This document shows positions 1 to 64,000 of a stretch of 64,000 nucleotides of DNA, in pieces. The notes beneath the pieces were generated by a model. That model was given only the letters and a program-made list of their open reading frames with translations. It did not search any database and was not told the DNA's origin. The position numbers were made by a program, and so were the translations under genes. The DNA is from Bacillota bacterium (GTDB taxonomy: Bacteria > Bacillota > SHA-98 > UBA4971): the NCBI GenBank assembly GCA_024653485.1, contig JANLFY010000003.1, positions 112,686 through 176,685 on the forward strand, in the 5' to 3' direction. Each line of letters starts with the position of its first letter. Positions within the stretch are counted from its first letter, which is position 1.

Positions 1-662
1 GCCGGAGCCACGCTTGCGGGCATGTGTCTGCTGTGCCTCGCCTTCCTGACGATCACACCCCTGAACACTTCGCTCCTCGCTCCCTCCTCCGCGACTATTG
101 CGTCACGAAGGTTGAACGCCGGGTCAAGGAGGTTATCCAACCCAACCACCTTGGCGGCTTCCACGGCCAGCGCAGCTATGTCCTCATGACCTCTGCCTGC
201 GGTGTTCGCCACGCGTACCAGCCAAGGATCGCAAAGCCCCTGAATCGGTCGGGCGGAACGCTCCAGCGCCTCAATGGCGGCCCTCGCCCCGATCCTCACG
301 CCCTCAATCAGACGCGGCACCGGGACGCCGTCGGCCACCATGTCAAGCCCGGCCTGCACGAGGGCGCTAGCCATGATCGTGGCGGTGGTCGTGCCGTCGC
401 CTATCTCTTCATGCTGAGCCCGGGCGATGTTGATGAGCATCCTCGCGGCGGGATGGGTGGCCTCCATGCGCTCGAGTATGGTCCACCCATCGTTGGTCAC
501 GACCACGTCCCCCAGTCTATCAACGAGCATGGTGTCGAGGCCTTTGGGACCGATCGTTCCCTCGACCGCCGACGCAACCGCTCGAAGCGCGGAAGCATTC
601 GAGAGGAGAGCAGCTATCCTCTCATTCCCGCCGGTGTCGTTCGTCGTGCGCTGTTCGCTCAA
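1..662 (-). CDS. Group II chaperonin (thermosome/TCP-1-like Cpn60), N-terminal part; gene runs off the window edge
   Basis: Manual minus-strand translation from a TTG at 662 with GGAAAGAGGGG RBS gives ...ALRAVASAVEGTIGPKGLDTMLVD...VVTNDGWTILERMEATHPAARMLINIARAQHEEIGDGTTTATIMASAL, matching the thermosome N-terminal equatorial domain motifs (GPKG-D-MLVD; GDGTT ATP site). No ORF appears in the track because it uses a TTG start and is truncated. The plus-strand ORF 24..701 is the antisense artefact. Confidence 0.75.
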   Translation of the reverse strand, partial: MSEQRTTNDTGGNERIAALLSNASALRAVASAVEGTIGPKGLDTMLVDRLGDVVVTNDGWTILERMEATHPAARMLINIARAQHEEIGDGTTTATIMASALVQAGLDMVADGVPVPRLIEGVRIGARAAIEALERSARPIQGLCDPWLVRVANTAGRGHEDIAALAVEAAKVVGLDNLLDPAFNLRDAIVAEEGARSEVFRGVIVRKARHSRHMPASVAP

Positions 663-761
663 GAGAACCCCTCTTTCCCTGAAAGAGTTTCATGGGGCTA
701 AGCTAGCCTTAACCCCATGCGTCGAAGGCCACTGATGGCACTCGGCACCCACCTGGATACG

Positions 762-1811
762 TCACATGACGAGGATTCTCGTGAGGACATCCCCAAGGTT
801 CTCCGCGACGAACTCGACCAGCGCCACCACCCGCGAGTAGTGCATGCGGGTCGGGCCGACGACCCCGAGCGCGCCCATGGGGATGCCCCGGACTTCGTAT
901 GGCGCGCTCACCATGCTGCATGAATTCATGCTTGGATGCCCCGCCTCTCGGCCGATGGTGACCGTTACACCCGTGGCCCCCACAGCGCCGGAGAGAAGTC
1001 CGTGGAGAGCCTCTTCTTCCGCGAGGAACTCCAGCACGGTCCTGGCCTTCGAGACGTCCTGAAACTCGGGCTGTTCGAGGAGGTTCACCTGGCCATCGGC
1101 GTATACCTGTTCCTCACGATTGTCTTCGAGGGACTGAGCGATTGCCTCCATCGTGGCGTCGATGAAGCTGTTGTACTCATCGAGCTCCGCTTTGATCTCG
1201 CGCAGGAGCGATGTTCCGATACGGGAGAGCGGAAGGTTCACCAGCCGCGAATTCAGGAACTCAGCGATGCGAGCGAGTTGGGCGCCGGTCAGAGGATGCC
1301 CCGTGGCGATGAGATGTGTACGCACGAACCCTGGGTCAGTGACCAGCACGACCAGGACGTTTCGCGTGTCCACCGGAAGAATCTCGATGCGTCTGAACAC
1401 CCCGGCCTTCGAGATCGGGGACAGCACGAAGGCGGCGTACCTGGATAGATGCGCCAAAATCCTCGCCGTCTCCTCTATGATGAGGTTGATCTCTCGGCGC
1501 TTTTCGGCCAGAGCCCGCCTGATGCGCCCCCTCTCCTCTTCAGACACGGGCCTCTGCTTCATGATGAAGTCAACGTAGAAACGGTATCCCTTCTCGGAGG
1601 GGATGCGCCCCGAGGAGGTGTGGGGCTGTTCAAGGTAGCCCGACTCCTCCAGGTCCGCCATCTCGTTTCTGATGGTGGCGGGGCTTACGCCCAGGTTGTA
1701 TCTACGGGCGATCGTGCGGGACCCCACCGGTTCCGCAGTATGGATGTAATCGTCGGTGACTGCTTCCAGTATCCGCCTCTTTCTGGCGTCCATGACATGC
1801 TGGAAGCTCAT
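762..1811 (-). CDS. hrcA: Heat-inducible transcription repressor HrcA
   Basis: 349-aa ORF with HrcA features: N-terminal wHTH (ILEAVTDDYIHTAEPVGSRTIARRYNLGVSPATIRNEMADLEESGYL), full length. GGAGG RBS before ATG at 1811. CIRCE lies 30 nt upstream. Confidence 0.9.
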   Translation of the reverse strand: MSFQHVMDARKRRILEAVTDDYIHTAEPVGSRTIARRYNLGVSPATIRNEMADLEESGYLEQPHTSSGRIPSEKGYRFYVDFIMKQRPVSEEERGRIRRALAEKRREINLIIEETARILAHLSRYAAFVLSPISKAGVFRRIEILPVDTRNVLVVLVTDPGFVRTHLIATGHPLTGAQLARIAEFLNSRLVNLPLSRIGTSLLREIKAELDEYNSFIDATMEAIAQSLEDNREEQVYADGQVNLLEQPEFQDVSKARTVLEFLAEEEALHGLLSGAVGATGVTVTIGREAGHPSMNSCSMVSAPYEVRGIPMGALGVVGPTRMHYSRVVALVEFVAENLGDVLTRILVM

Positions 1812-1840
1812 CAGGTTTCCTCCTTATGTCAGCCTTCGCA

Positions 1841-1867
1841 TTAGCACTCGCACCACCTGAGTGCTAA
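1841..1867. promoter_or_regulatory. CIRCE operator (HrcA binding site), perfect inverted repeat TTAGCACTC-N9-GAGTGCTAA
   Basis: Sequence TTAGCACTCGCACCACCTGAGTGCTAA read directly; exact match to CIRCE consensus, immediately upstream of hrcA. Confidence 0.9.
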
Positions 1868-2095
1868 GCCCTCGCGATAAAGATATCACCCTATTTCGCC
1901 CTTTGTCAAGCGAGTTTTCTGCCCCGGTGGCATCGTTGACGAGCTCGCGCTCCTCCAGACCGCGGCGCCCTTGACCTCAGTGGTCCACGTTTGTCGTGGC
2001 ATCGCCCCATCTCACCGCGGCGGACGTCGCGCTTCCGACGCGATTCTATAGCTCCTGTCTCACTTCCGCAGCCTGTCCCCGATAGCAGACCGACG

Positions 2096-2521
2096 CTAGA
2101 GGGCACGCAGAAAGAACGCCGTCAAGCCTAGGATCGCGAGCACCTGGGTGAGAACGCCCCATGGGGGCGCGAGGCGTCCGTGCCTAATCACCCCGCTGTG
2201 ACTGGGAAACACGAGCCGGAGCCGTCCGTGCGGAGTGTACGCTCCGGGGAACACAAACGCCGCGGCGACCTCCAGATCCGGCAGCACGGCCCCCAAGCCG
2301 CCCGCTGTCGCGCGCACGTCCGCGCCCGCAGCCAGAAGGCCGAGGGCTACAAGGAGCGAGCAGGCGACGTCGAGCGCACCCTGAACCGCGCGGCTGTAGT
2401 CCGAGTGAGGCACATAATCCAGCACGGCATGGCTCACCAGCCCTGCCGCCGCCGCGAGAACAGGGCTTGGCGTGGCCACCCCGATGATAGCGCCCGCTAT
2501 GAAATGCGTTGTGCAATACAC
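2096..2521 (-). CDS. Small polytopic membrane protein, possibly DUF457/YdjM-like membrane-bound metal-dependent hydrolase
   Basis: 141-aa hydrophobic ORF with TH..AG and HAVLDYVPH motifs. Weak family assignment by memory only. Confidence 0.35.
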   Translation of the reverse strand: MYCTTHFIAGAIIGVATPSPVLAAAAGLVSHAVLDYVPHSDYSRAVQGALDVACSLLVALGLLAAGADVRATAGGLGAVLPDLEVAAAFVFPGAYTPHGRLRLVFPSHSGVIRHGRLAPPWGVLTQVLAILGLTAFFLRAL

Positions 2522-2548
2522 CCCTCCACTCTCCTCCTTTGAGCGGAA

Positions 2549-3070
2549 TCAGCCCGCGGACCCCTGCGACTCCCTCTGTTCACCAATGGGCGTCGCGATG
2601 ACCCGTTCGCCGCGCGAGACTCCGTCCCCTTCAGCGTCCGGTGCACTCGAGGGCACAACCGGACTCGAGAGCACAACGCGGTCCCCGCCGGAGCTAGAGG
2701 GGTCGCCCAGGCGGCCAAGCCACCCGCCAAAGCGCGTGAGAACCCGTAGCGTCGCTCGAGTAGTGCGCCTTGTGGCTGAAGCCAGCCACCTGGCGCACTC
2801 GCTCGCCGCGAGGAATGCACGGAGTCGGGCTCGCCGCGCGAAGGCAAGCTCATCCTCGATGTCGAGACGGCAGGACTTGCCAAGCAGGAAGACGACGTAT
2901 GCATGACCGTCATTCTCGCGCTCAACGCCAACGCACGGCGCAGGCATGTCCACGCCACGGAGGTCGGCCTCGGCCCGCTGCGCAAGGTTGAGTCCGAGGG
3001 CGACGAGCACGCCGAAAAGGCAGACGAATGCGGCCCAGCTCGCTGTCGCAACGCCGGGGATCCGCCTCAT
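2549..3070 (-). CDS. Hypothetical membrane-anchored protein directly downstream of spoIIP (YqxA-like position)
   Basis: 173-aa ORF with N-terminal TM segment (AAFVCLFGVLVALGL) and 4-nt overlap with the spoIIP stop. Its position matches yqxA in the B. subtilis spoIIP operon, but sequence similarity is not verifiable here. Confidence 0.35.
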   Translation of the reverse strand: MRRIPGVATASWAAFVCLFGVLVALGLNLAQRAEADLRGVDMPAPCVGVERENDGHAYVVFLLGKSCRLDIEDELAFARRARLRAFLAASECARWLASATRRTTRATLRVLTRFGGWLGRLGDPSSSGGDRVVLSSPVVPSSAPDAEGDGVSRGERVIATPIGEQRESQGSAG

Positions 3071-4455
3071 CTCTGGATGTCCTCCAGCACGCAGGCGACC
3101 ACGTCCGCAAGGAGGGTCGCCGCGCGCTCCGCTTCCTGTCTAGTGTTCTGCTCGCACCCGATCTCGAGGATGACTGCCCTGCTGTGGACGTGCTGGTTCC
3201 ACCTGGCGTCGTCCCGCACGTTGATCCCCCTTGAAAGTCCTGGGTACATCTCATCCATTTTCGCGTTGAGATAATACGCAAACGCCAGGTTTTCGCGCCA
3301 ATTCGGGTGGGGGAGTCCGAAGCGGTCCGTCGTGACCACTATGAACACTCTTGCGGCTTTCTGGCCGTCTATCTCCACTGTGGGCGACGCCGAGATCCCT
3401 GCGGTTCCGGCATCCCGGTGAACGTCGAATACCATCTCTATCGTGGGGTGTTCCTTCAGCACGGAGGAAACCGTCTCATGGGAGTTGATGTACGCCTCCC
3501 TCCACACCGGGTAGTCGTGGATCTTCCGCGAGTGGAGCACTGGGATGCCGTACTTCTCCGAAAGCGCCTTGGCGAGCTCCGCGCCCACAGAGATCACGCC
3601 TTCCTCGCTTCCCCACACGTGATCCGCTCCAGAAGTGAGCCTATATGCTTCCGAACTATGTGAGTGGTAGATGAACACCAGGGGCTTACTGCCCCATCCC
3701 CGCGTCTGGGCTCGCAGCCGCGTAGAGCCGCTTTGGTCCGACGGCAGCGGACGCGGAATCACGACGGCCGGCGGCGCAGGTTCTCGTTGCGGCAATGGCG
3801 CCTCGACCCCTCCCGGCGGATCCTCCGGCGTGGTCCCCTCATCTAGACGGCCGGGCTGTTCCCCGGCAGACGACTGTGTGGGGCTGACTGAGCCTCCCGT
3901 GGGCTCGCTCGTCGCAGTGCTCGCTGAGGGCCTCGCTGCAGGGAGGTACCCGGGAATGCCGACGGAAAGAAACGTCCTTGGGTCCTCGAGGTCCGCCGCG
4001 GAGAGCGTCAGCAACAGGGAGAGGAGGCGTGCAGGCATGGGTCCCGAAGACGTTCTCGTTTCTGTCATCCGGACCCGCGCGAACATGGGAATGGCGGTCT
4101 CAACGAGCCCGTAGGGAGCCATGAAGTCAACCGCGGCCCGGGCCTCTCGAACAAGCCTTCGCTCGCCTTCCACCAGGAATCCGCTGAAAGCAGGGAGGAT
4201 CCCTCCACGCCGCGAGCCAGTCCGGACCTCCAAGAGACCGGCCACACCCATGCCGAGGCCCACGAGGAGGACGGCCAAATAGACAAGCGCGGGCCCCCAC
4301 GGGTTCCTGACAGATTGGAACGGAGAACGGCTCCTGCGCGCGCCCCTGCGAATTCGCCAAGACCACCTGCGGCTCCCCCACACCCATCTCATGTCGACGT
4401 ACCTCCGGCCCGGCAACGGGGACCCTTGCCTGTCCAGTCGGCGGTGGGCGGACAT
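3067..4455 (-). CDS. spoIIP: Stage II sporulation protein P (SpoIIP), cell-wall amidase/peptidase
   Basis: C-terminal domain motifs VFIYHSHSSEAY, HDYPVWREAYINSHETV and VFDVHRD are typical of SpoIIP. The true start is probably an internal M, since the N-terminal ~70 aa of the ORF are R-rich. Located downstream of gpr as in Bacillus. Confidence 0.8.
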   Translation of the reverse strand: MSAHRRLDRQGSPLPGRRYVDMRWVWGSRRWSWRIRRGARRSRSPFQSVRNPWGPALVYLAVLLVGLGMGVAGLLEVRTGSRRGGILPAFSGFLVEGERRLVREARAAVDFMAPYGLVETAIPMFARVRMTETRTSSGPMPARLLSLLLTLSAADLEDPRTFLSVGIPGYLPAARPSASTATSEPTGGSVSPTQSSAGEQPGRLDEGTTPEDPPGGVEAPLPQREPAPPAVVIPRPLPSDQSGSTRLRAQTRGWGSKPLVFIYHSHSSEAYRLTSGADHVWGSEEGVISVGAELAKALSEKYGIPVLHSRKIHDYPVWREAYINSHETVSSVLKEHPTIEMVFDVHRDAGTAGISASPTVEIDGQKAARVFIVVTTDRFGLPHPNWRENLAFAYYLNAKMDEMYPGLSRGINVRDDARWNQHVHSRAVILEIGCEQNTRQEAERAATLLADVVACVLEDIQR

Positions 4456-4539
4456 CGCCCATTCCTCGACTCATCTATATGTCGTGGGCGGGCGATCTAG
4501 ACTTGAGCCCCTTCCCCGAAAGGCGCGGCCCCGCAGAGG

Positions 4540-5610
4540 TCACGAGAGGTAGGCCAACACCTTGTCCCAGTCCATGGACGGATGGAGCGCGGCGTTGAGC
4601 CCTGCCGCGACGACCGTGGCGAGGTCTTCCACGAGATCGTCGATCTCCTTGGGCGTCACGACCAGGGATCCAAAGTAAGGTGCGAGCATGCGGGAAAGGA
4701 ACTGCCGCCTCTGGGCCTCCTCCGGGAAGCCTTGACCTGGGCCCGCCCCAGGCGCCCGCCCCTGCCCCTGCACGAAGCCCATGGCGTCGAGGGCTATGGT
4801 CTCCGCGGCCACGACAGTTGGCACACCCACGGCGATCACGGGCACGCCAAGGCTGTCTCTGGTGATCCCGAGGCGCTTGTTCCCCACGCCGGATCCGGGT
4901 CTGATGCCCGTGTCTCCCATCTGAATCGTAGCGCCCAGACGGCTCGTGGACATGGAAGCGAGCGCGTCGACGACCACAACCAGATCCGGCCTCACGTTGC
5001 TTACGACACCCCTTATGATCTCCCCCGTCTCAATCCCGGTGAGCCCGAGCACGCCTGGGGCGATGGCGCACACGGGTCTCATACCGCCCCGTAGCTCAGG
5101 CGGGACGAGGCTGTGCAGGTGCCGTGTGACCGTGAGGTACTGAACCGTGCGCGGTCCGAGGGCGTCAGGTGTGGCCTGCCAGTTGCCCAAGCCGGCTACG
5201 AGCACTGTAGCCTCGGGCGCTATAGGAGCGAGCCTGAGGAACTCCCGGGCGAAGGTTTGAGCGAGGTCTTCCTGCACCTCCTTGCTTTGGCTTCGTAGAT
5301 GTGGAGACTCAATCGTCACGTAGTTGCCGCGCACCTTTCCGAGTGCGCGCTCCGCTTCCTCGGTCATGACTCTCACACGGGTTACCGTAGCGTACCGGGT
5401 TCTCTCCGTCTCCGATAGGACCCCCGGAACCTCCGCGCCCGTCCTCCGCGCGACGAATTCGTGCGCCTCTACCGCGAGGTCTGTCCGGACGCCCGGGGAC
5501 CCCCAGCCAGCTTCAACTTGCCCCGTGCGTGGTTCCGCCTCACGTGCCCTCGGGACCCTGGGGCCGTGTCTCCTTGCCGTTCTCGTCCTGCTTCCACCTG
5601 ATAGTCGCAT
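4540..5610 (-). CDS. gpr: Germination protease (spore endopeptidase Gpr)
   Basis: RTDLAVEAHE...GLGNWQATPDALGP...DTGIRPGSGVGNKR...GVPVIAVGVPTVV aligns along its length with B. subtilis Gpr. The start is likely internal (GTG near 5517), as the first ~30 aa of the ORF are R-rich. Confidence 0.85.
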   Translation of the reverse strand: MRLSGGSRTRTARRHGPRVPRAREAEPRTGQVEAGWGSPGVRTDLAVEAHEFVARRTGAEVPGVLSETERTRYATVTRVRVMTEEAERALGKVRGNYVTIESPHLRSQSKEVQEDLAQTFAREFLRLAPIAPEATVLVAGLGNWQATPDALGPRTVQYLTVTRHLHSLVPPELRGGMRPVCAIAPGVLGLTGIETGEIIRGVVSNVRPDLVVVVDALASMSTSRLGATIQMGDTGIRPGSGVGNKRLGITRDSLGVPVIAVGVPTVVAAETIALDAMGFVQGQGRAPGAGPGQGFPEEAQRRQFLSRMLAPYFGSLVVTPKEIDDLVEDLATVVAAGLNAALHPSMDWDKVLAYLS

Positions 5611-5658
5611 TCGGCATCACTTCCCGCTCTCGTAGTTCGGGTAGGTCTCGTGAGTGGA

Positions 5659-6057
5659 TCACCGCTGCTTCGTTCCGTCCTCCTGCGGGCGAGCTGAATC
5701 CGTTGGTGGCGGCGATTCCACCTGCACCAGGAGATCGGTGAGCCCCACCACTGCTCCAGCGAGGAGAACGCCGCCCACGGGCACGGTCATCCCCGGAACG
5801 AAGAACTGCGTGAAATGGGCTGCCGCAGCGGTCGTCAGGAACCCCACGACCGCCCGACCTTCGTTTCGCAACCGGCGTGCGAAGAGGGTCTCCAAGACGT
5901 ACCCCGCGGCAGCGGCGCATGCGCCAGCCGGAATCGCGCCCGAAAACCCGCCCGCTGCAAAGCCCGGGATTACGTAACTCAGGCATAGGAGGGTGACCGT
6001 GCACGCGAGGAACCTCGCCGCGGCTCCGAACAACACTTCCTCTACCCCCGCACTCAC
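5659..6057 (-). CDS. Possible small hydrophobic membrane protein (hypothetical)
   Basis: 132-aa ORF with protein-like hydrophobic composition in the otherwise long (~640 nt) gpr–rpsT intergenic region. No recognisable family. Confidence 0.3.
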   Translation of the reverse strand: MSAGVEEVLFGAAARFLACTVTLLCLSYVIPGFAAGGFSGAIPAGACAAAAGYVLETLFARRLRNEGRAVVGFLTTAAAAHFTQFFVPGMTVPVGGVLLAGAVVGLTDLLVQVESPPPTDSARPQEDGTKQR

Positions 6058-6255
6058 GGTGCAAGGTGCGCCGGACTCCGTGGTCGTCGCTCGTGTCGTA
6101 TCTTTCCCGATGACGCGTCTTCGTATCCGCCGTGCGGCACCGTACCTGCGGCAAGTCCCACGTTTGCGTCACGTGATCGAGACGTGTTGCAGTCCCGGAC
6201 GGCTCATGGTAGAATTGGTTTCGTGATCGGCCAAGTCGCAAGGAGGTTGAGGTGT

Positions 6256-6534
6256 TTGCCTAACATCAAGTCGGCAGAGAAACGAGTGAAAACCACACGG
6301 GTGCGGACCCTGCGTAACGCCTCCGTGAAGAGCGCCCTGAAGACCGCGGTGAAGAAGTACGAGGCGCAGCTCGCCCAGGCAGATCGGCCGGCGGCCGAGG
6401 CTGCGCTGCGCAAGGCCATAAGCGCCATAGACAAGGCGGAGAAGAAAGGCGTCATTCACAAGAACCAGGCTGCCAGGCGGAAATCCCGCCTGACGAAGAG
6501 CCTGGCTTCACTTACCGGAGCGGCGGAAGCCTAG
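6256..6534 (+). CDS. rpsT: 30S ribosomal protein S20
   Basis: PNIKSAEKRVKTTRVRTLRNASVKSALKTAVKKYE... is typical S20. Probable TTG start at 6256 preceded by AGGAGG; the track ORF starts at an upstream in-frame GTG at 6184. Confidence 0.85.
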   Translation: MPNIKSAEKRVKTTRVRTLRNASVKSALKTAVKKYEAQLAQADRPAAEAALRKAISAIDKAEKKGVIHKNQAARRKSRLTKSLASLTGAAEA

Positions 6535-6715
6535 GCTCTCAGGCACCAACAAGCGGGGTGTCTTGACTAGACGGCCTGGAGGTTGTGCGAGGTCGCGCGT
6601 GTACGGTCGAGCGCTGGGCAGACCGATGCCCGTCAGAGGCACCGAGAGTGGGGGCTTTCGAGGTCTTCCCGGCGCATGGTCGGGTCCCTGAAGCATCAGT
6701 CCCGTGGGCGGCTCG

Positions 6716-7840
6716 TCACGTGGGCTGGCGGCTGGGAACGCTAGGCGCCCTTTCAGCGCACAGCCGGGCGATGAGTCCCTCGATCATCACTCCCTCGGGC
6801 GCGGAGGAGGTCTTGAGACCGACATCCGTCTCAGCAAGGACCTCGAAGGTGTCCTCCAGCTCTTCTCGTGTGAAGTTCCTTGCTTGCCCGACATACTTGC
6901 GCACCATTGAGTCCTGCAGGCGAGTGGCGTCGGCGATCCTCTTGAGAGGTGCGCCCTCCTCTAGCAGGATTCTCGTCCTCAAGATGAGGCGTATCTGTCG
7001 AGCCACCATGGATAGGATACGCGTCGAAGGCTCTCCGAAGCTGAGAAGTCGGCGTGCGGCTGCTATGGCCTTCGCCCCATCCTTCGCTCCCAAAGCGTCC
7101 ACGAGATCGAAAATGCCGAGGGCGGGCTCGCCCGCGGATGCCGCCATGACGTGCTCCAGCGTCACTTTCTGCTGTGGGCGGACGACAGCGCCTCTCGAGC
7201 TCGAGCTCTCAGGGGCTGCTACCCCCGCGTAGTTCCGAGCTTTCTCCATGGCTTCAGCGAGCCTCGCGGCGCTGGTTCCGATCGTCCGTACCAGATAGTC
7301 GCGAGCCTCACGGTCGAGATCGATCCCCTTGTCCCGCGCGTGCCTCGCGAGCCAGGACGCGGCCTCGTTATCGTACAGGGACCGATACCGCACGACCCTT
7401 CCGATCTCTGCGATGGCCCTGCACGCCGTCGTACGTTCGTCGACCGCTTCAGCGACAAGGATGACCACGCTCGTTCGAGGCATTCTGCGCAGAGCCTCCG
7501 CCAACGACTTCTGCTCGTCCGCTGAAAGCTCGTCAAATCCGCGAACCATGACCACGCGCCTCTCAGCAAACGCCGGCGGGGACAATACCGCGGCAACCAC
7601 GGACTCGAGATCTGCCTCGCGGGCCCGGAACACCACGTAATTGAAGTCACGCGTGTCGGGGGCGAGGCACGCGTCTGCAATGGTCCTCGCGGCCTCATCG
7701 CGGAGATACCCCTCTTCACCGTAGAGGAGGTAGACCGGTCTCAGCCTTCCAGACCTTACGTCGGCGGCCAGTTCCCCTGGTCCAGAAGCCACCCTGGAAT
7801 CACCCCGTTTCCATCTGCCCTCGGCCGCGCTGACCTCCAT
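6716..7840 (-). CDS. holA: DNA polymerase III delta subunit (HolA)
   Basis: 374-aa ORF with RPVYLLYGEEGYLRDEAARTIADACL... and the clamp-loader delta architecture. Divergent from rpsT as in B. subtilis. Confidence 0.8.
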   Translation of the reverse strand: MEVSAAEGRWKRGDSRVASGPGELAADVRSGRLRPVYLLYGEEGYLRDEAARTIADACLAPDTRDFNYVVFRAREADLESVVAAVLSPPAFAERRVVMVRGFDELSADEQKSLAEALRRMPRTSVVILVAEAVDERTTACRAIAEIGRVVRYRSLYDNEAASWLARHARDKGIDLDREARDYLVRTIGTSAARLAEAMEKARNYAGVAAPESSSSRGAVVRPQQKVTLEHVMAASAGEPALGIFDLVDALGAKDGAKAIAAARRLLSFGEPSTRILSMVARQIRLILRTRILLEEGAPLKRIADATRLQDSMVRKYVGQARNFTREELEDTFEVLAETDVGLKTSSAPEGVMIEGLIARLCAERAPSVPSRQPT

Positions 7841-7882
7841 AATGCCATCCGGTCGGTGGATCGTCGGTGGGTCGTCGGCGGA

Positions 7883-8767
7883 TCAGCTCTTCAGGCCAGT
7901 GCGCGCGATGCCTTGAATGAACTGCTTCTGCACGAAGAAGAACCCGATCACTACAGGCATTATAGCCATTGTGGATGCTGCCATCAACAGCGTGGGCACG
8001 GTCCCGTGTTCCTGCATGAACGTGGACAACCCCACCTGGATCGTGCGCATCTTGTCGGTGTTCGTCACGATGAGGGGCCATAGAAACGCGTTCCAACTCC
8101 CGATGAACGTGAACAGGCCGCACGTAATGAACACGGGCTTGGAAAGCGGGACTGTGACTCTCCAGAGGTACCCCAAGCGCGAGCATCCGTCTATCTGCGC
8201 CGCATCGTAAAGCTCTCTCGGGATGGTCTGGAAGAACTGCCGCATCAGGAATATGCCAAACACGCTCGCAAGCCACGGCACTATAAGGGCGTAATACGTG
8301 TCTATCCAGTCCAGCCTGAAGAGCAGAACATAGTTGGGGACGAGCGTCATCTGATCGGGGATCATCATGGTCCCCAAGAAGAGAGTGAAAATGACCTCTC
8401 GACCGAAGAAATCCATGGTCGCAAAGGCGTACGCGGCGAGCGCGGAGAACGTGAGCTGGCCGATTGTGGTGGCGGTCGCCACAAACGCGCTGTTGAGGAA
8501 GTACCTCGCGAAGGGCGCCTCGTTCCAGGCGTCCACGTAGTTCGACCACACGAGGCGCGACGGTATCCACCTGATGGGAACCGTGAATACTTCGCTGTAG
8601 TCCTTGAGCGACGTGGATATCATCCAGGCGAATGGGGCAAGCATCACAACCGAGCCTGCCAGGAGAAAAGCATGGATGGCGAAGGATCGTCCCAAGCGCA
8701 CGGCCGCGGCGCGTCTGTCACGTCGTGACCTCGTCCGACGCGGTTTCGTAGTCATGCTCGACCACAA
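7883..8767 (-). CDS. Carbohydrate ABC transporter permease (MalG/UgpE-like)
   Basis: Six-TM permease with the EAA-loop region (YDAAQIDGCSRLGYLWRVTVPL). Confidence 0.8.
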   Translation of the reverse strand: MWSSMTTKPRRTRSRRDRRAAAVRLGRSFAIHAFLLAGSVVMLAPFAWMISTSLKDYSEVFTVPIRWIPSRLVWSNYVDAWNEAPFARYFLNSAFVATATTIGQLTFSALAAYAFATMDFFGREVIFTLFLGTMMIPDQMTLVPNYVLLFRLDWIDTYYALIVPWLASVFGIFLMRQFFQTIPRELYDAAQIDGCSRLGYLWRVTVPLSKPVFITCGLFTFIGSWNAFLWPLIVTNTDKMRTIQVGLSTFMQEHGTVPTLLMAASTMAIMPVVIGFFFVQKQFIQGIARTGLKS

Positions 8768-8783
8768 TGGGCGTGTCCCCTCC

Positions 8784-9770
8784 TTACTGGTAGTGCACCC
8801 GTGAACCTATGTACTTGCGCTGAAGAAGCGTGAGAACGAAGATGATGACGAAAAGCGTGTAGGCCATGGCTGACGCGTACCCCATCTTGAAGTCCTCGAA
8901 CCCGATCTTGTACAGGTAGTACACCACTACGAGAGTGCTCTTCAGCGGCCCTCCTCTCGTCATTACGTATACTTGGCTGAACACCTGGAACGATCCAATG
9001 ACCGACACTATGAGCACGAAGAACGTTGTCGGCGACAGAAGGGGCCAGGTGATGTACCGGAACATCGACCAGCCTTTTGCCCCGTCTATCTGGGCCGCCT
9101 CATAGTACTCACTCGAAATGTTCTGAAGCCCCGCTAGGAATATCACGACGTTGTATCCGAGCCCCTTCCAGATGCTCATGAGGATGATGCACGGCATGGC
9201 CCACCTCGGATCAAGGAGCCACGATTGAATGGGAAGCCCAAGCCTATCAAGGAGGCCGTTCACGAGCCCGGAGTAATCAGGATGGTATATCCAGAACCAG
9301 ACTATGGCCACGGCATTCGCGGCGGTGACGACAGGCAGGAAATACACCGTGCGGTACCACGCGAGCCCTCTGATCTTCTGATTGAGCAGCACAGCCACGA
9401 ACAGCGCCACGGCCATGGACGTCGGGACAGTGCCCAAGACGTAGTACACCGTGTTCACCAGGGACGTCACGAAATCCGAGTCTCTCAGGAGGGCAGCGTA
9501 ATTCGCCAGACCCACGAACTCGGGGTTTGGGCTGATGTAATTCCACTCAAGAAGGCTAACGTAGAACGCGTAGATGACCGGCGCGAAATGGAACGCCACG
9601 AGCACCGCCGTGGCAGGCAGAAGGTACAGGTAAGCGACGAGGGTCTCCCTTAAGTATTTGCTGCGCCTGGCTGAGCCACGTGCCCCGGACCGTGAAACCT
9701 GCAATTGACAGCACCACCTTGATAAGAGTGACCGCCCATCTGGACGAGGTGTCACCGCGACTGGAGCCAA
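8784..9770 (-). CDS. Carbohydrate ABC transporter permease (MalF/UgpA-like)
   Basis: Permease with EAAQIDGAKGWSMFRYITWPLL motif. The start is probably internal, since the ORF's 5' end overlaps the upstream gene. Confidence 0.8.
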   Translation of the reverse strand: MAPVAVTPRPDGRSLLSRWCCQLQVSRSGARGSARRSKYLRETLVAYLYLLPATAVLVAFHFAPVIYAFYVSLLEWNYISPNPEFVGLANYAALLRDSDFVTSLVNTVYYVLGTVPTSMAVALFVAVLLNQKIRGLAWYRTVYFLPVVTAANAVAIVWFWIYHPDYSGLVNGLLDRLGLPIQSWLLDPRWAMPCIILMSIWKGLGYNVVIFLAGLQNISSEYYEAAQIDGAKGWSMFRYITWPLLSPTTFFVLIVSVIGSFQVFSQVYVMTRGGPLKSTLVVVYYLYKIGFEDFKMGYASAMAYTLFVIIFVLTLLQRKYIGSRVHYQ

Positions 9771-11956
9771 CGGACAAGCTTCAGCATGAACTCCTCGTTA
9801 CCCAGGCCCGGACGGAAGTCATACACTGAGTAGAGCGGCGCGCCCATCGCTACGACACACCCATCGCCGATCCGTTCCATCGCACACACCACCGGGCGTG
9901 TCTCATAAGCGTGCCATGGGCCCTTCCCGTTGGTGTCCACGTTCTTCGTTCCGTCGCTCCCCTCGAGGATGACCACCGGGCCGGAATGCCCAACAAGGCC
10001 GCCGAACGCTGCATCCACGACGGTGCACGCCTGCGACGCCTGGACCGGCAAGGATAGGGCCCCCAGGAGTTCCTCTCCGGCGCGCGCGAGCTCGCAGGTC
10101 ACGGACGAGCTCACCGTCGGCCCTTCGCACAGCCAGACTTCGTCGTCGGAAAACCTCATCGATGAGCCAAGCGAAGCGAGGATCGCGTTCAGTTGCGCCA
10201 CATCCCGCGACGGGTCGGACGCGTCGGACGAGCCCGCTAGGATTAGTGCTCCTCCCAGGGCGACGAAGCCTCGAATCGCTGCGATCTCGGACTCGTCAAA
10301 CGTCGAGGGGGTGAGAGAGATCCCGGGTTCGGGATTGGCCACGACAAGGACCGACGCCCCTCTCAGAGCCTCGGGGCAGATTCTCCCTTGGCTGAGCCTG
10401 CCCACTGAATCAGCGGTCGACAACGCCTCCAGAAACCTACCTGCGAAACCGCTCGAGCGGTTGTTGTGGCCCTCGTCCACGACGACCTCGCGAAGGTTCT
10501 CGGGCAGGACCTTCACGCGGGCTGAGTACACGTTGTCGCTGAGCCCCGGCCTAGCAGGGTCGACAAGCGTGGCCATCACCGTCACGTCCCCGCTCACCGG
10601 GCACGACCATTGGAGGGAGACGGGCACGGTTGCTCCGGGCTCGAGGTCGATCCTCATCGCCCCTATCGGCCATCGGCGTCCTCCCGCGCTCGCGGAGAAC
10701 TCGACTATCACGCCAACCAGCGGGTCTTTGCCCAGGTTCACGACGTCGCAGCGGAGATGGCCCCAAGTGCCTTTCTTGGCCATCGGCACATCGAACCGAA
10801 GGTCCACTGCGATGAGATCCGACTGGCTCTTGGCCCAGATGGGGCTCGTTACGACGAGATCGCCGTCGGACTGCTGGATCCGCGCGTAGTACCACGTGTA
10901 CCCCTGAGTCGGTTCCACCTCGAAAGTCCTTCTGAAGGGTCTGCCCGGGTCACCTTCTTCCCCGGACGCATCGAACGCCACAACGGTCACTCCGCCGTTG
11001 GACCTCACCTCCACCTTCTCAACAACGTCCCCGGGGTCTGGATCGCGCACCTCGATCTCCAGCTCCACCTTCCCCAGGGGTAGGATCTCCCCCATCCATT
11101 TCCCGTTCCCCGCAAAGCGCACCTGCACGTTCCGGTCCTCTGTGGAGTAGGTGCGGAGCGCGCGCAGCGCTTCCATGAGGCTCTCGTGGGTGAGGGCGCG
11201 CGCCACCACGCCCGTCCTCGTGTCGGCGGCGGTGCCCCAGTCTGCCCTGTGGTTGTCCTGGCTGTTCGTGGCCCCTACCTTCCAACCGCGGTCCAGGGCC
11301 CGGATGTAGGACCGTTCATAAAGCGTGTTCCTTGCGTACGGGCCCGAGCCGACCTCGAGCAGCCTTATCGTCCTATTGCCGGCCAGGGAGTACTGAAAGT
11401 CGTTCCACATGCCTTGCTCGTTCCATCCCGGATGATTGAACGTGGCGACGGCGCCCTTGCCCTCCATCCACGCTACGAGGTCTTCCAGGCCCCGCTGCGT
11501 GTCCCGCGAACACGGTTCCGGTGCTTCGATCACAGATATGTGCCCAGCGCCGTGGGTCCATTCGGTGCCTCGGAACGCCACGAACCTTCCCGGCTCCGTG
11601 AACCGCCAAGCCGTCTCAACGAGTGCCTCCCAATGGTGGGGATTCTCGACCATGTAGTACCCATGCTCCGTGATTCCGAGAAAATCGAGGCCGGCCACGT
11701 CTCTCGCGTGCGCGTACGCGTCCTCGGGCGTTAGCGCGCCGTCGGAGAACGAGGTGTGAGAGTGCAAGTACCCGAAATAGAAGCCCATCTCGACCTGCTG
11801 CGCGGAAGCGGGGCGGCACGTGATCAGGAGGGCGATGCAAAGAGGCGTGACGAGCGTCTGGATCAGCTTTTCCCCACGGTTCAAGGGGGCCCCTCCTTTC
11901 TCGGAAACGGGCGGGGCAAAGGTCCGGGGCCAGGATCCCCGCCTGCCCCGGACCAC
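9752..11956 (-). CDS. Secreted multidomain protein: N-terminal PHP/CehA-McbA family metallohydrolase domain, central CARDB-like region, C-terminal GldG/DUF4350-like domain
   Basis: Signal-peptide-like LIQTLVTPLCIALLITCRPASA, then the PHP motif GYLHSHTSFSDGALTPEDAYAHARD...LDFLGITEHG. 734 aa, embedded between the SBP and permease genes of the ABC operon. Confidence 0.6.
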   Translation of the reverse strand: MVRGRRGSWPRTFAPPVSEKGGAPLNRGEKLIQTLVTPLCIALLITCRPASAQQVEMGFYFGYLHSHTSFSDGALTPEDAYAHARDVAGLDFLGITEHGYYMVENPHHWEALVETAWRFTEPGRFVAFRGTEWTHGAGHISVIEAPEPCSRDTQRGLEDLVAWMEGKGAVATFNHPGWNEQGMWNDFQYSLAGNRTIRLLEVGSGPYARNTLYERSYIRALDRGWKVGATNSQDNHRADWGTAADTRTGVVARALTHESLMEALRALRTYSTEDRNVQVRFAGNGKWMGEILPLGKVELEIEVRDPDPGDVVEKVEVRSNGGVTVVAFDASGEEGDPGRPFRRTFEVEPTQGYTWYYARIQQSDGDLVVTSPIWAKSQSDLIAVDLRFDVPMAKKGTWGHLRCDVVNLGKDPLVGVIVEFSASAGGRRWPIGAMRIDLEPGATVPVSLQWSCPVSGDVTVMATLVDPARPGLSDNVYSARVKVLPENLREVVVDEGHNNRSSGFAGRFLEALSTADSVGRLSQGRICPEALRGASVLVVANPEPGISLTPSTFDESEIAAIRGFVALGGALILAGSSDASDPSRDVAQLNAILASLGSSMRFSDDEVWLCEGPTVSSSVTCELARAGEELLGALSLPVQASQACTVVDAAFGGLVGHSGPVVILEGSDGTKNVDTNGKGPWHAYETRPVVCAMERIGDGCVVAMGAPLYSVYDFRPGLGNEEFMLKLVRWLQSR

Positions 11957-11996
11957 ACGTCCGCGTCGTGCGCTGCACCCTCAGACGAAAACGGAT

Positions 11997-13337
11997 CTAC
12001 CTGGCAAGGATGGCGTCCACTTTCTGTGCAGCCTTATCAAGCGCCTGCTTGGGAGAGGCTTTGAGAAGGAACGCTTCCTCCACGGCCTGGCTGATGACCT
12101 CGCGGATCTCCTGCCACTCCGCTATGTTGGGGTCAGTGACAGCGAACTTGAGTGCGTTGAGGCTGGCAGCGTTCCTTGGGTTGGCAGCCATCCACTCCTG
12201 CATTTGACGTAGATAGAGCGCCGACCTCCTCACAGGAATGTAACCCGTCTTGACAGCCCAATACGCGGTCTGGGTGGGGCTGGTCAGCCACTTCATGAAT
12301 TTCCACGCGGCCTGTTGCTCTTCGGGCGTGGCGGCAGCAAACATCACCAGGTCGGTGCCGGCTACAGGAGCGGCGGGCCGCTTCTTGTATGGTATGGGCC
12401 CTATGCCCCACTCGAACTTCGCGCCTACCGCGCTGTCAGTGTACGAGTAGCTGGCCGACGTGGCGAAGTATCCGCACGTCTTGCCGGCGCCGAAGTCCGC
12501 GTCTGCGTAACCGGGGATGTAGTACGCCACTTTGTGCTTGTGGAGCATGTCGACCATGAACTGGAGCGCTTCGACGCCTTCCGGCGAGTTGAACACGGCC
12601 TTCCTGCCGCTCTCGTCCAGATAGCGCCCGCCATTCGTGAACAGCAGGTTGGCGAAGTAGTCGACGTTCGGTCTGAGCACCATTCCGTAGCGAACGGTCT
12701 TCCCGTCTTTGACGACTGTCGTGGCCTTGCAGGCGGCCAAGAGCTCTTCCCACGTGCTGGGAGCCTTGAGACCGGACTCCTTCAGGGCGCTAAGGTTGTA
12801 GATATAGATGGCGACGCTCTTGTTGAACGGAAGAGTGTACATCTTTCCGTTGAACGTGCAGCCTACGCGCAGCTCAGGCCAGAAGTCCTCGATTTCGTCC
12901 TTCGAAAGCCCGCCCGACCCAGCAAAGAAGTCCTCAACAGGCTTCACTGCTCCGGATTTCACGTATTCCGCCACCCAGTTCCCGTACGCCTGCGCCACCG
13001 TCGGAGGCTTCTTCGCCGCTAGAGAGGCCATGATCTTTTGGCTCAGCGCTGAATAGCTGCCCTGATATTCTGCTTTTACGACTATCCCAGGGTTCTGTTT
13101 CTGGAATTGAGCGACCAGCTCGTCGAGGGTCTTTCCCAGAGCCGATCCCATTCCATGCCAAAACGTTATCGTGACCTTCGTATCTGCAGACACGGCACAG
13201 AATCCCGAGAGAACCATGACAAGAAGGCCCAGGCTCAGGATGACGACTATCGCTCGCTTCAACCGGTTCTCCTGACGTTGCACGACGCGAAGCGCGAACG
13301 TCAGGATTCCCCCCCCTTCATGCTGAATTCGGACCAT
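11997..13337 (-). CDS. ABC transporter extracellular solute-binding protein (sugar family 1)
   Basis: 446-aa ORF with N-terminal TM/lipobox-like segment and SBP_bac_1-like composition (TFWHGMGSALGKTLDELVAQFQKQNPGIVVKAEYQGSY). Confidence 0.75.
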   Translation of the reverse strand: MVRIQHEGGGILTFALRVVQRQENRLKRAIVVILSLGLLVMVLSGFCAVSADTKVTITFWHGMGSALGKTLDELVAQFQKQNPGIVVKAEYQGSYSALSQKIMASLAAKKPPTVAQAYGNWVAEYVKSGAVKPVEDFFAGSGGLSKDEIEDFWPELRVGCTFNGKMYTLPFNKSVAIYIYNLSALKESGLKAPSTWEELLAACKATTVVKDGKTVRYGMVLRPNVDYFANLLFTNGGRYLDESGRKAVFNSPEGVEALQFMVDMLHKHKVAYYIPGYADADFGAGKTCGYFATSASYSYTDSAVGAKFEWGIGPIPYKKRPAAPVAGTDLVMFAAATPEEQQAAWKFMKWLTSPTQTAYWAVKTGYIPVRRSALYLRQMQEWMAANPRNAASLNALKFAVTDPNIAEWQEIREVISQAVEEAFLLKASPKQALDKAAQKVDAILAR

Positions 13338-13561
13338 CCGGCGCTCGTCTCGTCGCCCGTGCGTTCAGACACCACCCATCCCCCAAGATCAAGAGAGGCT
13401 TCGGGCGCCCGCTCACCTCCCTCCGCCGGCCGCGTTCCGCCCTGCGACAGACAGCGCCTCCTCGAAACGCCTTCGACCGTGACCCGGGTCTTTAGGCACT
13501 ATGTGCCTCTCTACCTACCTTAAATCCATTCTCCCAGAATGGGACGTCTCCTTCCTGTCTT

Positions 13562-16039
13562 TCACAATCCCCGCATGGCGCGGACACTAGCCCGACCGCC
13601 TAGTCCCGTGGCGGTCACCGCCCCGTTCAGATCCGTGCGAAACGTTTTCGCGCCCGCTCGAGACAACGCCTGTAAGGTGCTTGGTGCGGGATGACCAAAT
13701 GTGTTTGGGCCTACGGGCACCACTGCCCAGTCGGGGGACACCGCGTCGAGGAGTTCGGGCGGACACCCACCGGCTGCGCCGTGGTGGGGGACCTTCAAGA
13801 TGTCCGCGTCAATATCGAACCCCTCCTGCACGAGCGAGGAAAGAGCGATGGGCCCTGCGTCTCCCGTAAGCAGGGCCCGCGTGTTCCGAAACCTCACCAT
13901 CATGACCAGGGAGAAATCGTTGAGGTCCTGTGAAGTCTGCGACGCGCACCCACGGGGCGGACCGAGGAAGTCTATTCTAGCGCCGTCTCCAAGGTCGATA
14001 TGGCCACCACGCACTGCCTCCACGACGACGACCCCTCTCTCGCGCGCGAGGTCCGTCAGCCGCCTATCCAAGTCGGGCCTCACGTTATCTGGAATGGGAG
14101 GTTTTACGAGGACTTTCACATGGAGGCGTCGGATCACTCCAAGGAGACCGCCGATGTGGTCCTGGTGGGGATGGGTGGCGACCACTACATCAAGTTGTCT
14201 CACGCCGCGCCTAAGCAGGTAAGGCACGACCACGTCGTCACCCGCATCGCGTTGCGGTCCGAGGGCACCTCCCGCGTCTACCAAGACCGTCCTGCCCGAA
14301 GGGCTCCGAATGAAACTGGCGTCACCCTGTCCGACCGAGAGGAAAACCAGCTCAAGAGGGGTAGTGCGCAGGGCAGCGATCCACACGACTGTTGCCGCGG
14401 CGCCGAGCGCTAGCACCGCGAGGGCCCGACGTCGCGCCCAAAGCGCTCGTTGCGCCTCTCGCGGCGCGCCTGTGGCGAGCAGCACGGAGTAGAAAGCGAG
14501 GACCACCCATAGCGGGGGCTTGGGCACAGGGAAACAGGCCCAAGGAAGCCGTGCCGTTGCGTGAAGCCACCACTCCAACGCCGCAAGAGCCAAGCTGTTC
14601 CCCGCGTTCAGCACCACAGCGAGGGGAAACCACACGAGCCCAGCGAGACCAGCCGCAAGTCCTGTCAGCACGGCCATGCTTGCGAGCGTGAGGGCAGGAA
14701 CGGACGCAATGACACCGACCAATGAGACCGTTCCGAAGTACCAAACGCCGAGCGGGACCACGCCGATTTGGGCTGCCAACGAGGTCGCGAGCGGATCCCC
14801 AAGCCAGCTCGGGAGCTTTCCGAGAGCCCTTCTCAGGCGCGGCGAGAGGGTCAGGATGCTGAGAACTGCGCAAAAGGACATCTGGGCACCGGGATCGAAT
14901 GCAAGCAGAGGATTCCGGCCGAGTGTGAGGATACCTGCCAAGTACAAGGCTCCCTGAATGGCTGTGCGGCGACGCAAGAGAACCGCGAAGCCTGCGCACG
15001 ACAGCATCACGGACGCTCGCATCACAGCAGGTCTCATCCCGCAGGCGGCTGCGTACGCCCAGCTGCCCGCGAGCGCCGGGGCCAAGGCCCATGGACCGCG
15101 GAGCCCGAGACCGGCCAGCAGGCTCCAAAGGAAGGTCGTTACCAGCCCAACGTGCAGGCCAGACACGGAAAAGAGATGGGAGGTGCCGGTGGCCTCGAGC
15201 ACCTCTTGCATCTCTTCCGGAGCTCTCCCGAAGAGCATGCCTGAGACGAGCTCTGCGTGTCGCTGGGAAAGGGTAGCCTTTGCGACGCGCATGACACGAC
15301 CTCGAAACCACGAGGCAAGCGAGGCAGTCGTGGCTCCCATCCCGGGTTTGGAACGCAGACGGATGTCCTTGGGGCTGCGGACGTACATCGTTCCCGCAGC
15401 TCCCTGACATCGAAGAATGATCCTCATGTCAGGTTCCCCTGGGTTCGCTGGCTGCTGCGGAAGGTAAAGCCGTCCCCGCGCCTCGATCCTCGCGCCAGGC
15501 ACTAGCCCCACCTCGCGCCCGTCGCTGACGTCCGGAAGACCGCCGGCGTCCACAGAGAGGACGACTCGTGCCCCGGACACCGCCGAGTCTCCATCCACCG
15601 AGGCGATCCTCAGAATTCCCTTCCAGCGGCCTCCAGGGCCTGCCTCCGGCACACCCAAGACCACGCCCTCAGCCGCGACCCTCGGCGCTTGAGCGTGCCT
15701 CTCCAGAGCCCGCTCGCACGGCCAGGGCGACAAAGCCACGTGCATGGACACCGCGCCGCCGAGCAGGATGAAACTCCAGATGGCGAGGGCTTTCGGCCCC
15801 GACTCACGCGGCAAGCAGCGCCGCGCCCGTTTTGACCCCAGCCAGAGCCACCAGATGGCCGCCGTCCCAAGCAAAGCTCCAGGGGCAAGGAATGAGACGC
15901 GTCCCCACGCCTTCGTCATGGCCCCGCTCAACGCGAAAAGGAGGAACGCGCTTTGAAGGACTCCGTTCGTCGGCACGCTCATGCGCCTCCACAGGACTCC
16001 TCCGCTCCGGCCTCGCAGATCGGCCGGCGGCCTCCCCAA
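13562..16039 (-). CDS. comEC: DNA internalization competence protein ComEC/Rec2 (with C-terminal metallo-beta-lactamase domain)
   Basis: 825-aa polytopic membrane protein. C-terminal MBL motif VVATHPHQDHIGGL and competence domain. Located downstream of comEA. Confidence 0.8.
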   Translation of the reverse strand: MGRPPADLRGRSGGVLWRRMSVPTNGVLQSAFLLFALSGAMTKAWGRVSFLAPGALLGTAAIWWLWLGSKRARRCLPRESGPKALAIWSFILLGGAVSMHVALSPWPCERALERHAQAPRVAAEGVVLGVPEAGPGGRWKGILRIASVDGDSAVSGARVVLSVDAGGLPDVSDGREVGLVPGARIEARGRLYLPQQPANPGEPDMRIILRCQGAAGTMYVRSPKDIRLRSKPGMGATTASLASWFRGRVMRVAKATLSQRHAELVSGMLFGRAPEEMQEVLEATGTSHLFSVSGLHVGLVTTFLWSLLAGLGLRGPWALAPALAGSWAYAAACGMRPAVMRASVMLSCAGFAVLLRRRTAIQGALYLAGILTLGRNPLLAFDPGAQMSFCAVLSILTLSPRLRRALGKLPSWLGDPLATSLAAQIGVVPLGVWYFGTVSLVGVIASVPALTLASMAVLTGLAAGLAGLVWFPLAVVLNAGNSLALAALEWWLHATARLPWACFPVPKPPLWVVLAFYSVLLATGAPREAQRALWARRRALAVLALGAAATVVWIAALRTTPLELVFLSVGQGDASFIRSPSGRTVLVDAGGALGPQRDAGDDVVVPYLLRRGVRQLDVVVATHPHQDHIGGLLGVIRRLHVKVLVKPPIPDNVRPDLDRRLTDLARERGVVVVEAVRGGHIDLGDGARIDFLGPPRGCASQTSQDLNDFSLVMMVRFRNTRALLTGDAGPIALSSLVQEGFDIDADILKVPHHGAAGGCPPELLDAVSPDWAVVPVGPNTFGHPAPSTLQALSRAGAKTFRTDLNGAVTATGLGGRASVRAMRGL

Positions 16040-16215
16040 TTAGGCGGCCGCACCTCGGTCAACAGCCAGCTATCTCAGTTCTCGCGGGAGGCGCGGATCA
16101 GCTCCACCCAAGGATGAAGGCTGACGAGCGAGCCGCCCTCTTCCCGCCCGGCATTCGTAGACGTATGCGACCGCCCTGTCACGCGACCGCGCGGCCGTCC
16201 GCCACGAGTCGTGAG

Positions 16216-16896
16216 CTAGTACACTGTGATGAGGTCTTTCAACGCCTCGAACTTTGCCTGGCCTATTCCCGGCACGTCCGTGAGTTGCTCGGGGTTCTCG
16301 AACCGGCCGTTGGCGCCACGGTAGTCGATGATTCTGCGGGCAAGGGTTGGCCCGATGCCAGGCAGCGACTCGAGCTCCGCGAGGCCGGCGGTGTTGATGT
16401 TGACTCGGCTATAGACCGCCTCGGCCATGCGAGAAGGCTCCGCGCAGGCCCCTTCGAAACCTGACCCGGGGCCGGGCCCGGCTCCGGGCTCGGTCTTTGG
16501 CCTAGTCGGTATGTACACCTGCGAAGAGTCGGACAGTACCTTTGCCATGTTCACTTGCTCCGGCCACGCCCCCGCCGCAAGGCCACCCGCAAGCCTGACT
16601 GCGTCCGCCACCCGGGATCCAGAGGGAAGCGTGTATACTCCCGGCGACGCCACCGCCCCGCATACGTGCACGGTCACCGCGCTTTTGGCCTGCACGTCCG
16701 TCGCGGGCTCACCTTTGCCGGCTCCGTCCCTCTCAGCCGCCTCGGCCCGCTCGCCGCCCGCTGGCTCGCTCGGCCCAGGAGCCACCACAACGTCTCCCAA
16801 GGTCATTTGCCTCGCGACCAGCACGACTCCCCCGACGCCGAACATTACGAGCAACACCACCATCACGAGCCTCTGTCGCCGCGAGAGGTCGAACAT
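16216..16896 (-). CDS. comEA: Competence protein ComEA (helix-hairpin-helix DNA-binding)
   Basis: C-terminal tandem HhH (VNINTAGLAELESLPGIGPTLARRIIDYR...LTDVPGIGQAKFEALKDLI) with N-terminal TM. Start taken at the internal M (MFDLS...). Confidence 0.8.
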   Translation of the reverse strand: MFDLSRRQRLVMVVLLVMFGVGGVVLVARQMTLGDVVVAPGPSEPAGGERAEAAERDGAGKGEPATDVQAKSAVTVHVCGAVASPGVYTLPSGSRVADAVRLAGGLAAGAWPEQVNMAKVLSDSSQVYIPTRPKTEPGAGPGPGSGFEGACAEPSRMAEAVYSRVNINTAGLAELESLPGIGPTLARRIIDYRGANGRFENPEQLTDVPGIGQAKFEALKDLITVY

Positions 16897-17115
16897 GACT
16901 CCACCTCCCTTGCCTATCTCCGATCGCGCCATACAGGTTCAACGCCGGACCGTACACTCCTGTTGAGCTGGGCTAGCCTGTAGAGACGGTTTCTGGTGAT
17001 ATCGCGGGTGAGTCCATAGAAGGGAACACCCCCCGTTCTCACGGACGGGGGGTGTCTTGCGAGCCTCGCCTGACTCTGCTGCCAAATCAGAGCACGTCAG
17101 TATGAAGGCGAAAAA

Positions 17116-17191
17116 TGGTGGAGACGATGGGAATCGAACCCACGACCTCGTGAATGCCATTCACGCGCTCTCCCAACTGAGCTACGTCCCC
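17116..17191 (-). tRNA. tRNA-Ala (anticodon GGC)
   Basis: Minus-strand 76-nt sequence GGGGACGTAGCTCAGTTGGGAGAGCGCGTGAATGGCATTCACGAGGTCGTGGGTTCGATTCCCATCGTCTCCACCA folds as a cloverleaf. G3:U70 alanine identity pair, anticodon loop AUGGCAU, TΨC loop TTCGATT, encoded CCA. Confidence 0.9.
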
Positions 17192-17260
17192 AGATAGATG
17201 TTCGCGTATTCGATTGCGTCCCTTGGTTCACTGCGATTATAGCAGACCCTCCTGGGCAAG

Positions 17261-17674
17261 TCAAGGCCTACGAGCCTCCCGAGGCTCGGCACGGTCGTCG
17301 CGTGAGCAGCCTTCCTCCGGCACGGCGTCCACGAGCGAGGTTCCCACTACTCTTGCGCCACGGTACAGCCGTTCTAGATCGTAATACTCTCTCTCTTTGG
17401 AATGGAACACGTGGACCACGGTGTCGGCGTAATCCAGGATCACCCAGCCGCCTTCGACGGTCCCTTCCTTGTGCTGAGGAAGCACACCTCGTTCCTTGAG
17501 CTCTTGAAGTATGGCGTCGCAGATGGCCTTCAGCTGCGTTCTCGATGTCCCGCCCGCTATGACGAAGTAATCGGCTATTATCGTGAGATCACGGACATCC
17601 AGCACCAGCACGTCCAGGGCTTTCTTGCCCTCCGCAGCAGCACGCGCTATCTCGGCAATGGCCAGTGGGTCTAT
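17261..17674 (-). CDS. rsfS: Ribosomal silencing factor RsfS (Iojap)
   Basis: LDVLVLDVRDLTIIADYFVIAGGTSRTQLKAI... aligns with RsfS. The conserved N-terminus (PLAIAEIARAAAEGKKALD) continues upstream of the track's GTG with no canonical start. The only RBS-backed candidate is ATA at 17674 with GGAGG 8 nt upstream. Confidence 0.6.
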   Translation of the reverse strand: MDPLAIAEIARAAAEGKKALDVLVLDVRDLTIIADYFVIAGGTSRTQLKAICDAILQELKERGVLPQHKEGTVEGGWVILDYADTVVHVFHSKEREYYDLERLYRGARVVGTSLVDAVPEEGCSRDDRAEPREARRP

Positions 17675-17814
17675 GCCTGCCGCCTCCCATTCGCAAAGGT
17701 TCGGCGAGGAACGTCATGGATTGATCACGCTCACCGCTGTCCCCTGGCTGGCGAAGTCTCGCCTCTACCGAACTTCGCCACCGCCGCCCCTCCCTTGAGG
17801 GCGCACGCAGGCAC

Positions 17815-18072
17815 TCAGTACCTTGCCTGCCGAGGCCTGGCCTCGTTGACTATGATCTGCCTTCCACCGATGTCCGCGCCGTTCATCGCGGCCACAACGC
17901 GCTCCACGTCCTCGTCGTCGACCTCCACGAACCCGAATCCACGCGACCTACCCGTCTCTCTGTCGGTAATCACCCTACTGCCCTTGACCTCCGCCACCGC
18001 CCTGAACGCCTCGGCCAAGTCTTCCTCAGTCAGTGCCCAGGGCAGGTTCCCCACATACAGGGTTTTCGTCAC
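17815..18072 (-). CDS. RRM-type RNA-binding protein (glycine-poor, ~85 aa)
   Basis: VTKTLYVGNLPWALTEEDLAEAFRAVAEVKGSRVITDRETGRSRGFGFVEVDD shows RNP-2 (LYVGNL) and RNP-1 (RGFGFVEV) motifs. GTG start at 18072 with GGAGGTGG RBS. The upstream part of the track ORF is R/S/G-rich non-coding leader. Confidence 0.8.
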   Translation of the reverse strand: MTKTLYVGNLPWALTEEDLAEAFRAVAEVKGSRVITDRETGRSRGFGFVEVDDEDVERVVAAMNGADIGGRQIIVNEARPRQARY

Positions 18073-18102
18073 AGGATACCACCTCCATCTCTTTGTGAAA
18101 GA

Positions 18103-18140
18103 AAAACCAAGGCTGCAAGAGACCTTGGTTCTCAATCCGC
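18103..18140 (-). terminator. Intrinsic terminator/attenuator hairpin immediately upstream of the RRM gene RBS
   Basis: Minus-strand RNA AACCAAGG-UCUCUUGCAG-CCUUGGUU followed by UUUUUCUUU. 8-bp perfect stem plus U-run, 30 nt before the GTG start. Confidence 0.55.
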
Positions 18141-18393
18141 ACACCCTATTCGGATCGTGGCGCGACCTCCTCACCCGTCGGACCAGGCCGCTGTGCTGCG
18201 TACTAGCTCTGACTGCCCCCGATCGGATTCTGCTTACGGAAAGACCTGAACCACGGAAACCCGCAAGACAAGGAAACATAAGTGGGGTTTTCACTTGCCC
18301 ATGCACGCTCGTCCGCGCGTGCGCTCGCGGTTTAAGGCACCGAGCTTGACCTCCAGGCATCGGTTTCGCGGTTTCGTCCGTCTTGCCAGACTT

Positions 18394-18422
18394 ATTATAC
18401 CACCGACTCCGCGGGCTGTAAA
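18394..18422 (-). promoter_or_regulatory. Sigma-A-type promoter: TTTACA-N17-TGgTATAAT (extended -10)
   Basis: Read on minus strand: cgTTTACAgcccgcggagtcggtggTATAATaag. Near-consensus -35 and perfect -10 with TG extension and 17-nt spacer. Lies ~310 nt upstream of the RRM start. Confidence 0.55.
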
Positions 18423-18478
18423 CGCCCATGTCCCGTGGCTTCGCTCCGACGCGCGAGCGGACGGGCTGGTGACGGCGT

Positions 18479-19093
18479 CTAACTCACGTCAGGTGATCGG
18501 TCGGAACGCGTGTAGAGCCCGGTTTTTCGAATGTAGTTCTCCACGCTCTCGGGGAGGAGATAGCGGATGGGATCTCCGTGCTTCACCCTCGCCCTGATGT
18601 CAGTGGATGAGATGGCGAGAGCGGGCACCTCCAGGACGAACACCCCGTGGGTAGAGACTGCACGCGCCCGGCCAAGCTCAGACTCAAGACGGGCAGTGCA
18701 ATACCCTGGCCTTGTCGCAACGATGAAGGCACACATCCTCAGCAGCTCGTGGGCGTCCTTCCACGTGAATATCTCGACTGCAGCGTCTGCTCCCGTGATG
18801 AAGTAGAGTCCCGTGCCAGGCCCGTGCTTCGTCCGGAACTCCTTCACGGTGTCCACGGTGTACGACGGGCCCGGGCGGTCGAGCTCCACCCTGGAGACCT
18901 CGAAGTACGGATTCGTCGCGGTCGCCAGAACGGTCATCATGTACCGATCCCGTCCGGGCGATATGTCCACCCCGCGCTTATGGGGAGGCACGCCGGAAGG
19001 CACGAACACCACCGCGTCAAGGCCGAACTTCACTCTGGCCACCTCCGCGGTCACGAGGTGCCCATGGTGTATCGGATCAAAGGTGCCACCCAT
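18479..19093 (-). CDS. nadD: Nicotinate-nucleotide adenylyltransferase NadD
   Basis: MGGTFDPIHHGHL...GVPPHKR... is the (H/T)xGH nucleotidyltransferase signature. Start taken at the internal M. Confidence 0.85.
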   Translation of the reverse strand: MGGTFDPIHHGHLVTAEVARVKFGLDAVVFVPSGVPPHKRGVDISPGRDRYMMTVLATATNPYFEVSRVELDRPGPSYTVDTVKEFRTKHGPGTGLYFITGADAAVEIFTWKDAHELLRMCAFIVATRPGYCTARLESELGRARAVSTHGVFVLEVPALAISSTDIRARVKHGDPIRYLLPESVENYIRKTGLYTRSDRSPDVS

Positions 19094-19169
19094 GATGCCG
19101 AGTCGCCTCGCTTGGCAGGCGTCCTGCTTGACACAGGCGGCTCCATCCTTCACGACCGGATCCCTCCCG

Positions 19170-20234
<1,065 letters not shown>

Positions 20235-20388
20235 TCAGGCCCAAGGCCCAACCTGGCGTGCAGCAAGCAATGCACCGCGGGACAACGAGCAAACGGACTC
20301 ACCCGCAAGACGGAGTCAGCCACGCGTTGCGTCGGACCCTCGGGCGGAAGCGCGGTCCGTGTCAGCGTCCGAACACAGGCAGTGCAAG

Positions 20389-20430
20389 AAAGCCCTCCGC
20401 AGGCCTTCCAACGCGCCTGCGGAGGGCTGT
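20389..20430. terminator. GC-rich hairpin (AGCCCTCCGCAGGC...GCCTGCGGAGGGCT) in the rpmA–obg intergenic region; possible factor-independent terminator without U-tract
   Basis: 14-bp perfect inverted repeat seen directly. Lies ~215 nt downstream of the rpmA stop on the minus strand. Confidence 0.3.
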
Positions 20431-20643
20431 GTGCTTCCGGCGACGCCATGGACGATCGCGCCATACCCCGGAAAGGGCTCTTGGCCGCACGCACCCCCAC
20501 GAGACCGGCCGGCCCCAACGCGCTGCGGCACATTACGCCATGAGCACGATGAGGTCGCTTGAGACCCTGGCGCACGCGCGAGCCCCGACGCGCCCGGGCT
20601 GAGTTGCCAGCCGCAGCCTGGCGCGGCCTCCGGCCCGCGTTGC

Positions 20644-20913
20644 CTAGGAACCCGCGACCTCCGCGGGATAGACGCATACTCGCTTCCCGTCCTTGCCGCA
20701 CCGTTCGTACGCCACGCGCCCGCTGACCTTGGCGTAGAGGGTGTCGTCTCCGCCGATCCCGACGTTAGCTCCCGCGCGTATCTTCGTGCCCCGCTGCCGA
20801 ACGAGAATGCTGCCCGCGGACACGAATTCGCCCGCGTGCTCTTTCACGCCGAGCCGCTTTGACCTGGAATCACGACCGTTCCTCGAGCTGCCTACACCTT
20901 TCTTATGGGCCAC
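20644..20913 (-). CDS. rpmA: 50S ribosomal protein L27 (no N-terminal propeptide)
   Basis: [24 protein letters not shown]... starts directly at the mature-type N-terminus. Confidence 0.9.
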
Positions 20914-20916
20914 CCC

Positions 20917-21288
20917 TCACACCTCCCCGCCGTCAGAAGAGCTCACGGGCGCTTCCGAGCTGCCGGTGGCGGACTCGCGCTGAATGCTCGTCACGCGCAC
21001 CTCGGTGAACGGCTGCCTATGGCCGTAGCGCCTTCTGTAATTCTTCTTGGCCTTGTACTTGAAAACCAGCAACTTGCGGGACTTGCCCTCCGATACTACC
21101 GTGGCGACGACCTTCGCTCCAGGCACATATGGGGTCCCAAGAGTGACGACGCCCGCATCATCCGACACCAGCAGCACGTGGTCGAACTCAACGGTGTCCC
21201 CCGGCCCCTTGCCCAGTTTCTCAACGCGGAGGATGTCGTCCCGGCTTACACGGTACTGCTTCCCGCCCGTCTCGATAACAGCATACAT
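20917..21288 (-). CDS. rplU: 50S ribosomal protein L21
   Basis: [25 protein letters not shown]... with a short acidic/Ser-rich C-terminal extension. Start at the internal M of the track ORF. Confidence 0.85.
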
Positions 21289-21431
21289 CTCGACCCTCGC
21301 GTCTCCTCTCGCTTCGACTCGCCGGGGCAAGGCACCCCAGTCATTCGACTTGGGAGTTTTCGCGGCCCGCCCCGAGCGGCGTGGCAATGCACACCCACGA
21401 AGATCAGTTTACCACAGTCGCTCAGACCGTG

Positions 21432-23198
21432 TCAAACGCCGCCCTCGGCCGCCCCTGCGGTGACCATGGGGCGGTCCAGCCCTCCTCCGGGACCGCCCTC
21501 TGATGCGTCGCGGGGTCTCGCCCGAGCATACGTTCTGAACACCTTTGCGATCTCCACCTTGACCCTCTTGCCCACGAGCTTTCCGCCGCCATCTATGTCA
21601 ACGATGTAGCCGTCGATGCGCGTTATCCCGTTGCTCGGGTTGGAGGCGTGCGGCTCCTGGACTTCCACCTCCAGGACGTCCCCAACGCTTACCGGAAGAG
21701 CCCTCTTCTCAACCTCCTCGCGAGTCCCGGTGGCGACCACCTCCATGTCCTCTAGGTGGAGCGAGGGGTTCCCCTTGACGTAGATCACCTTGCCCGTCTC
21801 CTGTTCGACTCTGGACAGATTGCTACCTCCCTGACCTATGAGAAGCGCTGCCACGCTGGGGTGCAGCGACACGAGCATCGCCTCCTCAGTCTGACGGGCG
21901 GCGATTCTCCTAATGTCCTTCTCTGCCCGGAGGGCAAGCGTCTCCTCGGACAGGACACGCCCTCGCCCATCGCAGTATGGGCACGGTCGTGACAGCGTCT
22001 CCTCCAAGCCGGGGCGGGTCTTCTTGCGGGTCATCTCGAGAAGGCCGAGGTGGGTGAATCCGAGCACGCTGGCACGCGTCTTGTCTTTCCGCAGCTCCTC
22101 CTCGAGCCTCTTTATCACCTGCTGGCGGGCTTCTTCTGAGTCCATGTCGATGAAGTCTATTACGATGATGCCTCCAACGTTGCGCAATCTCAACTGATGA
22201 GCGATCTCCGCCGCAGCCTCCAGGTTCGTCCTGAGCACCGTGTCTTGCAGGTTCGTCGTGCCTATGAACCTGCCGGTGTTGACGTCAATGCTCGTGAGAG
22301 CCTCAGTGTGGTCGAATACCAGGTACCCGCCGCACGAAAGCCACACTCTGCGGCGCAGCGCTTTCTCTATCTCCTCCTCCACGCCGTAGTGGTCGAAGAT
22401 GGGCTCCTCCTCGGCGTAGTACTTGAGTTTCCCTTTCAGCTGCGGAGACATGATGTTCACTAGGTCCCTGGCCTTCTCGAACTCGTGAGCGTCGTCCACG
22501 ATGAACTCGTCCACGTCCTCCGTCAGGAGATCTCTCATTATCCGGTAGATGAGATCGTAGTCCCGATGCAGCAGTGCGGGAGCTGAGGTGCGGCGTGCCT
22601 TCGTCTTGATGCGACGCCAGAGTTTCACCAGGAATCCGATCTCTTGGACGATCTCCTTTTCGTCTTTCCCCTCCGCAGCGGTCCGCACGATCACCCCGCA
22701 ACCCCTGGGTTTGGCCCTCATCGCGATCTTCTTCAAACGCCCGCGTTCCTCATCGTTGGAGATCCGCCTGCTCACCCCCACATAGTCCACTGTGGGCATG
22801 AGGACGATGTTCCTTCCGGGCAGCGTGACCTGGGTCACTACCCGCGCCCCCTTCGTTCCAATGGGCTCCTTCGTCACCTGGACTATTATCTGCTGCCCTT
22901 CCTTGAGGAGGTCCTTGATGGATAGAGTCTTGACATCCTCCACGTCTATGTCATCGAATTGACCCTCACGCGCCTTGAGAGCGTCCTCCACGTAGAGAAA
23001 CGCGTTGCGCTCCAGTCCGACGTCGACGAAGGCCGCCTGCATTCCAGGGAGCACGTTCTCCACACGACCCTTGTATATGTTCCCCACGTACCTTTGGTGG
23101 GCCTGCCTCTCAATCTGAATCTCCACCAAGTGCCCGTTTTCTATCACAGCGGCCCGGGTCTCGCCAGGCCGCACATTCACGACTATCTCCTTGGACAT
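21432..23198 (-). CDS. rng: Ribonuclease G (Rne/Rng family endoribonuclease)
   Basis: MSKEIVVNVRPGETRAAVIENGHLVEIQIER...GNIYKGRVENVLPGMQAAFVDVG shows S1 domain plus the RNase E/G catalytic core (DFIDMD...). Low-complexity G/A-rich C-terminal tail. Confidence 0.85.
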   Translation of the reverse strand: MSKEIVVNVRPGETRAAVIENGHLVEIQIERQAHQRYVGNIYKGRVENVLPGMQAAFVDVGLERNAFLYVEDALKAREGQFDDIDVEDVKTLSIKDLLKEGQQIIVQVTKEPIGTKGARVVTQVTLPGRNIVLMPTVDYVGVSRRISNDEERGRLKKIAMRAKPRGCGVIVRTAAEGKDEKEIVQEIGFLVKLWRRIKTKARRTSAPALLHRDYDLIYRIMRDLLTEDVDEFIVDDAHEFEKARDLVNIMSPQLKGKLKYYAEEEPIFDHYGVEEEIEKALRRRVWLSCGGYLVFDHTEALTSIDVNTGRFIGTTNLQDTVLRTNLEAAAEIAHQLRLRNVGGIIVIDFIDMDSEEARQQVIKRLEEELRKDKTRASVLGFTHLGLLEMTRKKTRPGLEETLSRPCPYCDGRGRVLSEETLALRAEKDIRRIAARQTEEAMLVSLHPSVAALLIGQGGSNLSRVEQETGKVIYVKGNPSLHLEDMEVVATGTREEVEKRALPVSVGDVLEVEVQEPHASNPSNGITRIDGYIVDIDGGGKLVGKRVKVEIAKVFRTYARARPRDASEGGPGGGLDRPMVTAGAAEGGV

Positions 23199-23279
23199 CC
23201 GCTTCACTCCTCGAAATAAGTCCCCAATGGGGAAAGCCCGGCCGGGGCGGGCTCCCAGACCCGGACCCCGAATAGCCAT

Positions 23280-24008
23280 CTAGAGAACGGGGCAGAGAGC
23301 CCCGTCCCTCCTCATGAAAAACTCCTTGCGCACGATCCTCGCGGGACGGACGGCCCTGCCGCTTGCCGCCCGACGCTGGATCTCCCGAACGATATCCCCG
23401 GGTCTCACGTGCCGATCTGGTCCCTCACCAACCAGGATGCACACCCTATCGGTCACGTCTCCCCGAAAGAACTTGAGGTCGTAGATGAGAGGTCTCAGAT
23501 CGACCTCCTTGGTGCCTTTGGGCGTCGCACGGAACACGGGAACCGCGCGCGCCCGAAGGATCCCCTCGACCGCAGCCTCGATATGGCCTCCCCACGCTCC
23601 GGCGTCTTCGCGCTCAAAGTCCACTTCGTAGGACACTGCCTGGATCAACATGCTCAGTGAGGGCCCTCCCTGCGGCACAAGCGCGCAAGCCACTAGCGCT
23701 AGACAGCTGGGCAGAGCGTCGCGCACTCTTGCGCCCGCCTCACTGGGGTCGGGGCAGCCGCTGAGTTCCACGTCCACCAGCTCGCACTCGCTTTCGATCC
23801 CCACAGGCAGCGCGGGCGCGAAGGACATCCTCGGGTGAGGGTGAAAGCCCTGCGTCAGGGCCACGGGAAGTCCCGCCCGCCGAACCGCCCTTTCCACGGC
23901 TCGCATGAAATCCAGGTGCGACATGAACCGTGCCGGCCCAGTCTTTGATAGCTTGAGCCTGCAAACGACCCGCGATGCACCCCGAGGGGGAATCGTGCCG
24001 TTCTCCAC
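23280..24008 (-). CDS. TIGR03936-family (DUF2344) radical SAM-associated protein
   Basis: 242-aa ORF (KLSKTGPARFMSHLDFMRAVERAVRRAGLPVALTQGFHPHPRMSFAPALPVGIESE). One-nt overlap with the upstream radical SAM gene. Confidence 0.65.
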   Translation of the reverse strand: MENGTIPPRGASRVVCRLKLSKTGPARFMSHLDFMRAVERAVRRAGLPVALTQGFHPHPRMSFAPALPVGIESECELVDVELSGCPDPSEAGARVRDALPSCLALVACALVPQGGPSLSMLIQAVSYEVDFEREDAGAWGGHIEAAVEGILRARAVPVFRATPKGTKEVDLRPLIYDLKFFRGDVTDRVCILVGEGPDRHVRPGDIVREIQRRAASGRAVRPARIVRKEFFMRRDGALCPVL

Positions 24009-25903
24009 TACGATACCCCCTCAACAGGTCGTGCGAGTATGTGCGGCGCAACCCCAAGCTGTGGACAGACGCCGCATTTCACGCATTTCCCCAGGCGGCA
24101 ATCGGGGGTCGTCACGCCCTGAGCGGCCCTCGCGGACTCAGCCGCCAGGTACTCCTTGGACACCCCGGCGCTCAGATGCTCCCATGGGAGCACGTCATCG
24201 TAACCCCAGTGCTCATTGGCGTAGAACTCCGGCCGCACGCGCGCTCTGACAAATGCCTTCTGCCATTCCTCGAAACGCAGCTCTTCGTGCCATGCGTCGA
24301 ACCTGCACCCAAGAGCGGCCGCCTCTTCGACGGCAGCCGCGAGACGACGATCCCCCCTCGAAAAGACTGCCTCGAGGAAGCTCGCTTTCACGTCGTGCCA
24401 CATCAACTTGAGGCCCTTCCCGCGTAAGTGGCGTTTGAGGTAATCCTGTTTTGCGACGAGATCCTCCACGGGGGCTTGGGGGTGCCACTGAAACGGCGTA
24501 TGGGCCTTCGGAACGAAGGAAGAGACGCTCACGGTGACCTGGGGTGGCCGCTTCGAGCCCGCGCGGAGCGTCTGCTCCTTGCCGCAAGCCAAGGCCTCTC
24601 TGGCGAGGTCCACTATGCCTGCCAGGTCATCCTCGGTTTCTGTTGGCAAGCCAATCATGAAGTACAGCTTGACACCCTGCCAACCTGCGGCAAAGGCCGC
24701 CCTGACCGCCTCCAGCAGGTCATCCCTGTTCACTCCCTTGTTTATCACGTCTCTGAGCCTTTGCGTCCCCGCCTCCGGAGCGAAAGTCAGACCGGTTCTT
24801 CTGCCTTTCTCCACCTCCTTCGCTAGATCCACGGAAAACGAGTCCACTCGAAGCGACGGAAGGGAAACCGCCACGCCCGATCCGGAGTACCGCTCGAGGA
24901 GACTCGACACAAGCTCTCTGATGCGCGAGTAATCGGCGCTCGAAAGGGACATCAGGGACATTTCCTCGTACCCTGTGCTCGTCACGAGGCGTCCCGCGAG
25001 GTCGCACAGGTCGTCGAGGTCTCTCTCCCTCACTGGCCGGTAGACCATGCCCGCCTGGCAAAACCTGCAGCCATGGGTACACCCGCGGAAGATCTCGAGC
25101 ATGATCCGGTCGTGGATGATCTCGGCGAACGGCACCACGAATTTGTCTGGGAACGGGACGGCGTCAAGGTCTCTGACCACCCTCTTTTCCACGGGGTACG
25201 CCGCAGCCGAGCTCGTTGGAAGGATTCTGGAGAGCTTGCCATCCTTCCCGTACTCCACCTCATATAGGGACGGCACGTATACGCCCGGAACGCGCGCCAA
25301 GGCCTCGAGCACCTCCCGTCTGGGGAGACCCTCGCGCTTCGCCTCCTTGTACACGTCGACTATCTCTCCCACCGCCTCCTCCCCCTCGCCAAGGAGCACG
25401 GCATCGAGGAAAGGCGCGATGGGCTCAGGGTTGTACGCGCAGGGTCCTCCCGCGATGACGATCGGGTCGTCTTCGCGCCTTGCGCTGGAGCGTGCGGGAA
25501 TACCGGCCAGGTCCAGCATGGCGAGGACGTTCGTGTAAGACAGCTCATACTGCAGGCTGAACCCGAGGATGTCGAACTCGCAAGCGGGAAGGCGCGACTC
25601 GAGGGAGTACAACGGGATTCCCCTTTCCTTCATCGCTGAGTGCATGTCCACCCACGGCATGAAGGTGCGCTCGCACGCCACGTCTTCTCGTTGATTGAGC
25701 AAGTAATACAGGATTTTCAGTCCCAGATGAGACATCCCCACCTCATAGGTGTCTGGGAAAGCCAGGAGGACCGTGACCTCCACCTCATCGAGGCTCTTGT
25801 GCACGGCGTTCCATTCGCCGTCAACGTAGCGGGCAGGTCTCTCCACTTTCTCAAGGAGCTCATCGAGCAAGCGCGAATCTATCTGCATGCACCGTCCCAC
25901 CAC
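24008..25903 (-). CDS. TIGR03960-family B12-binding-domain radical SAM protein
   Basis: CTHGCRFCQAGMVYRPVRER radical SAM cysteine motif, N-terminal B12-binding-like domain, 631 aa. Conserved partner of the downstream TIGR03936 gene and of rng. Confidence 0.7.
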   Translation of the reverse strand: MVGRCMQIDSRLLDELLEKVERPARYVDGEWNAVHKSLDEVEVTVLLAFPDTYEVGMSHLGLKILYYLLNQREDVACERTFMPWVDMHSAMKERGIPLYSLESRLPACEFDILGFSLQYELSYTNVLAMLDLAGIPARSSARREDDPIVIAGGPCAYNPEPIAPFLDAVLLGEGEEAVGEIVDVYKEAKREGLPRREVLEALARVPGVYVPSLYEVEYGKDGKLSRILPTSSAAAYPVEKRVVRDLDAVPFPDKFVVPFAEIIHDRIMLEIFRGCTHGCRFCQAGMVYRPVRERDLDDLCDLAGRLVTSTGYEEMSLMSLSSADYSRIRELVSSLLERYSGSGVAVSLPSLRVDSFSVDLAKEVEKGRRTGLTFAPEAGTQRLRDVINKGVNRDDLLEAVRAAFAAGWQGVKLYFMIGLPTETEDDLAGIVDLAREALACGKEQTLRAGSKRPPQVTVSVSSFVPKAHTPFQWHPQAPVEDLVAKQDYLKRHLRGKGLKLMWHDVKASFLEAVFSRGDRRLAAAVEEAAALGCRFDAWHEELRFEEWQKAFVRARVRPEFYANEHWGYDDVLPWEHLSAGVSKEYLAAESARAAQGVTTPDCRLGKCVKCGVCPQLGVAPHILARPVEGVS

Positions 25904-26048
25904 ATCAGCGCCACCACATAGGAGACTACGGCATCGGCCATAGTATTCTCACATGCCGACGCCCGAAACCGCGCCAGGCGTCGGCCCTCCCACCACATTC
26001 TATCAGATTCCATCACCATGCGCCACGAAAACATCCGAACCCCCGACG

Positions 26049-26921
26049 TCAAGGCGCGAGTGTGCCTATGGGCGCGTCTGGACCGTGTTTGGTCATGGCC
26101 TCCAGCACGTCGACCTCGGAAACGAGGCCTCTCATCGCTAGTTCGTCATCGAACACCGCCACAAGGTTGAGCTTGCCAGGAACGAACCGCCTTGCTACGC
26201 CGCCCAGGGGTGCCGCCTCATGCGCCGCCAGGACGTTTACTGCCATGGCACCCTGGGCGAGGAATCGATCCCTTTTCCTCAGGATGTCCTTGATACGTGC
26301 CCAAGACGCCATGTAAGCCTCCCGTGATGCAGCGAACACGAGGAATCCGCCGAGCACGGGCACGAGGATGTTGCAGTGCCCGAGGTACGCGAGCGCTCCA
26401 CCGATCACCAACACTCCCGCTCCGATGAGGCGGCCGAGTCCGGCTGCGAGCAGGGAAGCTCGCACCGGTCCCAAGGTGGGTGCGAGAGCCGCCCTAAGCA
26501 GGCGACCGCCATCCAGCGGAATGGCGGGAAGCAGGTTGAACACGCCCATGGCTACGTTCGTCTCCACCAGGAACTCTGAAAGGTTGCCTGAAACGTACCC
26601 GCAGCGCTCCATCACGACCACGAAGAGGGCGAAGGCGAAGTTGTGGACGGGTCCCGATGCGGCGATGAGAGCCTCTCGAACAGGGCTCGCCAGGAGGCTT
26701 TCGGAGAAGGACACGGAGCCCCCGAAAGGAAGGAGCTCGACGCGCGTGGCTCGGACGCCAAGACATGAGGCAACGGCGACGTGAGCAAGTTCGTGAAGGA
26801 GCACGACCCAGAACACGAGGACGGTTTCGCGGAACAGTCCGACCGAGGCGTACACGAAGAGGAGAAGGAGGAAGAACGGGTTGACCCCGACTTCCACTCC
26901 GAAAACGCGCACGCCTATCAC
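26049..26921 (-). CDS. spoIVFB: Site-2 protease family M50 zinc metalloprotease, SpoIVFB-like (pro-sigma-K processing)
   Basis: HELAH zinc motif in a TM helix and NLLPAIPLDGG motif, with a C-terminal CBS-like region. Position matches Bacillus spoIVFB after min/mre. Confidence 0.75.
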   Translation of the reverse strand: MIGVRVFGVEVGVNPFFLLLLFVYASVGLFRETVLVFWVVLLHELAHVAVASCLGVRATRVELLPFGGSVSFSESLLASPVREALIAASGPVHNFAFALFVVVMERCGYVSGNLSEFLVETNVAMGVFNLLPAIPLDGGRLLRAALAPTLGPVRASLLAAGLGRLIGAGVLVIGGALAYLGHCNILVPVLGGFLVFAASREAYMASWARIKDILRKRDRFLAQGAMAVNVLAAHEAAPLGGVARRFVPGKLNLVAVFDDELAMRGLVSEVDVLEAMTKHGPDAPIGTLAP

Positions 26922-27994
26922 AATCTGTCGCGCCTGCCTCCTTCGAGGTACGCGAAGGGATCCGTTGCCTTCCCGTTCAGCGAGACCTCGAAATGAAGGT
27001 GCGGACCGGTGGAAAGGCCGGTGCTGCCCACCTCCGCGATCTTCTGCCCCGTGCGCACCTTGTCTCCAGGTCTCACGAGGATCCTCGAGCAGTGAGCGTA
27101 CAGCGTGGTCAGCCGCCCCCCGTGATCCAACTCGACGATGTTGCCGTACGTTCCGCAGGGACCCGCGCGAATGACTCTCCCGGACGCCGCCGCTCGGACC
27201 GTAGCGCCCGCGGGGGCCGCAACGTCTATGCCCTCGTGGAAGAGACGTCGCCTATAGATGGGGTGAATCCTGTACCCAAAGCCGTACGTCACGCGACCGC
27301 TGACTGGGGCAGACAGCTTTCGAAGGTCATTGGCGGAAGTCGGAGGTGTTGGGCTGGAGGAGGGCGCGGAGCGAACAGTGGTGTGGGATTCTTGCTTCCC
27401 GGTGGCCTCGATGGCTGCGCCTTCCTTCGGCACCCCGTCTACGCGGTCGTCTCCTGCGCTCTCACCCACCGCGCCAGCTTCGGGGACAAGCCGCGTCACG
27501 CTTGCGGGAAGGGCGCGCCCTCCGCTCGGGCCGCGGCTCATCGCGAGCTGTGGCTGGTCCGGGCTGGCGCTTTCGCTTGACACGGCTGCGGCGTCTAGCG
27601 TCGCGCCCACTTCTGTAAGACGCGCCAGAGAGCGAGCGACGACCTCCGAGGTGTCAGGTGCGGTAGACGCGTCACCCGGCCCCCCGCCCGGCAGCCTGTC
27701 TGAACGCGCCCCCCCTCCCCCGGCGCTTGCCTCGCTGTTCTCCCTATCGGCAGCCTCTTTCGTCCACGGATTCCAGCCCAGCAGGCTTCGAGTCGCGTCG
27801 CGAATCTTCCCTGTCAGCTCCAAGAGACTCGTATCTTCCGTGAGAAGCGCCTGAACGCAGGACCTAACCCCCCTCCCGACCGGGAGGTTGCTCCTGCTGA
27901 CCGCGAGCACGAAACCGAAAACCAGGAACGATATCGCGGCGTCGCGAGCCAGCTTGGTCCGCATCGTGCCCCTCCTCCCGTGGAAAAGCCCCAT
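26918..27994 (-). CDS. M23 family metallopeptidase with N-terminal TM anchor (SpoIVFA position; catalytic motifs intact)
   Basis: C-terminal LytM domain YGFGYRIHPIYRRRLFHEGIDVAAPAGATV...GNIVELDHGG...GSTGLSTGPHLHFEV retains HxxxD and HxH zinc ligands. Long Ser/Ala/Gly/Pro-rich linker. Confidence 0.65.
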   Translation of the reverse strand: MGLFHGRRGTMRTKLARDAAISFLVFGFVLAVSRSNLPVGRGVRSCVQALLTEDTSLLELTGKIRDATRSLLGWNPWTKEAADRENSEASAGGGGARSDRLPGGGPGDASTAPDTSEVVARSLARLTEVGATLDAAAVSSESASPDQPQLAMSRGPSGGRALPASVTRLVPEAGAVGESAGDDRVDGVPKEGAAIEATGKQESHTTVRSAPSSSPTPPTSANDLRKLSAPVSGRVTYGFGYRIHPIYRRRLFHEGIDVAAPAGATVRAAASGRVIRAGPCGTYGNIVELDHGGRLTTLYAHCSRILVRPGDKVRTGQKIAEVGSTGLSTGPHLHFEVSLNGKATDPFAYLEGGRRDRL

Positions 27995-28103
27995 CCCGCC
28001 ACGGTAAGAGTATATTGCGCCATGCCAGCCGCTATGCGCGACCCCACGGGCAGCCGGGTCGCCAGACGATCGGGGGGCACGAGGGGGCCGGGTGCGTTGA
28101 TCC

Positions 28104-29228
28104 CTAAAAGAGGATCTTCTGCCTCCTCATGTATACGTCGAGGACGAATCCGATGGCGATGAGGTTCGCCATGAGAGAACTCCCTCCGTAGCTGAGGAAG
28201 GGCAGGGGAATGCCTGTCACGGGCATGAGGCTCATCGTCATCCCCACGTTGACCAGGACGTGAAAGAGGATCATCGCGGCCACGCCCGTGGCTACGAGAC
28301 GCCCGAAGGCGTCCTTCGCCAAGGCCGCGGCGTGCAGACACCTCCACAGGACGAAGCCGAACAGCGCTAGCACGACGACTGCCCCGATGAAGCCGAACTC
28401 TTCCCCGATTACAGAGAAGATGAAGTCCGTATGGTGGGCGGGGAGGAAGTTGAGGTGGGCCTGCGTGCCTCTGAAGAGACCCTTGCCGAAGAACCTTCCC
28501 GACCCGATGGCGATCGTGGACTGAATGACGTTGTATCCCGTGCCCGTTGGGTCAGCGTACGGGTTGAGGAAGGCGAGAAGCCTGGCACGCTGATAGTCTT
28601 TCAGCAGGAAAAAGAACACCACGGGCGAGGCGAGAGCCCCCGCGCCCGCCACAGCGAGAAGAGTCCTCGTAGGCGCCCCTGCTACGTACAGCATGGCAAA
28701 CGTTATCCCGCAGAACACGAGGGCTGTCCCGAGGTCGTTTTGAAGCAGAACCAACCCGGCGGGGACCGCCGCGTGGAGCAACGCGAGCGCGACCCCACGA
28801 TTGGTGGCAAGGTCATGCGCCTCGCACAGATGACGCGCTAGCGTGAGTATCAGCGCCACCTTAGCCAACTCCGACGGTTGAAGCGCCACAGGGCCGATCC
28901 TGAACCAGCTCTGTGCGCCCGAGATCCTGTGCCCCATCACCAACACCAGCGAGAGCAGTCCCACATTGGCTGCATACAGCGCTCTGTGGGCTCTGCCGGC
29001 GAGTCTATAGTCGGTGGTGAGCACCGCCACACAGGCCAATGTGCCGAGACCGAACGCGGCCACCTGCCTCTTGACGAAGTACAGCGGATCCTGGGGAGAC
29101 CCAGGACCAATTCCCCCACGCGTCGCGCTGAAGACGATCGCGAAGCCTATCACGCAGAGTGTCAGCACCGCGAGGATCAGCGAGTAGTCGAGGTTTCGGA
29201 GAAGACGCCGGTCGAGAAACACGGGCAC
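28104..29228 (-). CDS. rodA: Rod shape-determining protein RodA (SEDS family peptidoglycan glycosyltransferase)
   Basis: 374-aa 10-TM protein of the FtsW/RodA/SpoVE family, downstream of minE as in Clostridia. Confidence 0.8.
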   Translation of the reverse strand: MPVFLDRRLLRNLDYSLILAVLTLCVIGFAIVFSATRGGIGPGSPQDPLYFVKRQVAAFGLGTLACVAVLTTDYRLAGRAHRALYAANVGLLSLVLVMGHRISGAQSWFRIGPVALQPSELAKVALILTLARHLCEAHDLATNRGVALALLHAAVPAGLVLLQNDLGTALVFCGITFAMLYVAGAPTRTLLAVAGAGALASPVVFFFLLKDYQRARLLAFLNPYADPTGTGYNVIQSTIAIGSGRFFGKGLFRGTQAHLNFLPAHHTDFIFSVIGEEFGFIGAVVVLALFGFVLWRCLHAAALAKDAFGRLVATGVAAMILFHVLVNVGMTMSLMPVTGIPLPFLSYGGSSLMANLIAIGFVLDVYMRRQKILF

Positions 29229-29232
29229 GCCC

Positions 29233-29541
29233 TCACCTTCTGGCCTTGCCTCGGCGGCAGGCCTCGCTCCCCCGTCTCATTCCGATCACAGGCATGCTAG
29301 CTACCAGCGCAAGCCTCCTATCGGTCGAGTCGAACCTGAGACTCATGCCTGCCTCGTCGATCTCTACGTACTTCGATACAGCTCTCGCCAGGTCCACACG
29401 GAGACCCTCGAACACCTGTGGGGAGACCCCGACCCGATCGCACGCCAGCGTGACCTTGAGTCGCTCCTTGGCAAGGCTCTTGCTCCCCAGCCCGCCCGGC
29501 CTGGACTTGCCGCCCAGAATCCGTGACATGAAGTCGAACAC
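29233..29541 (-). CDS. minE: Cell division topological specificity factor MinE
   Basis: MFDFMSRILGGKSRPGGLGSKSLAKERLKVTLACDR..., ~100 aa, directly after minD. Confidence 0.8.
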   Translation of the reverse strand: MFDFMSRILGGKSRPGGLGSKSLAKERLKVTLACDRVGVSPQVFEGLRVDLARAVSKYVEIDEAGMSLRFDSTDRRLALVASMPVIGMRRGSEACRRGKARR

Positions 29542-29562
29542 GGCACGTCGCCTCCCCCGGCG

Positions 29563-30360
29563 TCACCTTCGCGCACCGACAAGCCTCTTCAGTCTCGACC
29601 AGAATCCTTCGGCTTCCAATGACATGAATGGAGCGTCTTCCCCATCGATCCGAGCGGCTATCCGTCTGAAGGCCTCTCCCGCCCTGGAAGACCCGTCCAG
29701 CACAACGGGCTCGCCCCTGTTGGTGGAGGTAATCACCGACTCATCATCGGGAACTACGCCCAGAAGGTCAATGGCGAGGATGTCCAGTACGTCGCCGACA
29801 TCGAGCATGTCGCCGCGTTTCACCATTTGTGGCCGGAGCCTGTTGACCACGAGCCTTGGTCTGCTCATGCCCTGGGCCTCGAGCAGGCCGACAATGCGGT
29901 CGGCGTCCCGAACCGCGGATACCTCGGGCGTGGTCACGATGACGGCTTCATCCGCCCCGGCTATTGCGTTCTTGAACCCGCGCTCAATTCCGGCGGGGCA
30001 GTCCACCACGACGTAGTCGAATTCGCCCGCCAGGGTCCTCGAAAGCTGCTTCATTTGCTCCGGCTGGACGGCCTCCTTGTCCTTCGACTGTGCCGCCGGC
30101 ATCAGGAACAACGTCTGTAACCGCTTGTCTCGTATGAGGGCCTGTCTCAGCCGGCACTTGCCCTCTATCACGTGGACGATGTCGTACACGATCCTGTTCT
30201 CCAAACCAAGCACGATGTCAAGATTGCGCAGTCCGATGTCGGCATCGACCAGGGCCACCTTCTTTCCTCTAGAGGCGAGCCCGCAGCCGATGTTGGCGAC
30301 TGCGGTGGTCTTGCCCACCCCTCCCTTACCAGAGGTGACCACTATGACCCTTCCTTCCAT
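29563..30360 (-). CDS. minD: Septum site-determining ATPase MinD
   Basis: VIVVTSGKGGVGKTTAVANIGCGLA deviant Walker A, 265 aa. Confidence 0.9.
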   Translation of the reverse strand: MEGRVIVVTSGKGGVGKTTAVANIGCGLASRGKKVALVDADIGLRNLDIVLGLENRIVYDIVHVIEGKCRLRQALIRDKRLQTLFLMPAAQSKDKEAVQPEQMKQLSRTLAGEFDYVVVDCPAGIERGFKNAIAGADEAVIVTTPEVSAVRDADRIVGLLEAQGMSRPRLVVNRLRPQMVKRGDMLDVGDVLDILAIDLLGVVPDDESVITSTNRGEPVVLDGSSRAGEAFRRIAARIDGEDAPFMSLEAEGFWSRLKRLVGARR

Positions 30361-31151
30361 GCAGGCTCCTCCTCCACCTCGGCCTTCCTCGCGGAGTAGG
30401 CCTCGATCACTATCTGATCGCCCCTCACCCGTGCCATCTCCGGCGTGCGTGGGGCCTTGCTCTCGCCGTCCGGGGGCCTGGCTATCGCGTCGGCTATCCG
30501 GAGCTGCGTGGGCATGAATCTTAGTGCCACCACCATCGCCCTGCGGTTATCGGGCGACCCCGCATGAGCGACCCCTCGCAAGGCACCCATGACGACGATG
30601 TCTCCGCCAGCCACGACCTCCGCGCCGGGGTTCACGTCCCCGAGCACCACGACGTTCCCACTGAACGTGGCACGCTGGCCTGACCGGAGAGTCCCCCGCA
30701 AGAGCAGGGTCTCTTCGCGCGCCGCCGGTGCAGGCTGCGGTTCACCGGCGCACGCGCGGTCGAACAGCCTCTCAGGTTCCTGAGCGCGGTGTTGGACAAC
30801 CCCTGGAGTGGATGACACCGGCGGGGACGAGCGCGGGCCCGGCGGCTCGGCCACGGTCGCAAGGCCGATCCCACCTGCAACTCGCGAGACCGACATACCG
30901 AACGACTCCACTATGTTCACTAACTCGCGGACATCGTCCTCCGAGAGTGCAAGCTCGCCGATGTCGAGCACCGCCCGAGTCGCCCCGGCGAAGAACCCAG
31001 AAGTCTTCTCCAGCTTGTCCGCCAGCTTCCCCTTGAGCCGCGCGAAGTCCTCATCATGGGGCAAGATTATGCACAGTCCCCGTTTCGTCCCTTTGAATAC
31101 GACGTCCTCCGTCTTCATGGGCAGCCGCGCACACCTCCTCGAACTCCCCAC
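30342..31151 (-). CDS. minC: Septum site-determining protein MinC
   Basis: 269-aa ORF upstream of minD. C-terminal beta-helix region (NVVVLGDVNPGAEVVAGGDIVVMGALRGVAHAG). Confidence 0.75.
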   Translation of the reverse strand: MGSSRRCARLPMKTEDVVFKGTKRGLCIILPHDEDFARLKGKLADKLEKTSGFFAGATRAVLDIGELALSEDDVRELVNIVESFGMSVSRVAGGIGLATVAEPPGPRSSPPVSSTPGVVQHRAQEPERLFDRACAGEPQPAPAAREETLLLRGTLRSGQRATFSGNVVVLGDVNPGAEVVAGGDIVVMGALRGVAHAGSPDNRRAMVVALRFMPTQLRIADAIARPPDGESKAPRTPEMARVRGDQIVIEAYSARKAEVEEEPAWKEGS

Positions 31152-31275
31152 CAGGGTGGTTCGGGTAGCGCTGCAATAGTTTCACCAGAAGCCAACTCAA
31201 TTCCTGCCCGTCACGGCGGAAAACGTGCGAATGGGGATGGACGCCCTCTCGCACGGCGGCCACTCGAGCGGAGAA

Positions 31276-33393
31276 TCAGTGACCGGGCGGGCTCGACGCC
31301 TCAGGTGAAGGCGAGCCGTTGGACTCGTGGCTTGTGACCTCCGGGCTGGACGTTTCCGCGGGCCCATCCATCGGTGTTGCGGAGCCAGCCGGGCCGGGCT
31401 GCTCTTGCCGCTCTGGCCGTTCTCGGTCGAGCCCAAAATACGCCTCCATGACCCTCCTCGCGACAGGCGCCGCGGCAAGCGACCCACTGGTCCCGTGCTC
31501 GACGAGGACCACCACAACTATCTCCGGATTCTCGACGGGCGCGAACCCCGCGAACCATCCATGGCTATCGCCCTCAGGGTTCTGCGCTGTGCCCGTCTTG
31601 CCCGCCGCGGCCACGGGAAACCCCTGGAACGCGCTTGCCGCCGTCCCCTCGGAGACCACCTTCGCAAGCCCTTGCTTGAGCGTGGCGAGAGATTCCTGTG
31701 ACACTTCGACGACCCCGGCCACTCTCGGGCGGAACTCGCTCACGACCTCTCCGTCCGGCGTCAGAACGGCCCGCGCGACCATCGGAACGTGGATGACCCC
31801 GCCTGCCGCTATCGTCGCGTAAACGCTCGCGATCTGTAGAGGTGTGGCAAGCAAAGCCCCCTGGCCGATCGCTACGTCCAGCGTCTCCGTGGGGTACCAG
31901 ATCTGGTCGTATCCCTTGAAGTTCAGCTTCTTCCATGCCCTGTCCGGCACGAGCCCGGACGCATCACCCGGAGACAGCTGGATGCCGGTAGGCTGCCCGA
32001 GGCCCAACATCCTTGCGTACGCGGCCAGATCGTCGATTCCCACGCGCCGCCCGAGCTCGTAGAAGACGATGTTGCACGAGTTGGCGATCCCGGTGACGAG
32101 GTCCTGCATGCCGTGCGCCTTCCCGCGCTCTATCGTCCAGCAAGCTTTGCCGGACTGGCGGTCACGCCCAGTGCACTCGAACCTGTCGTTCATCGTGACC
32201 TTGCCGCGCTCCAAGGCCGCAAGCGTGGTTATGACCTTGAATGCGGAGCCCGGAGGGTATGCATGGCTCATCGCCCGGTTCGGTTGCGGACTCGGGGTCG
32301 ATGACAGAAAGGCCAGCTCTTCGGGGGACAAGCCTCCCACGAACATGTTGGGGTCGTACGAAGGCTTGCTCGCCATCGCCAATACCTCCCCGGTCCTTGG
32401 ATCAATGGCCACAACGGCGCCCGCCTTGGCCTGCGCGGTCTTTGGGGACTTGGACAGCGCCTGCAGCTGTTCGGACAGGGCGCGTTCCGCAGCTGCCTGA
32501 ACCCTCTCGTCGATAGTGAGCACCACGTCGTTCCCAGGAACCGGTGCAAGGCTTCCCAGCACCTTGATTGGCTGGGAAAGGCTGTTCACCTCGACTTGGT
32601 CCCCTCCGTCAGTGCCGCGGAGGTGCTCCTCGAAGGTCCTCTCCACCCCGACCTTCCCTATGAGGTTGCCCGGCCGGTAGCCCTTGTCCCTGTATACTTT
32701 CAGCTCTGCTGAGTCGATCTCCCTGATGAAACCGATGAGATGGCTCGCGAAGTCACCGTGAACGTAACTGCGGACCGGTATCTCCTCGATGACCACGCCC
32801 GGCAGATCTGTCCGTCGCTCGCCTATCGCGGTCACGGTGGCGGGTGACGCGTCAGTCAGGAGCCTGATGGGTTCGAAGGGCCGCCTCGGGGCAGCGAGCT
32901 TCTCCTTGATGGTCTGGGCGGACATCCCGAGGATGGGAGCAAGCTGGGCCACGGTGGCCTCTATGTCAGGCACGTCCTGAGGCACTATCGACACGGAGAA
33001 CGCCATGCGGCTCGCGGCCAGCGGCACACCGTTGCGGTCGAGTATCTTGCCCCTCGGGGCGGGAACCGGTATCAATCGGATCCTGTTGCCTTGCGACAGC
33101 GCCTCGTACACGTCCCCTCGCATGATCTGCAGGTGCCACAGGCGCGATACGAGCACCACGAGCACGGCAACGACCACGAAACCGAGGTGTCTCAGCCTGT
33201 TCTGAGCTGCAGACTCGGGCATTGTCTCCTCCCTGGAGGTCTTGCGGCGCCTTCGAAGCTTCGGAGGGAGCTTCACATCATCTTCCCGCACCGGTGGGCT
33301 GACGTCTCCCGGCGCCTCAGCACTGACGGGAAACCGGTCTCTCCGTTCCCTATGAGGCGACGCCCACAACCGCACGAAGAACGCCCGGAGCAC
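31276..33393 (-). CDS. mrdA: Penicillin-binding protein 2 (MrdA, elongasome transpeptidase)
   Basis: TM anchor followed by dimerisation and transpeptidase domains (SAFK, SCN, KTGT motifs: GSAFKVITTLAA..., KTGTAQ). Start may be the internal M at 33222. Confidence 0.8.
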   Translation of the reverse strand: MLRAFFVRLWASPHRERRDRFPVSAEAPGDVSPPVREDDVKLPPKLRRRRKTSREETMPESAAQNRLRHLGFVVVAVLVVLVSRLWHLQIMRGDVYEALSQGNRIRLIPVPAPRGKILDRNGVPLAASRMAFSVSIVPQDVPDIEATVAQLAPILGMSAQTIKEKLAAPRRPFEPIRLLTDASPATVTAIGERRTDLPGVVIEEIPVRSYVHGDFASHLIGFIREIDSAELKVYRDKGYRPGNLIGKVGVERTFEEHLRGTDGGDQVEVNSLSQPIKVLGSLAPVPGNDVVLTIDERVQAAAERALSEQLQALSKSPKTAQAKAGAVVAIDPRTGEVLAMASKPSYDPNMFVGGLSPEELAFLSSTPSPQPNRAMSHAYPPGSAFKVITTLAALERGKVTMNDRFECTGRDRQSGKACWTIERGKAHGMQDLVTGIANSCNIVFYELGRRVGIDDLAAYARMLGLGQPTGIQLSPGDASGLVPDRAWKKLNFKGYDQIWYPTETLDVAIGQGALLATPLQIASVYATIAAGGVIHVPMVARAVLTPDGEVVSEFRPRVAGVVEVSQESLATLKQGLAKVVSEGTAASAFQGFPVAAAGKTGTAQNPEGDSHGWFAGFAPVENPEIVVVVLVEHGTSGSLAAAPVARRVMEAYFGLDRERPERQEQPGPAGSATPMDGPAETSSPEVTSHESNGSPSPEASSPPGH

Positions 33394-33405
33394 GACGCCT
33401 GGTAC

Positions 33406-33915
33406 TTAGGCGGCCTGGCGGCGCTCTAAGACCCGCTTTGCGCGCGCGTCTAGCCTCGCAACGACTCTGAGCGTGATCGGGACCAGCAAACCTGAGTACA
33501 GGGCTTGCCCCACAATCATCCGAAAGGCGGAGACGGAGACAGCCATCGGAACCCCGAAAGACGACAGCAGGAAGCAGTGAAGCACGCCGCCTACGACTCC
33601 ACCCAGAATCACCAAGACGGTCGGCACGATGACTCGGTCCTCGAACACCCTGGCGTAAGACAGGCCGGCGCCGATGCCGACGACGGTGCGAGTCAACATG
33701 AAAAGCCCCAGAAACTGCCCTGAACACGCGTCCTCGATGAAACCCGTGGCGAGACCCGCTAAGGCCGCGTTCCTCCACCCCGAATACGTGCCCACCAGCA
33801 CCACTAGGATCAGCACTAAATCTGGCTTCACTCCCTGGAGGGCTATGTGGGGCACCACGGTCATCTCGAGGAGCACCAGGACCGCGCCCGCCAAGAGCAG
33901 AAGAAGGTTCCTCAT
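33406..33915 (-). CDS. mreD: Rod shape-determining protein MreD
   Basis: 169-aa polytopic membrane protein immediately after mreC. Confidence 0.7.
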   Translation of the reverse strand: MRNLLLLLAGAVLVLLEMTVVPHIALQGVKPDLVLILVVLVGTYSGWRNAALAGLATGFIEDACSGQFLGLFMLTRTVVGIGAGLSYARVFEDRVIVPTVLVILGGVVGGVLHCFLLSSFGVPMAVSVSAFRMIVGQALYSGLLVPITLRVVARLDARAKRVLERRQAA

Positions 33916-34817
33916 CGTCCCGCCACCCCTCGCGGCGCTTCCGGCACAACGTGGGATCCAAGCGACTCGGGGGCACCGACCGTTTCGTTCACCCCCGTGA
34001 TCACCACGACCTCCTCAAGCCGAGCGAAGTCCACAGCCGGCCTAAGGTACGCGGCTTTTCCCACCCCATACTTTCCCGGCACTACCTCCACGATATCCCC
34101 TATGACCAAGCCCTTCGGATATATCCCGCCGAGCCCCGATGAAAGCACCCTGTCCCCCACCTGTACGTCGCTTTGCTCGGTGAGCGACTTTACGCGACAT
34201 AGACCGGGTCTCGCCGGGTCGCCCTCCACCAGGACCAGAGTCCTCGTTCGCTGCACCAGTCCCCCGACTGCGCTCCTGGGATCTACGATCAGAAGCACGG
34301 TCGCGGTGCGCGGGCTCGCAGACAACACCCTGCCCACGAGGCCTTCCATGGTCGCCACAGCCATGTCCTTCTTCACACCGCTGCGAGTGCCCTTGTTGAT
34401 CGTCACCGTCTCGAGCCAGTTACCGGGGTTCCTTCCCACGATCTGGGCCGCGCTCGTCGAGTAGTCGAGCGCCGCCTGGAAACCCAACAGCTGGCGAAGG
34501 CGCGCGTTCTCGAGTCTGCACTCCTCGAGACGCGCGTTCTCGGCCATGAGACGCGATATCTCCAGGTAGAGCCGGTCATTCTCCCGGAGGAGGTGGCGGA
34601 GGTTGGCGACGGTTCGCACGGCCGCTCCTATCTCACCCGTTACGCGGAACAACACCCTCGCGAAAGGCGCGAGGGTCTCGCGAACGGCGCTCTCCGGGAG
34701 CGACAGCCTCCCTCTCTCGCCAGAAGTCACGAAAAGGAGCGCCACAAGTAGCAGTAGTATTGCAGCCAGGGTCAGTGCATAGCGCTTGCCGGTGGGATCT
34801 TCGTGCACGCGCGTCAC
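33912..34817 (-). CDS. mreC: Rod shape-determining protein MreC
   Basis: N-terminal TM, coiled-coil (LEISRLMAENARLEECRLENARLRQLL) and C-terminal beta domains. Confidence 0.8.
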   Translation of the reverse strand: MTRVHEDPTGKRYALTLAAILLLLVALLFVTSGERGRLSLPESAVRETLAPFARVLFRVTGEIGAAVRTVANLRHLLRENDRLYLEISRLMAENARLEECRLENARLRQLLGFQAALDYSTSAAQIVGRNPGNWLETVTINKGTRSGVKKDMAVATMEGLVGRVLSASPRTATVLLIVDPRSAVGGLVQRTRTLVLVEGDPARPGLCRVKSLTEQSDVQVGDRVLSSGLGGIYPKGLVIGDIVEVVPGKYGVGKAAYLRPAVDFARLEEVVVITGVNETVGAPESLGSHVVPEAPRGVAGR

Positions 34818-34832
34818 CCCCGCCCGCCATGG

Positions 34833-35882
34833 TTACCTTCTCTGTCCCACGCGTGAGGAGGCCGTCAGCATCCGGCGGTACCGATCCATTTCCTCGAGCG
34901 CCTTGCCTGCACCTCTCACTACACACGTAAGCGGCTCATCCGCACGGTGGACCGGCATTCCAGTTGACTCGGACAGCACCCGTTCGATGCCGTCCACGAG
35001 CGACCCTCCGCCCGATGCCACGATCCCTTTGTCGATTATGTCGGCGGAGAGCTCAGGCGGCGTTCTCTCGAGAGTCATCTTGACCGCCTCGACTATCGCA
35101 CCTATGGGTTCGCGCAGCGCCACCTCTACCTCCCGCGCGGAGATTCGCACCGTCTTCGGCAGGCCGGATACCATGTCCCTGCCCTTTATCTCCATGGTCG
35201 CCTCAGGATCTCGGGGGCAGGCGGATCCCATGTGCTTCTTTATCTCCTCGGCCGTCCTCGTCCCTATGACCAGGTTGTAAACCTTCTTGACGTGTTGCAC
35301 TATGGCCTCGTCCATTTCGTCCCCGGCGATCCGGATCGATTTCGATGCCACGATTCCACCGAGGGATATCACGGCTATCTCCGTGGTCCCGCCGCCTATG
35401 TCCACAACCATGTTCCCCGACGGCTCAAACACTGGAAGCCCTGCGCCCACGGCCGCTGCGAGCGGCTCCTCGATCAGGTAAGCCTCACGAGCCCCTGCCT
35501 GTAGCGCCGCGTCTATCACCGCCCGCCTTTCTACCTCCGTCACGCCGGACGGAACCCCTATCACTACACGGGGTCGGACGAGGGCACGACCGCGGTGCGC
35601 TCTCACTATGAAATGACGAAGCATCATCTCAGTCACGTCGAAGTCGGCTATGACGCCGTCTTTCAACGGACGAACAACTGCGATGTTCCCGGGGGTCCTC
35701 CCGACCATGCGGTTGGCGGCCGAGCCGACCTCGAGAATCGCTCCCGTGTCTTTGCGAATGGCAACGACCGAGGGCTCTTGGATCACGACTCCCTTTCCCT
35801 TCACGTAGACCAGGGAATTCGCGGTCCCCAAATCAATGGCGAGGTCCTTCGAGAAGAAAGCGAGCACAGGGTCAAGAATCAC
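34833..35882 (-). CDS. mreB: Rod shape-determining protein MreB (actin homologue)
   Basis: LAIDLGTANSLVYVKGKGVVIQEPSVVAI... and full actin-fold motifs. GTG start at 35882 with GAAGGGAGAA RBS; the track ORF extends 11 codons further. Confidence 0.9.
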   Translation of the reverse strand: MILDPVLAFFSKDLAIDLGTANSLVYVKGKGVVIQEPSVVAIRKDTGAILEVGSAANRMVGRTPGNIAVVRPLKDGVIADFDVTEMMLRHFIVRAHRGRALVRPRVVIGVPSGVTEVERRAVIDAALQAGAREAYLIEEPLAAAVGAGLPVFEPSGNMVVDIGGGTTEIAVISLGGIVASKSIRIAGDEMDEAIVQHVKKVYNLVIGTRTAEEIKKHMGSACPRDPEATMEIKGRDMVSGLPKTVRISAREVEVALREPIGAIVEAVKMTLERTPPELSADIIDKGIVASGGGSLVDGIERVLSESTGMPVHRADEPLTCVVRGAGKALEEMDRYRRMLTASSRVGQRR

Positions 35883-36690
35883 TTTCCACGTTCTCCCTTC
35901 CGGCAGTACAGGCAACTACGCCCAGCACAGGCTCGTGCCACGACGACGCCCGCGAGCCGGACACGACGGCAGGCGTCATCAGACCGAGTTCCTTGAGGCT
36001 TGAGTACCTGTTGTCTCCCACGATTATGTGGTCAAGCACTTCTATCCCTAGAATGAGGCCCGAGCTTGCCAATCGGCGGGTTATGGCTACATCGTCTGCG
36101 CTGGGTGTTGGATCCCCGCTCGGGTGGTTATGTACCAGGATGACACAGGCGGAGTTCCTCTTCAGGCACTCTTTGAACACTTCTCTCGGATGAACCAGAG
36201 AGCTGTCCAGACATCCCACCGACACCGTCACGACGTCCAGCACTCTGTGTTTCGCGTTGAGCAGCACCACCCTGAAATGCTCCCTGTCGAGATAGCGCAT
36301 CTCCCCCATGAGGAGGCGCGCCACGTCTCCCGGCCCAGTCACCTGGGCGAGTTCCTCGGGATCCAGAGTGACCGCTCTCCTCCCGAGCTCAACGGCGGCC
36401 TTCAGTCGCACCGCCTTTGCGGGACCGATCCCTTTCTGAGCGGCAAGATCGCCCGTAGAGGCCGCGGCTATGCCTCTCAGGCCCCCGAAATCCCGCAGAA
36501 CGGCGCTTGCGAGGGCCAGGGCGGTCTGGCCACGCACTCCCGTTCCGAGTATTATGGACACCAGCTCCGCCGAAGAGAGCGCCTCGGGGCCCGCCTTCAT
36601 GAGGCGTTCCCTGGGTCTCTCCCGAAGAGGCATCTCCTTCATGGTGAACGACGAGCTTCGCTGCGTCGAGTCGTTTCGCATGCCCCTCAC
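35872..36690 (-). CDS. radC: RadC-family protein (JAB/MPN domain, UPF0758)
   Basis: MKEMPLRERPRERL...HhH region and C-terminal JAMM motif ILVHNHPSGDPTPSADD. The start is ambiguous between the M at 36690 (ATGA overlap with maf) and the M at 36642. Confidence 0.8.
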   Translation of the reverse strand: MRGMRNDSTQRSSSFTMKEMPLRERPRERLMKAGPEALSSAELVSIILGTGVRGQTALALASAVLRDFGGLRGIAAASTGDLAAQKGIGPAKAVRLKAAVELGRRAVTLDPEELAQVTGPGDVARLLMGEMRYLDREHFRVVLLNAKHRVLDVVTVSVGCLDSSLVHPREVFKECLKRNSACVILVHNHPSGDPTPSADDVAITRRLASSGLILGIEVLDHIIVGDNRYSSLKELGLMTPAVVSGSRASSWHEPVLGVVACTAGRENVESDS

Positions 36691-37304
36691 CCCCGGAAGA
36701 CCGTCCGCATGAGGTCCACGCCGATGGTGTCAGCAAGGGTCACCAGCCGTGCTAGGGGCAGGCCGACCACATTGAAGTAGCATCCGGAGATCCTCTCTAC
36801 CAGCAGGGCACCTCGACCTTGTATCGCATATGAGCCCGCCTTCCCAAGCGGTTCGCCCGTGGCGACGTACCCTTCGATGTCTTCCTCGGAGAGATCAGCC
36901 ATGAGCACTTGGGTTATCTCGTAGCAGGACGCTTCGAGCCCGGAACGCGAGTCCACCACGGCAAGCCCGCTTGCAACTTGGTGCCACCGCCCTGACATCT
37001 GGCGAAGCATGTTCCTAGCGTCATCAGCATCGGCCGGCTTGCCGAGAATCTCCCCATCGAGCACGACCACGGTGTCGGCCCCGATGACTAGAGCGTCATG
37101 CTCCGTGTGCGAAACGTGGCGTGCCTTGCGCAACGCGAGCGCCGCCACGCTCTCCCCAAGGTCGTCGCCACCCACCGTGTCTTCGACTATCCCGCTCGGC
37201 ACGACATCGAACCGAAGCCCGATCTGCCTCAAGAGCTCGGCGCGCGCGGGCGACGCAGACGCAAGAACAAGCCTCAACCTGACATCCCACCCCTGGCGAA
37301 GCAA
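36687..37304 (-). CDS. maf: Maf-like nucleoside triphosphate pyrophosphatase (septum formation protein Maf)
   Basis: LVLASASPARAELLRQIGLRFDVVPSGIVED... is typical of the Maf/Ham1 family. Precedes radC-mreB as in Bacillus. Confidence 0.85.
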   Translation of the reverse strand: MLRQGWDVRLRLVLASASPARAELLRQIGLRFDVVPSGIVEDTVGGDDLGESVAALALRKARHVSHTEHDALVIGADTVVVLDGEILGKPADADDARNMLRQMSGRWHQVASGLAVVDSRSGLEASCYEITQVLMADLSEEDIEGYVATGEPLGKAGSYAIQGRGALLVERISGCYFNVVGLPLARLVTLADTIGVDLMRTVFRG

Positions 37305-37333
37305 GTGAGAGTCCGACCGCGCTCGAGACGACC

Positions 37334-38446
37334 TCAGTGCCCTGGGAACCCGGGGGAGTACACTAGCTGTCCGCGCGAGTCCACTACCATCGCCGAAACG
37401 CCTTCTAGGCCTTCTAGGATCTTTAGGCCTTCCGACGGGCCCAGGACGAACACCGCCGTTGACAGGGCGTCGGCATCGAGCGAATTCGGCGCAACGATCG
37501 TGACGCTTTCCGCGAGGTTGGCCGGCATTCCCGTCTTGGGATCGAAGATGTGGTGATACCTCTGCCCCTCAGCGATGAAAAACCGCTCGTAGTCACCGGA
37601 AGTCACGACGGCTGCGTCGCTCACCTCAACCACCGGGCCTATCGTGTCTGTTGGGCTGGATCCCCTCGGATCCCTTATGCCTATGTGCCAGGGTGTTCCG
37701 TCAGGCCGACTCCCCACAGCGACGATGTTTCCGCCCGCGTCTATGAGAGCATGCTTGACTCCGCGCTCTCGCAGCACGGCGGCGGCCCGGTCCGCGGCGT
37801 ATCCCTTCGCGATGCCCCCGAGATCTAGGCACATGCCCGGCGTCGCAAGTCTCACCGTCTTCCGCACGGGGTCGAGCTCGATCGCACGAAAACTCACTAG
37901 CGCCACGGCCTTCGCGAGCGCGTCGGGATCGGGGACGCGCGGATCGTCGCCCCCAAACCCCCAAGCGTCCACCACAGGCCCGATGGTGACGTCGAAAGCA
38001 CCGCCGGAGGCCTCGGACCACTCGAGCGCCCTCTCGATGAGCATGAACGCCTCCTCGCTGACCTGGACGGGCTCGGCCCCGGCCGCCTGGTTCACCCTGG
38101 AGACATCGCTCGTCGGGATGAACCTGCTCATAAGGGCCTCCACGCGGCGCATCTCTTCGAAAGCCGCGGCCACGGCGCTCTCGGCCGCTTCACCGAAGGC
38201 GCGAATGCTGACATAAGTATCCATCATGAACTGGCTGTCAACGTATCCGGCATCTTCGTCCGCAGAGGCTGCCGCGTCTTGCCCCAAGACAGAGCCTTCC
38301 TCAGAGGGCCAGAGAAGCCGCTGAAACACGCCTGTCCTCACAAGCGCATACCCCGCAACAACGAGGACACCAATGAGGAGGATGATCAAGAGCAGCTGGC
38401 CACGCCGCCCTCTCTCTCTCCGCCTGCGTCCGTACTCCCATTTCAA
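37334..38446 (-). CDS. apbE: FAD:protein FMN transferase ApbE
   Basis: ApbE core DVTIGPVVDAWGFG...LDLGGIAKGYAADRAA...HHIFDPKTGMPA. Membrane-anchored N-terminus (LLLIILLIGVLVVAG). Start placed at TTG 38446; the track ORF continues to 38665 through an R-rich stretch. Confidence 0.8.
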   Translation of the reverse strand: MKWEYGRRRRERGRRGQLLLIILLIGVLVVAGYALVRTGVFQRLLWPSEEGSVLGQDAAASADEDAGYVDSQFMMDTYVSIRAFGEAAESAVAAAFEEMRRVEALMSRFIPTSDVSRVNQAAGAEPVQVSEEAFMLIERALEWSEASGGAFDVTIGPVVDAWGFGGDDPRVPDPDALAKAVALVSFRAIELDPVRKTVRLATPGMCLDLGGIAKGYAADRAAAVLRERGVKHALIDAGGNIVAVGSRPDGTPWHIGIRDPRGSSPTDTIGPVVEVSDAAVVTSGDYERFFIAEGQRYHHIFDPKTGMPANLAESVTIVAPNSLDADALSTAVFVLGPSEGLKILEGLEGVSAMVVDSRGQLVYSPGFPGH

Positions 38447-38664
38447 ACAGACCGCACCCCCCGACTGATTTCCCGGACACAGTGTATCACTTCTACTAAA
38501 CCCTGACAAGCAGCCCTTCGGGCTAGTCACAGAGGCATCGCGGGGTCGCACGGGCAGTCGATCCTCACCGCGGTCGCCGGTGCTCTCCGTCATATGCTCG
38601 CGTGATGTGGAGACAATAAGACAAAGATGCCCTCTTGGGCGAAAGAGGAAGGAGCGGGCACGCA

Positions 38665-38892
38665 TTGGGAAGGAAGAAGAACAACGACCGCTTGAGAACC
38701 CTGCGCCAACTTGACCGGTTGAAGTGGGAGACCGCGGAGCACCTGGGACTCGCGGATGACGTGGGAAGGCCTCGTGAACTCACCGCCCGGGAAGCGGGCA
38801 AGCTCGGCGACCAAGTGGCGAAAAGATCCGTAAAGCAGGGAGAGCAGGCCATCCGGCGCGAAGGCGCGAGGAAGGCGGAGAAGAACCTCTGA
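38665..38892 (+). CDS. Alpha/beta-type small acid-soluble spore protein (SASP)
   Basis: LDRLKWETAEHLGL and TAREAGKLGDQVAKRSVKQGEQ match the two conserved α/β-SASP DNA-binding motifs (KxEIAxEFGV / TSRxxGSVGGEITKRLV). ~75 aa. TTG start at 38665 with GAGGAAGGAG RBS; the track ORF starts at an upstream TTG at 38635. Confidence 0.65.
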   Translation: MGRKKNNDRLRTLRQLDRLKWETAEHLGLADDVGRPRELTAREAGKLGDQVAKRSVKQGEQAIRREGARKAEKNL

Positions 38893-39071
38893 CCTCCTGG
38901 TCCCGGTCGACCGCGGTCGACCGCGCCTGAGCCACATTGACCCTTACGAAGAGGCTGCCGGTGCCCCTGTACGGAGGACACCGGCGCGCAAGCCGCGTCG
39001 TGCATCTCGTCCGGTGCCACGCGCGGCCCGGTGCGCCCCGTCTTACGAACACCGGCAGCCACTTTTCGGGT

Positions 39072-39104
39072 GGAAATGCCCGGCATGGTCACTCGATTCA
39101 TGCC
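39072..39104. terminator. Hairpin GCCCGGCATG-N11-CATGCCGGGC between convergent SASP and rnfB ends
   Basis: 10-bp perfect inverted repeat seen directly. No clear U-tract. Confidence 0.3.
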
Positions 39105-39115
39105 GGGCGCCCCGG

Positions 39116-39943
39116 CTAGCTCGCCGCAAGTGAGCCAGTGTCAGCCTTCGCGCCTCTCACCACTATGCACTTGGTCGGGCACTTCTCCACGCACTTGCCG
39201 CACGCGTCGCACTTCCCCGCGTCGATGACGGCGAGATTGTCTTCCATGGATATGGCACCTGTGGGACAGACTTTGACGCACAGCCCGCACCCGATGCACC
39301 CGACCTTACATGTCTTCCGGACCTCCGCGCCACGCGCGTGCGACCTGCACAAGACTGTCACCGATTGCGATTCCGGCACCATCTCGATGATACCCCTCGG
39401 ACAAGCCGCAACGCATCTACCGCAGGAAGTGCACGCATCCTCGTCCACCACCGGTATGCCCTCAGGCCCCATGTGGAGAGCGTCAAAGGCGCAAGCCGCG
39501 ACACATGACCCCAGGCCGAGACAACCGTATACGCACGCCTTCGCGCCGCCCCCAACGAGTTGAGCGGCCTTGCAGTCGCGAAGGCCGTCATACGTGAACC
39601 TCGAACCGCAATTGGCCGCACCGCCTTGGCACAGAACCCTGGCTACCTTTCTCGCCTTCGCCTCGCCGGCGTCAACGCCCATGATGGCGGCAACCTTCGC
39701 AGCCACCGCTGCGCCTCCCACGGGGCACCCGTCCGTCGGTGCCTTGCCGGCTACTATCGCCGCCGCCAGCCCGCTGCAGCCCGGAAAGCCACACCCGCCG
39801 CAGTTGGCTCCGGGTAGGACCTCCATGATTCTGTCTTGTCTGGCATCCTGCTCCACCGCGAACTTCTTGGCCGCGAGAGCGAGCGCGAGTCCGAATACCG
39901 CTCCCATCAGCCCGAGGCCAAGGACCGCTTTGACGTATATCAT
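39116..39943 (-). CDS. rnfB: Rnf complex subunit B (RnfB, polyferredoxin)
   Basis: N-terminal TM, CxxCxxC 4Fe-4S-like N-domain (ANCGGCGFPGC) and two ferredoxin CxxCxxCxxxCP motifs. Last gene of the rnfCDGEAB order. Confidence 0.85.
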   Translation of the reverse strand: MIYVKAVLGLGLMGAVFGLALALAAKKFAVEQDARQDRIMEVLPGANCGGCGFPGCSGLAAAIVAGKAPTDGCPVGGAAVAAKVAAIMGVDAGEAKARKVARVLCQGGAANCGSRFTYDGLRDCKAAQLVGGGAKACVYGCLGLGSCVAACAFDALHMGPEGIPVVDEDACTSCGRCVAACPRGIIEMVPESQSVTVLCRSHARGAEVRKTCKVGCIGCGLCVKVCPTGAISMEDNLAVIDAGKCDACGKCVEKCPTKCIVVRGAKADTGSLAAS

Positions 39944-39967
39944 ACCTTGCTCACCCCTCGCCGAATT

Positions 39968-40567
39968 CTACATGACGCCGAAAAGCTCTTTGAGCCTGAA
40001 CCCCGCGAATCCCAGAAAAGCGATGGACATGAGGCCTGCGGTTATCAGGGCCATGGGGAAGCCTTTCAGCGACTCGGGTATCGGCGCGAGGTCCATGCGC
40101 TCTCTTATCGCGGCGAACAGGATTATCGCCAGCGTGAACCCGGACGCGCCCGCGATGCCGTTCACGGCGGCCCCAAGAAGGTCGTAGTCCTCGGTGATGT
40201 TCAGAATCGCCACCCCCAACACCGCGCAGTTGGTGGTGATGAGCGGCAGGTAGATGCCGAGGGCCTTGTACAGCACTGGGCTCACCTTCTGGATCACCAT
40301 CTCGACGAGCTGAACAAGCGCCGCGATCACGAGGATGAAGGCGATGGTCTGTAGGTAACCCAGGCCAAGCGGCACCAGCATGTAGTGCTGAACCGTCCAG
40401 GTCACGACAGACGCCACCCCCATCACGAACACGACCGCCATGCCCATGCCCGTGGCCGTCTCGACTTGTTTGGACACGCCTATGAACGGGCACACTCCGA
40501 GGATCCTCGACAGGATGAAGTTGTTCAGGAGCACGCCTCCGAAGAATATGACAAGTATCTCACCCAT
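39968..40567 (-). CDS. rnfA: Rnf complex subunit A
   Basis: 199-aa 6-TM protein, MGEILVIFFGGVLLNNFILSRILGVCPFIGVS... Confidence 0.85.
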   Translation of the reverse strand: MGEILVIFFGGVLLNNFILSRILGVCPFIGVSKQVETATGMGMAVVFVMGVASVVTWTVQHYMLVPLGLGYLQTIAFILVIAALVQLVEMVIQKVSPVLYKALGIYLPLITTNCAVLGVAILNITEDYDLLGAAVNGIAGASGFTLAIILFAAIRERMDLAPIPESLKGFPMALITAGLMSIAFLGFAGFRLKELFGVM

Positions 40568-40602
40568 GTGGTATTCCTCCTGTCACGGTTCGCCGTGCGG
40601 CG

Positions 40603-41232
40603 TCACGCCTGAGCCGTCTTCTTACCCCGACGGCTCAGGGAATTGAGAAGGCCTATCAAGAGCCCCAAGGTGATGAAGCCTCCGGGAGGCATGATCATGA
40701 GGACCGCCGCGAGACTGCGATCGAACACCTTGACTCCGGCAAACCCAAAATCAGGCACGGCAATGAGGGTGCCCGTCCCGAGGAGCTCCCTTATCGCGCT
40801 CAGACCGGTGAGTGCCAGCGTGAAGCCGAGCCCCATGCCGAGGCCGTCCGCGAGCGAGTACCATACCCCGTTCTTCGAGGCAAACGCCTCAGCCCTTGCA
40901 AGTATGATGCAGTTCACGACGATGAGCGGAATGAATATGCCAAGCACCTCGTGAAGCCTCGGCACGAAAGCAGCCATCACCAGATCGACCATCGTCACGA
41001 ACGAGGCTATGACCACGATGTAGCATGGGATACGTATCTTGGACGGAATCACGTTCCGCAACATGGAAATGATCACGTTCGACCCGACGAGCACGAACGT
41101 CGCTGCGATCCCCATGCCTATTCCGTTGGAAACTGCCACACTCGTCGCCATGGTCGGGCACATTCCAAGGAGTATCCTGAAAGTGGGATTCTCCTTCACG
41201 AGTCCCTTTGAGAATTCGGACCTAAAACTCAC
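40603..41232 (-). CDS. rnfE: Rnf complex subunit E
   Basis: 209-aa polytopic membrane protein homologous to RnfA (ILLGMCPTMATSVAVSNGIGMG). Confidence 0.85.
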   Translation of the reverse strand: MSFRSEFSKGLVKENPTFRILLGMCPTMATSVAVSNGIGMGIAATFVLVGSNVIISMLRNVIPSKIRIPCYIVVIASFVTMVDLVMAAFVPRLHEVLGIFIPLIVVNCIILARAEAFASKNGVWYSLADGLGMGLGFTLALTGLSAIRELLGTGTLIAVPDFGFAGVKVFDRSLAAVLMIMPPGGFITLGLLIGLLNSLSRRGKKTAQA

Positions 41233-41829
41233 TCACCAGACCCCCTCTCGCGAAGCAGCCTCGAACACTCGAAGAGCTTGGTCGACGGCACTGGCTACCG
41301 CCCTGGACGAGATGGTCGCTCCGGTGATAGCCTGCACTTGCCCGCCATCCCTCGTGACCTTCACCGTGGCCCCTGCGCGCAGCCCGAGGAATCTCTCTTG
41401 GAAGTCCTTGCTAGTGATGTTCGCACCCAGCCCAGGCGTTTCGGAGTGCTTCACCACGGTCAATCCGGTCACCACGCCATCGCGCGACACGCCCACGACT
41501 GCATCAATGGGCCCGCCGTAGCCGGAAGGGGCGCAGGCAAACGCGACCCCGGCGACTTCGCCGTTCTTGTATCCGATGTACACCGTGCCAACGACAGAAG
41601 CCTTTGACCCGCCGTCCCCAGCCTGGGAACCGACGCTCGAAAGCACCCTGTCTGTCTCGTCCTTGAATTCCTCAGCCTCGGGCACGACCGCCCTAAGCGC
41701 CTGCTCGAGTCGAACGGCAGCCTGAGATGCGATCCTCTCCTCTGTGATGTCGTTCACCACCGCGAGCGAACCCGCAGCCACCGCACAGATGGCAAAAAGG
41801 ATGAAGCCCAGCTTCCAGACGTCACGCAC
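41233..41829 (-). CDS. rnfG: Rnf complex subunit G (FMN-binding)
   Basis: N-terminal TM anchor and flavinylation motif ITGATISS near the C-terminus. Confidence 0.85.
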   Translation of the reverse strand: MRDVWKLGFILFAICAVAAGSLAVVNDITEERIASQAAVRLEQALRAVVPEAEEFKDETDRVLSSVGSQAGDGGSKASVVGTVYIGYKNGEVAGVAFACAPSGYGGPIDAVVGVSRDGVVTGLTVVKHSETPGLGANITSKDFQERFLGLRAGATVKVTRDGGQVQAITGATISSRAVASAVDQALRVFEAASREGVW

Positions 41830-42775
41830 CCTTCTTCACCTCCCCGAACTTGCGGGGCACCGTGACCCTATCTATGAGAGCAGTGGCGGAATTCATGATC
41901 AGGATCGCGTAGCACACGCCCTCCGGATAGCCGCCGAACAGCCTGATGAGGACCGTCAGAACACCGCACCCGATCCCGAAGGCGATCTGGCCTTTCGGTG
42001 TGACCGGGCTCGTGACGTAGTCCGTTGCCATGAAGAACGCGCCCAAGAAGAGCCCCCCGGCGAGCATGTGGAACAGCGGGTCCTCTCCAAAAAGCGCCGC
42101 CAGAACCGCCACAGTGCCGATGAAGCTCGCCGGAATGCGCCAGTTAATGTGCCCGCGCCAGATCAGGTACGCAGCTCCGATCAAGATCGCCAGGGCTGAT
42201 GTCTCCCCGATCGAACCCGCCACGTTCCCGAGGAACAGGTTGACGTACGGAGTCTTGATGCCGCCCAACCTCAGAAGGGCAAGTGGGGTAGCGGAACTCA
42301 GCGCATCGAAGTCACTTATCCACGCTGCCTCGAAGAGTGGCCACCTCCACCTCGTCATGGCCACGGGCCATGAGGCCAGGAGCACCGCCCGCCCGATGAG
42401 CGCCGGGTTGAAGACGTTCTGGCCAAGCCCGCCGAAGATGAACTTGGCGATGGCCATGGAGAACACCGCCCCGATGGCCCCGATCCAAAGCGGCAGGTCG
42501 GGCGGCAACACCAGGGCAAGCAGCAGCCCGGCCACGGCGGCGCTGTAGTCTCCGATGGTGATAGGCTTCCTAAAGAGCTTCTCGAGCCCCGCCTCGGTGG
42601 CTACCGCCGCCACCACGCACACCAGCATCATCGCGAACGCCCGAAGCCCGAAGAACCACACCCCTGCCAGCGACGCCGGCATCAGAGCAAGAATGACGTC
42701 GCTCATGATGACGGGCGTTGATACTGCAGTCCGCTGGTGCGGCGACGAAGACACTACGAGTCCTGTTGCATCCAT
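41822..42775 (-). CDS. rnfD: Rnf complex subunit D
   Basis: 317-aa polytopic membrane protein (NqrB/RnfD family), between rnfC and rnfG. Confidence 0.85.
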   Translation of the reverse strand: MDATGLVVSSSPHQRTAVSTPVIMSDVILALMPASLAGVWFFGLRAFAMMLVCVVAAVATEAGLEKLFRKPITIGDYSAAVAGLLLALVLPPDLPLWIGAIGAVFSMAIAKFIFGGLGQNVFNPALIGRAVLLASWPVAMTRWRWPLFEAAWISDFDALSSATPLALLRLGGIKTPYVNLFLGNVAGSIGETSALAILIGAAYLIWRGHINWRIPASFIGTVAVLAALFGEDPLFHMLAGGLFLGAFFMATDYVTSPVTPKGQIAFGIGCGVLTVLIRLFGGYPEGVCYAILIMNSATALIDRVTVPRKFGEVKKGA

Positions 42776-42817
42776 TTATCGATCCCCCCACAAGCGAACG
42801 CGCTTACAGCGCCTGGC

Positions 42818-44149
42818 TCAGCTCGCCTGGGCCTTGCGCCTCCTCGCCATGATCTCCGACTTGGCAAGCCTGATGGCCTGCACGAGACGCCTGCGCGACG
42901 GGCACACGAAACTGCAGCACCCACACTCGATGCAGTCGAGGGCGTTCACGCGTTCCGCGTCGCCATACCTACCCGCTTCCGCGTAGCTCGCTATCCAAAG
43001 CGGCATGAGCCTCATGGAACACGCCTCCACGCACTTTCCACACCTCACGCAGGGCATCGGCCCGGCGGGCGCAGCCTCCTCTTTGCCCAAGAGCAACACC
43101 CCTGATGTCCCCTTCGTAACAGGGATGTCCGTCGTGAACTGCGCCACTCCCATCATCGGCCCACCGATTATGATCTTCGCGGGCGGGGAGGAGCACCCCC
43201 CGCAGGCCTCTATGAGATCGCTTAGAAGCGTTCCTATCCTCACTTGCACGTTCTGCGGCTCGGCAATGCAGGAACCTGCCACGGTCACGACCCGCTCGAC
43301 AAGGGGCATCCCTGAGCAAACGGCGTCTTTCACTGCTGCAGCGGTCCCCACGTTGTTTACCACGACCCCCACGTCCACGGGAAGCCCCCCGGATGGGACC
43401 TCCCGCCCGAGGATCGCCCAAATGAGCTGCTTCTCGGCGCCCTGCGGGTACTTGACTTTGAGCGGAACGACAGATATCCTCTCGTCGCTCTTGGCCGCTT
43501 GGGATATGGCCTCGATCGCGTCTGGCTTGTTCTCCTCGATCCCGACGTAGGCCTTCTTGACGCTCGTGGCCTTGAGAAGAAGCTTCACGCCGTCCACCAC
43601 GTCCCCAGCCCGCTCCACCATCAACCTGTGGTCTGCGGAGAGGTACGGCTCGCACTCGGCACCGTTTACGATTACCGTGTCGAAGCTCTTGCCAGGCGGC
43701 GGCGTCAGCTTGAAATGAGTGGGGAACGCCGCGCCGCCCAGGCCGACTATGCCCGCTTCGCGGATTATGGTCTTAATCTCGTCAGCGCTGAGCTCATCCG
43801 CGTCCCTCCTCGGCTCGACGTGCTCGTCGAGGGTGTCCGCGCCATCTGACTCGATGATGACGGACAGAACCTCTCTCCCACCAGACTGTGGATGTGGTGA
43901 CACTCCCACGACCTTTCCGGACACGCTCGCGTGAACGGGTGCCGTCAGCCTAGCCGGGCTGTCGCCGATCTTCTGCCCAGTCTTGACCGTGTCTCCCACC
44001 TTCACAAGAGGCTCACACGGCGCGCCGGTGTGCTGGTGGAGGGATATTACGACCCTCCCAGGCGGGCCCAGCCTCCTTATGGGCTTCGACGCGGTGTCCT
44101 CTTTGTGGTAGTGGGCGTGTACTCCTCCCCTAAAGGTTTTCGCTACCAT
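42818..44149 (-). CDS. rnfC: Rnf complex subunit C (NADH-binding, 2x[4Fe-4S])
   Basis: MVAKTFRGGVHAHYHKEDTASKPI... and C-terminal CVRCGKCVEACSMRL...CIECGCCSFVCPS motifs. Start at the internal M; the upstream part of the track ORF is non-coding. Confidence 0.85.
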   Translation of the reverse strand: MVAKTFRGGVHAHYHKEDTASKPIRRLGPPGRVVISLHQHTGAPCEPLVKVGDTVKTGQKIGDSPARLTAPVHASVSGKVVGVSPHPQSGGREVLSVIIESDGADTLDEHVEPRRDADELSADEIKTIIREAGIVGLGGAAFPTHFKLTPPPGKSFDTVIVNGAECEPYLSADHRLMVERAGDVVDGVKLLLKATSVKKAYVGIEENKPDAIEAISQAAKSDERISVVPLKVKYPQGAEKQLIWAILGREVPSGGLPVDVGVVVNNVGTAAAVKDAVCSGMPLVERVVTVAGSCIAEPQNVQVRIGTLLSDLIEACGGCSSPPAKIIIGGPMMGVAQFTTDIPVTKGTSGVLLLGKEEAAPAGPMPCVRCGKCVEACSMRLMPLWIASYAEAGRYGDAERVNALDCIECGCCSFVCPSRRRLVQAIRLAKSEIMARRRKAQAS

Positions 44150-44454
44150 GGCAGCCAAGCACTCCTCCTTACGCCTGGCGTCGCGGGGCTGGCCGCGAGC
44201 CGCATACAAAGGCGAGCAGGCGCTCTCGTGCGCCTGACCCGCGTCGCAAAGCATCATGGACGTGTTCTTGCGGACGTGTTCTTGCGGCGTGTCCCGCGAT
44301 ACGTCGTATGGCCGACTTATCATTATTCCTCGGCTTCTGTCGATTCTCCTTCTGTGCTACACGCCGTTTTCGATCCAAGACGACCCTCGCGCGCGTAGAG
44401 CGGGCTCCCCGGCGTGCCAAGAGCCGTCTCGTGCACCCGCGCACCGACCACGAC

Positions 44455-44883
44455 TCAAGTTATCAGGCTTTGCGCGTCCCCGGGAAAGAAGATCCCGACT
44501 TCCCGCTCATAGCTTTCTCGGGAGTCCGAGGCATGGACGACGTTCTCCGGGAGCGTCCCACCGAAATCCCCCCTGATGGTGCCCGGAAGCGCCTCCGCCG
44601 GGTTCGTGGCGCCCACTAAGGTCCTCGCCACCTTCACCGCGTCGCCCTCACGCTCGAGCACGATGAGGGCCGAAGGGCCTCGCGTCACGTAGTCAAGAAG
44701 TCCCGGGAACATCGGGCGGTCAGCAAGGTGCTCGTAGTGGCGCGCGGCGTCCGTCCTCGCGATGGTCCTCATCTCCATCTTGACGATGCGGAAGCCCCTT
44801 CTCTCGAAACGTTCGAGCACGGTTCCAACAAGCCCACGCTCTACCCCATCGGGCTTCACGATTATGAACGTTCGCTCCATCAT
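44455..44883 (-). CDS. ndk: Nucleoside diphosphate kinase
   Basis: ERTFIIVKPDGVERGLVG...NVVHASDS (active-site His), 142 aa. Confidence 0.9.
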   Translation of the reverse strand: MMERTFIIVKPDGVERGLVGTVLERFERRGFRIVKMEMRTIARTDAARHYEHLADRPMFPGLLDYVTRGPSALIVLEREGDAVKVARTLVGATNPAEALPGTIRGDFGGTLPENVVHASDSRESYEREVGIFFPGDAQSLIT

Positions 44884-44923
44884 TCAACGTCCCCCCACGC
44901 GCTGCCCCGCCTGGCCGCGATGC

Positions 44924-46627
44924 TTAGAACAACCCGACGATCTTCCCGTCGTCGTCGATATCTACGTTCTCTGCGGCGGGACGCGCGGGCAGACCGGGCA
45001 TGGTCATCATCTGGCCGCACAGCGGCACGAGGAACCCCGCGCCCGCGGACGCTCTTACCTCGCGGACGGTCAGCTTCCACCCGCGGGGAGCCCCCCTGAG
45101 CGACGGATCGTCGGAGAGCGAAAGCTGCGTCTTGGCCATGCAGATGGGCAGTCCGCCCAGGCCCTGCTCTTCGATGACCTTGATGTCGCGCTCCGCGGTG
45201 CCGGCGTATACGACTCCGTCGGCCCCGTAGATCTCCGTGGCGAGGATCTCGATCTTCTCCTTCACGGAAAGCTCGAGGTCATACAGGAACCTGAAGTTCG
45301 GCTCATCCCGCTCCAAGGCGTCAAGGACCGCTTCGGCAAGCTCTCGCCCGCCGTCGCCGCCTCTCGCCACGACCTCGGAGACTGCCGAGCGCACGCCGAG
45401 CTCCTCGCAGTGCCTCTGCAGGTACTCGAGCTCCTCGCGGTCGTCCGCGGGGAACCTGTTGATCGCCACGACGACCGGCAGGCCGAACTTCTTTGTCACG
45501 TTCGTCACATGCTTGTCGAGGTTTTCACAACCCTTCGCCAGCGCATCCAGGTTCTTCTCGGCGAGCTTGCTCTTGGCCACGCCCCCGTGATGGTGAAGCG
45601 CGCGTACAGACGCGACCAGCACGACAACATGCGGGCGCACTTCAGTTATCCTGCACACTATGTCGAAGAACTTCTCGGCGCCCAGGTCGGCGGCGAAGCC
45701 GCCTTCCGTGACCACGTAGTCCGCAAGCCGCAGAGCTGTCTCCGTTGCAAGAATGGAGTTGTTTCCGTAAGCGATGTTGGCAAACGGCCCCCCGTGAACG
45801 AAGGCCGGTTGCCCTTCCAGGGTCTGCACGAGATTCGGCTTGATGGCGTCCTTCATTATGACCGCCATCGCCCCAACGGCCTTGAGCTCAGAGGCCGTGA
45901 CCGGCCTCCCTTCGTACGTGTATGCCACCACCAGCTTCGAGAACCGGTCCTTGAGATCCGAGAGAGATCGAGAAAGCCCGAGGCATGCCATGACCTCCGA
46001 GGCCACGGTGATGTCGAACCCGCTCTCCATTGGAAACCCGTTGGCCTTGCCGCCCAGGCCCACCACGATGTTTCGGAGCTGCCTGTCGCTTATGTCCATG
46101 ACGCGACGCCACACGACTCGCCGCGGGTCTATCCCCAGTTCGTTTCCCTGATGGATGTGGTTGTCGACCATCGCCGCAAGCAGGTTGTGAGCAGCCCCCA
46201 CGGCATGGATGTCCCCGGTGAAGTGGAGATTGATGTCCTCCATTGGCAGTACTTGGGAGTACCCCCCGCCGGCGGCACCGCCCTTGACGCCGAAGGTCGG
46301 CCCGAGCGACGGCTCGCGCAGCGCGACCATGACCTTCTTGCCCAGCTTCCCCAGGGCCTGCGTGAGCCCCACCGCAGTGCAGGTCTTCCCCTCGCCGGCG
46401 GGCGTCGCAGTGATAGCTGTCGTGTAGATGAGCTTGCCGTACGGACGGCTCTTGAGCCGGTCGATGGCTTCCAGCCTTACCTTGGCCTTGTACTTCCCGT
46501 AGTACTCGATGTCGTCCTCGGTCAGCCCCACCTTTGCGGCGATGTGACCTATTGGCTCGAGCCTTGCGCTTTGCGCTATCTCGATGTCGGGAGGGATCCT
46601 GCCGTACGTCGCTTCCGCCATGGTCAA
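44924..46627 (-). CDS. fhs: Formate--tetrahydrofolate ligase
   Basis: 567 aa. [16 protein letters not shown]-loop and [19 protein letters not shown] motifs. 4-nt overlap with the nfnB stop. Confidence 0.9.
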
Positions 46628-48045
46628 CCGCTCCTTTCCCGTTTAGCACGGATGTACTCGTCGATTCCGCGAGCAGCTATCTTTCCAGCCCCCATCGCAG
46701 CGATGACGGTAGCAGACCCGGTGACTATGTCCCCACCGGCGAATACCCCCGGCACGCTCGTCTCGCCGGTCTCTTCGTTTACGATCACGTTCCCGTGCCG
46801 CCCGATCTTGAGCCCAGGCACGCTCCTCACAAGAAGGGGATTCGGGTCCGTGCCCACCGCCGATATCATCGTGTCGATGTCGATCACGAACTCGGAGCCC
46901 TGCACAGGGACGGGCCTCCGCCTTCCGCTCTCGTCGGGCTCGCCCAACTCCATCCGGATGCACTCCATGCCCCGCACCCAGCCTCGCTCATCGCCGAGGA
47001 CCCTGATGGGATTGGTGAGGAGCATGAGTTCTACTCCCTCTTCCTCGGCGTTCTCGATCTCTTCGAGTCTCGCCGGCATTTCCGCACGAGACCGTCGGTA
47101 CACTATGGTGACCTTCTCGGCGCCGAGCCTCAGTGCTGTCCTGGCTGCGTCCATCGCGACGTTCCCCGCGCCTACCACCGCCACCCGCTTGCCGACCCAG
47201 ATCGGAGTATCATACTCCGGGAAGAGGTACGCCTTCATGAGGTTCGAGCGGGTGAGAAACTCGTTCGCCGAATAGACCCCGTTGAGGTTCTCCCCCGGTA
47301 TCCCCAGGAAGTGCGGAAGCCCCGCCCCGGTCCCGAGGAAGACCGCGTCGAATCCATCGCGGAAGAGCTCATCCAAGGTCACCGTCTTGCCCACGAGCGT
47401 GTTCGCACGGATCTCCACTCCCAAGCTCTTCACGTAATTGACCTCTTCGTCCACGATGGCCTTGGGCAAACGGAACTCCGGGATGCCGTAACGCAGCACC
47501 CCTCCTGTCGAGTGGAGCGACTCGAAGAGCACCACCTTGTACCCCATCCTCGCCAGGTCCGCCGCGCACGTTAGCCCGGCAGGCCCCGAACCAACCACCG
47601 CCACTCTGCCCGCGGAAACGCGCGCGGCCACCTTTGGGTCGTTCTTCGCCCCCTCGCTCGACGTCCTTTCGTAGTCCGCCGCGAAGCGTTCGAGGGCGCC
47701 TATCGCCACGGGCTTTCCTTTCTTGCCCAAAGTGCATCTCTGTTCACACTGCGTCTCCTGAGGGCACACCCGTCCGCATATCGCAGGCAAGCTGTTCTTT
47801 TCCTTGACCTTCCTCGCTGCCTCAACGAACCTGCCCTCCGCGATCAGCTTCACGAAGGAAGGGATGTCCACCTCGACGGGGCATCCTGCCACGCAAGGGC
47901 GCTTGGGGCAGCCAATGCATCGCTTTGCCTCCTCCACGGCTGTGTCCGGCGAGTACCCGAGGGCCACTTCGTCGAAATTGCGTATTCGTTCCTGGGGATC
48001 TTGCTTCGGCATGAGATGCCTGTCTACTCTCGCCGGCATTTGCAT
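46624..48045 (-). CDS. nfnB: NfnB-like: glutamate synthase small-subunit-type NADPH:ferredoxin oxidoreductase subunit (FAD/NAD(P)-binding, 2x[4Fe-4S])
   Basis: 473 aa, GltD-like: CxxCxxxPC...C cluster motifs and two Rossmann GxGxxG motifs ([19 protein letters not shown]). Confidence 0.8.
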
Positions 48046-48875
48046 CCCTCCACATGCGCCTTGTACCGCTCCATGGCAAGCTTCTCCTCAGTCAGGAACC
48101 GCGTCTGTCTCGCCATGAGCTCACCAAAATCCACTTTGTGCCCGTCGAACGCAGGTCCCTCAACGCAGGAAAACATCGTCTTCCCGTCCACGGTCACACG
48201 GCACGAGCCGCACATCCCCGTGCCATCCACCATGATAGCGTTCAGACTCACTACGGTCTTGACGCCGAACTCCGCCGTCACCTTGCACGCGGCGCGCATC
48301 ATGGGAAGGGGCCCGATGGCGACAACCTCGTCCGGACGCAGCCCGCCTGCCAGCAGGTCGTGAAGGAGCCCGGTCACGAAGCCGTGGTACCCGAAGCTGC
48401 CGTCGTCGGTGGCGTAATGCACCTCGTCGCTCACCGCCTCCATCCTGTCCTTGAAGATGAGCATATCCTTCGTCTGGGCGCCTACGAGAGAAATCACTCT
48501 CGTGCCCAGCTCGTGAAAGGCTTTGGCTTCGGGATAAATCGGCGCCACCCCCACCCCGCCTGCCACGCATACTACCGTGTCGAGCCGCCTGATCTCCCTC
48601 GGCGTCCCAAGGGGCCCTACCAGATCGAGGATTGACTCGCCTTCCTCGAGAGTCCCGAGCTCATAGGTGCTCTTCCCGACCTCTTGGAACACCATGGTGA
48701 TGGTTCCCGCCCCGGGATCGCTGTCCGCTATGGTCAGAGGAATCCTCTCCCCCCGGTCGTGCAACCGCAGCACGAAGAAGTGACCCGGCCGGGCGTGCGA
48801 CGCGATCTCCGGCGCCTCCACCACGAACAGCTTGATCCTGGGAGCCAGTTCTTCTTTCTTGATGATCCTGTGCAT
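48024..48875 (-). CDS. nfnA: NfnA-like: ferredoxin-NADP+ reductase-type subunit (FAD, [2Fe-2S])
   Basis: MHRIIKKEELAPRIKLFVVEAP... is the PyrK/sulfide dehydrogenase alpha fold with C-terminal CGSC...C cysteines. AAGGAGGAG RBS before ATG at 48875. Confidence 0.8.
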   Translation of the reverse strand: MHRIIKKEELAPRIKLFVVEAPEIASHARPGHFFVLRLHDRGERIPLTIADSDPGAGTITMVFQEVGKSTYELGTLEEGESILDLVGPLGTPREIRRLDTVVCVAGGVGVAPIYPEAKAFHELGTRVISLVGAQTKDMLIFKDRMEAVSDEVHYATDDGSFGYHGFVTGLLHDLLAGGLRPDEVVAIGPLPMMRAACKVTAEFGVKTVVSLNAIMVDGTGMCGSCRVTVDGKTMFSCVEGPAFDGHKVDFGELMARQTRFLTEEKLAMERYKAHVEGCKCRRE

Positions 48876-49227
48876 GTCTCTCCTCCTTGTCCCTCGTGCC
48901 AGGCCGCAGCGCCTCTGTGCGCTGCGGGCTGACGGTATCCCCAAGGCCGCCCTCTCAGTTCGTGAGGCTTCACTCTGTCCCTTTCTGTTCCTTGCTGTTA
49001 CGCTGCGGGTACGCCGGACCCGCCTTCGCACGGGAAAGCACTGTTCCGCTCTGGCCCCGCGGCAAGAGGGGAGCGCCTCCCGGGCCGGAGGGCAACCGCC
49101 CGCAGGCCGATTGTCATCCCCGCCCCCAAACGGTTCCGCGAGTCACCGACGTACACGACCGCCACGTGGCCTCGCGATCGACTCCCTAACGGAAGATCTC
49201 ACGCTAACGGAAGATCGCACGCGCACA

Positions 49228-49863
49228 TCACAAATAGTACGCCAGGTGCATGAGCTCCACGCTCAGGTCGGTATTGTGGAGACGCACGCCTTCAGGGACT
49301 CTCAGCTTCACGGGGGCGAAGTTCAGAATGGCTTCTATCCCCGCCCCTACGCAAGCATCGACAACCCTTTGAGCCGCCTCCGCTGGAACAGCAACTATTG
49401 CCATCTTGATCTGGCGGTCGCGAGCAGTCTCCGCGATCCTGTCCACGTGATGTACTGGAACGTCACCCACCTTCTTGCCGACCTTGGACGGGTCCACGTC
49501 AAAAAGCGCCGCGAGGCGGAGATGGTAGTTCCTTTCGACGGCCCGCCGTCCAATGACGTATCGCGCCAACGCCTGCCCCAGGCCGCCTGCCCCCACTATG
49601 GCCACGTTTATCTCCTTGTCGAGATTGAGCACCGATCGGAGCTCGCTGCGAAGCACGCCTATCTGGTATCCCACACCCTGCTTCCCGAAACCGCCGAGGA
49701 AGTTGAGATCCTTGCGCACTTGCGCGGGGGTAACGCCAGCTCTCTCCCCTAGCTCAAACGAGGATATGAGACCCCCGTGGACTTCCTCGTCCACCGCCTC
49801 GAGCACTCGGAGGTACACTGGCAGCCGTCTGATGACAACGTCCGGAACCCGCAGTCTCCTCAA
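49228..49863 (-). CDS. rex: Redox-sensing transcriptional repressor Rex
   Basis: MRRLRVPDVVIRRLPVYLRVLEAVDEE... winged helix plus Rossmann NADH-sensing domain (VAIVGAGGLGQAL), 211 aa. Confidence 0.9.
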   Translation of the reverse strand: MRRLRVPDVVIRRLPVYLRVLEAVDEEVHGGLISSFELGERAGVTPAQVRKDLNFLGGFGKQGVGYQIGVLRSELRSVLNLDKEINVAIVGAGGLGQALARYVIGRRAVERNYHLRLAALFDVDPSKVGKKVGDVPVHHVDRIAETARDRQIKMAIVAVPAEAAQRVVDACVGAGIEAILNFAPVKLRVPEGVRLHNTDLSVELMHLAYYL

Positions 49864-50179
49864 ACGTCACACCCCCCCAAGAGAAATCGCAGCTTGTCCC
49901 GCGTCACCAGTATAGCACACCTGACAGCCCGACGGGCAACGGGTCGCTCCCACGCAGCGTATTCGACACTTCTACCGCTCCTCCTTCCCAACGCCGCTCA
50001 GGCCGATTCAGGCACCACAGAACGTCAATCCCCGGAGTGCCGGGCTACCGAGCGGCATGTGGGCGTCGCGACTCTCGCTTGCGCGCGCCTGGGCCACGGG
50101 CCTTTCTTTCACGCTGACGTCTGAAGGGGCAAAGCCCGTCTCGTGTGCAAGTTGAACCCTCCAGACCCGTCAACTACAA

Positions 50180-50208
50180 GGGGCGGCGCTACCGAGCTGC
50201 GCCGCCCC
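50180..50208 (-). terminator. Hairpin GGGGCGGCGC-N9-GCGCCGCCCC ~130 nt downstream of hydA
   Basis: 10-bp GC stem seen directly. Followed on the minus strand by UUGUAGUU. Confidence 0.4.
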
Positions 50209-50337
50209 TGCCGTTCTCCGCTACCGGGCCGTTCCAATGTCGCTCAACCCTTGGGGTTTCCGCCCTCGAGGTTCACGCCCCGGGATCGCCATCGCCATGC
50301 CGGTGCACGGCACGGCGCGCGCACCGCTCACCCACCA

Positions 50338-52095
50338 TCAGCCTGCGGCCTCCGCGCACGCCTGCCCCGCCACCGAGGGGTACTTGTCCCTCGGGGTGTA
50401 GTGAGTGTGCAGCAGTCGATGTGACACTTCTCCCAGCGGCTCGCCCAGGAACTCGGCGTATATTTGTTTTATCGCCGGGTTCTCGTGGGACTTTCGGTAG
50501 GGCAGTCCCTTGTCGGCCTCGTACAAAGCGTTCCCGCGGATCAACCTAGTCTCCATGGTCGTTGGGATCGGCTGTCCGCCTCCTCCTACGCATCCGCCCG
50601 GACAACACATTATCTCTATGAAATGGTAGTTCGCCTTGCCCTGGCGCAGTAGGTCCAGGATCTTCTTGGCGTTTCCGAGGCCGTGCGCTACGGCGACCCT
50701 GACATCCAGGTCTCCCACCTTGACCTGCGCCTCTTTGATGCCCTCGAGCCCTCTGACCTCCTCAAAGTCGATCCTGGGAAGCTCGTTTCCGGTGGCGACT
50801 TCGTACACCGTTCGCAACGCCGCTTCCATCACGCCACCAGTCGCGCCGAAGATCGCGGCCGCTCCCGTGGAGATCCCCATCGGGTCATCGTGCTCCTCTT
50901 CAGGAAGGTCTTCGAAGCGGATGCCCGCCTCGCGCAGCATCCTCCCCAGCTCACGGCTAGTGAGCACGACGTCGACGTCCTTGTACCCTGAGTCGCGCAT
51001 CTCAGGTCTGTCGGCCTCGTACTTCTTCGCGGTGCAAGGCATGAGCGACACTGAGAAGATATCCTTCGGGTCGATGCCGGCCTTGCGCGCGTAATACGTC
51101 TTGACGAGGGCTCCGAACATCTGTTGAGGCGACTTGCATGTGGATACGTGTTTGAGCAAGTCTGGGTAGAAGTGTTCCCCGAACTTGATCCACCCTGGGC
51201 TGCAAGAAGTTATGAGGGGAAGCACGCCGCCCTCCTTCAGCCTCTTGAGGAACTCGTTGCCCTCCTCGATGATCGTCAAGTCCGCCGTGAAATCCGTGTC
51301 CATCACGCGGTCGAACCCCAGCCTCCGGAGGGCGGCCACGAGTTTGCCCGTGATAATCCGCCCGGGCGGCAATCCCATTTCCTCGCCGATGCTGACTCGG
51401 GTCGCCGGGGCGGTCTGGACCACCACGTGCTTGTTTGGATCGGCGAGCGCCCGCCACACGCGTTCGGTGTCGTCCCTTTCCGCAATGGCGCCAACAGGGC
51501 ACGCGTGGATGCACTGCCCGCACAAGGCGCACGCTACCTCGTCGAGCTCCCTCGCAAACACCGGCGTTACCTGCGTATCCACTCCTCGGCGCGACGGAAA
51601 GAGCACCCCGGCCGCCTGCACGTCGTGGCACATGGATACGCAACGGCGGCAGAGAATGCACTTGTCGGGCTCCCGGACTATCGCCGGAGTTGAGTGGTCT
51701 TCGGGAAGTCCGCGCAGCTTGCGTTCGAACCGTATCTCCCTCATCCCGAACCGCTCAGCGAGCGCCTGGAGCTCGCAATTGCGGTTTCTCACGCACTGGA
51801 GGCAATCTTGAGGGTGACGGGCGAGGAGAAGCTCGAGGTTCAGCTTCCTAGCCTGCCGGACCCTTGGCGTGTTGGTGTACACCACCATCCCATCCTGCAC
51901 CGGAAAGGCGCACGCAGGCTGGAGCAGCTTCTGGCCCTCGATATCAACCACACATATTCGGCAGACGGCCTGCACTGCGAGATCTGGATGGTGGCACAGC
52001 GTGGGGATGTCCACGCCGAGCTTCTTAGCGGCGTCCAGGATGCTTGTGCCGGCATCCACTTCGACCTTCCGGCCGTCTATCGTCAGCACTGCCAT
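50338..52095 (-). CDS. hydA: [FeFe] hydrogenase catalytic subunit (HydA, NADH-dependent bifurcating type)
   Basis: N-terminal 2Fe-2S ferredoxin-like and 4Fe-4S domains. H-cluster motifs TSCSPGW, MPCTAKKYE and EIMCCPGGCVGGGGQP. Start at the internal M (MAVLTIDGRKVEV). Confidence 0.9.
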   Translation of the reverse strand: MAVLTIDGRKVEVDAGTSILDAAKKLGVDIPTLCHHPDLAVQAVCRICVVDIEGQKLLQPACAFPVQDGMVVYTNTPRVRQARKLNLELLLARHPQDCLQCVRNRNCELQALAERFGMREIRFERKLRGLPEDHSTPAIVREPDKCILCRRCVSMCHDVQAAGVLFPSRRGVDTQVTPVFARELDEVACALCGQCIHACPVGAIAERDDTERVWRALADPNKHVVVQTAPATRVSIGEEMGLPPGRIITGKLVAALRRLGFDRVMDTDFTADLTIIEEGNEFLKRLKEGGVLPLITSCSPGWIKFGEHFYPDLLKHVSTCKSPQQMFGALVKTYYARKAGIDPKDIFSVSLMPCTAKKYEADRPEMRDSGYKDVDVVLTSRELGRMLREAGIRFEDLPEEEHDDPMGISTGAAAIFGATGGVMEAALRTVYEVATGNELPRIDFEEVRGLEGIKEAQVKVGDLDVRVAVAHGLGNAKKILDLLRQGKANYHFIEIMCCPGGCVGGGGQPIPTTMETRLIRGNALYEADKGLPYRKSHENPAIKQIYAEFLGEPLGEVSHRLLHTHYTPRDKYPSVAGQACAEAAG

Positions 52096-52139
52096 AGGCG
52101 CATCACTCCTTCCGTCTCTCCTGCTCGAGCCTGGCGGGT

Positions 52140-53750
52140 TCATATCCCGCACGTCCCGGTGGGACAGAGCCTCTCGTGCACGTGCGCGTGGAACTCATCA
52201 CGGAAGTACTTGAGCATGGTCTTGATAGGGACGGGCGCCGACTGACCCAGGCCGCACAAGGATGTTGCCTGCATCGCCGCGCCAAGTTCCTCGAGTAACT
52301 CGAGGTCGCCCGGCTGCCCGTCGCCCCGGGCGATCTTGTCGACGATCTCGTAGAGACGCGCGGTACCCTCCCGGCACGGCGTGCACTTGCCGCACGACTC
52401 GTGCTTGAAGAACTCCATGAAACACCTGGCGATGTCGACTATGCAGTGACTGTCGTCCATGATGAGGAGGGCGCCAGAGCCGAGCGCCGACCCGTGCTCA
52501 GGCAGGGTAAAGTAGTCCATCGGCACGTCCAGCAACTCCTTGGGGAGGCATCCCCCTGAAGTCCCGCCCGTCTGGGCCATCTTGAAGCCCCTGCCCCCTG
52601 GTATTCCCCCGCCTATCTCGAACACCACGCGGCGCAGCGTTATCCCCATGGGCACCTCGATGAGCCCCTTGTTCTTGATATCCCCGGTGAGAGTGAAGAC
52701 TTTGGTTCCAGGGCACCTCTCGGTGCCGACTCGCCGGAACCATTCAGGCCCGTTCAAGAGAATGGGCGGGATGTTGGCGAGCGTCTCGACGTTATTGACC
52801 ACAGTGGGCTTCCCGAACAAGCCCTCCGTCCCAGGATATGGCGGCTTCACTCTGGGCTCACCGCGCTTGCCTTCGATCGACTCTATGAGGGCGGTTTCCT
52901 CTCCGCACACATACGCCCCCGCGCCCTTCCTTATCTCAACATCAAATGAGAAGCCGGTGCCGAAAACGTTCTGTCCGAGGAGGCCAAGGGCCCTTGCCTG
53001 CTCTATGGCCTTCCCCAGCCTCTCGATGGAGAGCACGTACTCTCCTCTCACATACACGAAACCCTTGTCCGCTCCCACCGCATAGCCCGCTATGGCCATT
53101 CCCTCTAGTATGCTGTGGGGATCTCCCTCAAGGATCAGGCGGTCCTTGAAAGTGCCTGGTTCCCCCTCGTCGGCATTACACAGAATGTACTTTTGGTCGG
53201 CTCCGGCCTTCGCAGTGAAACTCCACTTCAGGCCCGTTGGAAACGCCGCGCCCCCTCTGCCGACGAGCCCAGACTTCTTCACAGCCTCGATGACGTCCGC
53301 GGGCTTCATCTCTGTGAGGCACCTCGCAAGTGCCCTGTAGCCGTCACGCGCGATGTACTCCTCGATGGATTCGGGATCTATCACTCCGCAGTTACGCAGG
53401 ACTATCCGTTCTTGCACCCCGAGATATTTCGGTTCCTCGTACTTCACGACCCCCGCCTGCGGCGCCTCGCCAACAAGCCGTGCCACGACTCTCCCTTTCA
53501 GGAGGTGTTCCTCGACTATGTCGGGGACGTCGGAGACGCGGACCTTCTGATACAGCGTGCCCTCAGGATAGACGACGATCACGGGCCCTAAGTCGCAAGG
53601 CCCCAGGCAGCCGGTTTCGACCACCTTCACTTCCCTCTCAAGCCCTCGCCGCTGCACCTCGGCTACGAGCGCGTCGCGCACTCCCTTGCAGCCCTCGAGC
53701 ACGCACGGGGTCCCTCCACAGACCAGGACGTGCGAACGGTAGAACTCCAC
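52140..53750 (-). CDS. hydB: Hydrogenase subunit HydB (NuoF-like NADH-binding, FMN, Fe-S)
   Basis: GRGGAAFPTGLKW...CNADEGEPGTFKDR NuoF signature with C-terminal ferredoxin-like Cys motifs, 536 aa. Confidence 0.9.
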   Translation of the reverse strand: MEFYRSHVLVCGGTPCVLEGCKGVRDALVAEVQRRGLEREVKVVETGCLGPCDLGPVIVVYPEGTLYQKVRVSDVPDIVEEHLLKGRVVARLVGEAPQAGVVKYEEPKYLGVQERIVLRNCGVIDPESIEEYIARDGYRALARCLTEMKPADVIEAVKKSGLVGRGGAAFPTGLKWSFTAKAGADQKYILCNADEGEPGTFKDRLILEGDPHSILEGMAIAGYAVGADKGFVYVRGEYVLSIERLGKAIEQARALGLLGQNVFGTGFSFDVEIRKGAGAYVCGEETALIESIEGKRGEPRVKPPYPGTEGLFGKPTVVNNVETLANIPPILLNGPEWFRRVGTERCPGTKVFTLTGDIKNKGLIEVPMGITLRRVVFEIGGGIPGGRGFKMAQTGGTSGGCLPKELLDVPMDYFTLPEHGSALGSGALLIMDDSHCIVDIARCFMEFFKHESCGKCTPCREGTARLYEIVDKIARGDGQPGDLELLEELGAAMQATSLCGLGQSAPVPIKTMLKYFRDEFHAHVHERLCPTGTCGI

Positions 53751-53780
53751 GGGCGCAAACCTCCCTTCTTGGCGTAGGCG

Positions 53781-54260
53781 TCACTTGTACTCCTTCAGGA
53801 TCAGCGGGACCCTTTCGGGAGTGAGGTTGCCGTAGACTGCCTCGTTGATCATGATGGCCGGCGCGACACCGCAAACCCCGAGGCAACTCGTGTACTCGAG
53901 CGTGAACCTGCCGTCGCTGGTTGTACCTCCCATCGGGATGCCAAGCTCCCTCTCGAGCGCCTCAACCACGGCTCGTGCCCCCCTCACGTGGCACGGAGCG
54001 TTCTCACAAACGCGCACTATGTACCTGCCTTTGGGTCTCGTTGAGAACAACGTGTAGAACGTCGCGACGCCGTACACCTTGGACACGGGGATGTCGAGTT
54101 CGGAAGCGATCTCTGTCATGGCTTTCTCTGAAACGTAACCTGCTTCTTTCTGAACATCGTGAAGGATCGACACGAGGGCGTCAGGTCTGCGAGAATACTT
54201 TGCCAGGATTTCGCTGACTCTGGTCGAGCAAATGCCCGGATCTCCCGCCGCTCGCTCCAT
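53781..54260 (-). CDS. hydC: Hydrogenase subunit HydC (NuoE-like [2Fe-2S] thioredoxin-like)
   Basis: NuoE-like ORF with CENAPC...C...C[2Fe-2S] motif (VRVCENAPCHVRGA ... SCLGVCGVAP). Start at the internal ATG with GGGGAAGAGAGC RBS. Confidence 0.85.
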   Translation of the reverse strand: MERAAGDPGICSTRVSEILAKYSRRPDALVSILHDVQKEAGYVSEKAMTEIASELDIPVSKVYGVATFYTLFSTRPKGRYIVRVCENAPCHVRGARAVVEALERELGIPMGGTTSDGRFTLEYTSCLGVCGVAPAIMINEAVYGNLTPERVPLILKEYK

Positions 54261-54292
54261 GCTCTCTTCCCCCCTTTCCCCTAAGACGCGCT

Positions 54293-54664
54293 TCACGCGC
54301 TGGCTATGACCCACTCTCCTACAACCTGGCCGTTGACTATGTGGCTCGCCACAATCTGGCGCGCCCTCTCCTTGCTCACCTTCCCATAGGTCACCTTTGC
54401 GGCACCGGGCTTGATGACGTCCACGATGGGCTCTTGCTCGCACAGACCCACGCAGCCGGTTTGGGTGACCACGACGTCCTGGATGTTCCTCTTCGCGAGC
54501 TCATCTAGGATCGCGGAAAGCGTCTCCCTTGCCCCAGCGGCGATTCCGCACGTGCCCATTCCCACGACGATCCTCGTCGTCTCCCTGCCCTCCCTCAGCC
54601 TTGTCATGGCCTGAGCCTGTTTTCTGATTCGCTCCAGCTCCTCAACGGTCTTCATCGCAGACAC
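54293..54664 (-). CDS. Thioredoxin-like [2Fe-2S] ferredoxin (hydrogenase-associated)
   Basis: 123 aa with Cys pattern GMGTCGIAAG ... GCVGLCEQEP, first gene of the hyd structural operon. Confidence 0.7.
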   Translation of the reverse strand: MSAMKTVEELERIRKQAQAMTRLREGRETTRIVVGMGTCGIAAGARETLSAILDELAKRNIQDVVVTQTGCVGLCEQEPIVDVIKPGAAKVTYGKVSKERARQIVASHIVNGQVVGEWVIASA

Positions 54665-54742
54665 CTCCTGAGCTTTCCCCTCTCGACGCTTTCTAGATCG
54701 AGCTCACAGTTGTTTCGCCGACTCCGCACATGCTTGGGGACT

Positions 54743-54760
54743 TTGCGCCTTACTTCACAA
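54743..54760. promoter_or_regulatory. Candidate Rex operator (degenerate): TTGCGCC-TTAC-TTCACAA
   Basis: 11/14 match to the Firmicute Rex box TTGTGAA-N4-TTCACAA with a perfect right half-site, ~80 nt upstream of the hyd operon start. Confidence 0.3.
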
Positions 54761-54803
54761 TCCCCCTTTCAAGAACCCGCGCTAAACTTCCCACACCGCA
54801 CTT

Positions 54804-54832
54804 ATGATACCATCGCCCAGGCCAGCGGGCAA
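54804..54832 (-). promoter_or_regulatory. Candidate sigma-A promoter for the hyd operon (TTGCCC-N17-TGgTATCAT)
   Basis: Read on the minus strand upstream of the ferredoxin gene. Confidence 0.3.
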
Positions 54833-54910
54833 TAGGCGTTCCGCGCTCCATATGCTATGCTCCACAGCGGTTCCAGAACGCCGAGGCGGTTTCCTCCTGG
54901 GCTCGTGTGG

Positions 54911-55342
54911 TCATTCTCTGCCCACGATCCGTGTGATCTCCGCCCGGAACCGTGCTGGGTTCACACGCCTGTCGTAAGTGTACACGAGGCTGTACGACGC
55001 GGCGAGCAGCGCCAGGCCGAAAATCACGCCTAACAGGGAGGCCGCGCCCGATCTCCCGGCCGACCGAGCGAGGACGGCGCCAAGGTATATGCCCGCCATC
55101 ATGAAGAAGAGCGGGATCATGTACGCGATGAACGCCGCCCCCAACACTCTGGAGCTTTCGAGCTCGAGAGCCACCTCATCACCCGGGCGGGCGCCGATCG
55201 CATTCGTCGCTTCCACCACCATTCTGTCGGCGCGGCCCAGACCGCACGCCCCGCAGTGGCGGCACGCCTCATGGCGCGTGACTTCCACTTTGGCCAGCCC
55301 TCCGGACACCTCGATCACCCTACCGCGTTCTTCCACGAACAA
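54911..55342 (-). CDS. RseC/MucC-family Fe-S/membrane protein (SoxR-reducing system-like)
   Basis: 143 aa, N-terminal CRHCGACG cysteine cluster and C-terminal TM helices. Confidence 0.6.
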   Translation of the reverse strand: MFVEERGRVIEVSGGLAKVEVTRHEACRHCGACGLGRADRMVVEATNAIGARPGDEVALELESSRVLGAAFIAYMIPLFFMMAGIYLGAVLARSAGRSGAASLLGVIFGLALLAASYSLVYTYDRRVNPARFRAEITRIVGRE

Positions 55343-55375
55343 CCAGCCTCCGCAACGACCCCTCGCTCACCAGAC

Positions 55376-55921
55376 TCACGCACGCTGGACCGGTTCCAGG
55401 CCCTGTCGGATAAGGTCCTTCACGACGCCCGCAAGGGCCGGGGTGGTCGGAGGGATGTCTCCCAGAGCCCTCCGAAACTCCTCCGAGTCGAAAGAGAACC
55501 ATCTAGCCCCTCTCCTGTGAGTATACCTGAACCTCACTTCAGGATTGCACACGACGAGGAGCGCGAGCGTCCCCGCCATGTCGCCCAGGGGGGCTCTGTC
55601 GATGCTGTCAAGCCTGAACGTGGCTCGCACCTCCGTTCCGCGCCCCGGTTGCGACTTGATGGCTAGGTCGCCCCCGGCGGCTCTCGCGGCCTCGCGGAAA
55701 AGAGGAAGCCCGAGCCCTACCTTGCGGGAGGTCCGCGACGTGTAAAAGGGGTCCAGCACGACGCTTAGTATCTCCGGCGGAACGCCGACACCATCGTCAG
55801 AGACCTCTATCGAGAGAAGGCCTGACTCCTCATCCTCCGAGACCGTCACGTCTACCGTCTTCGCCCCCGCAGCAATGGAGTTTTGAACTATGTCCAGGAC
55901 GTGCAAGGAAAGCTCCCGCAC
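55376..55921 (-). CDS. Histidine-kinase-like ATPase (HATPase_c only) of the hydrogenase sensory cluster
   Basis: N-box LHVLDIVQNS, G1 SDDGVG and G2 GLGLPL. No HisKA domain. GTG start with GGGAGG RBS. Confidence 0.6.
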   Translation of the reverse strand: MRELSLHVLDIVQNSIAAGAKTVDVTVSEDEESGLLSIEVSDDGVGVPPEILSVVLDPFYTSRTSRKVGLGLPLFREAARAAGGDLAIKSQPGRGTEVRATFRLDSIDRAPLGDMAGTLALLVVCNPEVRFRYTHRRGARWFSFDSEEFRRALGDIPPTTPALAGVVKDLIRQGLEPVQRA

Positions 55922-55940
55922 ACCGCTGCCTCCCTGTCGG

Positions 55941-56720
55941 TCATTCCACCGGCCGCGCGGCCCGCCCTTCGACTCCCGCGAGCGCCAGCCTGATCTCATC
56001 CAAGGTCGGTCTGTCCAGCACAAACGCGGTATACCCGCGGATCTCCTCCAGCCTGTGGGCGTCAGAGGATACCACGATCGGAAACGCCGCAAGCTGGGGG
56101 AACATCTCCCTCGCACGCCGGGCTCCCAGCCTCGGAGAGACTTCCAGTGCATCGGGGCGGAGACCGGGAGGCACGAGGCCGAGGTTCCGGACGAGGCTGA
56201 AAGACGGTCTGTCCACGTGCGCGGGGACTACCAGCCCCCCGAGTTGCCGCACGCGCTCTCCCACATAGTCGATGGTCATACCCGTCGAAGCGAGGAGAAG
56301 CCTGGACAATCTCCCCGTCTGGTAACCTCGCGAGTCGAGTATGATCTGCTCCCCGAACCTCGCTTCATCGTTCTCCACGTCAGGAAGGCTCGCGTACACT
56401 TCCTCCTGCCAGCGAAAAAGGGCCCGCGGGTCATCGAACAGCGCAAGGACGTGGACGTCCTCCCGCGTCTGCACCTCCATCCCGCACAGCACCACCACCC
56501 CCGCCTTTGCGCCACTCTGGGCAACCGCGAGAGTGTTCTCCGCGGAGTTGTGGTCACAGATGCCGATGAGTCTCACTCCTCTTTCGGCGGCGGCCTCCAC
56601 TATGGCAGGCGGGGACATCTCGGCCTCTGCGCAAGGGGACAAAGCGGTATGCACGTGAAGGTCCGCAAGGTACAACTCCAACGACACGGCCGCCCATCCC
56701 TCCCGCGCTCCGTGGGACAC
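55941..56720 (-). CDS. PHP-domain phosphoesterase (hydrogenase sensory cluster)
   Basis: ADLHVHTALSPC...IGICDHNS PHP motifs. Precise start uncertain. Confidence 0.65.
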   Translation of the reverse strand: MSHGAREGWAAVSLELYLADLHVHTALSPCAEAEMSPPAIVEAAAERGVRLIGICDHNSAENTLAVAQSGAKAGVVVLCGMEVQTREDVHVLALFDDPRALFRWQEEVYASLPDVENDEARFGEQIILDSRGYQTGRLSRLLLASTGMTIDYVGERVRQLGGLVVPAHVDRPSFSLVRNLGLVPPGLRPDALEVSPRLGARRAREMFPQLAAFPIVVSSDAHRLEEIRGYTAFVLDRPTLDEIRLALAGVEGRAARPVE

Positions 56721-56752
56721 CCCTGCTCGCTCGTCAGAGCGGGCTAGGGCTT

Positions 56753-57106
56753 CTAGAGTCGGCCTCGTATCCCCGCCGCGTACAGGCGGCCCACGACCTC
56801 GAAGGCCGGCAGAGCAGTCTTGAGGAGTGGGATCCCCTCCTCTTCGGCTCTCCTTACTGCTTGGGGCTGACACTCGACCGCTCCCGCGACGATGATGGCC
56901 GCAAGCCCCACCAACGTCGCCACTGCGACTATGTTCTCGTGGGCTTGAACGGTCACCCAGATGTCACCGTCGCGGGCGTGCGCGATCACGTCGCTTAGCA
57001 GGTCCGACACGTACCCGCACCGTATCTCGGTGTCCAACCCGCCCGCGCCAGCCTCGACAGAGCACTCCAGCAAGTCAAGGACGTCCTGCACTGTCACGTC
57101 TTCCAC
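56753..57106 (-). CDS. DRTGG domain protein
   Basis: 117 aa, CGYVSDLLSDVIAHARDGDIWVTVQAHENIVAVATLVG, typical small DRTGG proteins associated with HydS clusters. Confidence 0.6.
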   Translation of the reverse strand: MEDVTVQDVLDLLECSVEAGAGGLDTEIRCGYVSDLLSDVIAHARDGDIWVTVQAHENIVAVATLVGLAAIIVAGAVECQPQAVRRAEEEGIPLLKTALPAFEVVGRLYAAGIRGRL

Positions 57107-58456
57107 TCACCCTTTGCCCACGTCCGCCTCGCGTTGGGCGCTCATGGCAGACGGGTTCTTCTTCGCGAGGTCGAAGAGTTGCTCCGCAAGTGCCTTCACC
57201 TGGTCTCGAAGCTTGAAGACGCAGTCGGTGTCAACTGCTAGACCCTGCACGATGTCCTCGGCGAGCGCCCTGCAGTGCGGCGATCCACACGACCCACAGT
57301 CGAGACCTGGCAGGTCCTTCACGACCCTCTCCATCATCTCTGCCTTGGAGATCGCCCTGGACACGTCGTGGTCGAGTCGGAACGCAGGAACTGCGGCGAT
57401 GTCCTGGCGCATGTCGAAGTAGCCTTCGTAGGCGCGCCGCGCAAGGTCTTCCTCTTCCTCGGCTGTGAAAGCCTTCACACCCGCGAACTTCTTCGCCAGC
57501 CTTGCCAGATGCACGTGGGCGATGAAAGGATTGCGCACGGCGAGAGCCCCGCCTACGCAGCCACCGATGCACGCCTGAGCCTCAACGAAATCCACGTCGG
57601 TCAGCCTGCCCACCTCGATTTCCTCGAGCACACGGATAACGCTGTGGATGCCGTCGACCACCAAGTAGTTTTCCAGCCCGACAGCGGCGTTCTCCCCACC
57701 GGTCCCTCCCCAGCCGATTCCCGCCCCCGAAGATCTGCGCCTGGGCGGCGGCGCGGTCTGGCTCGCCAACCGGCGTGCTATCTCGCCGTACACGTCAGTC
57801 ATGGAGACCACACCATCTACTGCGTTGAAGCCCCGGTTCGACGCCTCACGCACCCATGTCACCTTCGCCGGGCACGGGGTGATGAAGAACGTCCCGATTT
57901 CTTTCGGTTCGATTCCGAGTTCTCTCGTCTTGCTCTCTTTGGCGAGCTTACCCGCACACGCCATTGGGGAGTCAACGGGAATCAAGTGGTCTATGAGCGA
58001 CGGAAACCTCACCTGTATGAGCCTCACTACGGCGGGACAAGCGGCAGAGATCATCGGTCGAGTCTCTCGGTGCCGCCGAAGGTACTCGCGGGTCACGAAG
58101 GTAGCAACGTCCGCTCCGCGCGCGACTTCGAACACGTCGTCGAAGCCCATGTCGACCAGGGCTGCGAGCACGCGGTCTGGGTCCACGTCCGGCCCGAACT
58201 GCGCATAGAGCGCGGGGGCGGGAAGCGCGATGGTATACCTGAATTCCCGTAGCCGCTCCAGCGAATCCGTGATGGCCGTCTTCGCGTGGTTATCGCAGGT
58301 CCTTATGCACTCCCCGCAATCGATGCACCGCTCCGCGTTGATTCTGGCCTTGCCCTGCCTCACCCTTATGGCTTCGGTAGGGCAGTTCTTTATGCATCGC
58401 GTGCATCCTCGGCATTTCTCTTCGATCAGGAGGACCGAGTGGAACAGGCCGGTCAT
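57107..58456 (-). CDS. Sensory [FeFe]-hydrogenase-like protein (HydS/HfsB-type; H-cluster domain-like with N-terminal 2x[4Fe-4S] and C-terminal Cys4 motif)
   Basis: N-terminal CRGCTRCIKNCP / CIDCGECIRTCD ferredoxin motifs. Hydrogenase large-subunit-like core (FITPCPAKV, QACIGGCVGG). C-terminal CGSCGSPHC. No small-subunit or electron-transfer partner genes of its own. Confidence 0.7.
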   Translation of the reverse strand: MTGLFHSVLLIEEKCRGCTRCIKNCPTEAIRVRQGKARINAERCIDCGECIRTCDNHAKTAITDSLERLREFRYTIALPAPALYAQFGPDVDPDRVLAALVDMGFDDVFEVARGADVATFVTREYLRRHRETRPMISAACPAVVRLIQVRFPSLIDHLIPVDSPMACAGKLAKESKTRELGIEPKEIGTFFITPCPAKVTWVREASNRGFNAVDGVVSMTDVYGEIARRLASQTAPPPRRRSSGAGIGWGGTGGENAAVGLENYLVVDGIHSVIRVLEEIEVGRLTDVDFVEAQACIGGCVGGALAVRNPFIAHVHLARLAKKFAGVKAFTAEEEEDLARRAYEGYFDMRQDIAAVPAFRLDHDVSRAISKAEMMERVVKDLPGLDCGSCGSPHCRALAEDIVQGLAVDTDCVFKLRDQVKALAEQLFDLAKKNPSAMSAQREADVGKG

Positions 58457-58884
58457 GTCAGACTTCCTTTCGAGGGAAGGTTGATGATCATTCTGACGCT
58501 AGTGCCCCGCCCTACAGTGGACTCGATCCGGAATTCGTCGGAGTACCTCTTCATATTGGGCAAGCCCAGTCCGGCTCCGAACCCCATCTCCCGAACGTGC
58601 TCCGGTGCTGTGGAGTATCCCTCCTGCATCGCAAGGTGTATGTCTGGAATACCAGGACCCTCATCGTCCGCCGCGATCTCGATCCGCTCGGGAGAGATCT
58701 CAACGGTGAGGACTCCACGGAACGCGTGGATGACTATGTTCATCTCGGCTTCGTACGCCACGATCGCGGCCCTGCGAGCGGTCTCCGCGTCGACGCCAAC
58801 TTGCCGCAATGTTCGCTTGAGCTTCGCCGCAGCCTCCCCCGCCGCTTGAAAGTCCCCGCCTGCGACCTTGCACTCCATGCGCAT
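58453..58884 (-). CDS. Anti-sigma-factor-like Ser/Thr kinase ATPase (HATPase_c, SpoIIAB/RsbW-like)
   Basis: MRMECKVAGGDF...NIVIHAF...DDEGPGIPD...GFGAGLGLPNMKRYSDEF. Start at the internal M. Confidence 0.6.
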   Translation of the reverse strand: MRMECKVAGGDFQAAGEAAAKLKRTLRQVGVDAETARRAAIVAYEAEMNIVIHAFRGVLTVEISPERIEIAADDEGPGIPDIHLAMQEGYSTAPEHVREMGFGAGLGLPNMKRYSDEFRIESTVGRGTSVRMIINLPSKGSLT

Positions 58885-58888
58885 CGCG

Positions 58889-59422
58889 CTAGCCACCACC
58901 CGCAACGCGCGTCCTGGCGTCCTCGCACCCGGCTCTGGCGGTGGCGCTCGCACCCGCGCCCCCGCCGGCAGCGGGGGCACTCGCTCGAGAGTCCTGGCCG
59001 TCGTGAGAGTCTGCGACTCCCTCTCCACTGCTTTCCGCCCCGACGCCGGGCGTTCCATGGTCTTCAGCTCTCGGCCATGCGCACTTCCCGCGCAGGCCAG
59101 CCTCGAACAGAAGGCCGGCGGATTCGTACAGAGGGTACGACGTGCATAGAATGGGGATGCCGGCCTCCGCCGCCATGGCCACGATCTCTGCCGTGGGCCT
59201 CTTCCCGCGCACAAAGACGATGCCCGAGAGATCCATCATCTCGGCCGCACGTATTATCTGAGACGTGACAAGCCCCGTGAGAACGAGCATCCTTGCCTTC
59301 GTGAAGGCCAGCAGGTCGCTGATGAGGTCACATCCGCACGCACCTTCGATCTCCTCGTCGAGCTTGTCCTCTCCTGTAAGAACCGTAGCATCGAGAACCC
59401 TCATGACATCGCGCAGCCGCAA
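58889..59422 (-). CDS. DRTGG domain protein (second copy) with low-complexity C-terminal tail
   Basis: MRLRDVMRVLDATVLTGEDKLDEEIEGACGCDLISDLLAFTKARMLVLTGL... The G/A/S-rich tail after ~117 aa may not be translated. Confidence 0.55.
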   Translation of the reverse strand: MRLRDVMRVLDATVLTGEDKLDEEIEGACGCDLISDLLAFTKARMLVLTGLVTSQIIRAAEMMDLSGIVFVRGKRPTAEIVAMAAEAGIPILCTSYPLYESAGLLFEAGLRGKCAWPRAEDHGTPGVGAESSGEGVADSHDGQDSRASAPAAGGGAGASATARAGCEDARTRVAGGG

Positions 59423-59510
59423 TCTTCATCATTCCTTCCCGTCATCACCGCAGCACTGTCAAGCCGCCGCAGACGCAAGTCGTTACAGACGCTGTCCTTG
59501 GAACGCCTGC

Positions 59511-60056
59511 CTAATGGATCACTACCACGGAATAGCCTCTCTCCTCGATTTCGTCGGCAAGTCGCTCCGCGTTGGCTCTGTCCGCGAAAGCCCCCACTTG
59601 GACCCTGTAAGGCGCGCCCCCGGTCACGAACCCAGGGTACCCTGCTTTGCCGAGCTCTCGAGCTAGGGCTTCGGCTCCAGTCCTGTCGTCAAACTCGCCG
59701 ACCTGGACCCGGTACAGCGTCTGGCCACCGGACGCTGCCGGCACCTGGGCCACCGGCGTCGACCCTTCGGTCCCGGTCATACCGGTTCCGCCAGCCTGAG
59801 ATGGTGCCGCTTCGGGCGCGGCCGCTCCCGCCTGACCGGATGGTGTCGATCCGGCGTCGCCCAGAGACCCTGCGGGAGAGATCTGGTCTGTCTCCTGAGC
59901 GACCTCGTTGCCAGCGGACCCGGGACCGGACGTGAGAAGGCCGAAAGCGTACTTGCCCATGAGAACGCCGAGCCCGATGGCGAACGCCGCCATCACCGCG
60001 AGCATCAGCACCATGGACAGGCTCTGACCTACCCTTCCCCTTCTCTCAGGCATCAT
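59511..60056 (-). CDS. SPOR-domain protein (peptidoglycan-binding, N-terminal TM anchor)
   Basis: Two SPOR-like repeats YRVQVGEFDDRTGAEALARELGKAGYPGFV and YRVQVGAFADRANAERLADEIEERGY, with a TM helix and Gly/Ala/Ser linker. Confidence 0.7.
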   Translation of the reverse strand: MMPERRGRVGQSLSMVLMLAVMAAFAIGLGVLMGKYAFGLLTSGPGSAGNEVAQETDQISPAGSLGDAGSTPSGQAGAAAPEAAPSQAGGTGMTGTEGSTPVAQVPAASGGQTLYRVQVGEFDDRTGAEALARELGKAGYPGFVTGGAPYRVQVGAFADRANAERLADEIEERGYSVVVIH

Positions 60057-60086
60057 GGATACCCCCCTCAGTCTTCTGATACTATA

Positions 60087-62120
60087 CTACTCCCAGGTGC
60101 GAGCACATTCCTCCCGTGTGCGGCCACACTCTGAATCGCGCGCCCATGGCGGGCGCATGTGCAGCTCGATCGGCACCACCCGCGTGTTGCGAATACCACC
60201 GTCCAACTTCGCGAGAACGTCGGGGGTCGCGCACGCGAACACCACGGGGAGGTTGCGCCTTGCGGCTAGCTCGTGCGCGAGTCGGGTACCCCGCAGCACG
60301 TCGCGCGGGGTGGTCTCGTCCCCCATGTGCGTGTTGCTCACGATCCCGGTGAAAGTCAGCCCGGAGGCCTCCTCAATCGACTCCAGCATGTCTTCGGCAC
60401 CCTCAACGTCCCTTGTGAAAGGCCGGTTGGCATTGACCACGAAGAACATGTCGTAACCCGCCCCCTCGAAGTGGGCGGAGTACCTCGCCAACGCCCTCGC
60501 TCCGACGGGGTCTCCGCCCACATCGAAGACTATTGTCGCGGTCTCGTCGTGGAAAGCCCGAAGAATCGCCGGAGCCAGGGCCGGCAGGTCCGCCGCCTCG
60601 AACCCGGGAGCAGACGATATTACCTCCACGCCCCGGCTTTCCATCTCTCGGGCAGCTTCGCGCGACCTGAAGTAGGGATTCACAATGTCCAAATCGACCA
60701 CGACCACGCGGGCGCCGTCCCGCCGCTTCAAGCTGGCGAAGTTGAGGGAGACTTCCGTCTTGCCCGATCCATAGGCGCCGGTGAAGACCACTATCCTTCG
60801 TGTCATGGGGAGGGTGCCCGCAATTGACAGGAGGTGATTTCTCACCTCGCCCACCAAGTACAGAGACCCGCACACGAGGAGCACACCGTCATGCCCCGCG
60901 CACTTCAGCCCTTCGTCCACTGCTTCCACTGCGTTCTCCCTCACCAGACCCGGGCAACCCGCGCGCAGCGCAAGTGAGACTATGGAGCGCGGATCGACGG
61001 CTCCCAAACGCGATGACGAGGCGGTCGTCGCTATCACCTGCGACGCGAAACCCGCCACCTCGCGCACCATGTCCTCCACCTGTTTGTCCCTGGAGATCCC
61101 GACGACCGCTGTGACCCGCCGCCCTCCAGTTACCTCCGGAACAGCCAGGGCGAGCCTTCTCACACCATCCAGGTTGTGAGCGCCGTCGACCATCACCAGA
61201 GGGCGTCTCTGAAGCACCTCCAGCCGCCCGGGCCACTCGACAAGCTTGAATCCTCGCTTCACGGCCTCCCGAGTCAGATGGACTCCGATACCGCCAAGGA
61301 CCTGCGCGACCCCTACGACGCATGCGGCGTTCTCCACCTGGTGCTGGCCAAGGAGCGGGATCTCGAACTCTCCGAAATCGCGACCGCGTACCCACGCGCG
61401 AAATCTTTGCCCCTCCTCGTTGCAGGAGGTGCGCTCGCAGTGAACGTCTTCGCCCACGACTAGGGCGGGGGCGGCCCTCTCAGCGGCCGCTCGCTTTATC
61501 ACCTCGAGCGCCGGGGGGTGCTGCACCCCGACTACCACGGGCACTCCCCGCTTGATGATGCCCGCTTTCTCGCCGGCGATCTCTTCTATCGTGCCGCCGA
61601 GTCTTTCGCGGTGATCCAAGTCAACGTGAGTGATGACGGACACGAGCGGCGTAATGACGTTCGTGGCGTCCAGCCTGCCGCCCAGACCCACCTCTATCAC
61701 GGCGTAGTCCACGCGCTCTTCCGCAAAATACAGGAATGCCATGACTGTGCCCATTTCGAATTCGGTCGGCGCGCCCAATGACGACTGTGAGGCCATCCTC
61801 TCGAAATGGGGCCGCAGTGTGGTGACGAGTTCCGCCAGGCGCCTCCTCGGCATGGGCCTGCCGTCAACTCGTATGCGCTCGGTGTACGACGATAGGTGGG
61901 GAGACGTGTACAGCCCAACGCGGAACCCCGCGGCGCGAAGCACTGAAGCCGTCATGGCCGCGACCGAACCCTTGCCGTTGGTTCCCGCCACGTGGACGGC
62001 CTTCAGCTTGAGATGGGGCAAGCCTGTGGCATCGAGTAAGGCGAGAGTCCGGTCGAGGCCGAGGCTTACTCCGAACTTCCCCAGGTTGTGCAGGAATGTG
62101 ATGGCCTCTTCGTACTCCAT
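60087..62120 (-). CDS. folC: Folylpolyglutamate synthase/dihydrofolate synthase FolC fused in-frame to a C-terminal ~239-aa P-loop NTPase domain of unknown function
   Basis: N-terminal ~435 aa is a Mur-ligase-type FolC (HVAGTNGKGSVAAM, ...GSLYLVGEVR). It continues without a stop into MTRRIVVFTGAYGSGKTEVSL...VVVVDLDIVNPYF...FDVGGDP...FFVVNANRP. Start chosen at MEYEEAITFLH (62120); the track ORF extends to 62216 and overlaps nth. Confidence 0.7.
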   Translation of the reverse strand: MEYEEAITFLHNLGKFGVSLGLDRTLALLDATGLPHLKLKAVHVAGTNGKGSVAAMTASVLRAAGFRVGLYTSPHLSSYTERIRVDGRPMPRRRLAELVTTLRPHFERMASQSSLGAPTEFEMGTVMAFLYFAEERVDYAVIEVGLGGRLDATNVITPLVSVITHVDLDHRERLGGTIEEIAGEKAGIIKRGVPVVVGVQHPPALEVIKRAAAERAAPALVVGEDVHCERTSCNEEGQRFRAWVRGRDFGEFEIPLLGQHQVENAACVVGVAQVLGGIGVHLTREAVKRGFKLVEWPGRLEVLQRRPLVMVDGAHNLDGVRRLALAVPEVTGGRRVTAVVGISRDKQVEDMVREVAGFASQVIATTASSSRLGAVDPRSIVSLALRAGCPGLVRENAVEAVDEGLKCAGHDGVLLVCGSLYLVGEVRNHLLSIAGTLPMTRRIVVFTGAYGSGKTEVSLNFASLKRRDGARVVVVDLDIVNPYFRSREAAREMESRGVEVISSAPGFEAADLPALAPAILRAFHDETATIVFDVGGDPVGARALARYSAHFEGAGYDMFFVVNANRPFTRDVEGAEDMLESIEEASGLTFTGIVSNTHMGDETTPRDVLRGTRLAHELAARRNLPVVFACATPDVLAKLDGGIRNTRVVPIELHMRPPWARDSECGRTREECARTWE

Positions 62121-62134
62121 TAAGGCTTTCTTCG

Positions 62135-62824
62135 CTATAGCTGAGCGTTTTCCTTCCCCGATCGACATTCGGGAGCGAGCGGGCACCCGTCGCACTTGGG
62201 CCTTTGCGGCCTGCATCGGCGCCGTCCGTGAGAGATCATGTTGACGTGCATGGAGTACACGAGTTCCGGAGGGATCCGTGCCCCCAGGACTTCATGAGCA
62301 GATTCCGCTCCACACCTTGCGTGCACCAACCCGAGGCGCTTCGCCACCCGCAGAACGTGCGTGTCCACGGGGAACACGGGAAGACCGCACCCAAAGAGTA
62401 GAGTGCAGGCACAGGTCTTGGGGCCGACGCCTTCGAAAGACAGGAGGTATTCCCTGGCCGCCTCCACACCGAGTCCCGCGAGGAAGTCTAGGGATAGACG
62501 CCCCCTCTCGCGATGCAGGCGCTCCAGTATCCGTTTTATCCTGGCCGCCTTGACCCGGGCAAGGCCACCTTCCCTTATGGCCTCAGCGACCTCGTCCACA
62601 TCGGCCTTCCTCACGCACTCCCACGAGGGAAACCTTTCCTTCAGCCTTCGAAACGCCCTCTCGGAGTTGACGTCGGACGTATTCTGGGAAAGCACAGTCG
62701 CCAGGAGGGTGTCCAAGGGGTCCTCCCTTCTTGGGCGAGGACCCCCGTACGCCTCCTCTAGAAGCGCCGCGATTCGCCGCACTCGACTGTCGAGGTCGTC
62801 GTGACTTGTGGTGTCCAATCTCAC
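62135..62824 (-). CDS. nth: Endonuclease III family DNA glycosylase (HhH-GPD, [4Fe-4S])
   Basis: LLATVLSQNTSDVNSERAF...GVGPKTCACTLLF...FPVDTHVLRVAKRLGL and C-terminal CRPQRPKCDGCPLAPEC cluster. Confidence 0.8.
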   Translation of the reverse strand: MRLDTTSHDDLDSRVRRIAALLEEAYGGPRPRREDPLDTLLATVLSQNTSDVNSERAFRRLKERFPSWECVRKADVDEVAEAIREGGLARVKAARIKRILERLHRERGRLSLDFLAGLGVEAAREYLLSFEGVGPKTCACTLLFGCGLPVFPVDTHVLRVAKRLGLVHARCGAESAHEVLGARIPPELVYSMHVNMISHGRRRCRPQRPKCDGCPLAPECRSGKENAQL

Positions 62825-62855
62825 GCCTCCGCTGATCAGACTCTCGCGGTCGCCG

Positions 62856-64000
62856 TCAGGCCCTTAGGTCCTGAAGAAGGGCCGCGAGACGCTCCCGCTT
62901 TTCGGCGTACTCCCCCCGCCGCGCCCTCTCTCGATCGATGACCTCCTCTGAGGCCTTCTCCAAGAACCCCGGGTTCGAGAGCTTGCGCTCCGCTGCCTCC
63001 AGCGCCGCCTCGGCCGCCCTCATGTCCCTTTCCAGGCGCCGAATCTCCGACTCCAAGTCGATAATGCCCCCAAGCGGCACGTATACTTCGACCCCGGCCA
63101 CAACCGCGTGGGCCGCCTTCTCCGGCTTGTGTTCAAGCTCCTTCTCAACTCTCAGCCTCTCCAGACCGGCTAAGCGCATCACGAGGTCCCGGCCCGTCTG
63201 CAGGGCTTGCGCCGTCCTGCCCTCCGCCACCGCGACCGCGGCGACCTTCTTCTGAGCGGGCACGTTCATTTCGGACCTTATACTGCGGATGGCTCTCGTT
63301 ACGCTCATGATGGTGACCATTTCCGCCTCCGCGTCAGGATCGTCCAACCTTTCTTCGAACGTTGGCCAAGCCGATACCATGACGCTGCCGGACGTCCCGG
63401 GCAGCCTCCGCCAAATCCCCTCTGTAATGAACGGCATGAATGGGTGAAGCAACCGAAGAACCTTCCCCAACGTCTCCCAGAGCACGAACCTCGCGGTCGA
63501 GCGGGCCAGGTCGTCGCTTCCGTACAGACGCGCCTTGGAGATCTCGATGTACCAGTCGCAGAATTCATCCCACGTGAAGTCGTACAACGCCCGTGCGGCC
63601 TCACCGACCTCGTACGAGCGGAGGTGCGAGTCCACCTCTTGCGCCACCCTGTTCACTCTGCTGCGAATCCACCTGTCAGCAGGAAGCAAGCGCAAGGCCC
63701 TCTCGTCGACATTCGCCGGATCGAAGTCGCCCAAGTTCATCAGGACGAACCTGGCAGCGTTCCATAGCTTGTTCGCGAAGTTCCGGCTGGCCTCGAGACG
63801 CTCCTCGCGGAACCGCATGTCATTCCCAGGGGTGTTCCCGCTGACAAGGGTGAATCTCAGCACGTCCGCGCCGCACCTGTCCACGACCTCCAGAGGATCT
63901 ACTCCGGTGCCTAGAGACTTGCTCATCTTCTTCCCGCTCGCTGCCCTCACGAGCCCATGGATGAACACGTCGCGGAACGGAACGTTCCCCATGAACTCGA
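62856..64000 (-). CDS. valS: Valine--tRNA ligase, C-terminal part (gene continues beyond window)
   Basis: KMSKS motif (GKKMSKSLGTGVDP), anticodon-binding domain and C-terminal coiled-coil (EIRRLERDMRAAEAALEAAERKL). The reading frame is open past position 64000. Confidence 0.85.
   Translation of the reverse strand, partial: EFMGNVPFRDVFIHGLVRAASGKKMSKSLGTGVDPLEVVDRCGADVLRFTLVSGNTPGNDMRFREERLEASRNFANKLWNAARFVLMNLGDFDPANVDERALRLLPADRWIRSRVNRVAQEVDSHLRSYEVGEAARALYDFTWDEFCDWYIEISKARLYGSDDLARSTARFVLWETLGKVLRLLHPFMPFITEGIWRRLPGTSGSVMVSAWPTFEERLDDPDAEAEMVTIMSVTRAIRSIRSEMNVPAQKKVAAVAVAEGRTAQALQTGRDLVMRLAGLERLRVEKELEHKPEKAAHAVVAGVEVYVPLGGIIDLESEIRRLERDMRAAEAALEAAERKLSNPGFLEKASEEVIDRERARRGEYAEKRERLAALLQDLRA

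Follow-up and report, generated by a model that had tools for sequence, protein, structure and literature searches.

The closest described relatives of the chaperonin considered here are the bacterial Group III chaperonins, with Ch-CPN of Carboxydothermus hydrogenoformans (structures 5X9U and 5X9V; An et al. 2017, PMC5635000) as the prototype. Group III genes, including those of the Ch-CPN family, lie in the dnaK operon (PMC5635000; PMC5220055), and a passage of PMC5904260 that cites Techtmann and Robb 2010 describes them as HrcA-regulated. A hallmark of the group is the absence of the nucleotide-sensing loop, together with a conserved Arg in contact with the gamma-phosphate, and 195 Group III paralogues had been counted by 2017 (PMC5635000). 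According to published surveys, bacteria with a Group III chaperonin retain GroEL as well. Four hydrophobic residues at the lid tip, Leu237, Phe243, Tyr246 and Phe253 in Ch-CPN numbering, are called strictly conserved in the literature. As for more distant systems, the archaeal thermosome and the eukaryotic CCT fold into three domains, carry their own lid and work with no GroES partner, while the B. subtilis-type class I operon consists of CIRCE, hrcA, grpE, dnaK and dnaJ.

We analysed a window of 64,000 nucleotides which, unlike the Ch-CPN locus, comes from an uncultured Bacillota MAG, has a G+C content of 63% and carries sporulation genes. At its edge, family profiles, alignments and contig extension place the 5' part of a Group III chaperonin gene, cpn (1..662, minus strand, codons 1-220 of 520). 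The minus-strand frame stays open for these 220 codons from a TTG at 662..660 to the window edge, and the rest of the gene lies past position 1. The part inside the window encodes the equatorial segment at the N-terminus, all of the intermediate domain and where the apical domain begins, and its translation (...GPKGLDTMLVD...VTNDG...GDGTTT...) is typical of Cpn60/TCP-1. Sequence reading finds a Shine-Dalgarno-like AGAGGGG (668..674, minus strand) 5 nt before the TTG. This purine-rich motif is kept across 8 clade members, and so is the start at TTG.

Positions 1..11811 of the window are identical, with 0 mismatches over 11,811 bases, to each of two public contigs, NCBI GCA_029907145.1 JARYMN010000003.1 and JGI 3300038743 Ga0417229_000034. 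In both of them cpn is a complete 520-aa ORF, with no stop or frameshift. Behind it come grpE, dnaK and dnaJ, then genes for an rsmE-like methyltransferase (PF04452) and for a radical-SAM protein (PF00919/PF04055). Profile calls along the extended contig return hrcA, Cpn60_TCP1 (520 aa), GrpE, HSP70 and DnaJ. Identity, intactness and order of the genes were thus read directly, and on one strand the order is promoter, CIRCE, hrcA, cpn, grpE, dnaK, dnaJ. The 4-bp overlap of cpn with grpE suggests that the two may be translationally coupled. The sequence-only reading had placed a thermosome/CCT-like gene directly downstream of hrcA, and a Cpn60/TCP-1 gene does start there, at TTG 662; extending the contig beyond position 1, the check that it named, shows an unbroken gene with grpE-dnaK-dnaJ behind it. 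Very probably, an intact Group III gene, of which 1..662 is the 5' portion, stands second in a CIRCE-preceded class I heat-shock operon, would be under HrcA control and would encode a 16-mer ATPase.

The first gene of the operon, hrcA (762..1811, minus strand), encodes a heat-inducible repressor of 349 aa. It is intact, and scores 339 bits with TIGR00331, above the equivalog cutoff of 197, and 1.8e-63 with PF01628. Its Shine-Dalgarno sequence, AAGGAGG, was read directly at 1819..1825 (minus strand). Upstream lies the inverted repeat TTAGCACTC-N9-GAGTGCTAA (1841..1867), a candidate HrcA operator which, as had been claimed, is a perfect CIRCE with 0 mismatches. It is the sole match in the 64 kb even with 3 mismatches allowed, a tolerance at which 0.01 matches are expected by chance, so that the window holds no second CIRCE. 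The element begins 12 nt downstream of the -10 hexamer, 29 nt lie between its end and the hrcA ATG, and clade relatives keep it in the same relative place.

A scan for sigma-70-like sites found a single one in 1..2200, upstream of CIRCE. It is composed of a promoter-like -35 hexamer TTGACA (1904..1909, minus strand) and a promoter-like -10 hexamer TATCTT (1880..1885, minus strand), with an 18-nt spacer and a TG two bases upstream of the -10. TTGACA is invariant in four clade relatives, and the -10 is kept in the form TAT(C/G)TT. The features of an HrcA/CIRCE class I regulon are therefore present, with promoter, CIRCE and first gene in order and an intact HrcA. The likeness to the B. subtilis-type operon extends from the promoter, leader CIRCE and leading hrcA to the downstream grpE-dnaK-dnaJ, rsmE-like and radical-SAM genes; the difference is the extra chaperonin gene between hrcA and grpE. 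The order of the neighbouring holA, rpsT, gpr and spoIIP is also similar to that in Bacillus. In B. subtilis, the interval from spoIIP to hrcA normally holds lepA and hemN; here both are missing from that place and two small ORFs are found instead.

A further difference from Ch-CPN is the 99-nt spacer between hrcA and cpn, which contains a clade-specific invariant stem-loop. RNA folding gives a 12-bp stem-loop, CAUGGGGUUAAG-GCUAG-CUUAGCCCCAUG (691..719, minus strand), located 43 nt past the hrcA stop and 28 nt before the cpn start. Among 8 clade members the flanks vary and the core does not, and one compensatory change, U-A to C-G, is seen. The sequence is unique in the window, which rejects a dispersed repeat. 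Rfam has no match at this spacer, and across the whole window the Rfam scan returned one tRNA only and no rRNA. The stem-loop is not a family-wide element either, as spacers in the family range from -8 to 211 nt and the strong hairpins often present in the longer ones are unrelated to it in sequence. A second, weak 7-bp hairpin (671..687) lies over the cpn ribosome-binding site and partly includes the Shine-Dalgarno-like motif. As an RNA thermometer it was discarded, since the pairing is lost in clade relatives.

We count one feature of the spacer against our best explanation, namely that the transcript could end or be processed at the strong and conserved hairpin (691..719). On the strongest of the rival explanations, cpn-grpE-dnaK-dnaJ would be transcribed apart from hrcA, with the hairpin terminating the hrcA transcript and cpn outside CIRCE/HrcA control. 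The GC-rich stem, its position after the hrcA stop, its invariance in the 8 clade relatives and the weakly T-rich AAACTnTTTC that follows it all speak for this arrangement. It is nevertheless unlikely. A canonical intrinsic terminator is not what we find, as the hairpin lacks a proper T-run and was not called by the terminator scan. The spacer has no promoter-like site, and between the hairpin and the cpn start there are just 28 nt. Furthermore, in many family members the gap between hrcA and cpn is below 20 nt or the genes overlap, and a promoter for cpn alone would hardly fit there. In B. subtilis, the dnaK-operon transcript is reportedly cut between hrcA and grpE, yielding a more stable downstream mRNA, and by analogy the hairpin would be in keeping with mRNA segments of unequal stability and not with independent transcription. 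Judged from its sequence, 691..719 is possibly an intercistronic RNA hairpin that acts as attenuator or mRNA stabiliser.

Turning to the protein, the cpn product is a bacterial Group III chaperonin (thermosome-like, with Ch-CPN as prototype), neither a GroEL nor an archaeal Group II thermosome. The full product scores 349 bits with PF00118. Among the NCBIfam models, those for thermosomes come out best, with 270-278 bits, all under their own cutoffs (thermosome_beta, 278 bits vs 400; TIGR02339, 271 bits vs 671), and every CCT subunit model falls far under its cutoff. In a PDB sequence search, the ancestral Group III reconstruction 9RWQ, which is ACIII (PMC12696368), scored 1.4e-166 and 558 bits, and Ch-CPN (5X9U/5X9V) scored 1.2e-122 and 413 bits. 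Thermosomes reached about 1e-63 and about 217 bits, with ancestral Group II at 264 bits. Thermosome and Group III matches alike run end to end, and identity to Ch-CPN is just 42% over the structural alignment. In terms of fold, 5X9V and 5X9U are the best matches of the AlphaFold model (TM 0.89/0.94; rmsd 2.1 A for 5X9V).

The residue-level diagnostics point the same way and were also read directly. Like Ch-CPN, the product has no six-residue nucleotide-sensing loop, which appears as a gap against ACII, the KS-1 thermosome and archaeal sequences. It has AGRG where the thermosome has MTGK, and the arginine of this motif, Arg157, aligns with Arg155 of Ch-CPN. Asp376 aligns with the catalytic Asp373. 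Both residues are invariant in 18 homologues, as are, in the homologue alignment, GDGTTT (G88-T93) and VPGGG (G392-G394 being the GGG). The lid is likewise shortened, by a 3+1-residue deletion that makes it four residues shorter than in archaeal sequences, and its region aligns gap-free with lid residues 223-263 of Ch-CPN.

A genuine Group II thermosome, recently acquired from an archaeon and inserted in the dnaK operon, would explain why thermosomes are the top-scoring curated NCBIfam models and why the model is also Group II-like in fold (TM about 0.82-0.85). We regard such a transfer as very improbable. The missed curated cutoffs, the absent loop and the Arg in place of Lys reject Group II membership, and the lid deletion is that of Group III. 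Among the matches listed, the product is 42-60% identical to bacterial Group III sequences and 31-35% identical to archaeal ones. A neighbour-joining tree, which is distance-based and built without a GroEL outgroup, joins it with 56 other bacterial sequences in one group, with the 16 archaeal sequences apart. Dozens of bacterial species, moreover, share the operon position. Of the proposal of an archaeal-type group II chaperonin, the thermosome-like, non-GroEL part stands; the strict Group II assignment gives way to Group III features. None of the three conditions that the sequence-only reading named as refuting applies.

A divergent Group I chaperonin, a GroEL paralogue working with GroES, is hardly credible. 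GroEL models do match, at up to 172 bits and best in the C-terminal equatorial part, but only in two partial stretches and well under the cutoff of 352 bits, against 278 bits for the best thermosome model and matches of the latter and of Group III that run end to end. A helix predicted at 243-265 in the AlphaFold model forms an apical protrusion that aligns with the Ch-CPN lid; alignment and predicted fold thus agree on a helical lid built into an apical domain, whose absence the sequence-only reading would have taken as refuting it. No groES adjoins cpn in the locus, and no GroEL-like paralogue was found within the 64-kb window. GroEL identity is rejected on profile scores and fold comparison. 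The mere 220 codons in the window might suggest that this copy is a pseudogene in decay, or that the assembly is faulty at the edge. Such a reading is equally remote, as the ORF is unbroken in two independent public assemblies, the catalytic and nucleotide-binding motifs are invariant, the protein model is of high confidence (pLDDT 86.8) and seven other contigs carry orthologues (69-88% identity) in the same position.

Some lineage-specific variation is seen at the lid tip of this Group III protein. The counterparts of the four Ch-CPN hydrophobics are Leu240, Ile246, His249 and Phe256, so that 2 of the 4 are kept, while Phe243 is replaced by Ile246 and Tyr246 by His249. The Ile/His change is typical of the clade of this locus, an Ile/Leu and His pair being common to the nine closest homologues. 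Paenibacillus and Thermoactinomyces members also deviate at these positions, and so these residues are not strictly kept in the family at large. We count the substitutions among the points against our best explanation. Together with the hrcA-cpn stem-loop, they are minor lineage-specific details. Tentatively, the stem-loop could set the repressor:chaperone ratio, through attenuation, processing or mRNA stabilisation, and the lid tip with Ile246/His249 could affect how clients or DnaK dock. If true, either effect would amount to a minor variation, regulatory or mechanistic, on a known system and not to a new system.

We also scanned GTDB species representatives for the family. Among the matches listed, 80 loci were kept, 64 of them bacterial and 16 archaeal. 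hrcA lies directly upstream of cpn in 59 of these 64 bacterial loci, and CIRCE precedes hrcA in 56, with 55 of the elements perfect. By contrast, none of the 16 archaeal loci listed has the bacterial CIRCE heat-shock operon context. The arrangement of CIRCE, hrcA and cpn is, by this direct count, very consistent across the species-representative genomes listed. Out-of-operon exceptions among the matches listed outnumber the single one cited in the literature. The best 120 protein clusters are all at least 55% identical to the cpn product, and the family extends to Bacilli (Paenibacillus, Thermoactinomyces) and to MAGs labelled Armatimonadota and Solirubrobacterales. The locus had been thought a rarity, known from a few Firmicutes such as Carboxydothermus. 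The same arrangement is indeed in the literature, and it is commoner than supposed, given the 195 paralogues already known and at least 64 bacterial loci. Described since 2010 and present in 59 of the 64 loci listed, the arrangement makes the locus real but ordinary, with little that is new.

As for how the operon might work, we infer co-transcription and HrcA control from homology and the literature. A sigma-70-type promoter would give a single transcript with CIRCE in its 5' leader. HrcA bound to CIRCE would repress the operon at normal temperature, and protein-folding stress would relieve the repression, with the chaperonin induced jointly with GrpE, DnaK and DnaJ. The cpn product would assemble into a double-ring 16-mer, closed by the built-in helical lid and not by GroES. 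ATP would be hydrolysed with the help of the Arg157 and Asp376 equivalents. The chaperonin would close on ATP binding, presumably with little cooperativity, as it lacks the Group II nucleotide-sensing loop.

Lastly, for the question of direct cooperation between Group III chaperonins and DnaK, this locus adds no testability beyond the cultured prototypes. JGI labels several cpn homologues as GroEL. The main value of the finding lies in annotation, where the gene is to be named a Group III (thermosome-like) chaperonin, and neither a thermosome nor a GroEL.

The minus-strand gene at 1..662 encodes a protein whose proper name is Group III chaperonin, not Group II. It matches the Pfam family Cpn60_TCP1 end to end (349 bits). 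The best curated NCBIfam models are those for thermosomes, at 270-278 bits and well under their cutoffs of 400-671, while no GroEL model scores above 172 bits, over partial stretches only, so by curated criteria the protein is neither a GroEL nor a thermosome. The sequence-only reading had called it an archaeal-type group II chaperonin. Its thermosome-like character held in the profile comparison (278 vs 172 bits); the group name did not, given the defining features described below. In terms of solved structures, the top match of a PDB sequence search was 9RWQ (1.4e-166), followed by Ch-CPN, the Group III chaperonin of Carboxydothermus hydrogenoformans (5X9U/5X9V, 1.2e-122). Both are clearly set off from the remaining structures, among them an ancestral Group II reconstruction (1.6e-77) and archaeal thermosomes (about 1e-63). 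According to the depositing paper, 9RWQ is the reconstructed Group III ancestor, ACIII (PMC12696368). Contrary to that paper, its PDB molecule name reads "Ancestral Group II Chaperonin (ACII)", a mislabel that could misdirect automated annotation.

The Group III criteria of An et al. 2017 (PMC5635000) were each checked in turn. The nucleotide-sensing loop is absent: six residues present in ACII, the KS-1 thermosome and the archaeal sequences are missing, and AGRG occupies the position of the Group II MTGK. By alignment, Arg157 and Asp376 are the counterparts of Ch-CPN Arg155 and Asp373; 18 homologues show no variation at either residue or in GDGTTT and VPGGG. Compared with archaeal sequences, the lid lacks 3+1 residues. 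An AlphaFold model (mean pLDDT 86.8) superposes best on 5X9V and 5X9U (TM 0.89/0.94; rmsd 2.1 Å to 5X9V), and less well on all Group II structures. Among the matches listed, a neighbour-joining tree places the protein with 56 other bacterial sequences, apart from 16 archaeal ones; the protein is 42-60% identical to the bacterial set and 31-35% to the archaeal set.

As for the lid tip, Leu237, Phe243, Tyr246 and Phe253 of Ch-CPN are termed strictly conserved (PMC5635000). The equivalents here are Leu240, Ile246, His249 and Phe256, two of the four being kept; residues 246 and 249 lie beyond the window edge, at L001:11885-11896. Among the matches listed, Ile/Leu and His at the Phe243 and Tyr246 positions are common to the nine closest homologues only, and alignment members outside this clade retain Phe and Tyr. 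Paenibacillus and Thermoactinomyces members deviate too at lid-tip positions. These deviations indicate that the criterion is looser than the paper stated, and it does not shut the protein out of Group III.

Upstream, hrcA (1811..762, minus strand; 349 aa) starts with ATG behind AAGGAGG and scores 339 bits against TIGR00331 (cutoff 197). The perfect CIRCE noted earlier is borne out at 1867..1841, reading TTAGCACTC-N9-GAGTGCTAA on the minus strand. It is the only match in the 64 kb with three mismatches allowed (chance expectation 0.01). A sigma-70-like promoter precedes it on the same strand (TTGACA 1909..1904, 18-nt spacer, TATCTT 1885..1880), with no second such site in 1..2200. The operator begins 12 nt downstream of the -10 and would thus fall within the transcript leader. 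Both promoter boxes and CIRCE are kept in the four clade relatives whose contigs reach far enough upstream for comparison.

The chaperonin gene starts with TTG (660..662, minus strand) and its frame stays open as far as the window edge. This TTG, 5 nt after AGAGGGG, is common to all eight clade members (the window and the seven closest-relative contigs, L083-L089), with a similar purine-rich stretch before it in the other seven. Two public assemblies contain the HrcA protein: a "Firmicutes bacterium" MAG (NCBI GCA_029907145.1) and a JGI metagenome (3300038743). Each is identical to the window across 11,811 overlapping bases. Extending past position 1, both contain a complete 520-aa chaperonin frame without stop or frameshift. 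Next comes grpE, its start and the chaperonin stop sharing 4 bp, and behind it lie dnaK, dnaJ, an rsmE-like methyltransferase gene, one gene each of the radical-SAM (PF00919/PF04055) and HIT families, and rpsU. None of the refuting conditions set out with the sequence-only reading was borne out.

The 99-nt spacer between hrcA and the chaperonin gene is the main uncertainty of the mechanism. It holds a 12-bp stem-loop (719..691, minus strand), found at the equivalent place in L083-L089. The core, GGGGTTAAGG-N3/4-AGCTTAGCCCC, is invariant in the eight clade members (69-100% chaperonin identity) and its flanks drift; in the stem, C-G replaces one U-A pair, a compensatory change, and A-U replaces one G.U pair. 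No Rfam family matches the hairpin, and no second copy occurs in the window. Since it lacks a T-run and the promoter scan found no promoter-like site 3' of it, we take it for a candidate attenuator or processing/stability element; that it fully uncouples the chaperonin gene from CIRCE is unlikely. As an attenuator or processing/mRNA stability element, the hairpin may tune repressor-to-chaperone stoichiometry. Such a role would be comparable to that in the B. subtilis dnaK operon, whose transcript Homuth et al. 1999 reportedly found to be processed post-transcriptionally.

Upstream of hrcA, 2096..7840 carries a pair of short ORFs of 141 and 173 aa, neither with a Pfam match, followed by spoIIP, the germination protease gene gpr, rpsT and holA. 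We take this order to be Bacillus-like, except that lepA and hemN are missing between spoIIP and hrcA. Sporulation genes together with the 63% G+C of the window point to a high-G+C endospore-former. Elsewhere, a weak DnaK-like tblastn match (35277..35855, minus strand; 30% identity, 1e-13) probably encodes another actin/Hsp70-fold ATPase.

A scan of species-representative genomes gave 64 bacterial loci among the matches listed. In 59 of them the chaperonin gene comes immediately after hrcA; of the five exceptions, three are truncated at a contig end. CIRCE precedes hrcA in 56 (perfect in 55), and 50 have grpE and dnaK downstream. Of the 16 archaeal loci listed, none has hrcA, CIRCE or the grpE/dnaK arrangement. 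The seven closest-relative contigs (69-88% protein identity) all have an overlapping grpE, and six have hrcA upstream. Group III genes are described as lying inside the dnaK operon "with one exception" (PMC5635000; PMC5220055), and PMC5904260, where it cites Techtmann and Robb 2010, gives them as HrcA-regulated. The earlier placement of the chaperonin in a dnaK heat-shock operon agrees with this and with the gene order here. Its restriction to "a few" Firmicutes was too narrow: 195 paralogues were counted in 2017 (PMC5635000), and here the family turned up in dozens of species-representative genomes, including Bacilli and MAGs not labelled Bacillota.

Some layouts vary. L008, L012, L013 and L018, two of them MAGs labelled Candidatus Fermentithermobacillaceae, have dnaJ immediately after CIRCE, hrcA and the chaperonin gene, and neither grpE nor dnaK gave a match in the 6-kb downstream flank. 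By label, the operon extends beyond Bacillota to Armatimonadota and Solirubrobacterales (Actinomycetota) MAGs (L024, L028, L041), with MAG contamination possible; L024 has hrcA and no recognisable CIRCE. Two Group III-like genes (L004, L027; 52-55% identity) lie outside the operon, exceeding the single exception in the literature. No hrcA, grpE, dnaK, dnaJ or CIRCE was found within 6 kb either side of L004, or in the flanks available for L027 (6 kb on the upstream side, about 3 kb on the other).

Lastly, gene order, the intact repressor gene and the operator position are directly established. HrcA would repress the operon via CIRCE until folding stress lifts repression, and the chaperonin would be co-induced with GrpE, DnaK and DnaJ, its overlap with grpE presumably giving translational coupling. 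Like Ch-CPN, the product would assemble as a lidded 16-mer whose closure, triggered by ATP binding, shows little cooperativity. The sequence-only reading was right on observation and essentially right on interpretation, the corrections being the group name and the breadth of the family. The locus adds one member to a described family, in a described operon, under a described regulator.

Follow-up and report, generated by a model that had tools for sequence, protein, structure and literature searches.

Between comEC and holA in Bacillota, a conserved cassette encodes a predicted secreted PHP metallo-phosphoesterase and a UgpB/U3GBP-like importer that may scavenge nucleic acid

What is the role of an ABC importer operon that carries a gene for a large exported protein and lies between a DNA-uptake gene and a DNA polymerase gene? 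We addressed this question for a 64-kb stretch of a Bacillota genome (hereafter the window), in which the genes on the minus strand follow the order comEA, comEC, solute-binding protein (SBP), secreted PHP protein, permease 1, permease 2, and holA. The DNA receptor gene comEA (16216..16932; precomputed Pfam families of the called gene, SLBB and HHH_3) precedes comEC in almost every cassette locus mapped by tblastn. The comEC gene (13562..16039; a shorter 576 aa in the public gene call) matches Pfam Competence (1.9e-51), DUF4131 (1.2e-16), and Lactamase_B (1.5e-15), and its translation contains a DUF4131 OB domain, the Competence channel, and a metallo-beta-lactamase nuclease domain with an HPHQDH motif. 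A 224-nt leader (13338..13561) separates it from the cassette, which consists of the SBP (11997..13337), a predicted secreted PHP (CehA/McbA-family) metallo-phosphoesterase (9752..11884), a UgpA/MalF-type permease (8784..9770), and a UgpE/MalG-type permease (7883..8767); holA (6716..7840; DNA polymerase III delta, Pfam DNA_pol3_delta_C 3.5e-25 and DNA_pol3_delta 1.4e-13) follows after 42 nt, compared with 4-80 nt in relatives. This arrangement agrees with the original prediction of an SBP, a large PHP reading frame, and two permeases placed between holA and comEC, as does the absence of an ATPase gene: no ORF of the operon, or of the whole 64-kb window, pairs a Walker A motif with LSGGQ. The cassette ORFs are real genes and not chance reading frames, with 40 near-full-length homologs of the large protein and the four-gene order seen again in dozens of contigs. 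Our reading, which we consider about evenly poised between right and wrong, is that the four genes form one unit for scavenging, its predicted substrate being nucleic acid outside the cell or in the periplasm, or phosphodiesters closely related to it.

The block had been described as a lineage-specific insertion. It does sit between comEC and holA, but the comparison of sequences indicates that it is not a recent insertion and that this description understates its age. Across 24 species-level genomes, the cassette adjoins comEC and/or holA, in unchanged order, in 23 of the 24 cassette-type loci. Directly upstream, comEC was detected in 21 of the 24 GTDB species-representative loci, with one more carrying comEA and a split comEC, and metagenome contigs agree on the comEA-comEC adjacency. 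The same slot is kept where HolA and ComEC are only about 20-33% identical to those of the window. The unit also occurs outside the comE context: in a Limnochordaceae MAG (L034), the PHP gene, a CUT1 SBP, and two permeases lie away from comEC, between guaA and a hisS/hisZ-like gene, and in three Thermotogae loci (L062, L076, and L080) the same genes stand alone in a different order. This independent linkage favors the reading of the four genes as one unit. At least 345 relatives of the PHP-GIFT module described below were found across 185,579 species-representative genomes, including gut Lachnospiraceae and Oscillospiraceae, Thermotogae, and Caldiserica. The operon is widespread, with no defined function. 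The host lineage is uncultured, high in G+C, and probably a diderm (two-membraned) one within the Bacillota.

Whether the position of the cassette carries meaning is a separate matter. We hold it to be a toss-up that the position is an evolutionary accident, that is, a single insertion between comEC and holA with no link to competence, kept as a block rarely broken, in which the cassette itself works on nucleic acid or in a Ugp-like manner. The comEC-holA adjacency is ancient in Bacillota, going by the gene order of Bacillus and Clostridium, so the persistent position of the cassette may be historical and not functional; moreover, in Bacillus gene order the comEC-holA-rpsT synteny is conserved whatever the function. 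The Limnochordaceae and Thermotogae arrangements also favor an accident, as does the leader of the window's subclade, which is 224-312 nt long and whose conserved -10-like element suggests that the cassette has a promoter of its own. Alignment of nine close loci revealed conserved blocks in this leader, namely a -10-like TAGAAT (TAGAGA at 13513..13508 in the window), a GGAGGTGAGCG block, and a hairpin-capable ribosome-binding site. RNAalifold support for a leader RNA structure was weak, no Rfam match was obtained for the leader, and no convincing terminator was found in it; a promoter scan pointed to a promoter-like site at 7987..7959, within the 3' end of permease 2 and upstream of holA. Against an accident, the comEC-to-SBP gap, which spans 41-312 nt over all loci, is 41-104 nt in the other subclades, where the permease 2-to-holA gap is 4-18 nt, which leaves little room for independent control, and the mapped loci included no genome of the clade in which the cassette had left comEC. 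Because it is embedded between comEC and holA in this lineage, the cassette probably shares at least part of its expression with the genes for DNA uptake, through putative co-transcription with comE.

The large protein had been predicted to be a secreted multidomain PHP/CehA protein of 734 aa. Its family, secretion, and domains stand, but not its length: the longest ORF reaches 11956 (734 aa), whereas the most likely start is a TTG at 11884, just after a ribosome-binding site (GAAAGGAGGGG), which gives 710 aa in agreement with the public gene call. The predicted layout comprises a signal peptide (1-30), a PHP domain (34-250), an Ig-like beta-sandwich (254-352), a CARDB-like beta-sandwich (357-460), and a GIFT/GldG-like domain (466-710). 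The 734-aa ORF had no Pfam match at E ≤ 0.01, and it passed the NCBIfam model NF038032 (CehA/McbA metallohydrolase; cutoff 80 bits) at 119.3 bits, the match spanning aa 58-375 and model positions 1-314 of 315. Together with the layout, this agrees with the PHP domain, CARDB-like segment, and C-terminal GldG/DUF4350-like domain first proposed. The PHP domain matches a distorted (beta/alpha)7 barrel fold, and its nine metal ligands (H41, H43, D48, H74, E108, H115, H151, D210, and H212) show no variation across 31 sequences. The C-terminal domain has a GATase1-like fold like that of the IFT52 N-terminal domain (GIFT domain) and holds an invariant DEGHNNR motif, the cassette-clade form of a family-wide D-x-x-H-x-N motif; it differs from the GIFT domains of GldG, IFT52, and OST48 in carrying this motif and in being fused to a hydrolase. 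By Pfam, no homology was found to known extracellular nuclease families (Endonuclease I, EEP/ExeM, NucA/NucB, and SNase), PHP being the only catalytic domain, nor did homology emerge to a characterized glycosidase or esterase with a known substrate, the sole name being the family-level CehA/McbA. The closest PHP systems are the phosphoesterases TM0559 (2ANU), BVU_3505 (3E38), EndoQ (5ZB8), and RNase AM (9ETK), along with the CehA/McbA carbaryl hydrolases; unlike these, the window protein is an exported one with two Ig-like domains and a GIFT/GldG-like domain. The two closest PHP structures are themselves uncharacterized, and we found no report of a PHP extracellular nuclease in the literature.

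The function of this protein, originally called unclear, can be narrowed by examining where its module recurs. The PHP-Ig-CARDB-GIFT module lies inside giant surface proteins of other phyla, where it is accompanied by LTD, Endonuclease_1, and DUF5689/OB in Fusibacter, by LTD, DUF5689, Metallophos/5'-nucleotidase, and LPXTG in Sutcliffiella, and by three OB-type domains and SLH in Caloranaerobacter. OB and DUF5689 are among the commonest flanking-domain matches in 26 such proteins, 24 of which contain a YxQDxTGGI OB motif, with one copy directly after GIFT in 20. These proteins match 34 Pfam families, and the 25 commonest of these include just two further catalytic domains, Endonuclease I and 5'-nucleotidase, and none of a glycosidase. 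DUF5689 is a domain of DdbD, encoded by a Bacteroides DNA-utilization locus, and is also found in a protein needed for natural transformation in Riemerella (bioRxiv 10.1101/2025.03.18.642099, PMC8459023). These fusions to DNA-binding, nuclease, and nucleotidase domains point toward nucleic-acid catabolism. The Bacteroides ddbABCDEF and Riemerella loci resemble the window in joining secreted nucleases (predicted in our case) to a dedicated transporter with an evolutionary tie to DNA uptake, and DUF5689 is fused to the PHP-GIFT module in relatives of the window protein; the nuclease families differ, however, and the 710-aa protein itself lacks DUF5689. Two observations on this module weigh against a nucleic-acid substrate: the DNA link rests on homology at 28-31% identity to giant proteins, from which the cassette protein differs in having no OB or DUF5689 domain, and the giant proteins also carry the carbohydrate-associated accessory modules CHB_HEX_C_1 (18 segments) and F5_F8_type_C (7 segments).

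The transporter genes had been labeled a sugar-type importer. This holds at the level of the CUT1 superfamily, as a cluster D SBP (Pfam SBP_bac_8 2.5e-46 and SBP_bac_1 1e-37) and two MalF/MalG-type permeases (BPD_transp_1 2.9e-19 and 9.2e-16) are present and a MalK/MsmX/UgpC-type ATPase is absent from the 64-kb window. The SBP bears an AxA-type signal peptide without a lipobox, and its translation probably begins at an internal GTG or TTG. As a name for the substrate, however, "sugar importer" is probably wrong, judging from family scores and binding residues. The top NCBIfam matches are UgpB, UgpA, and UgpE (1.8e-42, 7.5e-42, and 7.8e-45; 145.5, 144.2, and 153.7 bits), compared with only 46, 77, and 76 bits for MalE, MalF, and MalG, and both permeases rank UgpA/UgpE first, then GlcT/GlcU, then MalF/MalG. 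The best PDB match of the SBP is 7C0F/7C14 (1e-60; 35% identity over the full length), followed by the UgpB proteins of E. coli (1e-37; 27% identity) and M. tuberculosis (7e-30). The 7C0F entry is the Thermus thermophilus binding protein for U3G (uridylyl-3'-5'-phosphoguanosine), U3GBP (PMC12718374, main text and SI Table S5), a source that credits it to Chandravanshi et al., FEBS J 2021. A pair of Tyr and a pair of Ser residues responsible for phosphate coordination are kept in UgpB, GPC-binding, and U3G-binding proteins and not in glucose binders (PMC12718374). Their predicted counterparts here are Y95, S174, S294, and Y366, which line up with the residues of E. coli UgpB and U3GBP and are conserved in all extractable cassette SBPs; G327 and R412 complete the predicted set. 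Taken together, the family scores, the solved relatives, and the conserved Tyr/Ser residues point to an organophosphate or phosphodiester as the predicted ligand.

Within this UgpB-related organophosphate branch of CUT1, the window SBP keeps the Ser (NKS), Thr-Ser, and Tyr positions that are mutated in deposited U3GBP binding-site variants, among the variants whose alignments were read, whereas the Gln position is Ala (A326); with five more variants, the score against the window SBP falls below that of the wild type, a sign that these positions may be conserved too. Some features of the SBP speak against a nucleic-acid ligand, namely the identity of only 35% to U3GBP and two pocket differences, Gln to A326 and a Gly in place of Glu at UgpB E66, and the physiological meaning of U3G binding in Thermus is itself uncertain. 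In addition, the Thermus U3GBP operon consists of permease, permease, and SBP only and, unlike the window, has no hydrolase or competence genes nearby.

Could the cassette instead be a Ugp-like system? In that case, the PHP enzyme would act as UgpQ, GlpQ, or PhoD do, and the transporter would import, as a phosphorus source, G3P or glycerophosphodiesters freed from phospholipid head groups or from wall polymers such as teichoic acid. We judge this unlikely, even though all three transporter parts match the Ugp families best, E. coli UgpB and the GPC-binding M. tuberculosis UgpB come second and third among the solved relatives, the phosphate-binding Tyr/Ser set is shared, and E. coli ugpBAECQ likewise pairs a phosphodiesterase gene (predicted in the window) with transporter genes. 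All three parts fall far short of the Ugp equivalog cutoffs (411, 335, and 297 bits for UgpB, UgpA, and UgpE), and ugpC is absent. In E. coli UgpB, the glycerol moiety is held by a Trp169/Trp172 clamp and Glu66 (mature numbering; 4AQ4), and the window SBP lacks Trp at both aligned positions and Glu66. The nearest solved relative binds a dinucleotide and not G3P, and the fusion partners of PHP-GIFT are DNA-binding, nuclease, and nucleotidase domains and not GlpQ-like ones. Furthermore, UgpQ is a cytoplasmic GDPD-family enzyme, whereas the window hydrolase is an exported PHP multidomain protein encoded between the SBP and permease genes.

Less probable still is an ordinary CUT1 oligosaccharide importer powered by MsmX, with PHP-GIFT as an accessory esterase or phosphatase that modifies glycans, for instance by stripping phosphate or acyl groups from a polysaccharide. 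The CUT1 architecture without an ATPase gene, the frequency of CHB_HEX_C_1, F5_F8_type_C, and Fn3_assoc in the giant relatives, and the occurrence of GATase1/GIFT-like domains in GH42 and other glycosidases would fit such a system, but a glycoside hydrolase catalytic domain is missing from the cassette as it is from the 25 most frequent of the families matched in the giant proteins, sugar-binding SBP families score far below the organophosphate binders, and the phosphate-coordinating residues reported missing from glucose binders are present here (PMC12718374). Very improbable is a carbamate or ester hydrolase of the CehA/McbA type, with a xenobiotic or natural ester as its substrate and import of the alcohol or acid product: homologs are publicly annotated with the CehA/McbA name, but the NF038032 model that the protein passes is a domain-level one and not an equivalog, the housekeeping position by comEC over 24 species-level genomes is unlike that of catabolic xenobiotic genes, the predicted SBP ligand bears phosphate, and the fusion partners are DNA-related.

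We therefore return to the scavenging of nucleic acid or related phosphodiesters. The Sec-exported PHP protein would be a trinuclear-metal phosphoesterase that works outside the cytoplasmic membrane and cuts DNA, RNA, or oligonucleotides down to short phosphate-bearing fragments, such as dinucleotides and nucleotides. The UgpB/U3GBP-like SBP would capture these through its conserved Tyr/Ser phosphate-binding set, and the two UgpA/UgpE-like permeases would import them, presumably powered by a shared MsmX/UgpC-type ATPase encoded elsewhere. That the named family, CehA/McbA, is made up of carbamate hydrolases and not of nucleases is an observation against this reading. A more specific proposal, possible but doubtful in our view, is that the apparatus for DNA uptake includes the cassette as a working part: ComEC would thread one strand in and degrade the other, periplasmic PHP-GIFT would trim the discarded strand or surplus DNA, and the U3GBP-like importer would recover the phosphorylated fragments.

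In the accepted view, extracellular nucleic acid is cut to nucleotides and dephosphorylated before uptake (e.g. PMC8289736). If the nucleic-acid reading is true, the cassette would let nucleic-acid fragments that still bear phosphate enter directly, driven by ATP. Apart from uptake after dephosphorylation, the sole entry route that we know of is that of single-stranded DNA via ComEC. The orphan dinucleotide binding of the Thermus SBP would also gain a physiological context, and extracellular DNA/RNA turnover would become the assigned role of the widespread but uncharacterized exported PHP-GIFT module. Were the cassette part of the DNA-uptake apparatus, it would give natural competence a third, nutritional output, establish exported PHP nucleases as a new family, and provide the first oligonucleotide/dinucleotide ABC importer with an assigned physiological role. 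On the nucleic-acid reading, with a DNA-uptake operon and a candidate fragment importer physically fused across a deep lineage, a direct test of the old question whether competence serves nutrition would come within reach.

From the tRNA-Ala(GGC) gene to holA, all features of the locus lie on the minus strand. The tRNA gene (17191..17116) is found just upstream of comEA (16932..16216) and is followed by comEC (16039..13562), a 224-nt leader (13561..13338), the SBP gene (13337..11997), the gene for the large exported PHP protein (longest ORF 11956..9752), permease 1 (9770..8784), permease 2 (8767..7883), and holA (7840..6716), beyond which lie rpsT (on the opposite strand), gpr, and spoIIP. The ORFs, the flanking genes, and the missing ATPase were found as stated in the original prediction, whose description of the gene order and of an exported large protein is thus confirmed by ORFs and domain matches. 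It had reported no ABC ATPase in the operon; indeed, no ORF combining a Walker A motif with LSGGQ was detected anywhere in the 64-kb window. The exported PHP, CARDB-like, and GldG-like layout given for the large protein also held, but its length of 734 aa did not, as a TTG at 11884, preceded by the RBS GAAAGGAGGGG, is most likely the true start and yields 710 aa, in agreement with the public gene call.

The 825-aa comEC ORF encodes DUF4131, Competence, and Lactamase_B domains with an intact HPHQDH motif, while the public call on the same contig covers only 576 aa and leaves off the N-terminal OB (DUF4131) domain. In contig_28352 (L013/L032), from a long-read assembly, split or shortened forms of each of comEC, holA, lepA, and the PHP gene most likely reflect frameshift errors rather than pseudogenes. 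An 85-aa RRM_1 protein (eukaryote-type RNA-recognition motif) is encoded between nadD and rsfS (approximately 17815-18072, minus strand; 3813-4070 at locus L001), and relatives L002 and L005 have its gene in the same position. The remaining genes of the window serve housekeeping and the energy metabolism of anaerobes (RNase G, PBP2, Rnf, and a HydABC-type hydrogenase). Positions 37334-62216 encode Rnf components (RnfC, ApbE), the HydABC-type electron-bifurcating [FeFe]-hydrogenase, a second [FeFe]-hydrogenase-like protein, and a Mur-ligase/CbiA fusion, a predicted gene content that indicates an anaerobic fermentative lifestyle.

The contigs of six homologues (35-67% identity) all show the order comEA-comEC-SBP-PHP-permease-permease-holA-rpsT, including contigs without gpr and spoIIP. 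At least 345 relatives were detected among the 185,579 species-representative genomes scanned, and the window proteins were mapped onto 79 loci fetched from this set. The cassette type was represented by 24 species representatives, with comEC and/or holA beside the cassette in 23 (the remaining one, L027, being a contig of 3.5 kb), and the comparison of genomic contexts recovered the same slot and order repeatedly. comEC was detected directly upstream in 21/24 and holA downstream in 18/24. Gaps measure 41-312 nt from comEC to the SBP gene and 4-80 nt from permease 2 to holA. Compared with the window, ComEC was 47-74% identical in near relatives and 26-33% in distant ones; the other ranges were 20-75% (HolA), 50-89% (SBP), and 33-78% (PHP protein). 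By these ranges, the cassette is old and better conserved than its neighbours. A recent horizontal insertion was rejected on account of the G+C content of the cassette (57-65%, close to that of the flanks) and of the shared slot in very divergent genomes. The cassette also occurs away from comEC, between guaA and a hisS/hisZ-like gene in a Limnochordaceae MAG (L034) and in the order permease-permease-SBP-PHP at three Thermotogae loci; the functional unit therefore appears to be the four genes, with the comE linkage confined to a single deep lineage. The original label of a lineage-specific insertion makes the cassette look younger than the divergent genomes sharing its slot indicate.

The best NCBIfam scores of the SBP and of both permeases were to UgpB, UgpA, and UgpE, all far under the equivalog cutoffs. 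By these scores, the "sugar-type" importer is correctly placed in the CUT1 superfamily but would fall outside its sugar branch. The best solved relatives of the SBP were Thermus thermophilus entries (7C0F, 7C14, and others; E ~1e-60), followed by UgpB of E. coli (1e-37) and M. tuberculosis (7e-30), and it shares 35% identity with the Thermus U3G-binding protein (U3GBP) and 27% with E. coli UgpB. According to an article citing the U3GBP work, 7C0F binds U3G (uridylyl-3'-5'-phosphoguanosine), and two Tyr and two Ser residues touching the phosphate are kept in UgpB and in proteins that bind GPC or U3G, whereas glucose binders do not conserve them (PMC12718374). We aligned the window SBP with 17 usable cassette SBPs, three Thermotogae SBPs, U3GBP, and E. 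coli UgpB (L002, L014, and L041 were left out). Y95, S174, S294, and Y366 (window SBP numbering), together with G327 and R412, were kept across the cassette clade; the Trp clamp of UgpB is missing from the window SBP, and the position of UgpB E66 is occupied by Gly. In the portion of the alignments with deposited U3GBP point variants that was covered, the window SBP keeps the Ser, Thr, and Tyr positions, and Gln is replaced by Ala. A Ugp-like system importing glycerophosphodiester or teichoic-acid products, which the profile scores favor and the missing clamp does not, is unlikely. A plain sugar importer shares the superfamily, with best scores lying outside the sugar branch, and is still less probable.

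In the large protein, the NCBIfam model of the CehA/McbA metallohydrolase domain was passed at 119 bits (cutoff 80), while Pfam (E<=0.01) and PHROGs gave no match to the 734-aa form, the latter search being uninformative. All 31 near-full-length homologues aligned (32-78% identity) had an N-terminal signal peptide, and the nine PHP metal ligands (H41, H43, D48, H74, E108, H115, H151, D210, and H212; 710-aa numbering) and a C-terminal DEGHNNR motif were invariant. An AlphaFold2 model built on this alignment (mean pLDDT 88) predicted, after a signal helix, a PHP barrel at residues 34-250, two beta-sandwiches (254-352 and 357-460, the second CARDB-like), and finally an alpha/beta domain at 466-710. 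Matches to IFT52 (1.3e-5) and 3E38 (6.6e-5) in a profile search against PDB sequences were consistent with this layout, and the predicted structure and the domain searches recovered the PHP, CARDB-like, and GIFT/GldG-like parts. The two closest PHP structures are uncharacterised proteins, and Foldseek matches in the PDB were mostly generic Ig-barrels (RbmA, transglutaminases) carrying no functional information. A CehA-type carbamate hydrolase agrees with the domain model, but we regard it as very improbable given the domain fusions described below.

Distant full-length matches (28-31% identity) sit within surface proteins of 1,450-2,560 aa from Caloranaerobacter, Sutcliffiella, Fusibacter, Caldiserica, Coprothermobacterota, Lachnospiraceae, and Oscillospiraceae. 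By Pfam, the PHP-CARDB-GIFT module is joined to BOF/OB, DUF5689, an RPA3-like OB, and SLH repeats in Caloranaerobacter; to LTD, DUF5689, Metallophos with 5'-nucleotidase, and LPXTG in Sutcliffiella; to LTD in Caldisericales; and to LTD, Endonuclease I, DUF5689/OB, and dockerin in Fusibacter. Segments flanking the module in 26 giant proteins matched OB nucleic-acid-binding domains (15), DUF5689 (11), and LTD (5), with frequent accessory CHB_HEX_C and F5/8-type-C modules. Among the 25 of 34 matched Pfam families listed, Endonuclease I and 5'-nucleotidase were the only further catalytic domains, and no glycosidase catalytic domain was present. A YxQDxTGGI motif, coinciding with DUF5689/OB matches, was found in 24/26 proteins; in 20, one copy lies approximately 730-770 residues past the HxH motif, directly behind the GIFT domain, whose own motif generalises across the family to D-x-x-H-x-N. 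The 710-aa cassette protein, unlike its giant relatives, has no OB domains. DUF5689 occurs in DdbD, the predicted DNA-binding partner of a transporter in a Bacteroides DNA-utilisation locus, and in a Riemerella protein without which natural transformation fails (bioRxiv 10.1101/2025.03.18.642099, PMC8459023). Our literature search found no report of a PHP domain in an extracellular nuclease and nothing relevant on DUF3604. A 2,040-aa surface protein of an uncultured Fusibacter sp. (L042:7295-13417) combines LTD, Endonuclease I, DUF5689/OB, PHP, CARDB, GIFT, OB, and dockerin. In a DNA-SIP study, strong DNA labelling was reported for Fusibacteraceae, in which no known extracellular nuclease was found (PMC8289736); proteins of this type could be the missing enzymes.

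The evidence points to phosphodiester substrates, most likely of nucleic-acid origin, and we give the nucleic-acid reading about an even chance of being right. The evidence comprises a predicted exported enzyme whose PHP trinuclear metal site is intact, an SBP that has a putative phosphate-binding signature and is closest to dinucleotide-binding U3GBP, the recurrence of the enzyme-SBP linkage in unrelated phyla, and the DNA-binding, nuclease, and nucleotidase domains to which the enzyme module is fused in other proteins. Unlike the window cassette, the Thermus U3GBP gene has only two permeases as neighbours and no hydrolase or competence gene, and thus lends the nucleic-acid reading no contextual support. 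To our knowledge, U3GBP is the only known dinucleotide-binding SBP.

In the leader (13338-13561, minus strand), nine close relatives share conserved blocks, including a -10-like TAGAAT (TAGAGA in the window, 13513..13508), a GGAGGTGAGCG block, and the RBS GAAAGGGGGGATTCCCTG, which can fold into a small hairpin. These blocks make an internal promoter for the cassette plausible in the subclade of the window, and the leader may act as both promoter and regulatory leader. A conserved RNA element is not claimed (RNAalifold, -7 kcal/mol, no covariation). The sole Rfam match in 6000-17600 at E<=1 was the tRNA-Ala region, labelled as a sub-threshold tmRNA, so no known riboswitch precedes the SBP gene; no terminator stands out around the cassette. 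The strongest sigma-70-like site of the region (17236-17264; TTGACT, 17-nt spacer, TATAAT, extended TG) precedes tRNA-Ala. Another promoter-like site (7959-7987, minus strand; TTGATG, 17-nt spacer, TATAAT), within the 3' end of permease 2 and approximately 120 nt before the holA start, could allow expression of the essential holA independently of the cassette. The annotated ATG of the SBP gene reads through the conserved RBS, and the true start is therefore probably an internal GTG or TTG approximately 20-25 codons downstream.

None of the cassette SBPs (the window SBP and those of L005-L037) has a lipobox or lipoprotein Cys, and all have an AxA-type signal peptide. Such a pattern would be uncommon in single-membraned Bacillota and points to a diderm, Limnochordia-like host with a periplasm. 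One cassette-bearing MAG is assigned to Limnochordia, a diderm group whose uncultured representatives are known largely from digesters and muds (PMC11456536). Functional coupling of the cassette to its comE position is a question separate from that of the substrate, and we consider such coupling doubtful: the comEC-holA arrangement dates far back, and the cassette exists elsewhere without comE. In its favor, the C-terminal nuclease of ComEC is believed to break down the non-transforming strand (PMC8579336), and an adjoining importer of fragments would be physiologically sensible, especially in a periplasm.

Follow-up and report, generated by a model that had tools for sequence, protein, structure and literature searches.

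The window analysed here is a 64,000-nt stretch of DNA from a Bacillota bacterium. On its minus strand, a promoter points toward a small gene encoding an RNA-recognition-motif (RRM) protein, but roughly 300 nt and an intrinsic terminator lie between the two. What is the function of a transcribed segment that ends in a terminator immediately before the gene it precedes? The first-pass annotation, made from the sequence alone, had proposed either a riboswitch or attenuator leader controlling the RRM gene, or an independent small RNA. Our comparison of this segment with those of related genomes gives somewhat better than even support to one of these readings, in which the element is a cis-acting 5' leader that would control the RRM gene through transcription attenuation.

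Organization of the locus

Read along the minus strand (18422..18098), the element consists of a promoter and an intrinsic terminator separated by ~290 nt of non-coding sequence; its features are listed in Table 1, where clade A denotes the group of closely related leaders described below. The near-consensus promoter noted at first pass is well founded: TTTACA-17-TGgTATAAT agrees with the sigma-A consensus at 11 of 12 positions and carries the TG extension, shuffles of the region contain 0.4 promoter-like sites on average, the identical promoter is found in the relative L001, and the hexamers are invariant across relatives (alignment A3). The 5' end of the transcript is expected near 18387, ~315 nt upstream of the RRM GTG. 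This codon had been correctly read as the start of the gene, although it is located at 18072 and not at 18071. The product is a canonical single RRM, with PF00076 precomputed in Pfam for the identical protein P0001, and solved RRM domains match it with E values down to 2e-31.

Table 1. Features of the leader and of the RRM gene (window coordinates)
Feature	Sequence	Position	Strand	Basis or remark
Sigma-A type promoter	TTTACA-N17-TGgTATAAT	18394..18422	minus	consensus match and TG extension
5' block	CUGGAGGUCAAGCUCGGUGCCUUAA	18332..18356	minus	conserved in 10/10 clade A leaders
Variable hairpin	GCGCACGC-loop-GCGUGC	18303..18324	minus	kept in subclade A1; different short hairpin in subclade A2
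Putative antiterminator box	CUUGCGGGUUUCCGUGGUUC (YUUGCGGGUUUCCGUGGUUC)	18248..18267	minus	complementary to terminator 5' arm and loop; contains the first UUUCCG repeat
Conserved central domain		18149..18250	minus	RNAalifold consensus fold; alignment A5
Candidate closing helix	UUCAGGUC / GAUCCGAA	18250..18243 / 18156..18149	minus	RNAalifold consensus UUCAGGUC/GAUCUGAA
Predicted hairpin	UUCCG-loop-CAGAA	18241..18228	minus	second UUUCCG repeat; RNAalifold form UUCCG-loop-CGGAA
Predicted hairpin	GCGGCC...GGUCGC	18191..18162	minus	RNAalifold form GCGGCC...GGCCGC
Intrinsic terminator	AACCAAGGU (18130..18122) / loop CUCUUGCA / GCCUUGGUU (18113..18105), then UUUCUUU	18098..18130	minus	sequence reading
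RBS of the RRM gene	GGAGGTGG (also GGAGGUGG)	18079..18086	minus	sequence reading; GGAGGTG invariant in relatives
RRM gene		17815..18072	minus	85 aa, GTG start; controlled gene and proposed effector

The terminator, already described at first pass as a canonical intrinsic one, has that character by sequence, with a 9-bp stem and an 8-nt loop (-10.9 kcal/mol) followed by a U-run, and its hairpin is predicted with a probability of 0.98 in the full-length leader. A simple terminator scanner called the orthologous hairpin of the relative L092 but not that of the window, a miss that we ascribe to extension of the stem through G-U and A-U pairs, which consumes the U-run. The distance from the end of the terminator to the RRM start codon is 26 nt in the window and in every relative, and that to the ribosome-binding site (RBS) is 11–12 nt, a gap too small for a promoter. 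As the U-run ends only 11 nt from the RBS, expression of the RRM gene requires readthrough, and as the gene has no promoter of its own 3' of the terminator, the leader must act in cis. Both termination and readthrough presumably occur at this position.

The part of the leader between the promoter and the box is less uniform. RNAalifold places a small hairpin, CUGG/CCRG, within the 5' block, where the changes among relatives are one-sided only. The same block (CUGGAGGUCAAGC..GGUGCC) contains a GGAGGU that resembles the true RBS 270 nt downstream. Two long-range complementarities had been pointed out at first pass. The CGCACGC...GCGUGC pairing is present as the variable hairpin of Table 1 and is retained in the closest relatives, the other half of the family having a different short hairpin. 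The pairing between GGCAAGAC and GUCUUGCC is real as GCAAGAC/GUCUUGC (7 bp), although the last base is G rather than C. As a structural element, GGCAAGAC/GUCUUGC was rejected, its position being conserved in no relative. The description of the segment as G/R-rich applies mildly, with G at 32% and purines at 53%.

Coding potential and known RNA families

Within the leader no stop codon interrupts the RRM reading frame, which extends upstream to an ATG inside the promoter region and so forms a 204-aa ORF (18429..17815, minus). The leaders of the relatives contain stops in every frame and indels that are not multiples of three, and the variable columns of the leader alignment are distributed over the three codon positions without periodicity (27/24/23). 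A coding function was rejected on the lack of codon periodicity and of a conserved open frame, in line with the earlier remark that the segment is not protein-like. A gene caller could wrongly extend the RRM gene over the leader by way of the 204-aa ORF, which is not conserved in relatives.

Searches against known RNA families agree with the first-pass statement that the segment matches no housekeeping RNA, T-box or known riboswitch. With Rfam 15 at gathering score, a tRNA was the sole match in the whole 64-kb window, and the leaders of six related loci had no match. A permissive cmscan (E<=10) covering both strands of 17950..18550 gave two matches, both to eukaryotic families and both attributable to chance; on the minus strand of the leader, where such a scan had been suggested as a check, no relevant family was found. 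These results exclude the leader as a member of the SRP RNA, RNase P RNA, 6S RNA, tmRNA, T-box, known riboswitch and Chlorobi-RRM families. The T-box model in particular gave no match at E<=10, and the GGAGGUGGUAU near the start codon is the RBS. To look for mimicry of rRNA, the leader was compared with E. coli genomes by blastn, without a match, and a scan of viral contigs with the core pattern found none. Taken over its whole length, the leader has a minimum free energy no better than that of shuffled sequences (z = +0.64); with stability this ordinary, the case for a functional RNA rests on conservation.

Conservation of the leader

A search with the RRM protein, restricted to one genome per species, yielded 80 loci, among which only the two closest (L001 and L002) had a homologous leader. 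Further leaders were obtained by looking up close RRM homologues through a protein search. A scan of metagenomes with the pattern AACCAAGGT-N6-11-CCTTGGTTTT proved too unspecific, giving one distinct new leader (L098, identical to L159) in 120 stretches, the rest being ordinary terminators. Clade A thus assembled contains 10 distinct leaders, the window and nine others, all from uncultured Bacillota and all in the context L21-L27-obg-nadD-[leader]-RRM-rsfS-comEA-comEC.

Within this clade no change is seen in the promoter hexamers, in many blocks of the leader or anywhere in the terminator. Identity to the window is 71–86% for the 175-nt 3' core and 47–70% for the 5' third of the leader, and the central domain is 82% identical by column (alignment A5). 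Fourfold-degenerate sites are identical to the window at 38–48% in nadD and 43–62% in the RRM gene. The core is more conserved than these sites, which indicates purifying selection on it as non-coding sequence. The comparison of the regions upstream of orthologous RRM genes, advised at first pass, thus uncovered a leader conserved at a fixed position with thin covariation, the latter reflecting a collection limited to ten close and three distant sequences.

A covariance model of the core (R1) scored 163–209 bits in every clade A locus and ~22 bits in clade B, a more distant group described below, and had no match in the other 78 RRM loci. In the data collected the leader was never found away from an RRM gene. 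Its distribution, as seen here, appears to be narrow and limited to a few uncultured Bacillota lineages. Judged by its conservation and its absence from Rfam, the leader is an uncatalogued, narrowly distributed RNA family, a predicted terminator/antiterminator leader placed before the gene of an RNA-binding protein.

A conserved box complementary to the terminator

About 120 nt 5' of the terminator lies the box of Table 1, which can pair with the terminator 5' arm and loop. The segment CCGUGGUUC pairs with GAACCAAGG with one mismatch; a small internal loop follows, after which (Y)UUGCGGG pairs with CUUGCA(R). RNAduplex identifies the box as the best partner of the terminator arm and loop in all ten clade A leaders, with duplex energies of -17.2 to -20.9 kcal/mol (about -19.6), as against -10.9 for the terminator hairpin. 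Dinucleotide shuffles of the upstream leader reach -13.6 to -15.5 kcal/mol, which places the natural duplexes at z = -1.8 to -3.5. The complementarity is convincing only when the terminator loop is included, as with the 12-nt arm by itself the duplex does not stand out from shuffles (p about 0.1). The terminator loop, UAUCUUGCAR, is conserved to the same degree as the stem, and pairing with the box accounts for this.

The predicted antiterminator helix contains 15 pairs, and 99.3% of the corresponding alignment cells are paired; when the two strands are slid by 1–3 columns, this value is 21–53%. Its columns are mostly invariant and one pair covaries in clade A, the outermost (column 4/column 170), which is U-A in five leaders, C-G in four and U-G in one. 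The U-A and C-G states both occur in both subclades, which requires at least two independent double changes.

The two pairings were also compared along the transcript. When the folded RNA ends at the terminator loop, the antiterminator is part of the minimum-energy fold in 6 of the 10 leaders; once the 3' arm is included, the terminator wins in 9 of the 10. The two states are close in energy, which fits what a switch requires. The leader thus has the feature expected of an attenuator, a conserved upstream segment whose pairing is mutually exclusive with the terminator 5' half. A consistent partner for the box in the terminator state was sought in the 5' region, the central domain and the GCGGCC apical loop, and none was found; the complementarity between the loop of the GCGGCC hairpin and the box is significant in 3 of the 10 sequences only.

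Folding of the central domain

For the domain between the box and the terminator, RNAalifold proposes a consensus fold that includes the closing helix and the two hairpins of Table 1, together with a small hairpin presenting AGUCAGA. The domain also contains the conserved stretches AGUCAGAGC and GCAGCACAGC. By pair counts, 97% of the positions in this fold are paired and only three pairs differ in both partners. In the closing helix an A-U pair is exchanged for G-C once and pairing is broken twice, one of the breaks lying in the window itself. When single sequences are folded, the terminator and the GCGGCC hairpin are the only elements on which the relatives agree. A hand-built fold for the terminator state, composed of P1a, P1b and three hairpins, is compatible with the alignment, but it shows weak covariation and lies 3–17 kcal/mol (or more) above the minimum; it was rejected as an established fold and kept as a candidate structural model.

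Distant leaders and repeated motifs

Clade B has the gene order proB-proA-nadD-RRM-yqeK-lytR-rsfS-leuS, and one of its members is labelled Syntrophothermus sp. Its leaders are shorter (150–180 nt) and keep the box as UUGC...UUUCC(G/A)UGGUU and the terminator stem AACCAAGGU...CCUUGGUUUUU, the same as in clade A. The segment between them measures 62–67 nt, versus 115–125 nt in clade A, and cannot be aligned between the two clades. At the innermost antiterminator pair, clade A has C-G, whereas B1 has U-A and B2 has U-G. In clade B the extended duplex of the box with the arm and loop is not significant against shuffles (p = 0.3–0.7). That the box and the terminator, and not the intervening domain, are kept across lineages argues against a conserved ligand aptamer and in favour of a trans-acting factor recognizing the single-stranded box.

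Clades C and D have leaders of ~120–150 nt in which a GUGGU(U/C) box is combined with another hairpin 5' of the RBS. Upstream of bacterial RRM genes in general, GTGGTT shows no enrichment: it occurs at 5 of 79 loci, the background being 0.068 per 250 nt. These signals are specific to the nadD-linked lineages. A second motif, UUUYCG, occurs two to three times per leader in clades A and B and in the unalignable clade C, with nominal P values of 0.0002–0.02 for a motif that was defined after viewing clade A. Such repeats fit multi-site binding by a protein.

Proposed mechanism and alternative explanations

In the attenuation model, the strong promoter would start the transcript and the polymerase would reach the RRM RBS only by passing the terminator. 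The nascent box would pair with the terminator 5' arm and loop before the 3' arm is made, thereby excluding the terminator. Occupation of the box would leave the terminator free to form, and RRM expression would fall. The likeliest occupant would be the gene's own product: by attaching to the U/G-rich single-stranded box and to the UUUYCG repeats, the RRM protein would exert negative feedback. The conserved domain that separates the box from the terminator might add to this by refolding, perhaps in response to temperature. The choice of the RRM protein as effector is tentative. The more specific proposal, that the leader is a natural high-affinity target of the single-domain RRM protein, which would bind the UUGCGGGUUUCCGUGGUUC box and the UUUYCG repeats and terminate its own transcription, is more doubtful. 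Of the functions proposed at first pass, the attenuator leader is supported by the conservation of the element 5' of RRM orthologues, the lack of room for an RRM promoter and the competing conserved pairing; the riboswitch receives no specific support, as the corresponding segment is replaced in clade B. Below the attenuation model we rank an RNA thermosensor, then a stand-alone ~290-nt RNA, then a new riboswitch.

A thermosensor comparable to cspA, in which cold would favour the antiterminator or a stabler and better-translated fold with no bound factor, is unlikely, and it would be compatible with attenuation, the two readings not being exclusive. Small RRM proteins are cold-induced in cyanobacteria and Bacteroides, where their long 5' UTRs are suspected thermosensors (PMC13370968), and two alternative states of the leader lie near each other in energy. 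However, the leader matches no cspA-type or other thermoregulator family of Rfam at E<=10, and its repeated motif and conserved box suit a sequence-specific binder at least equally well.

It is rather improbable that the terminated ~290-nt transcript is the functional product, for instance by titrating the RRM protein as a decoy or sponge or by acting as a trans regulator, with readthrough into the RRM gene being incidental. Beside attenuation, however, the terminated RNA might serve as a small RNA in addition. Its own strong promoter, a terminator that is favoured at equilibrium and a sequence conservation of the central domain beyond the need of a simple expression platform would suit such an RNA. 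Yet the element is always accompanied by the RRM gene in the collected data, that gene has no promoter downstream of the terminator, the antiterminator pairing would be purposeless in a stand-alone RNA, and clade B swaps the central domain while retaining the switch.

A further alternative would be an unregulated long 5' UTR, in which a leaky terminator fixes a low level of RRM protein and the sequence is kept for the stability or processing of the RNA. The moderate strength of the terminator, with its 8-nt loop, and the inconsistency of most structure predictions among relatives are as such a UTR would have them, but it is an improbable explanation, as it leaves unaccounted for both the 15-pair complementarity of the box to the arm and loop, with its covarying pair, and the persistence of box and terminator stem across clades despite a different intervening sequence.

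A riboswitch, in which the ~115-nt domain between the box and the terminator would be a metabolite or ion aptamer choosing between the two pairings, is very improbable: a structured domain precedes an expression platform, many invariant nucleotides fall in predicted junctions and loops, and nadD lies nearby (with yqeK in relatives), but clades A and B share the box and terminator and not the domain, the regulated gene encodes an RNA-binding protein rather than an enzyme or a transporter, the domain shows the weak covariation noted above, and no Rfam riboswitch matches.

Relation to known regulatory leaders

The logic proposed for the RRM leader would be the same as that of the TRAP-trp and PyrR-pyr systems of Bacillota, in which the antiterminator forms by default and a protein bound to short repeats overlapping the antiterminator strand frees the terminator. 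Both the protein (an RRM) and the motifs differ, and the regulator here would be the product of the regulated gene. In the latter respect the leader may be likened to those of autoregulated ribosomal-protein operons, where a structured leader allows an RNA-binding protein to repress the operon that encodes it, and its neighbourhood includes the genes of L21, L27, Obg and RsfS; it differs from them in having neither rRNA similarity (to E. coli genomes) nor a match to any ribosomal-protein leader of Rfam.

Chlorobi-RRM elements are short hairpins. The family (RF01697) is a conserved motif found 5' of RRM-domain genes and is listed as likely cis-regulatory and not as a riboswitch (PMC2864571); that it is autoregulated by the encoded RRM protein is our own reading. 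The leader described here likewise lies immediately 5' of an RRM-domain gene, but it is not matched by the covariance model at E<=10, belongs to Bacillota and not to Chlorobi, is longer and contains a predicted terminator/antiterminator switch. In Bacteroides, the RRM-1 proteins encoded by rbpA/B/C have 5' UTRs of 120–155 nt, are cold-induced and undergo negative auto- and cross-regulation partly through the 5' UTR (PMC13370968). Like these genes and E. coli cspA, the RRM gene of the window combines a long leader with a small product of a class of RNA-binding or chaperone proteins linked to cold. The UTRs of those genes measure 120–160 nt, however, and rbp regulation is described as transcriptional and post-transcriptional (PMC13370968), the word "terminator" having no occurrence in the searched text of that paper.

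As an uncatalogued family, the leader is suitable for deposit in Rfam, with a reach limited by its narrow distribution. It supplies a conserved RNA in which a switch can be tested and a binding site is proposed, inside a cluster of ribosome-assembly genes. Small single-domain RRM proteins are widespread in bacteria; to our knowledge, little has been learned of the RNAs they bind or of how they are regulated, recent work in Bacteroides being a first step towards showing cold induction and feedback by way of 5' UTRs, and we know of no earlier defined RRM-dependent attenuator in Bacillota. If the RRM protein binds the leader and thereby terminates its own transcription, the leader would be, as far as we know, the first of this kind, and it would offer a system for asking what bacterial RRMs recognize and how they are tied to the ribosome-assembly genes obg and rsfS.

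Gene neighbourhood

In the window, nadD (19153..18479, minus) precedes the promoter and obg lies further upstream, while rsfS, tRNA-Ala, comEA and comEC are found 3' of the RRM gene. In many Bacillota lineages a small RRM gene is located directly 3' of nadD, and after it come either yqeK (HD domain), lytR and rsfS or rsfS at once, with L21, L27 and obg nearby. This recurrent arrangement suggests that the RRM protein is tied to ribosome assembly or silencing. The nadD-RRM arrangement was observed in the window (17815..19153, minus) and at the loci L003, L004, L006, L007, L017, L090–L095 and L218–L223. The leaders before these nadD-linked RRM genes are unrelated between lineages.

Between the RRM stop codon and rsfS there is a gap of ~200 nt (17612..17814, minus) containing a GGCGAAGU...ACUUCGCC hairpin without a U-run. 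The tRNA-Ala(GGC) gene (17116..17191, minus) directly follows rsfS and has a near-consensus promoter of its own, TTGACT-17-TATAAT preceded by TG (17236..17264, minus); a tRNA is likewise found after rsfS in L001, L088, L090 and L218. Finally, the contig of L221, which also carries a clade D RRM locus, contains a c-di-AMP riboswitch (RF00379, 62.6 bits; 4098..4228, plus) 5' of a glycosyl hydrolase family 18 gene.

Follow-up and report, generated by a model that had tools for sequence, protein, structure and literature searches.

A putative group D sensory-hydrogenase module with paired DRTGG and GHKL-type proteins upstream of a bifurcating-type hydABC operon in a Bacillota bacterium

The 64,000-nucleotide stretch of DNA analysed here (the window) carries, ahead of genes for the main, NADH/ferredoxin-linked hydrogenase of the bifurcating type, what is very probably a canonical, putatively sensory hydrogenase module of group D (M2e, TamHydS-type). 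Modules of this kind are already known and are present in hundreds of anaerobic bacteria, the copy in the window being an ordinary one. As the overall explanation we favor, with a probability of roughly 0.55, a group D H2-sensor module which signals through DRTGG and kinase-like proteins and stands before hydABC.

Organization of the locus

Pfam annotation of the window proteins delineated 7 compact minus-strand genes spanning positions 54911 to 59422, with intergenic gaps of −4 to 65 nt, in the order DRTGG1, HATPase-1 (SpoIIAB-like), HydS, DRTGG2, PHP, HATPase-2 and RseC (Table 1). On the 3' side of RseC follow genes for a [2Fe-2S] ferredoxin, hydC, hydB and hydA, and then rex, a separate gene the product of which is a redox-sensing (NADH/NAD+) transcriptional repressor. 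An earlier, sequence-only reading of this DNA had proposed that 7 regulatory genes 5' of hydABC, itself of the bifurcating type and close to rex, form a putative H2-sensing module, and this picture is supported, as are its coordinates and domains. By contrast, the order HATPase–DRTGG–HydS given in that reading has to be corrected to DRTGG–HATPase–HydS, and rex does not directly follow the module but lies 3' of hydA across a gap of 474 nt. The gene starts on the source contig agree with independent NCBI and JGI calls: the HATPase-1 start is identical in the NCBI gene call, while DRTGG1, called by JGI, is absent from the NCBI record, its TTG/GTG/ATG start codon being kept in the window clade (loci L001–L005).

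HydA matches solved chains of the HydABC type (7q4v_A, E 1e-201; 8a6t_A, E 4e-193), the latter bearing the label of a subunit of an electron-bifurcating hydrogenase, and hydABC encodes a bifurcating-type group A [FeFe] hydrogenase, presumably the target of regulation by the module. The small thioredoxin-like ferredoxin, which we take to be the counterpart of HydD, has conserved cysteines C39, C71 and C75 and matches the 2Fe-2S ferredoxin family NF041612 of NCBIfam below the cut-off (E 2.6e-12).

Table 1. Features of the sensory-hydrogenase locus, in window coordinates.
Feature	Positions	Strand	Length (aa)	Evidence
DRTGG1	58889-59422	−		PF07085, E 4.9e-9
HATPase-1 (HATPase_c_2)	58453-58884	−	143	PF13581, E 3e-11
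HydS	57107-58456	−	449	two Fer4 motifs; Fe_hyd_lg_C, E 1.7e-37; PF04060 FeS, E 2.4e-11
DRTGG2	56753-57106	−	117	PF07085, E 8.6e-7
PHP	55941-56687	−	248	PF02811
HATPase-2 (HATPase_c, without HisKA)	55376-55921	−	181	PF02518, E 3.6e-19
RseC_MucC	54911-55342	−		PF04246, E 1.6e-28
Promoter-like site and degenerate Rex-like box	54743-54832	−		promoter scan, pattern search
Ferredoxin, thioredoxin-like [2Fe-2S]	54293-54664	−	123	weak PF01257 match
hydC	53781-54263	−		Pfam
hydB	52140-53750	−		Pfam
hydA	50338-52095	−		Pfam and solved-structure matches
rex	49228-49863	−		NCBIfam NF003995, 240 bits (cut-off 126); Pfam Put_DNA-bind_N and CoA_binding

A conserved, putatively sensory core and its accessory proteins

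For comparison, 80 related loci were fetched from at least 588 species representatives, originating from Bacillota and from genomes labelled Armatimonadota, Coprothermobacterota, Syntrophorhabdales and Atrimonadaceae. The recurrent order is DRTGG1-HATP1-HydS-DRTGG2-PHP, followed by HydC-HATP2-ferredoxin-HydB-HydA. All but one of the loci have HATPase-1 (75/76), whereas PHP was found in 67/76 and DRTGG2 in at least 65/76; DRTGG1 lies 5' of HydS in 65/76 and is fused to HATPase-1 in 5 more. The first 5 genes thus constitute a conserved sensor core, found without further partners in 8 loci. Of 64 loci, 51 continue with HATPase-2 and 51 with HydABC, and in most loci the ferredoxin adjoins HATPase-2, so that these two genes go together with hydABC. 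By contrast, the gene for the RseC/MucC membrane protein occurs, among the 80 loci, only in the window clade (L001–L005) and in L062, and is a lineage-specific add-on. Across the loci compared, the conserved module contains no transcription factor or other DNA-binding protein, sigma factor, STAS protein or PP2C phosphatase.

The type example is TamHydS of Thermoanaerobacter mathranii (Tmath_0862), encoded upstream of Tmath_0865-0869; TTE0887, Cthe_0335, Athe_1292 and Teth39_1463 are further group D (M2e) representatives. The TamHydS locus shares with the window the HydS architecture and diagnostic residues, the position upstream of a bifurcating-type hydrogenase and a nearby kinase-like gene. 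Two genes separate Tmath_0862 from the 5-gene set; these are probably DRTGG2 and PHP, with Tmath_0865-0869 corresponding to HydC-HATPase-2-ferredoxin-HydB-HydA. Unlike in TamHydS-type loci, HATPase-2 in the window precedes the ferredoxin and hydC rather than lying between them, RseC is inserted, rex is downstream of hydA, and DRTGG1 carries a long low-complexity C-terminal tail (about 60 aa in the window subclade). That group D hydrogenases are associated with kinases and with bifurcating hydrogenases has been published previously (PMC3561251, PMC3608648, PMC8163306).

The presence of 2 DRTGG and 2 HATPase proteins, which the sequence-only reading regarded as special to this locus, is the canonical set, and a local duplication can be rejected as its origin, this layout being the norm for group D loci. 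DRTGG1 and DRTGG2 align over their full length as paralogues (hhalign probability 99.9%, E 7e-34), but the pair is conserved across phyla and did not arise by duplication at the window locus. Their conserved residues include D32, L33, S35, T49, G50 and L51 in DRTGG1 and the signature Y32, D35, L36, L37, S38, W50, T52, H56 and N58 in DRTGG2. Nor are the 2 HATPases copies of one another: they belong to different GHKL subfamilies and have in common only the C-terminal portion of the ATP-binding fold (69 columns in hhalign).

HATPase-1 has the anti-sigma F factor SpoIIAB (E 3.4e-8) and RsbW as its best solved relatives, matches the SpoIIAB family TIGR01925 below the cut-off (E 5.8e-16) and carries motifs that are at least 90% conserved (N-box E45/N49/H53, G1 D74-x-GPG, G2 GFGAGxGLPN); it is a SpoIIAB/RsbW-class GHKL protein and putatively a Ser/Thr kinase or anti-sigma-like switch. 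Gene fusions point to the partners of the 2 DRTGG proteins. DRTGG1 and HATPase-1 form a single protein of 269-270 aa in L008–L012, which suggests that DRTGG1 is the partner, or putatively a substrate, of HATPase-1. The start codon of DRTGG2 directly abuts the HydS stop in the window, and the C-terminus of HydS is fused to DRTGG2 in 5 proteins (P0025, P0033, P0040, P0048 and P0050) and in L081, which has no separate DRTGG2 gene. Elsewhere, cores of the HydS type continue at this C-terminal point into a sigma-54 activator with an HTH or into an MCP signalling domain, which shows that the position past the Cys4 domain serves as an output port. The HydS–DRTGG2 fusions suggest that DRTGG2 takes the place of a PAS transmitter, acting as the signal transmitter attached to HydS.

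The remaining enzymes leave some room for a different role, which we consider doubtful, namely that the accessory proteins have the hydrogenase enzyme itself, or a nucleotide ligand, as their target rather than forming a phospho-relay that controls transcription. HATPase-2 is a stand-alone GHKL ATPase with histidine-kinase-like ATP-binding motifs, invariant across related loci, and a conserved C-terminal alpha/beta extension; domain annotation found no DHp/HisKA domain, and structure comparison places its fold nearer to MutL, PMS1, TopoVI-B and GyrB than to histidine-kinase domains. Together with the ferredoxin, it could accordingly serve the assembly or activity of HydABC as an ATP-driven clamp or switch similar to MutL, GyrB and Hsp90; canonically, the genes for both are part of the structural operon, where they stand between hydC and hydB, downstream of the Rex box. 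The PHP protein, the metal ligands of which are invariant across related loci and, like the ATP-binding motifs of both HATPases, speak for enzymatic competence, has an EndoQ-like fold without the extra domains of EndoQ; its nearest structural neighbors are EndoQ, then RNase AM and the PolC PHP domain, with pAp-phosphatase-type enzymes also among the close folds. PHP protein tyrosine phosphatases are far removed, which weakens the case for a protein phosphatase, and the enzyme might instead hydrolyse a nucleotide or nucleotidylated species. The DRTGG proteins would then be ligand-binding adaptors; the DRTGG-domain literature found covers CBS-pyrophosphatases, phosphotransacetylase and an Ap4A-dependent adaptor, all of them metabolic enzymes or proteins regulated by nucleotides. 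That the module is devoid of a DNA-binding protein also speaks for this alternative role.

HydS as a probable sensor

HydS, for which a homologue search returned more than 7,900 relatives, comprises 2 N-terminal [4Fe-4S] motifs, an H-domain and a C-terminal Cx2Cx4Cx16C cluster, and is colinear with TamHydS across residues 5-443 (44-57% identity by segment). It shows all of the sequence features by which group D is recognized (PMC8163306, PMC10407848), the key residues being A139, C140, T193, C195, K198, T252, E255, D268, E292, Q294, C296 and C300. The C-terminal Cys4 motif predicted earlier is confirmed as C387-x2-C390-x4-C395-x16-C412. The parallel description of the H-cluster domain as complete stands for the 4 cluster cysteines, which like both [4Fe-4S] motifs are intact, but not for catalytic-type residues: the proton-relay Cys299 is replaced by Ala139, Met353 by Thr193 and Met497 by Gln294 (Leu in TamHydS). 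The group D proton path T252/E255/D268/E292 is present. Because the proton relay of group A is replaced by that of group D, HydS should, judging from its residues, bind H2 and turn it over slowly. In the literature, group D HydS is carried as a "putative" sensor (e.g., PMC8163306), H2-induced changes in secondary structure have been reported for TamHydS, and our search of solved structures found no group D hydrogenase.

We consider that HydS is probably a sensor rather than a metabolic enzyme. That it is instead a second, metabolically active ferredoxin-dependent hydrogenase, with unrelated small genes as neighbors, would be in line with the intact clusters and with the reversible H+/H2 interconversion catalysed by TamHydS, yet the rates of the latter are low and its H2 affinity is high (PMC8163306), and part of the catalytic proton-transfer equipment is missing from HydS. 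Moreover, the same 5 signalling-type genes accompany HydS across phyla, in abutting or overlapping frames and with fusions, and output domains of the sigma-54 activator and MCP types occur joined to related cores. A plain second hydrogenase, the finding that by the sequence-only reading would have refuted the module, is thus very improbable.

Group C (M2f), which includes TmHydS, R. albus HydS and HfsB of HfsABCD (Thermoanaerobacterium), also has 2 [4Fe-4S] motifs, an H-domain and the Cx2Cx4Cx16C cluster, has lost the Cys299 relay, and comprises proposed H2 sensors adjoining catalytic hydrogenases. Only group C has the fused PAS domain, the PP2C-type serine phosphatase HfsC and the ferredoxin hydrogenase HfsD; in the window, DRTGG2, the SpoIIAB-like kinase, DRTGG1 and PHP stand in for PAS, HfsC and HfsD. 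Pfam detects no PAS domain in HydS, which extends about 37 residues beyond its last cysteine, and neither a PP2C phosphatase nor an HfsD-type second hydrogenase was found among the annotated window proteins, HfsA having no domain signature. The likeness to HfsABCD/HydS clusters drawn in the sequence-only reading therefore fails on the features that define those clusters. Although both systems pair a Cys4-tailed HydS-type hydrogenase with GHKL-type proteins near catalytic hydrogenases, an Hfs/group C-type (PAS and PP2C) locus, or an unusual local duplication of one, is extremely improbable and is refuted on the defining features tested, the gene set being that of group D and the 2 HATPases belonging to separate subfamilies.

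Proposed signalling and redox control

The SpoIIAB-SpoIIAA-SpoIIE and RsbW-RsbV-RsbU systems are partner-switching modules with STAS antagonists and PP2C phosphatases. The window resembles them in the small GHKL kinase HATPase-1 with its E-x3-N-x3-H N-box, the gene of which adjoins those for a small candidate antagonist and a phosphoesterase; it differs in having DRTGG instead of STAS, PHP instead of PP2C and a conserved neighborhood without a sigma factor. The HoxBC/HoxJ/HoxA system of Ralstonia eutropha, as outlined in the literature (PMC5707799, PMC8163306), follows the same logic, a low-activity hydrogenase serving as H2 receptor and a GHKL-type kinase controlling hydrogenase genes, but with an unrelated metal center and family, a PAS-containing histidine kinase and a response regulator, whereas the window module has neither DHp/HisKA nor response regulator.

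Control of hydrogenase genes by the Rex regulon has been described in Clostridia and Thermoanaerobacterales (PMC5886521). Similarly, a bona fide rex lies near hydABC in the window, and in many related loci Rex-type boxes precede the hyd operons and the sensor modules. Boxes with no more than 2 mismatches were found 5' of hydC in 17/57, of DRTGG1 in 9/45 and of rex in 4/10 cases, as compared with 12 of 398 other upstream regions; by this pattern count, they are enriched before both the sensor and the structural operons. The 246-nt gap before ferredoxin-hydCBA contains a conserved promoter-like site (TTGCCC-17-TATCAT with an upstream TG, 54832-54804) and the only Rex-like box of the window, TTGTGAAGTAAGGCGCAA (54760-54743). 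Because of its 3 mismatches to the Rex consensus, this box is by itself not above chance and gains significance only from its conservation: box and flanks are kept in L001–L005, the L004 and L005 copies having only 2 mismatches. Thus, unlike in the described regulon, the window box is degenerate, though conserved, and it lies before ferredoxin-hydCBA, not before the sensor genes.

For the favored H2-sensor module, we infer the following signalling chemistry. H2 would reduce the H-cluster of HydS, and the resulting conformational change would be relayed to DRTGG2, located where group C enzymes have the PAS domain and fused there in some lineages. Tentatively, DRTGG2 and its paralogue DRTGG1 may compete for, or be phosphorylated by, the SpoIIAB-like HATPase-1, in a partner switch with DRTGG proteins substituting for STAS proteins, which the PHP enzyme might reset, unless it hydrolyses a nucleotide ligand. 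Because the conserved module is without a DNA-binding protein, its output would act in trans on the expression or activity of the hydrogenase, with Rex contributing NADH/NAD+ control at separate promoters.

HydS of group D within a compact gene block

The 7 genes that the sequence-only reading had recognized upstream of the bifurcating-type hydrogenase genes hydCBA are indeed present and form a tight block with intergenic gaps of −4 to 65 nt, on the strand that carries every gene between 49 and 60 kb. The gene starts adopted here match those of full-length homologues and the independent NCBI and JGI gene calls (contig JARYMN010000003.1, GCA_029907145.1); the first gene, encoding the small DRTGG-domain protein DRTGG1, is uncalled in the NCBI record and ends 4 nt upstream of the start of the next. 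Two details of the arrangement had to be corrected: DRTGG1 precedes the gene for the SpoIIAB-like GHKL protein, HATPase-1, rather than following it, and rex, thought to adjoin the module, is instead located after hydA, with the genes for NfnAB, Fhs, Ndk, and RnfC/D downstream of it.

Features of the hydrogenase-linked module and its surroundings in the window
Feature	Position	Strand	Remark
folC ORF	60087-62216		709 aa
SPOR-domain gene	59511-60056	minus	neighbor upstream of the module
DRTGG1	58889-59422	minus	
Region of the DRTGG1 tail	58889-59100	minus	
HATPase-1, SpoIIAB-like	58453-58884	minus	
HydS	57107-58456	minus	
DRTGG2	56753-57106	minus	
PHP	55941-56687	minus	
HATPase-2, without HisKA	55376-55921	minus	
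RseC	54911-55342	minus	followed by a 246-nt gap
Rex-like box	54743-54760		within the 246-nt gap
[2Fe-2S] ferredoxin	54293-54664	minus	123 aa
HydC, HydB, HydA	50338-54263	minus	followed by a 474-nt gap
Region of the HydA L1 motif	51100-51200	minus	
hydA-rex gap	49864-50337		474 nt
Rex	49228-49863	minus	
Same-strand redox run	37334-54664		ferredoxin-hydCBA to apbE

HydS carries 2 N-terminal [4Fe-4S] motifs (C15/18/21/25 and C44/47/50/54, with several Fer4 matches in Pfam), an H-domain that covers the Pfam profile Fe_hyd_lg_C nearly end to end (positions 3-245 of 245, E 1.7e-37), and a C-terminal Cys4 motif, C387-x2-C390-x4-C395-x16-C412 (PF04060, E 2.4e-11). The last cysteine is followed by 37 residues, and no PAS domain was detected in the protein when Pfam was searched with an E-value limit of 0.01. 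The claim of a complete H-cluster-like domain followed by a Cys4 domain thus holds for the Cys4 motif and for the 4 H-cluster ligands (C140, C195, C296, and C300), which are intact and invariant in the family alignment, but not for the surroundings of the cluster: the position of the proton-relay Cys299 (CpI numbering) is occupied by A139 (ISAACP) and that of Met353 by T193 (ITPCPAK). The corresponding motifs of TamHydS, the putative sensory [FeFe] hydrogenase of Thermoanaerobacter mathranii, read ISSACP and ISPCAAK. The outcome that the sequence-only reading had set against itself, an ordinary catalytic hydrogenase equipped with every motif, is contradicted by A139 and T193.

Group D (M2e), to which TamHydS belongs, is defined by the loss of Cys299 and the replacement of Met353 by Ser or Thr (PMC8163306), and has a specific alternative proton path formed in TamHydS by S249, E252, D265, and E289 (PMC10407848). 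In HydS of the window, T252, E255, D268, and E292 occupy these positions at a constant offset of +3, the latter 3 residues being invariant in our HydS family alignment (A1), so that every explicit sequence feature of group D given in the TamHydS papers is found. In a tblastn comparison with the published TamHydS coding sequence, residues 5-443 were colinear; the aligned segments are 44% and 57% identical, values that are approximate because of OCR frameshifts in the source text. No solved group C or D structure was found, the best PDB matches to HydS being catalytic HydA chains (E approximately 1e-26). That the locus is a group D module is nearly certain.

The module and hydCBA adjoin further genes of redox metabolism. 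The same-strand run of ferredoxin-hydCBA, rex, nfnAB, fhs, ndk, rnfC, and rnfD also includes 3 unannotated ORFs at the place expected for the remaining rnf genes, a gene for an RnfB-like Fe-S protein, and apbE. In some acetogens, a gene for RseC stands in front of rnfC; the sole RseC-family gene found in the window lies in the hydrogenase module and not ahead of rnfC. On the other side, the folC ORF, with Mur ligase M and C domains, extends into a CbiA/ParA-like P-loop NTPase domain; the NCBI and JGI versions of this protein measure 677-693 aa, with unchanged domains. The L1 motif of HydA reads TSCSPGW in place of the textbook TSCCPxW, which we considered as an abnormality and rejected, the same motif being present in 54 of 58 HydA proteins of related loci and in the solved HydABC-type chain 7q4v_A; it is normal for HydA of this clade.

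A conserved core and a hydrogenase-linked pair

Of the candidates scored for the HydS family, more than 7,900 matched with an E-value of 1e-10 or lower, and when each species was represented by a single genome, HydS relatives were located in at least 588 stretches. From these, 80 loci with 10-kb flanks (L numbers below; L001 to L005 form the window's own clade) were annotated by phmmer using the window proteins, and gene presence was counted only in loci with enough flanking sequence. Upstream of HydS, HATPase-1 is present in 75 of 76 loci and DRTGG1 in 65, with 5 more in which it is fused to HATPase-1; downstream, the second small DRTGG-domain protein, DRTGG2, is found in at least 65 and the PHP protein in 67 of the 76. 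The core is followed by HATPase-2, a stand-alone HATPase_c protein, in 51 of 64 loci, with HydC and HydB equally frequent (51/64 each) and the ferredoxin and HydA each present downstream of HydS in 47/64. The most frequent order is DRTGG2-PHP-HydC-HATPase-2-ferredoxin-HydB-HydA, of which the order in the window, PHP-HATPase-2-ferredoxin-HydC, is a minority variant. Among the 80 loci, RseC is restricted to L001 to L005 and L062.

The 5-gene core occurs without hydABC behind it in 8 loci; in L014, for instance, it lies between valS-SPOR and mraZ, with the mraZ-mraW cell-division cluster downstream. The HATPase-2/ferredoxin pair, conversely, is confined to loci with a HydS core and mostly embedded in the structural operon; both genes are missing from the additional hydABC copies of these loci. 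We conclude that the module has 2 layers, a sensor core of DRTGG1, HATPase-1, HydS, DRTGG2, and PHP and the pair of HATPase-2 and ferredoxin. The presence of 2 DRTGG and 2 HATPase proteins, which had been singled out as a peculiarity of this locus, is therefore the norm among the 80 loci and not a local duplication. DRTGG1 and DRTGG2 are ancient paralogues over their full length (hhalign probability 99.9%, E 7e-34) with separate signatures, and the 2 HATPases belong to different GHKL subfamilies.

Two variable features of the surroundings were recorded in the same survey. In many group D-linked hydABC operons, HydB carries a fused NfnB/GltD-like pyridine-nucleotide oxidoreductase domain and reaches approximately 1010 aa (L006, L023, L030, L032, L036, L041, L051, L054, L058, L067, and L081, e.g., L081:11908-14919); HydB of the window is unfused, and nfnAB is separate, downstream of rex. 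The sensor module is directly preceded by a SPOR-domain gene in many loci of different lineages, including the window (59511-64000), L014, L017, L019, L020, L024, and L027, the run ahead of it being valS-nth-folC-SPOR in the window and valS-SPOR in L014.

Accessory proteins, known systems, and natural fusions

HATPase-1 retains the N-box (E45-x3-N49-x3-H53), G1 (D74-x-GPG), and G2 (GFGAGxGLPN) motifs, and among solved structures it is closest to SpoIIAB (E 3e-8), followed by RsbW. The likeness to the SpoIIAB/RsbW modules is that of a small HATPase_c_2 kinase with these 3 motifs; those modules have a STAS antagonist, a PP2C phosphatase, and a sigma factor, whereas the window has DRTGG proteins and a PHP enzyme. 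HATPase-2 consists of HATPase_c and an unassigned C-terminal extension of approximately 80 aa, uniform in more than 100 homologues, and unlike two-component histidine kinases, which have DHp/HisKA and a response regulator, it lacks DHp/HisKA, and the module contains no response regulator. A two-component pair lies upstream of some reduced loci (L047) and is not conserved. The nucleotide-binding residues of HATPase-2 and the metal-binding residues of the PHP protein are all kept. In EndoQ, a chain of 400 residues, the PHP catalytic domain is accompanied by Zn-finger and C-terminal domains. Neither the PHP protein nor HATPase-2 is an obvious look-alike of a protein phosphatase or a histidine kinase, respectively, and the picture of 2 kinases and 1 protein phosphatase is not secure.

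The DRTGG proteins gave nothing useful in a PDB sequence search (AF_1212 at E 1.1), and every NCBIfam match to the module proteins fell under its cut-off. S35 and T49 of DRTGG1 and, aligned with them, S38 and T52 of DRTGG2 are possible candidates for phospho-acceptors. DRTGG1 of the window is unusually long (177 aa versus a family median of 120), owing to a Gly/Ala/Ser-rich tail of approximately 60 aa that is common to L001 and L002 (175-176 aa) and missing in L004 and L005 (128 aa); L003 (225 aa) is uninformative on the tail because its ORF is longer at the N-terminus.

The HfsABCD system, to which the module had been likened, belongs to group C (M2f) and comprises the PAS-bearing HfsB, the serine phosphatase HfsC, and the ferredoxin hydrogenase HfsD (PMC11837493, PMC5707799). 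This likeness fails: HydS has no PAS domain, and neither a PP2C-type serine phosphatase nor an HfsD-type ferredoxin hydrogenase was found in the module or among the annotated window proteins. PAS, PP2C, and sigma factor proteins were likewise absent from the annotated window proteins and from the conserved neighborhood of the related loci (all 80 in the case of sigma factors). An association of group D enzymes with a nearby kinase and with bifurcating hydrogenases encoded downstream has been described in Caldicellulosiruptor, Caldanaerobacter, C. thermocellum, and Thermoanaerobacter (PMC8163306, PMC3561251, PMC3608648); our literature search found no paper analyzing the DRTGG or PHP genes or the ATPase pair of group D loci.

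Natural fusions offered clues to the mechanism. In some lineages, DRTGG2 is fused behind the Cys4 domain of HydS (homologues P0025, P0033, P0040, P0048, and P0050), the fused segment bearing the DRTGG2 signature Y..SDLLSD, W.T...H.N; L081, with such a fused HydS, has no separate DRTGG2 gene and keeps DRTGG1, HATPase-1, PHP, HydC, HATPase-2, and the ferredoxin. In 2 proteins of 751-759 aa (L023:11080-13359 and L036:13026-15281), a HydS-type core (2 Fer4 motifs, Fe_hyd_lg_C, and the PF04060 Cys4 domain) is extended by a sigma-54 interaction domain and an HTH of the Fis type, and in a third (L060:11398-13311), encoded directly behind a group D HydS without DRTGG2 and PHP, by an MCP (chemotaxis) signaling domain. 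Because DRTGG2, the sigma-54 activator with HTH, and the MCP domain all join the hydrogenase at one C-terminal site, behind the Cys4 domain, this site can be regarded as an output port, which would be held by DRTGG2 in group D and by PAS in group C. The sigma-54 fusions would represent one-component H2 sensors and enhancer-binding proteins; in the Thermanaeromonas and Moorellaceae MAGs that carry them, their genes directly follow hydA of a hydABC operon linked to group D. In L008 to L012, rex is immediately followed by a single gene whose product of 269-270 aa combines DRTGG1 and HATPase-1. No fusions of HATPase-2 or PHP were seen among the best 120 homologues of each, all of which were of single-domain size.

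Transcription units and possible mode of action

Rex of the window is genuine (240 bits versus a cut-off of 126). Searches of the window with the actinobacterial/Thermus-type and clostridial Rex consensus sequences returned only matches with 2-3 mismatches, at chance level, of which a single one was retained because of its conservation in L001 to L005: the box TTGTGAAGTAAGGCGCAA, with 3 mismatches in the window and 2 in L004 and L005. It lies approximately 40 nt downstream of a promoter-like site (TTGCCC-17-TATCAT) that is conserved in L001 to L003 and is located in the gap before the ferredoxin gene. Transcription of the structural operon of the window probably starts from a promoter of its own. 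In the set of 80 loci, Rex-like boxes deviating at no more than 2 positions were found upstream of hydC in 17 of 57 regions, of DRTGG1 in 9 of 45, of rex in 4 of 10, and of all other genes in 12 of 398. The enrichment upstream of hydC and DRTGG1 suggests that sensor and structural genes commonly form 2 Rex-controlled units in the family. Convergence of H2 and NADH sensing on hydABC, as had been proposed, is thus reasonable for the family in general, but the window itself offers only the degenerate box.

No terminator-like site was found between RseC and the promoter-like site, so that co-transcription of the sensor and structural genes is possible. Upstream of DRTGG1, no operator or promoter is conserved in the window's clade, and the gap to the SPOR-domain gene is short (32-88 nt in the window and 4 of 5 relatives; 198 nt in L003), so that read-through from the latter into the sensor genes is possible. 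An Rfam search at gathering thresholds identified a tRNA (17119-17191) as the only structured RNA, with none in the 246-nt or 474-nt gaps. The hydA-rex gap also contained no assignable ORF and no Rex box; it has inverted repeats rich in GC and, just ahead of rex, a weak terminator-like site.

[quoted passage not shown] In the mechanism that we favor, H2 would act on HydS and DRTGG2, leading to a partner switch with DRTGG1 and the SpoIIAB-like kinase; the switch would be reset by the PHP enzyme, and the output would be exerted in trans. This mechanism is weakened by the lack of a known output protein, by the resemblance of the PHP protein to a nuclease or nucleotide phosphodiesterase, and by the C-terminal cluster of TamHydS, which is unresponsive to H2. 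In the main rival explanation, the accessory proteins would target the enzyme or a nucleotide ligand instead of forming a transcriptional relay. We tentatively put at roughly 0.3 the probability that the 5-gene core is an undescribed signaling cassette, in which paralogous DRTGG proteins, one bound to the H2 receptor and the other to the kinase, would stand in for STAS/PAS and a PHP protein for PP2C, with output to HydABC without a dedicated transcription factor, possibly via the MutL/GyrB-like HATPase-2 and ferredoxin; the window would be an ordinary carrier of this cassette and not its discovery locus.

The window carries an ordinary example of a module that is known, widespread, and mechanistically unsolved, and by itself adds nothing unusual; the questions worth pursuing are at the level of the family. 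The comparison delimits the conserved core of the module, as distinct from the hydABC-linked HATPase-2/ferredoxin pair, and on the basis of the natural fusions, the role of transmitter is proposed for DRTGG2 and that of the first pair downstream for DRTGG1 with HATPase-1. These assignments are testable in tractable biofuel carriers such as Thermoanaerobacter, C. thermocellum, and Caldicellulosiruptor, in which control of H2 versus ethanol flux matters.
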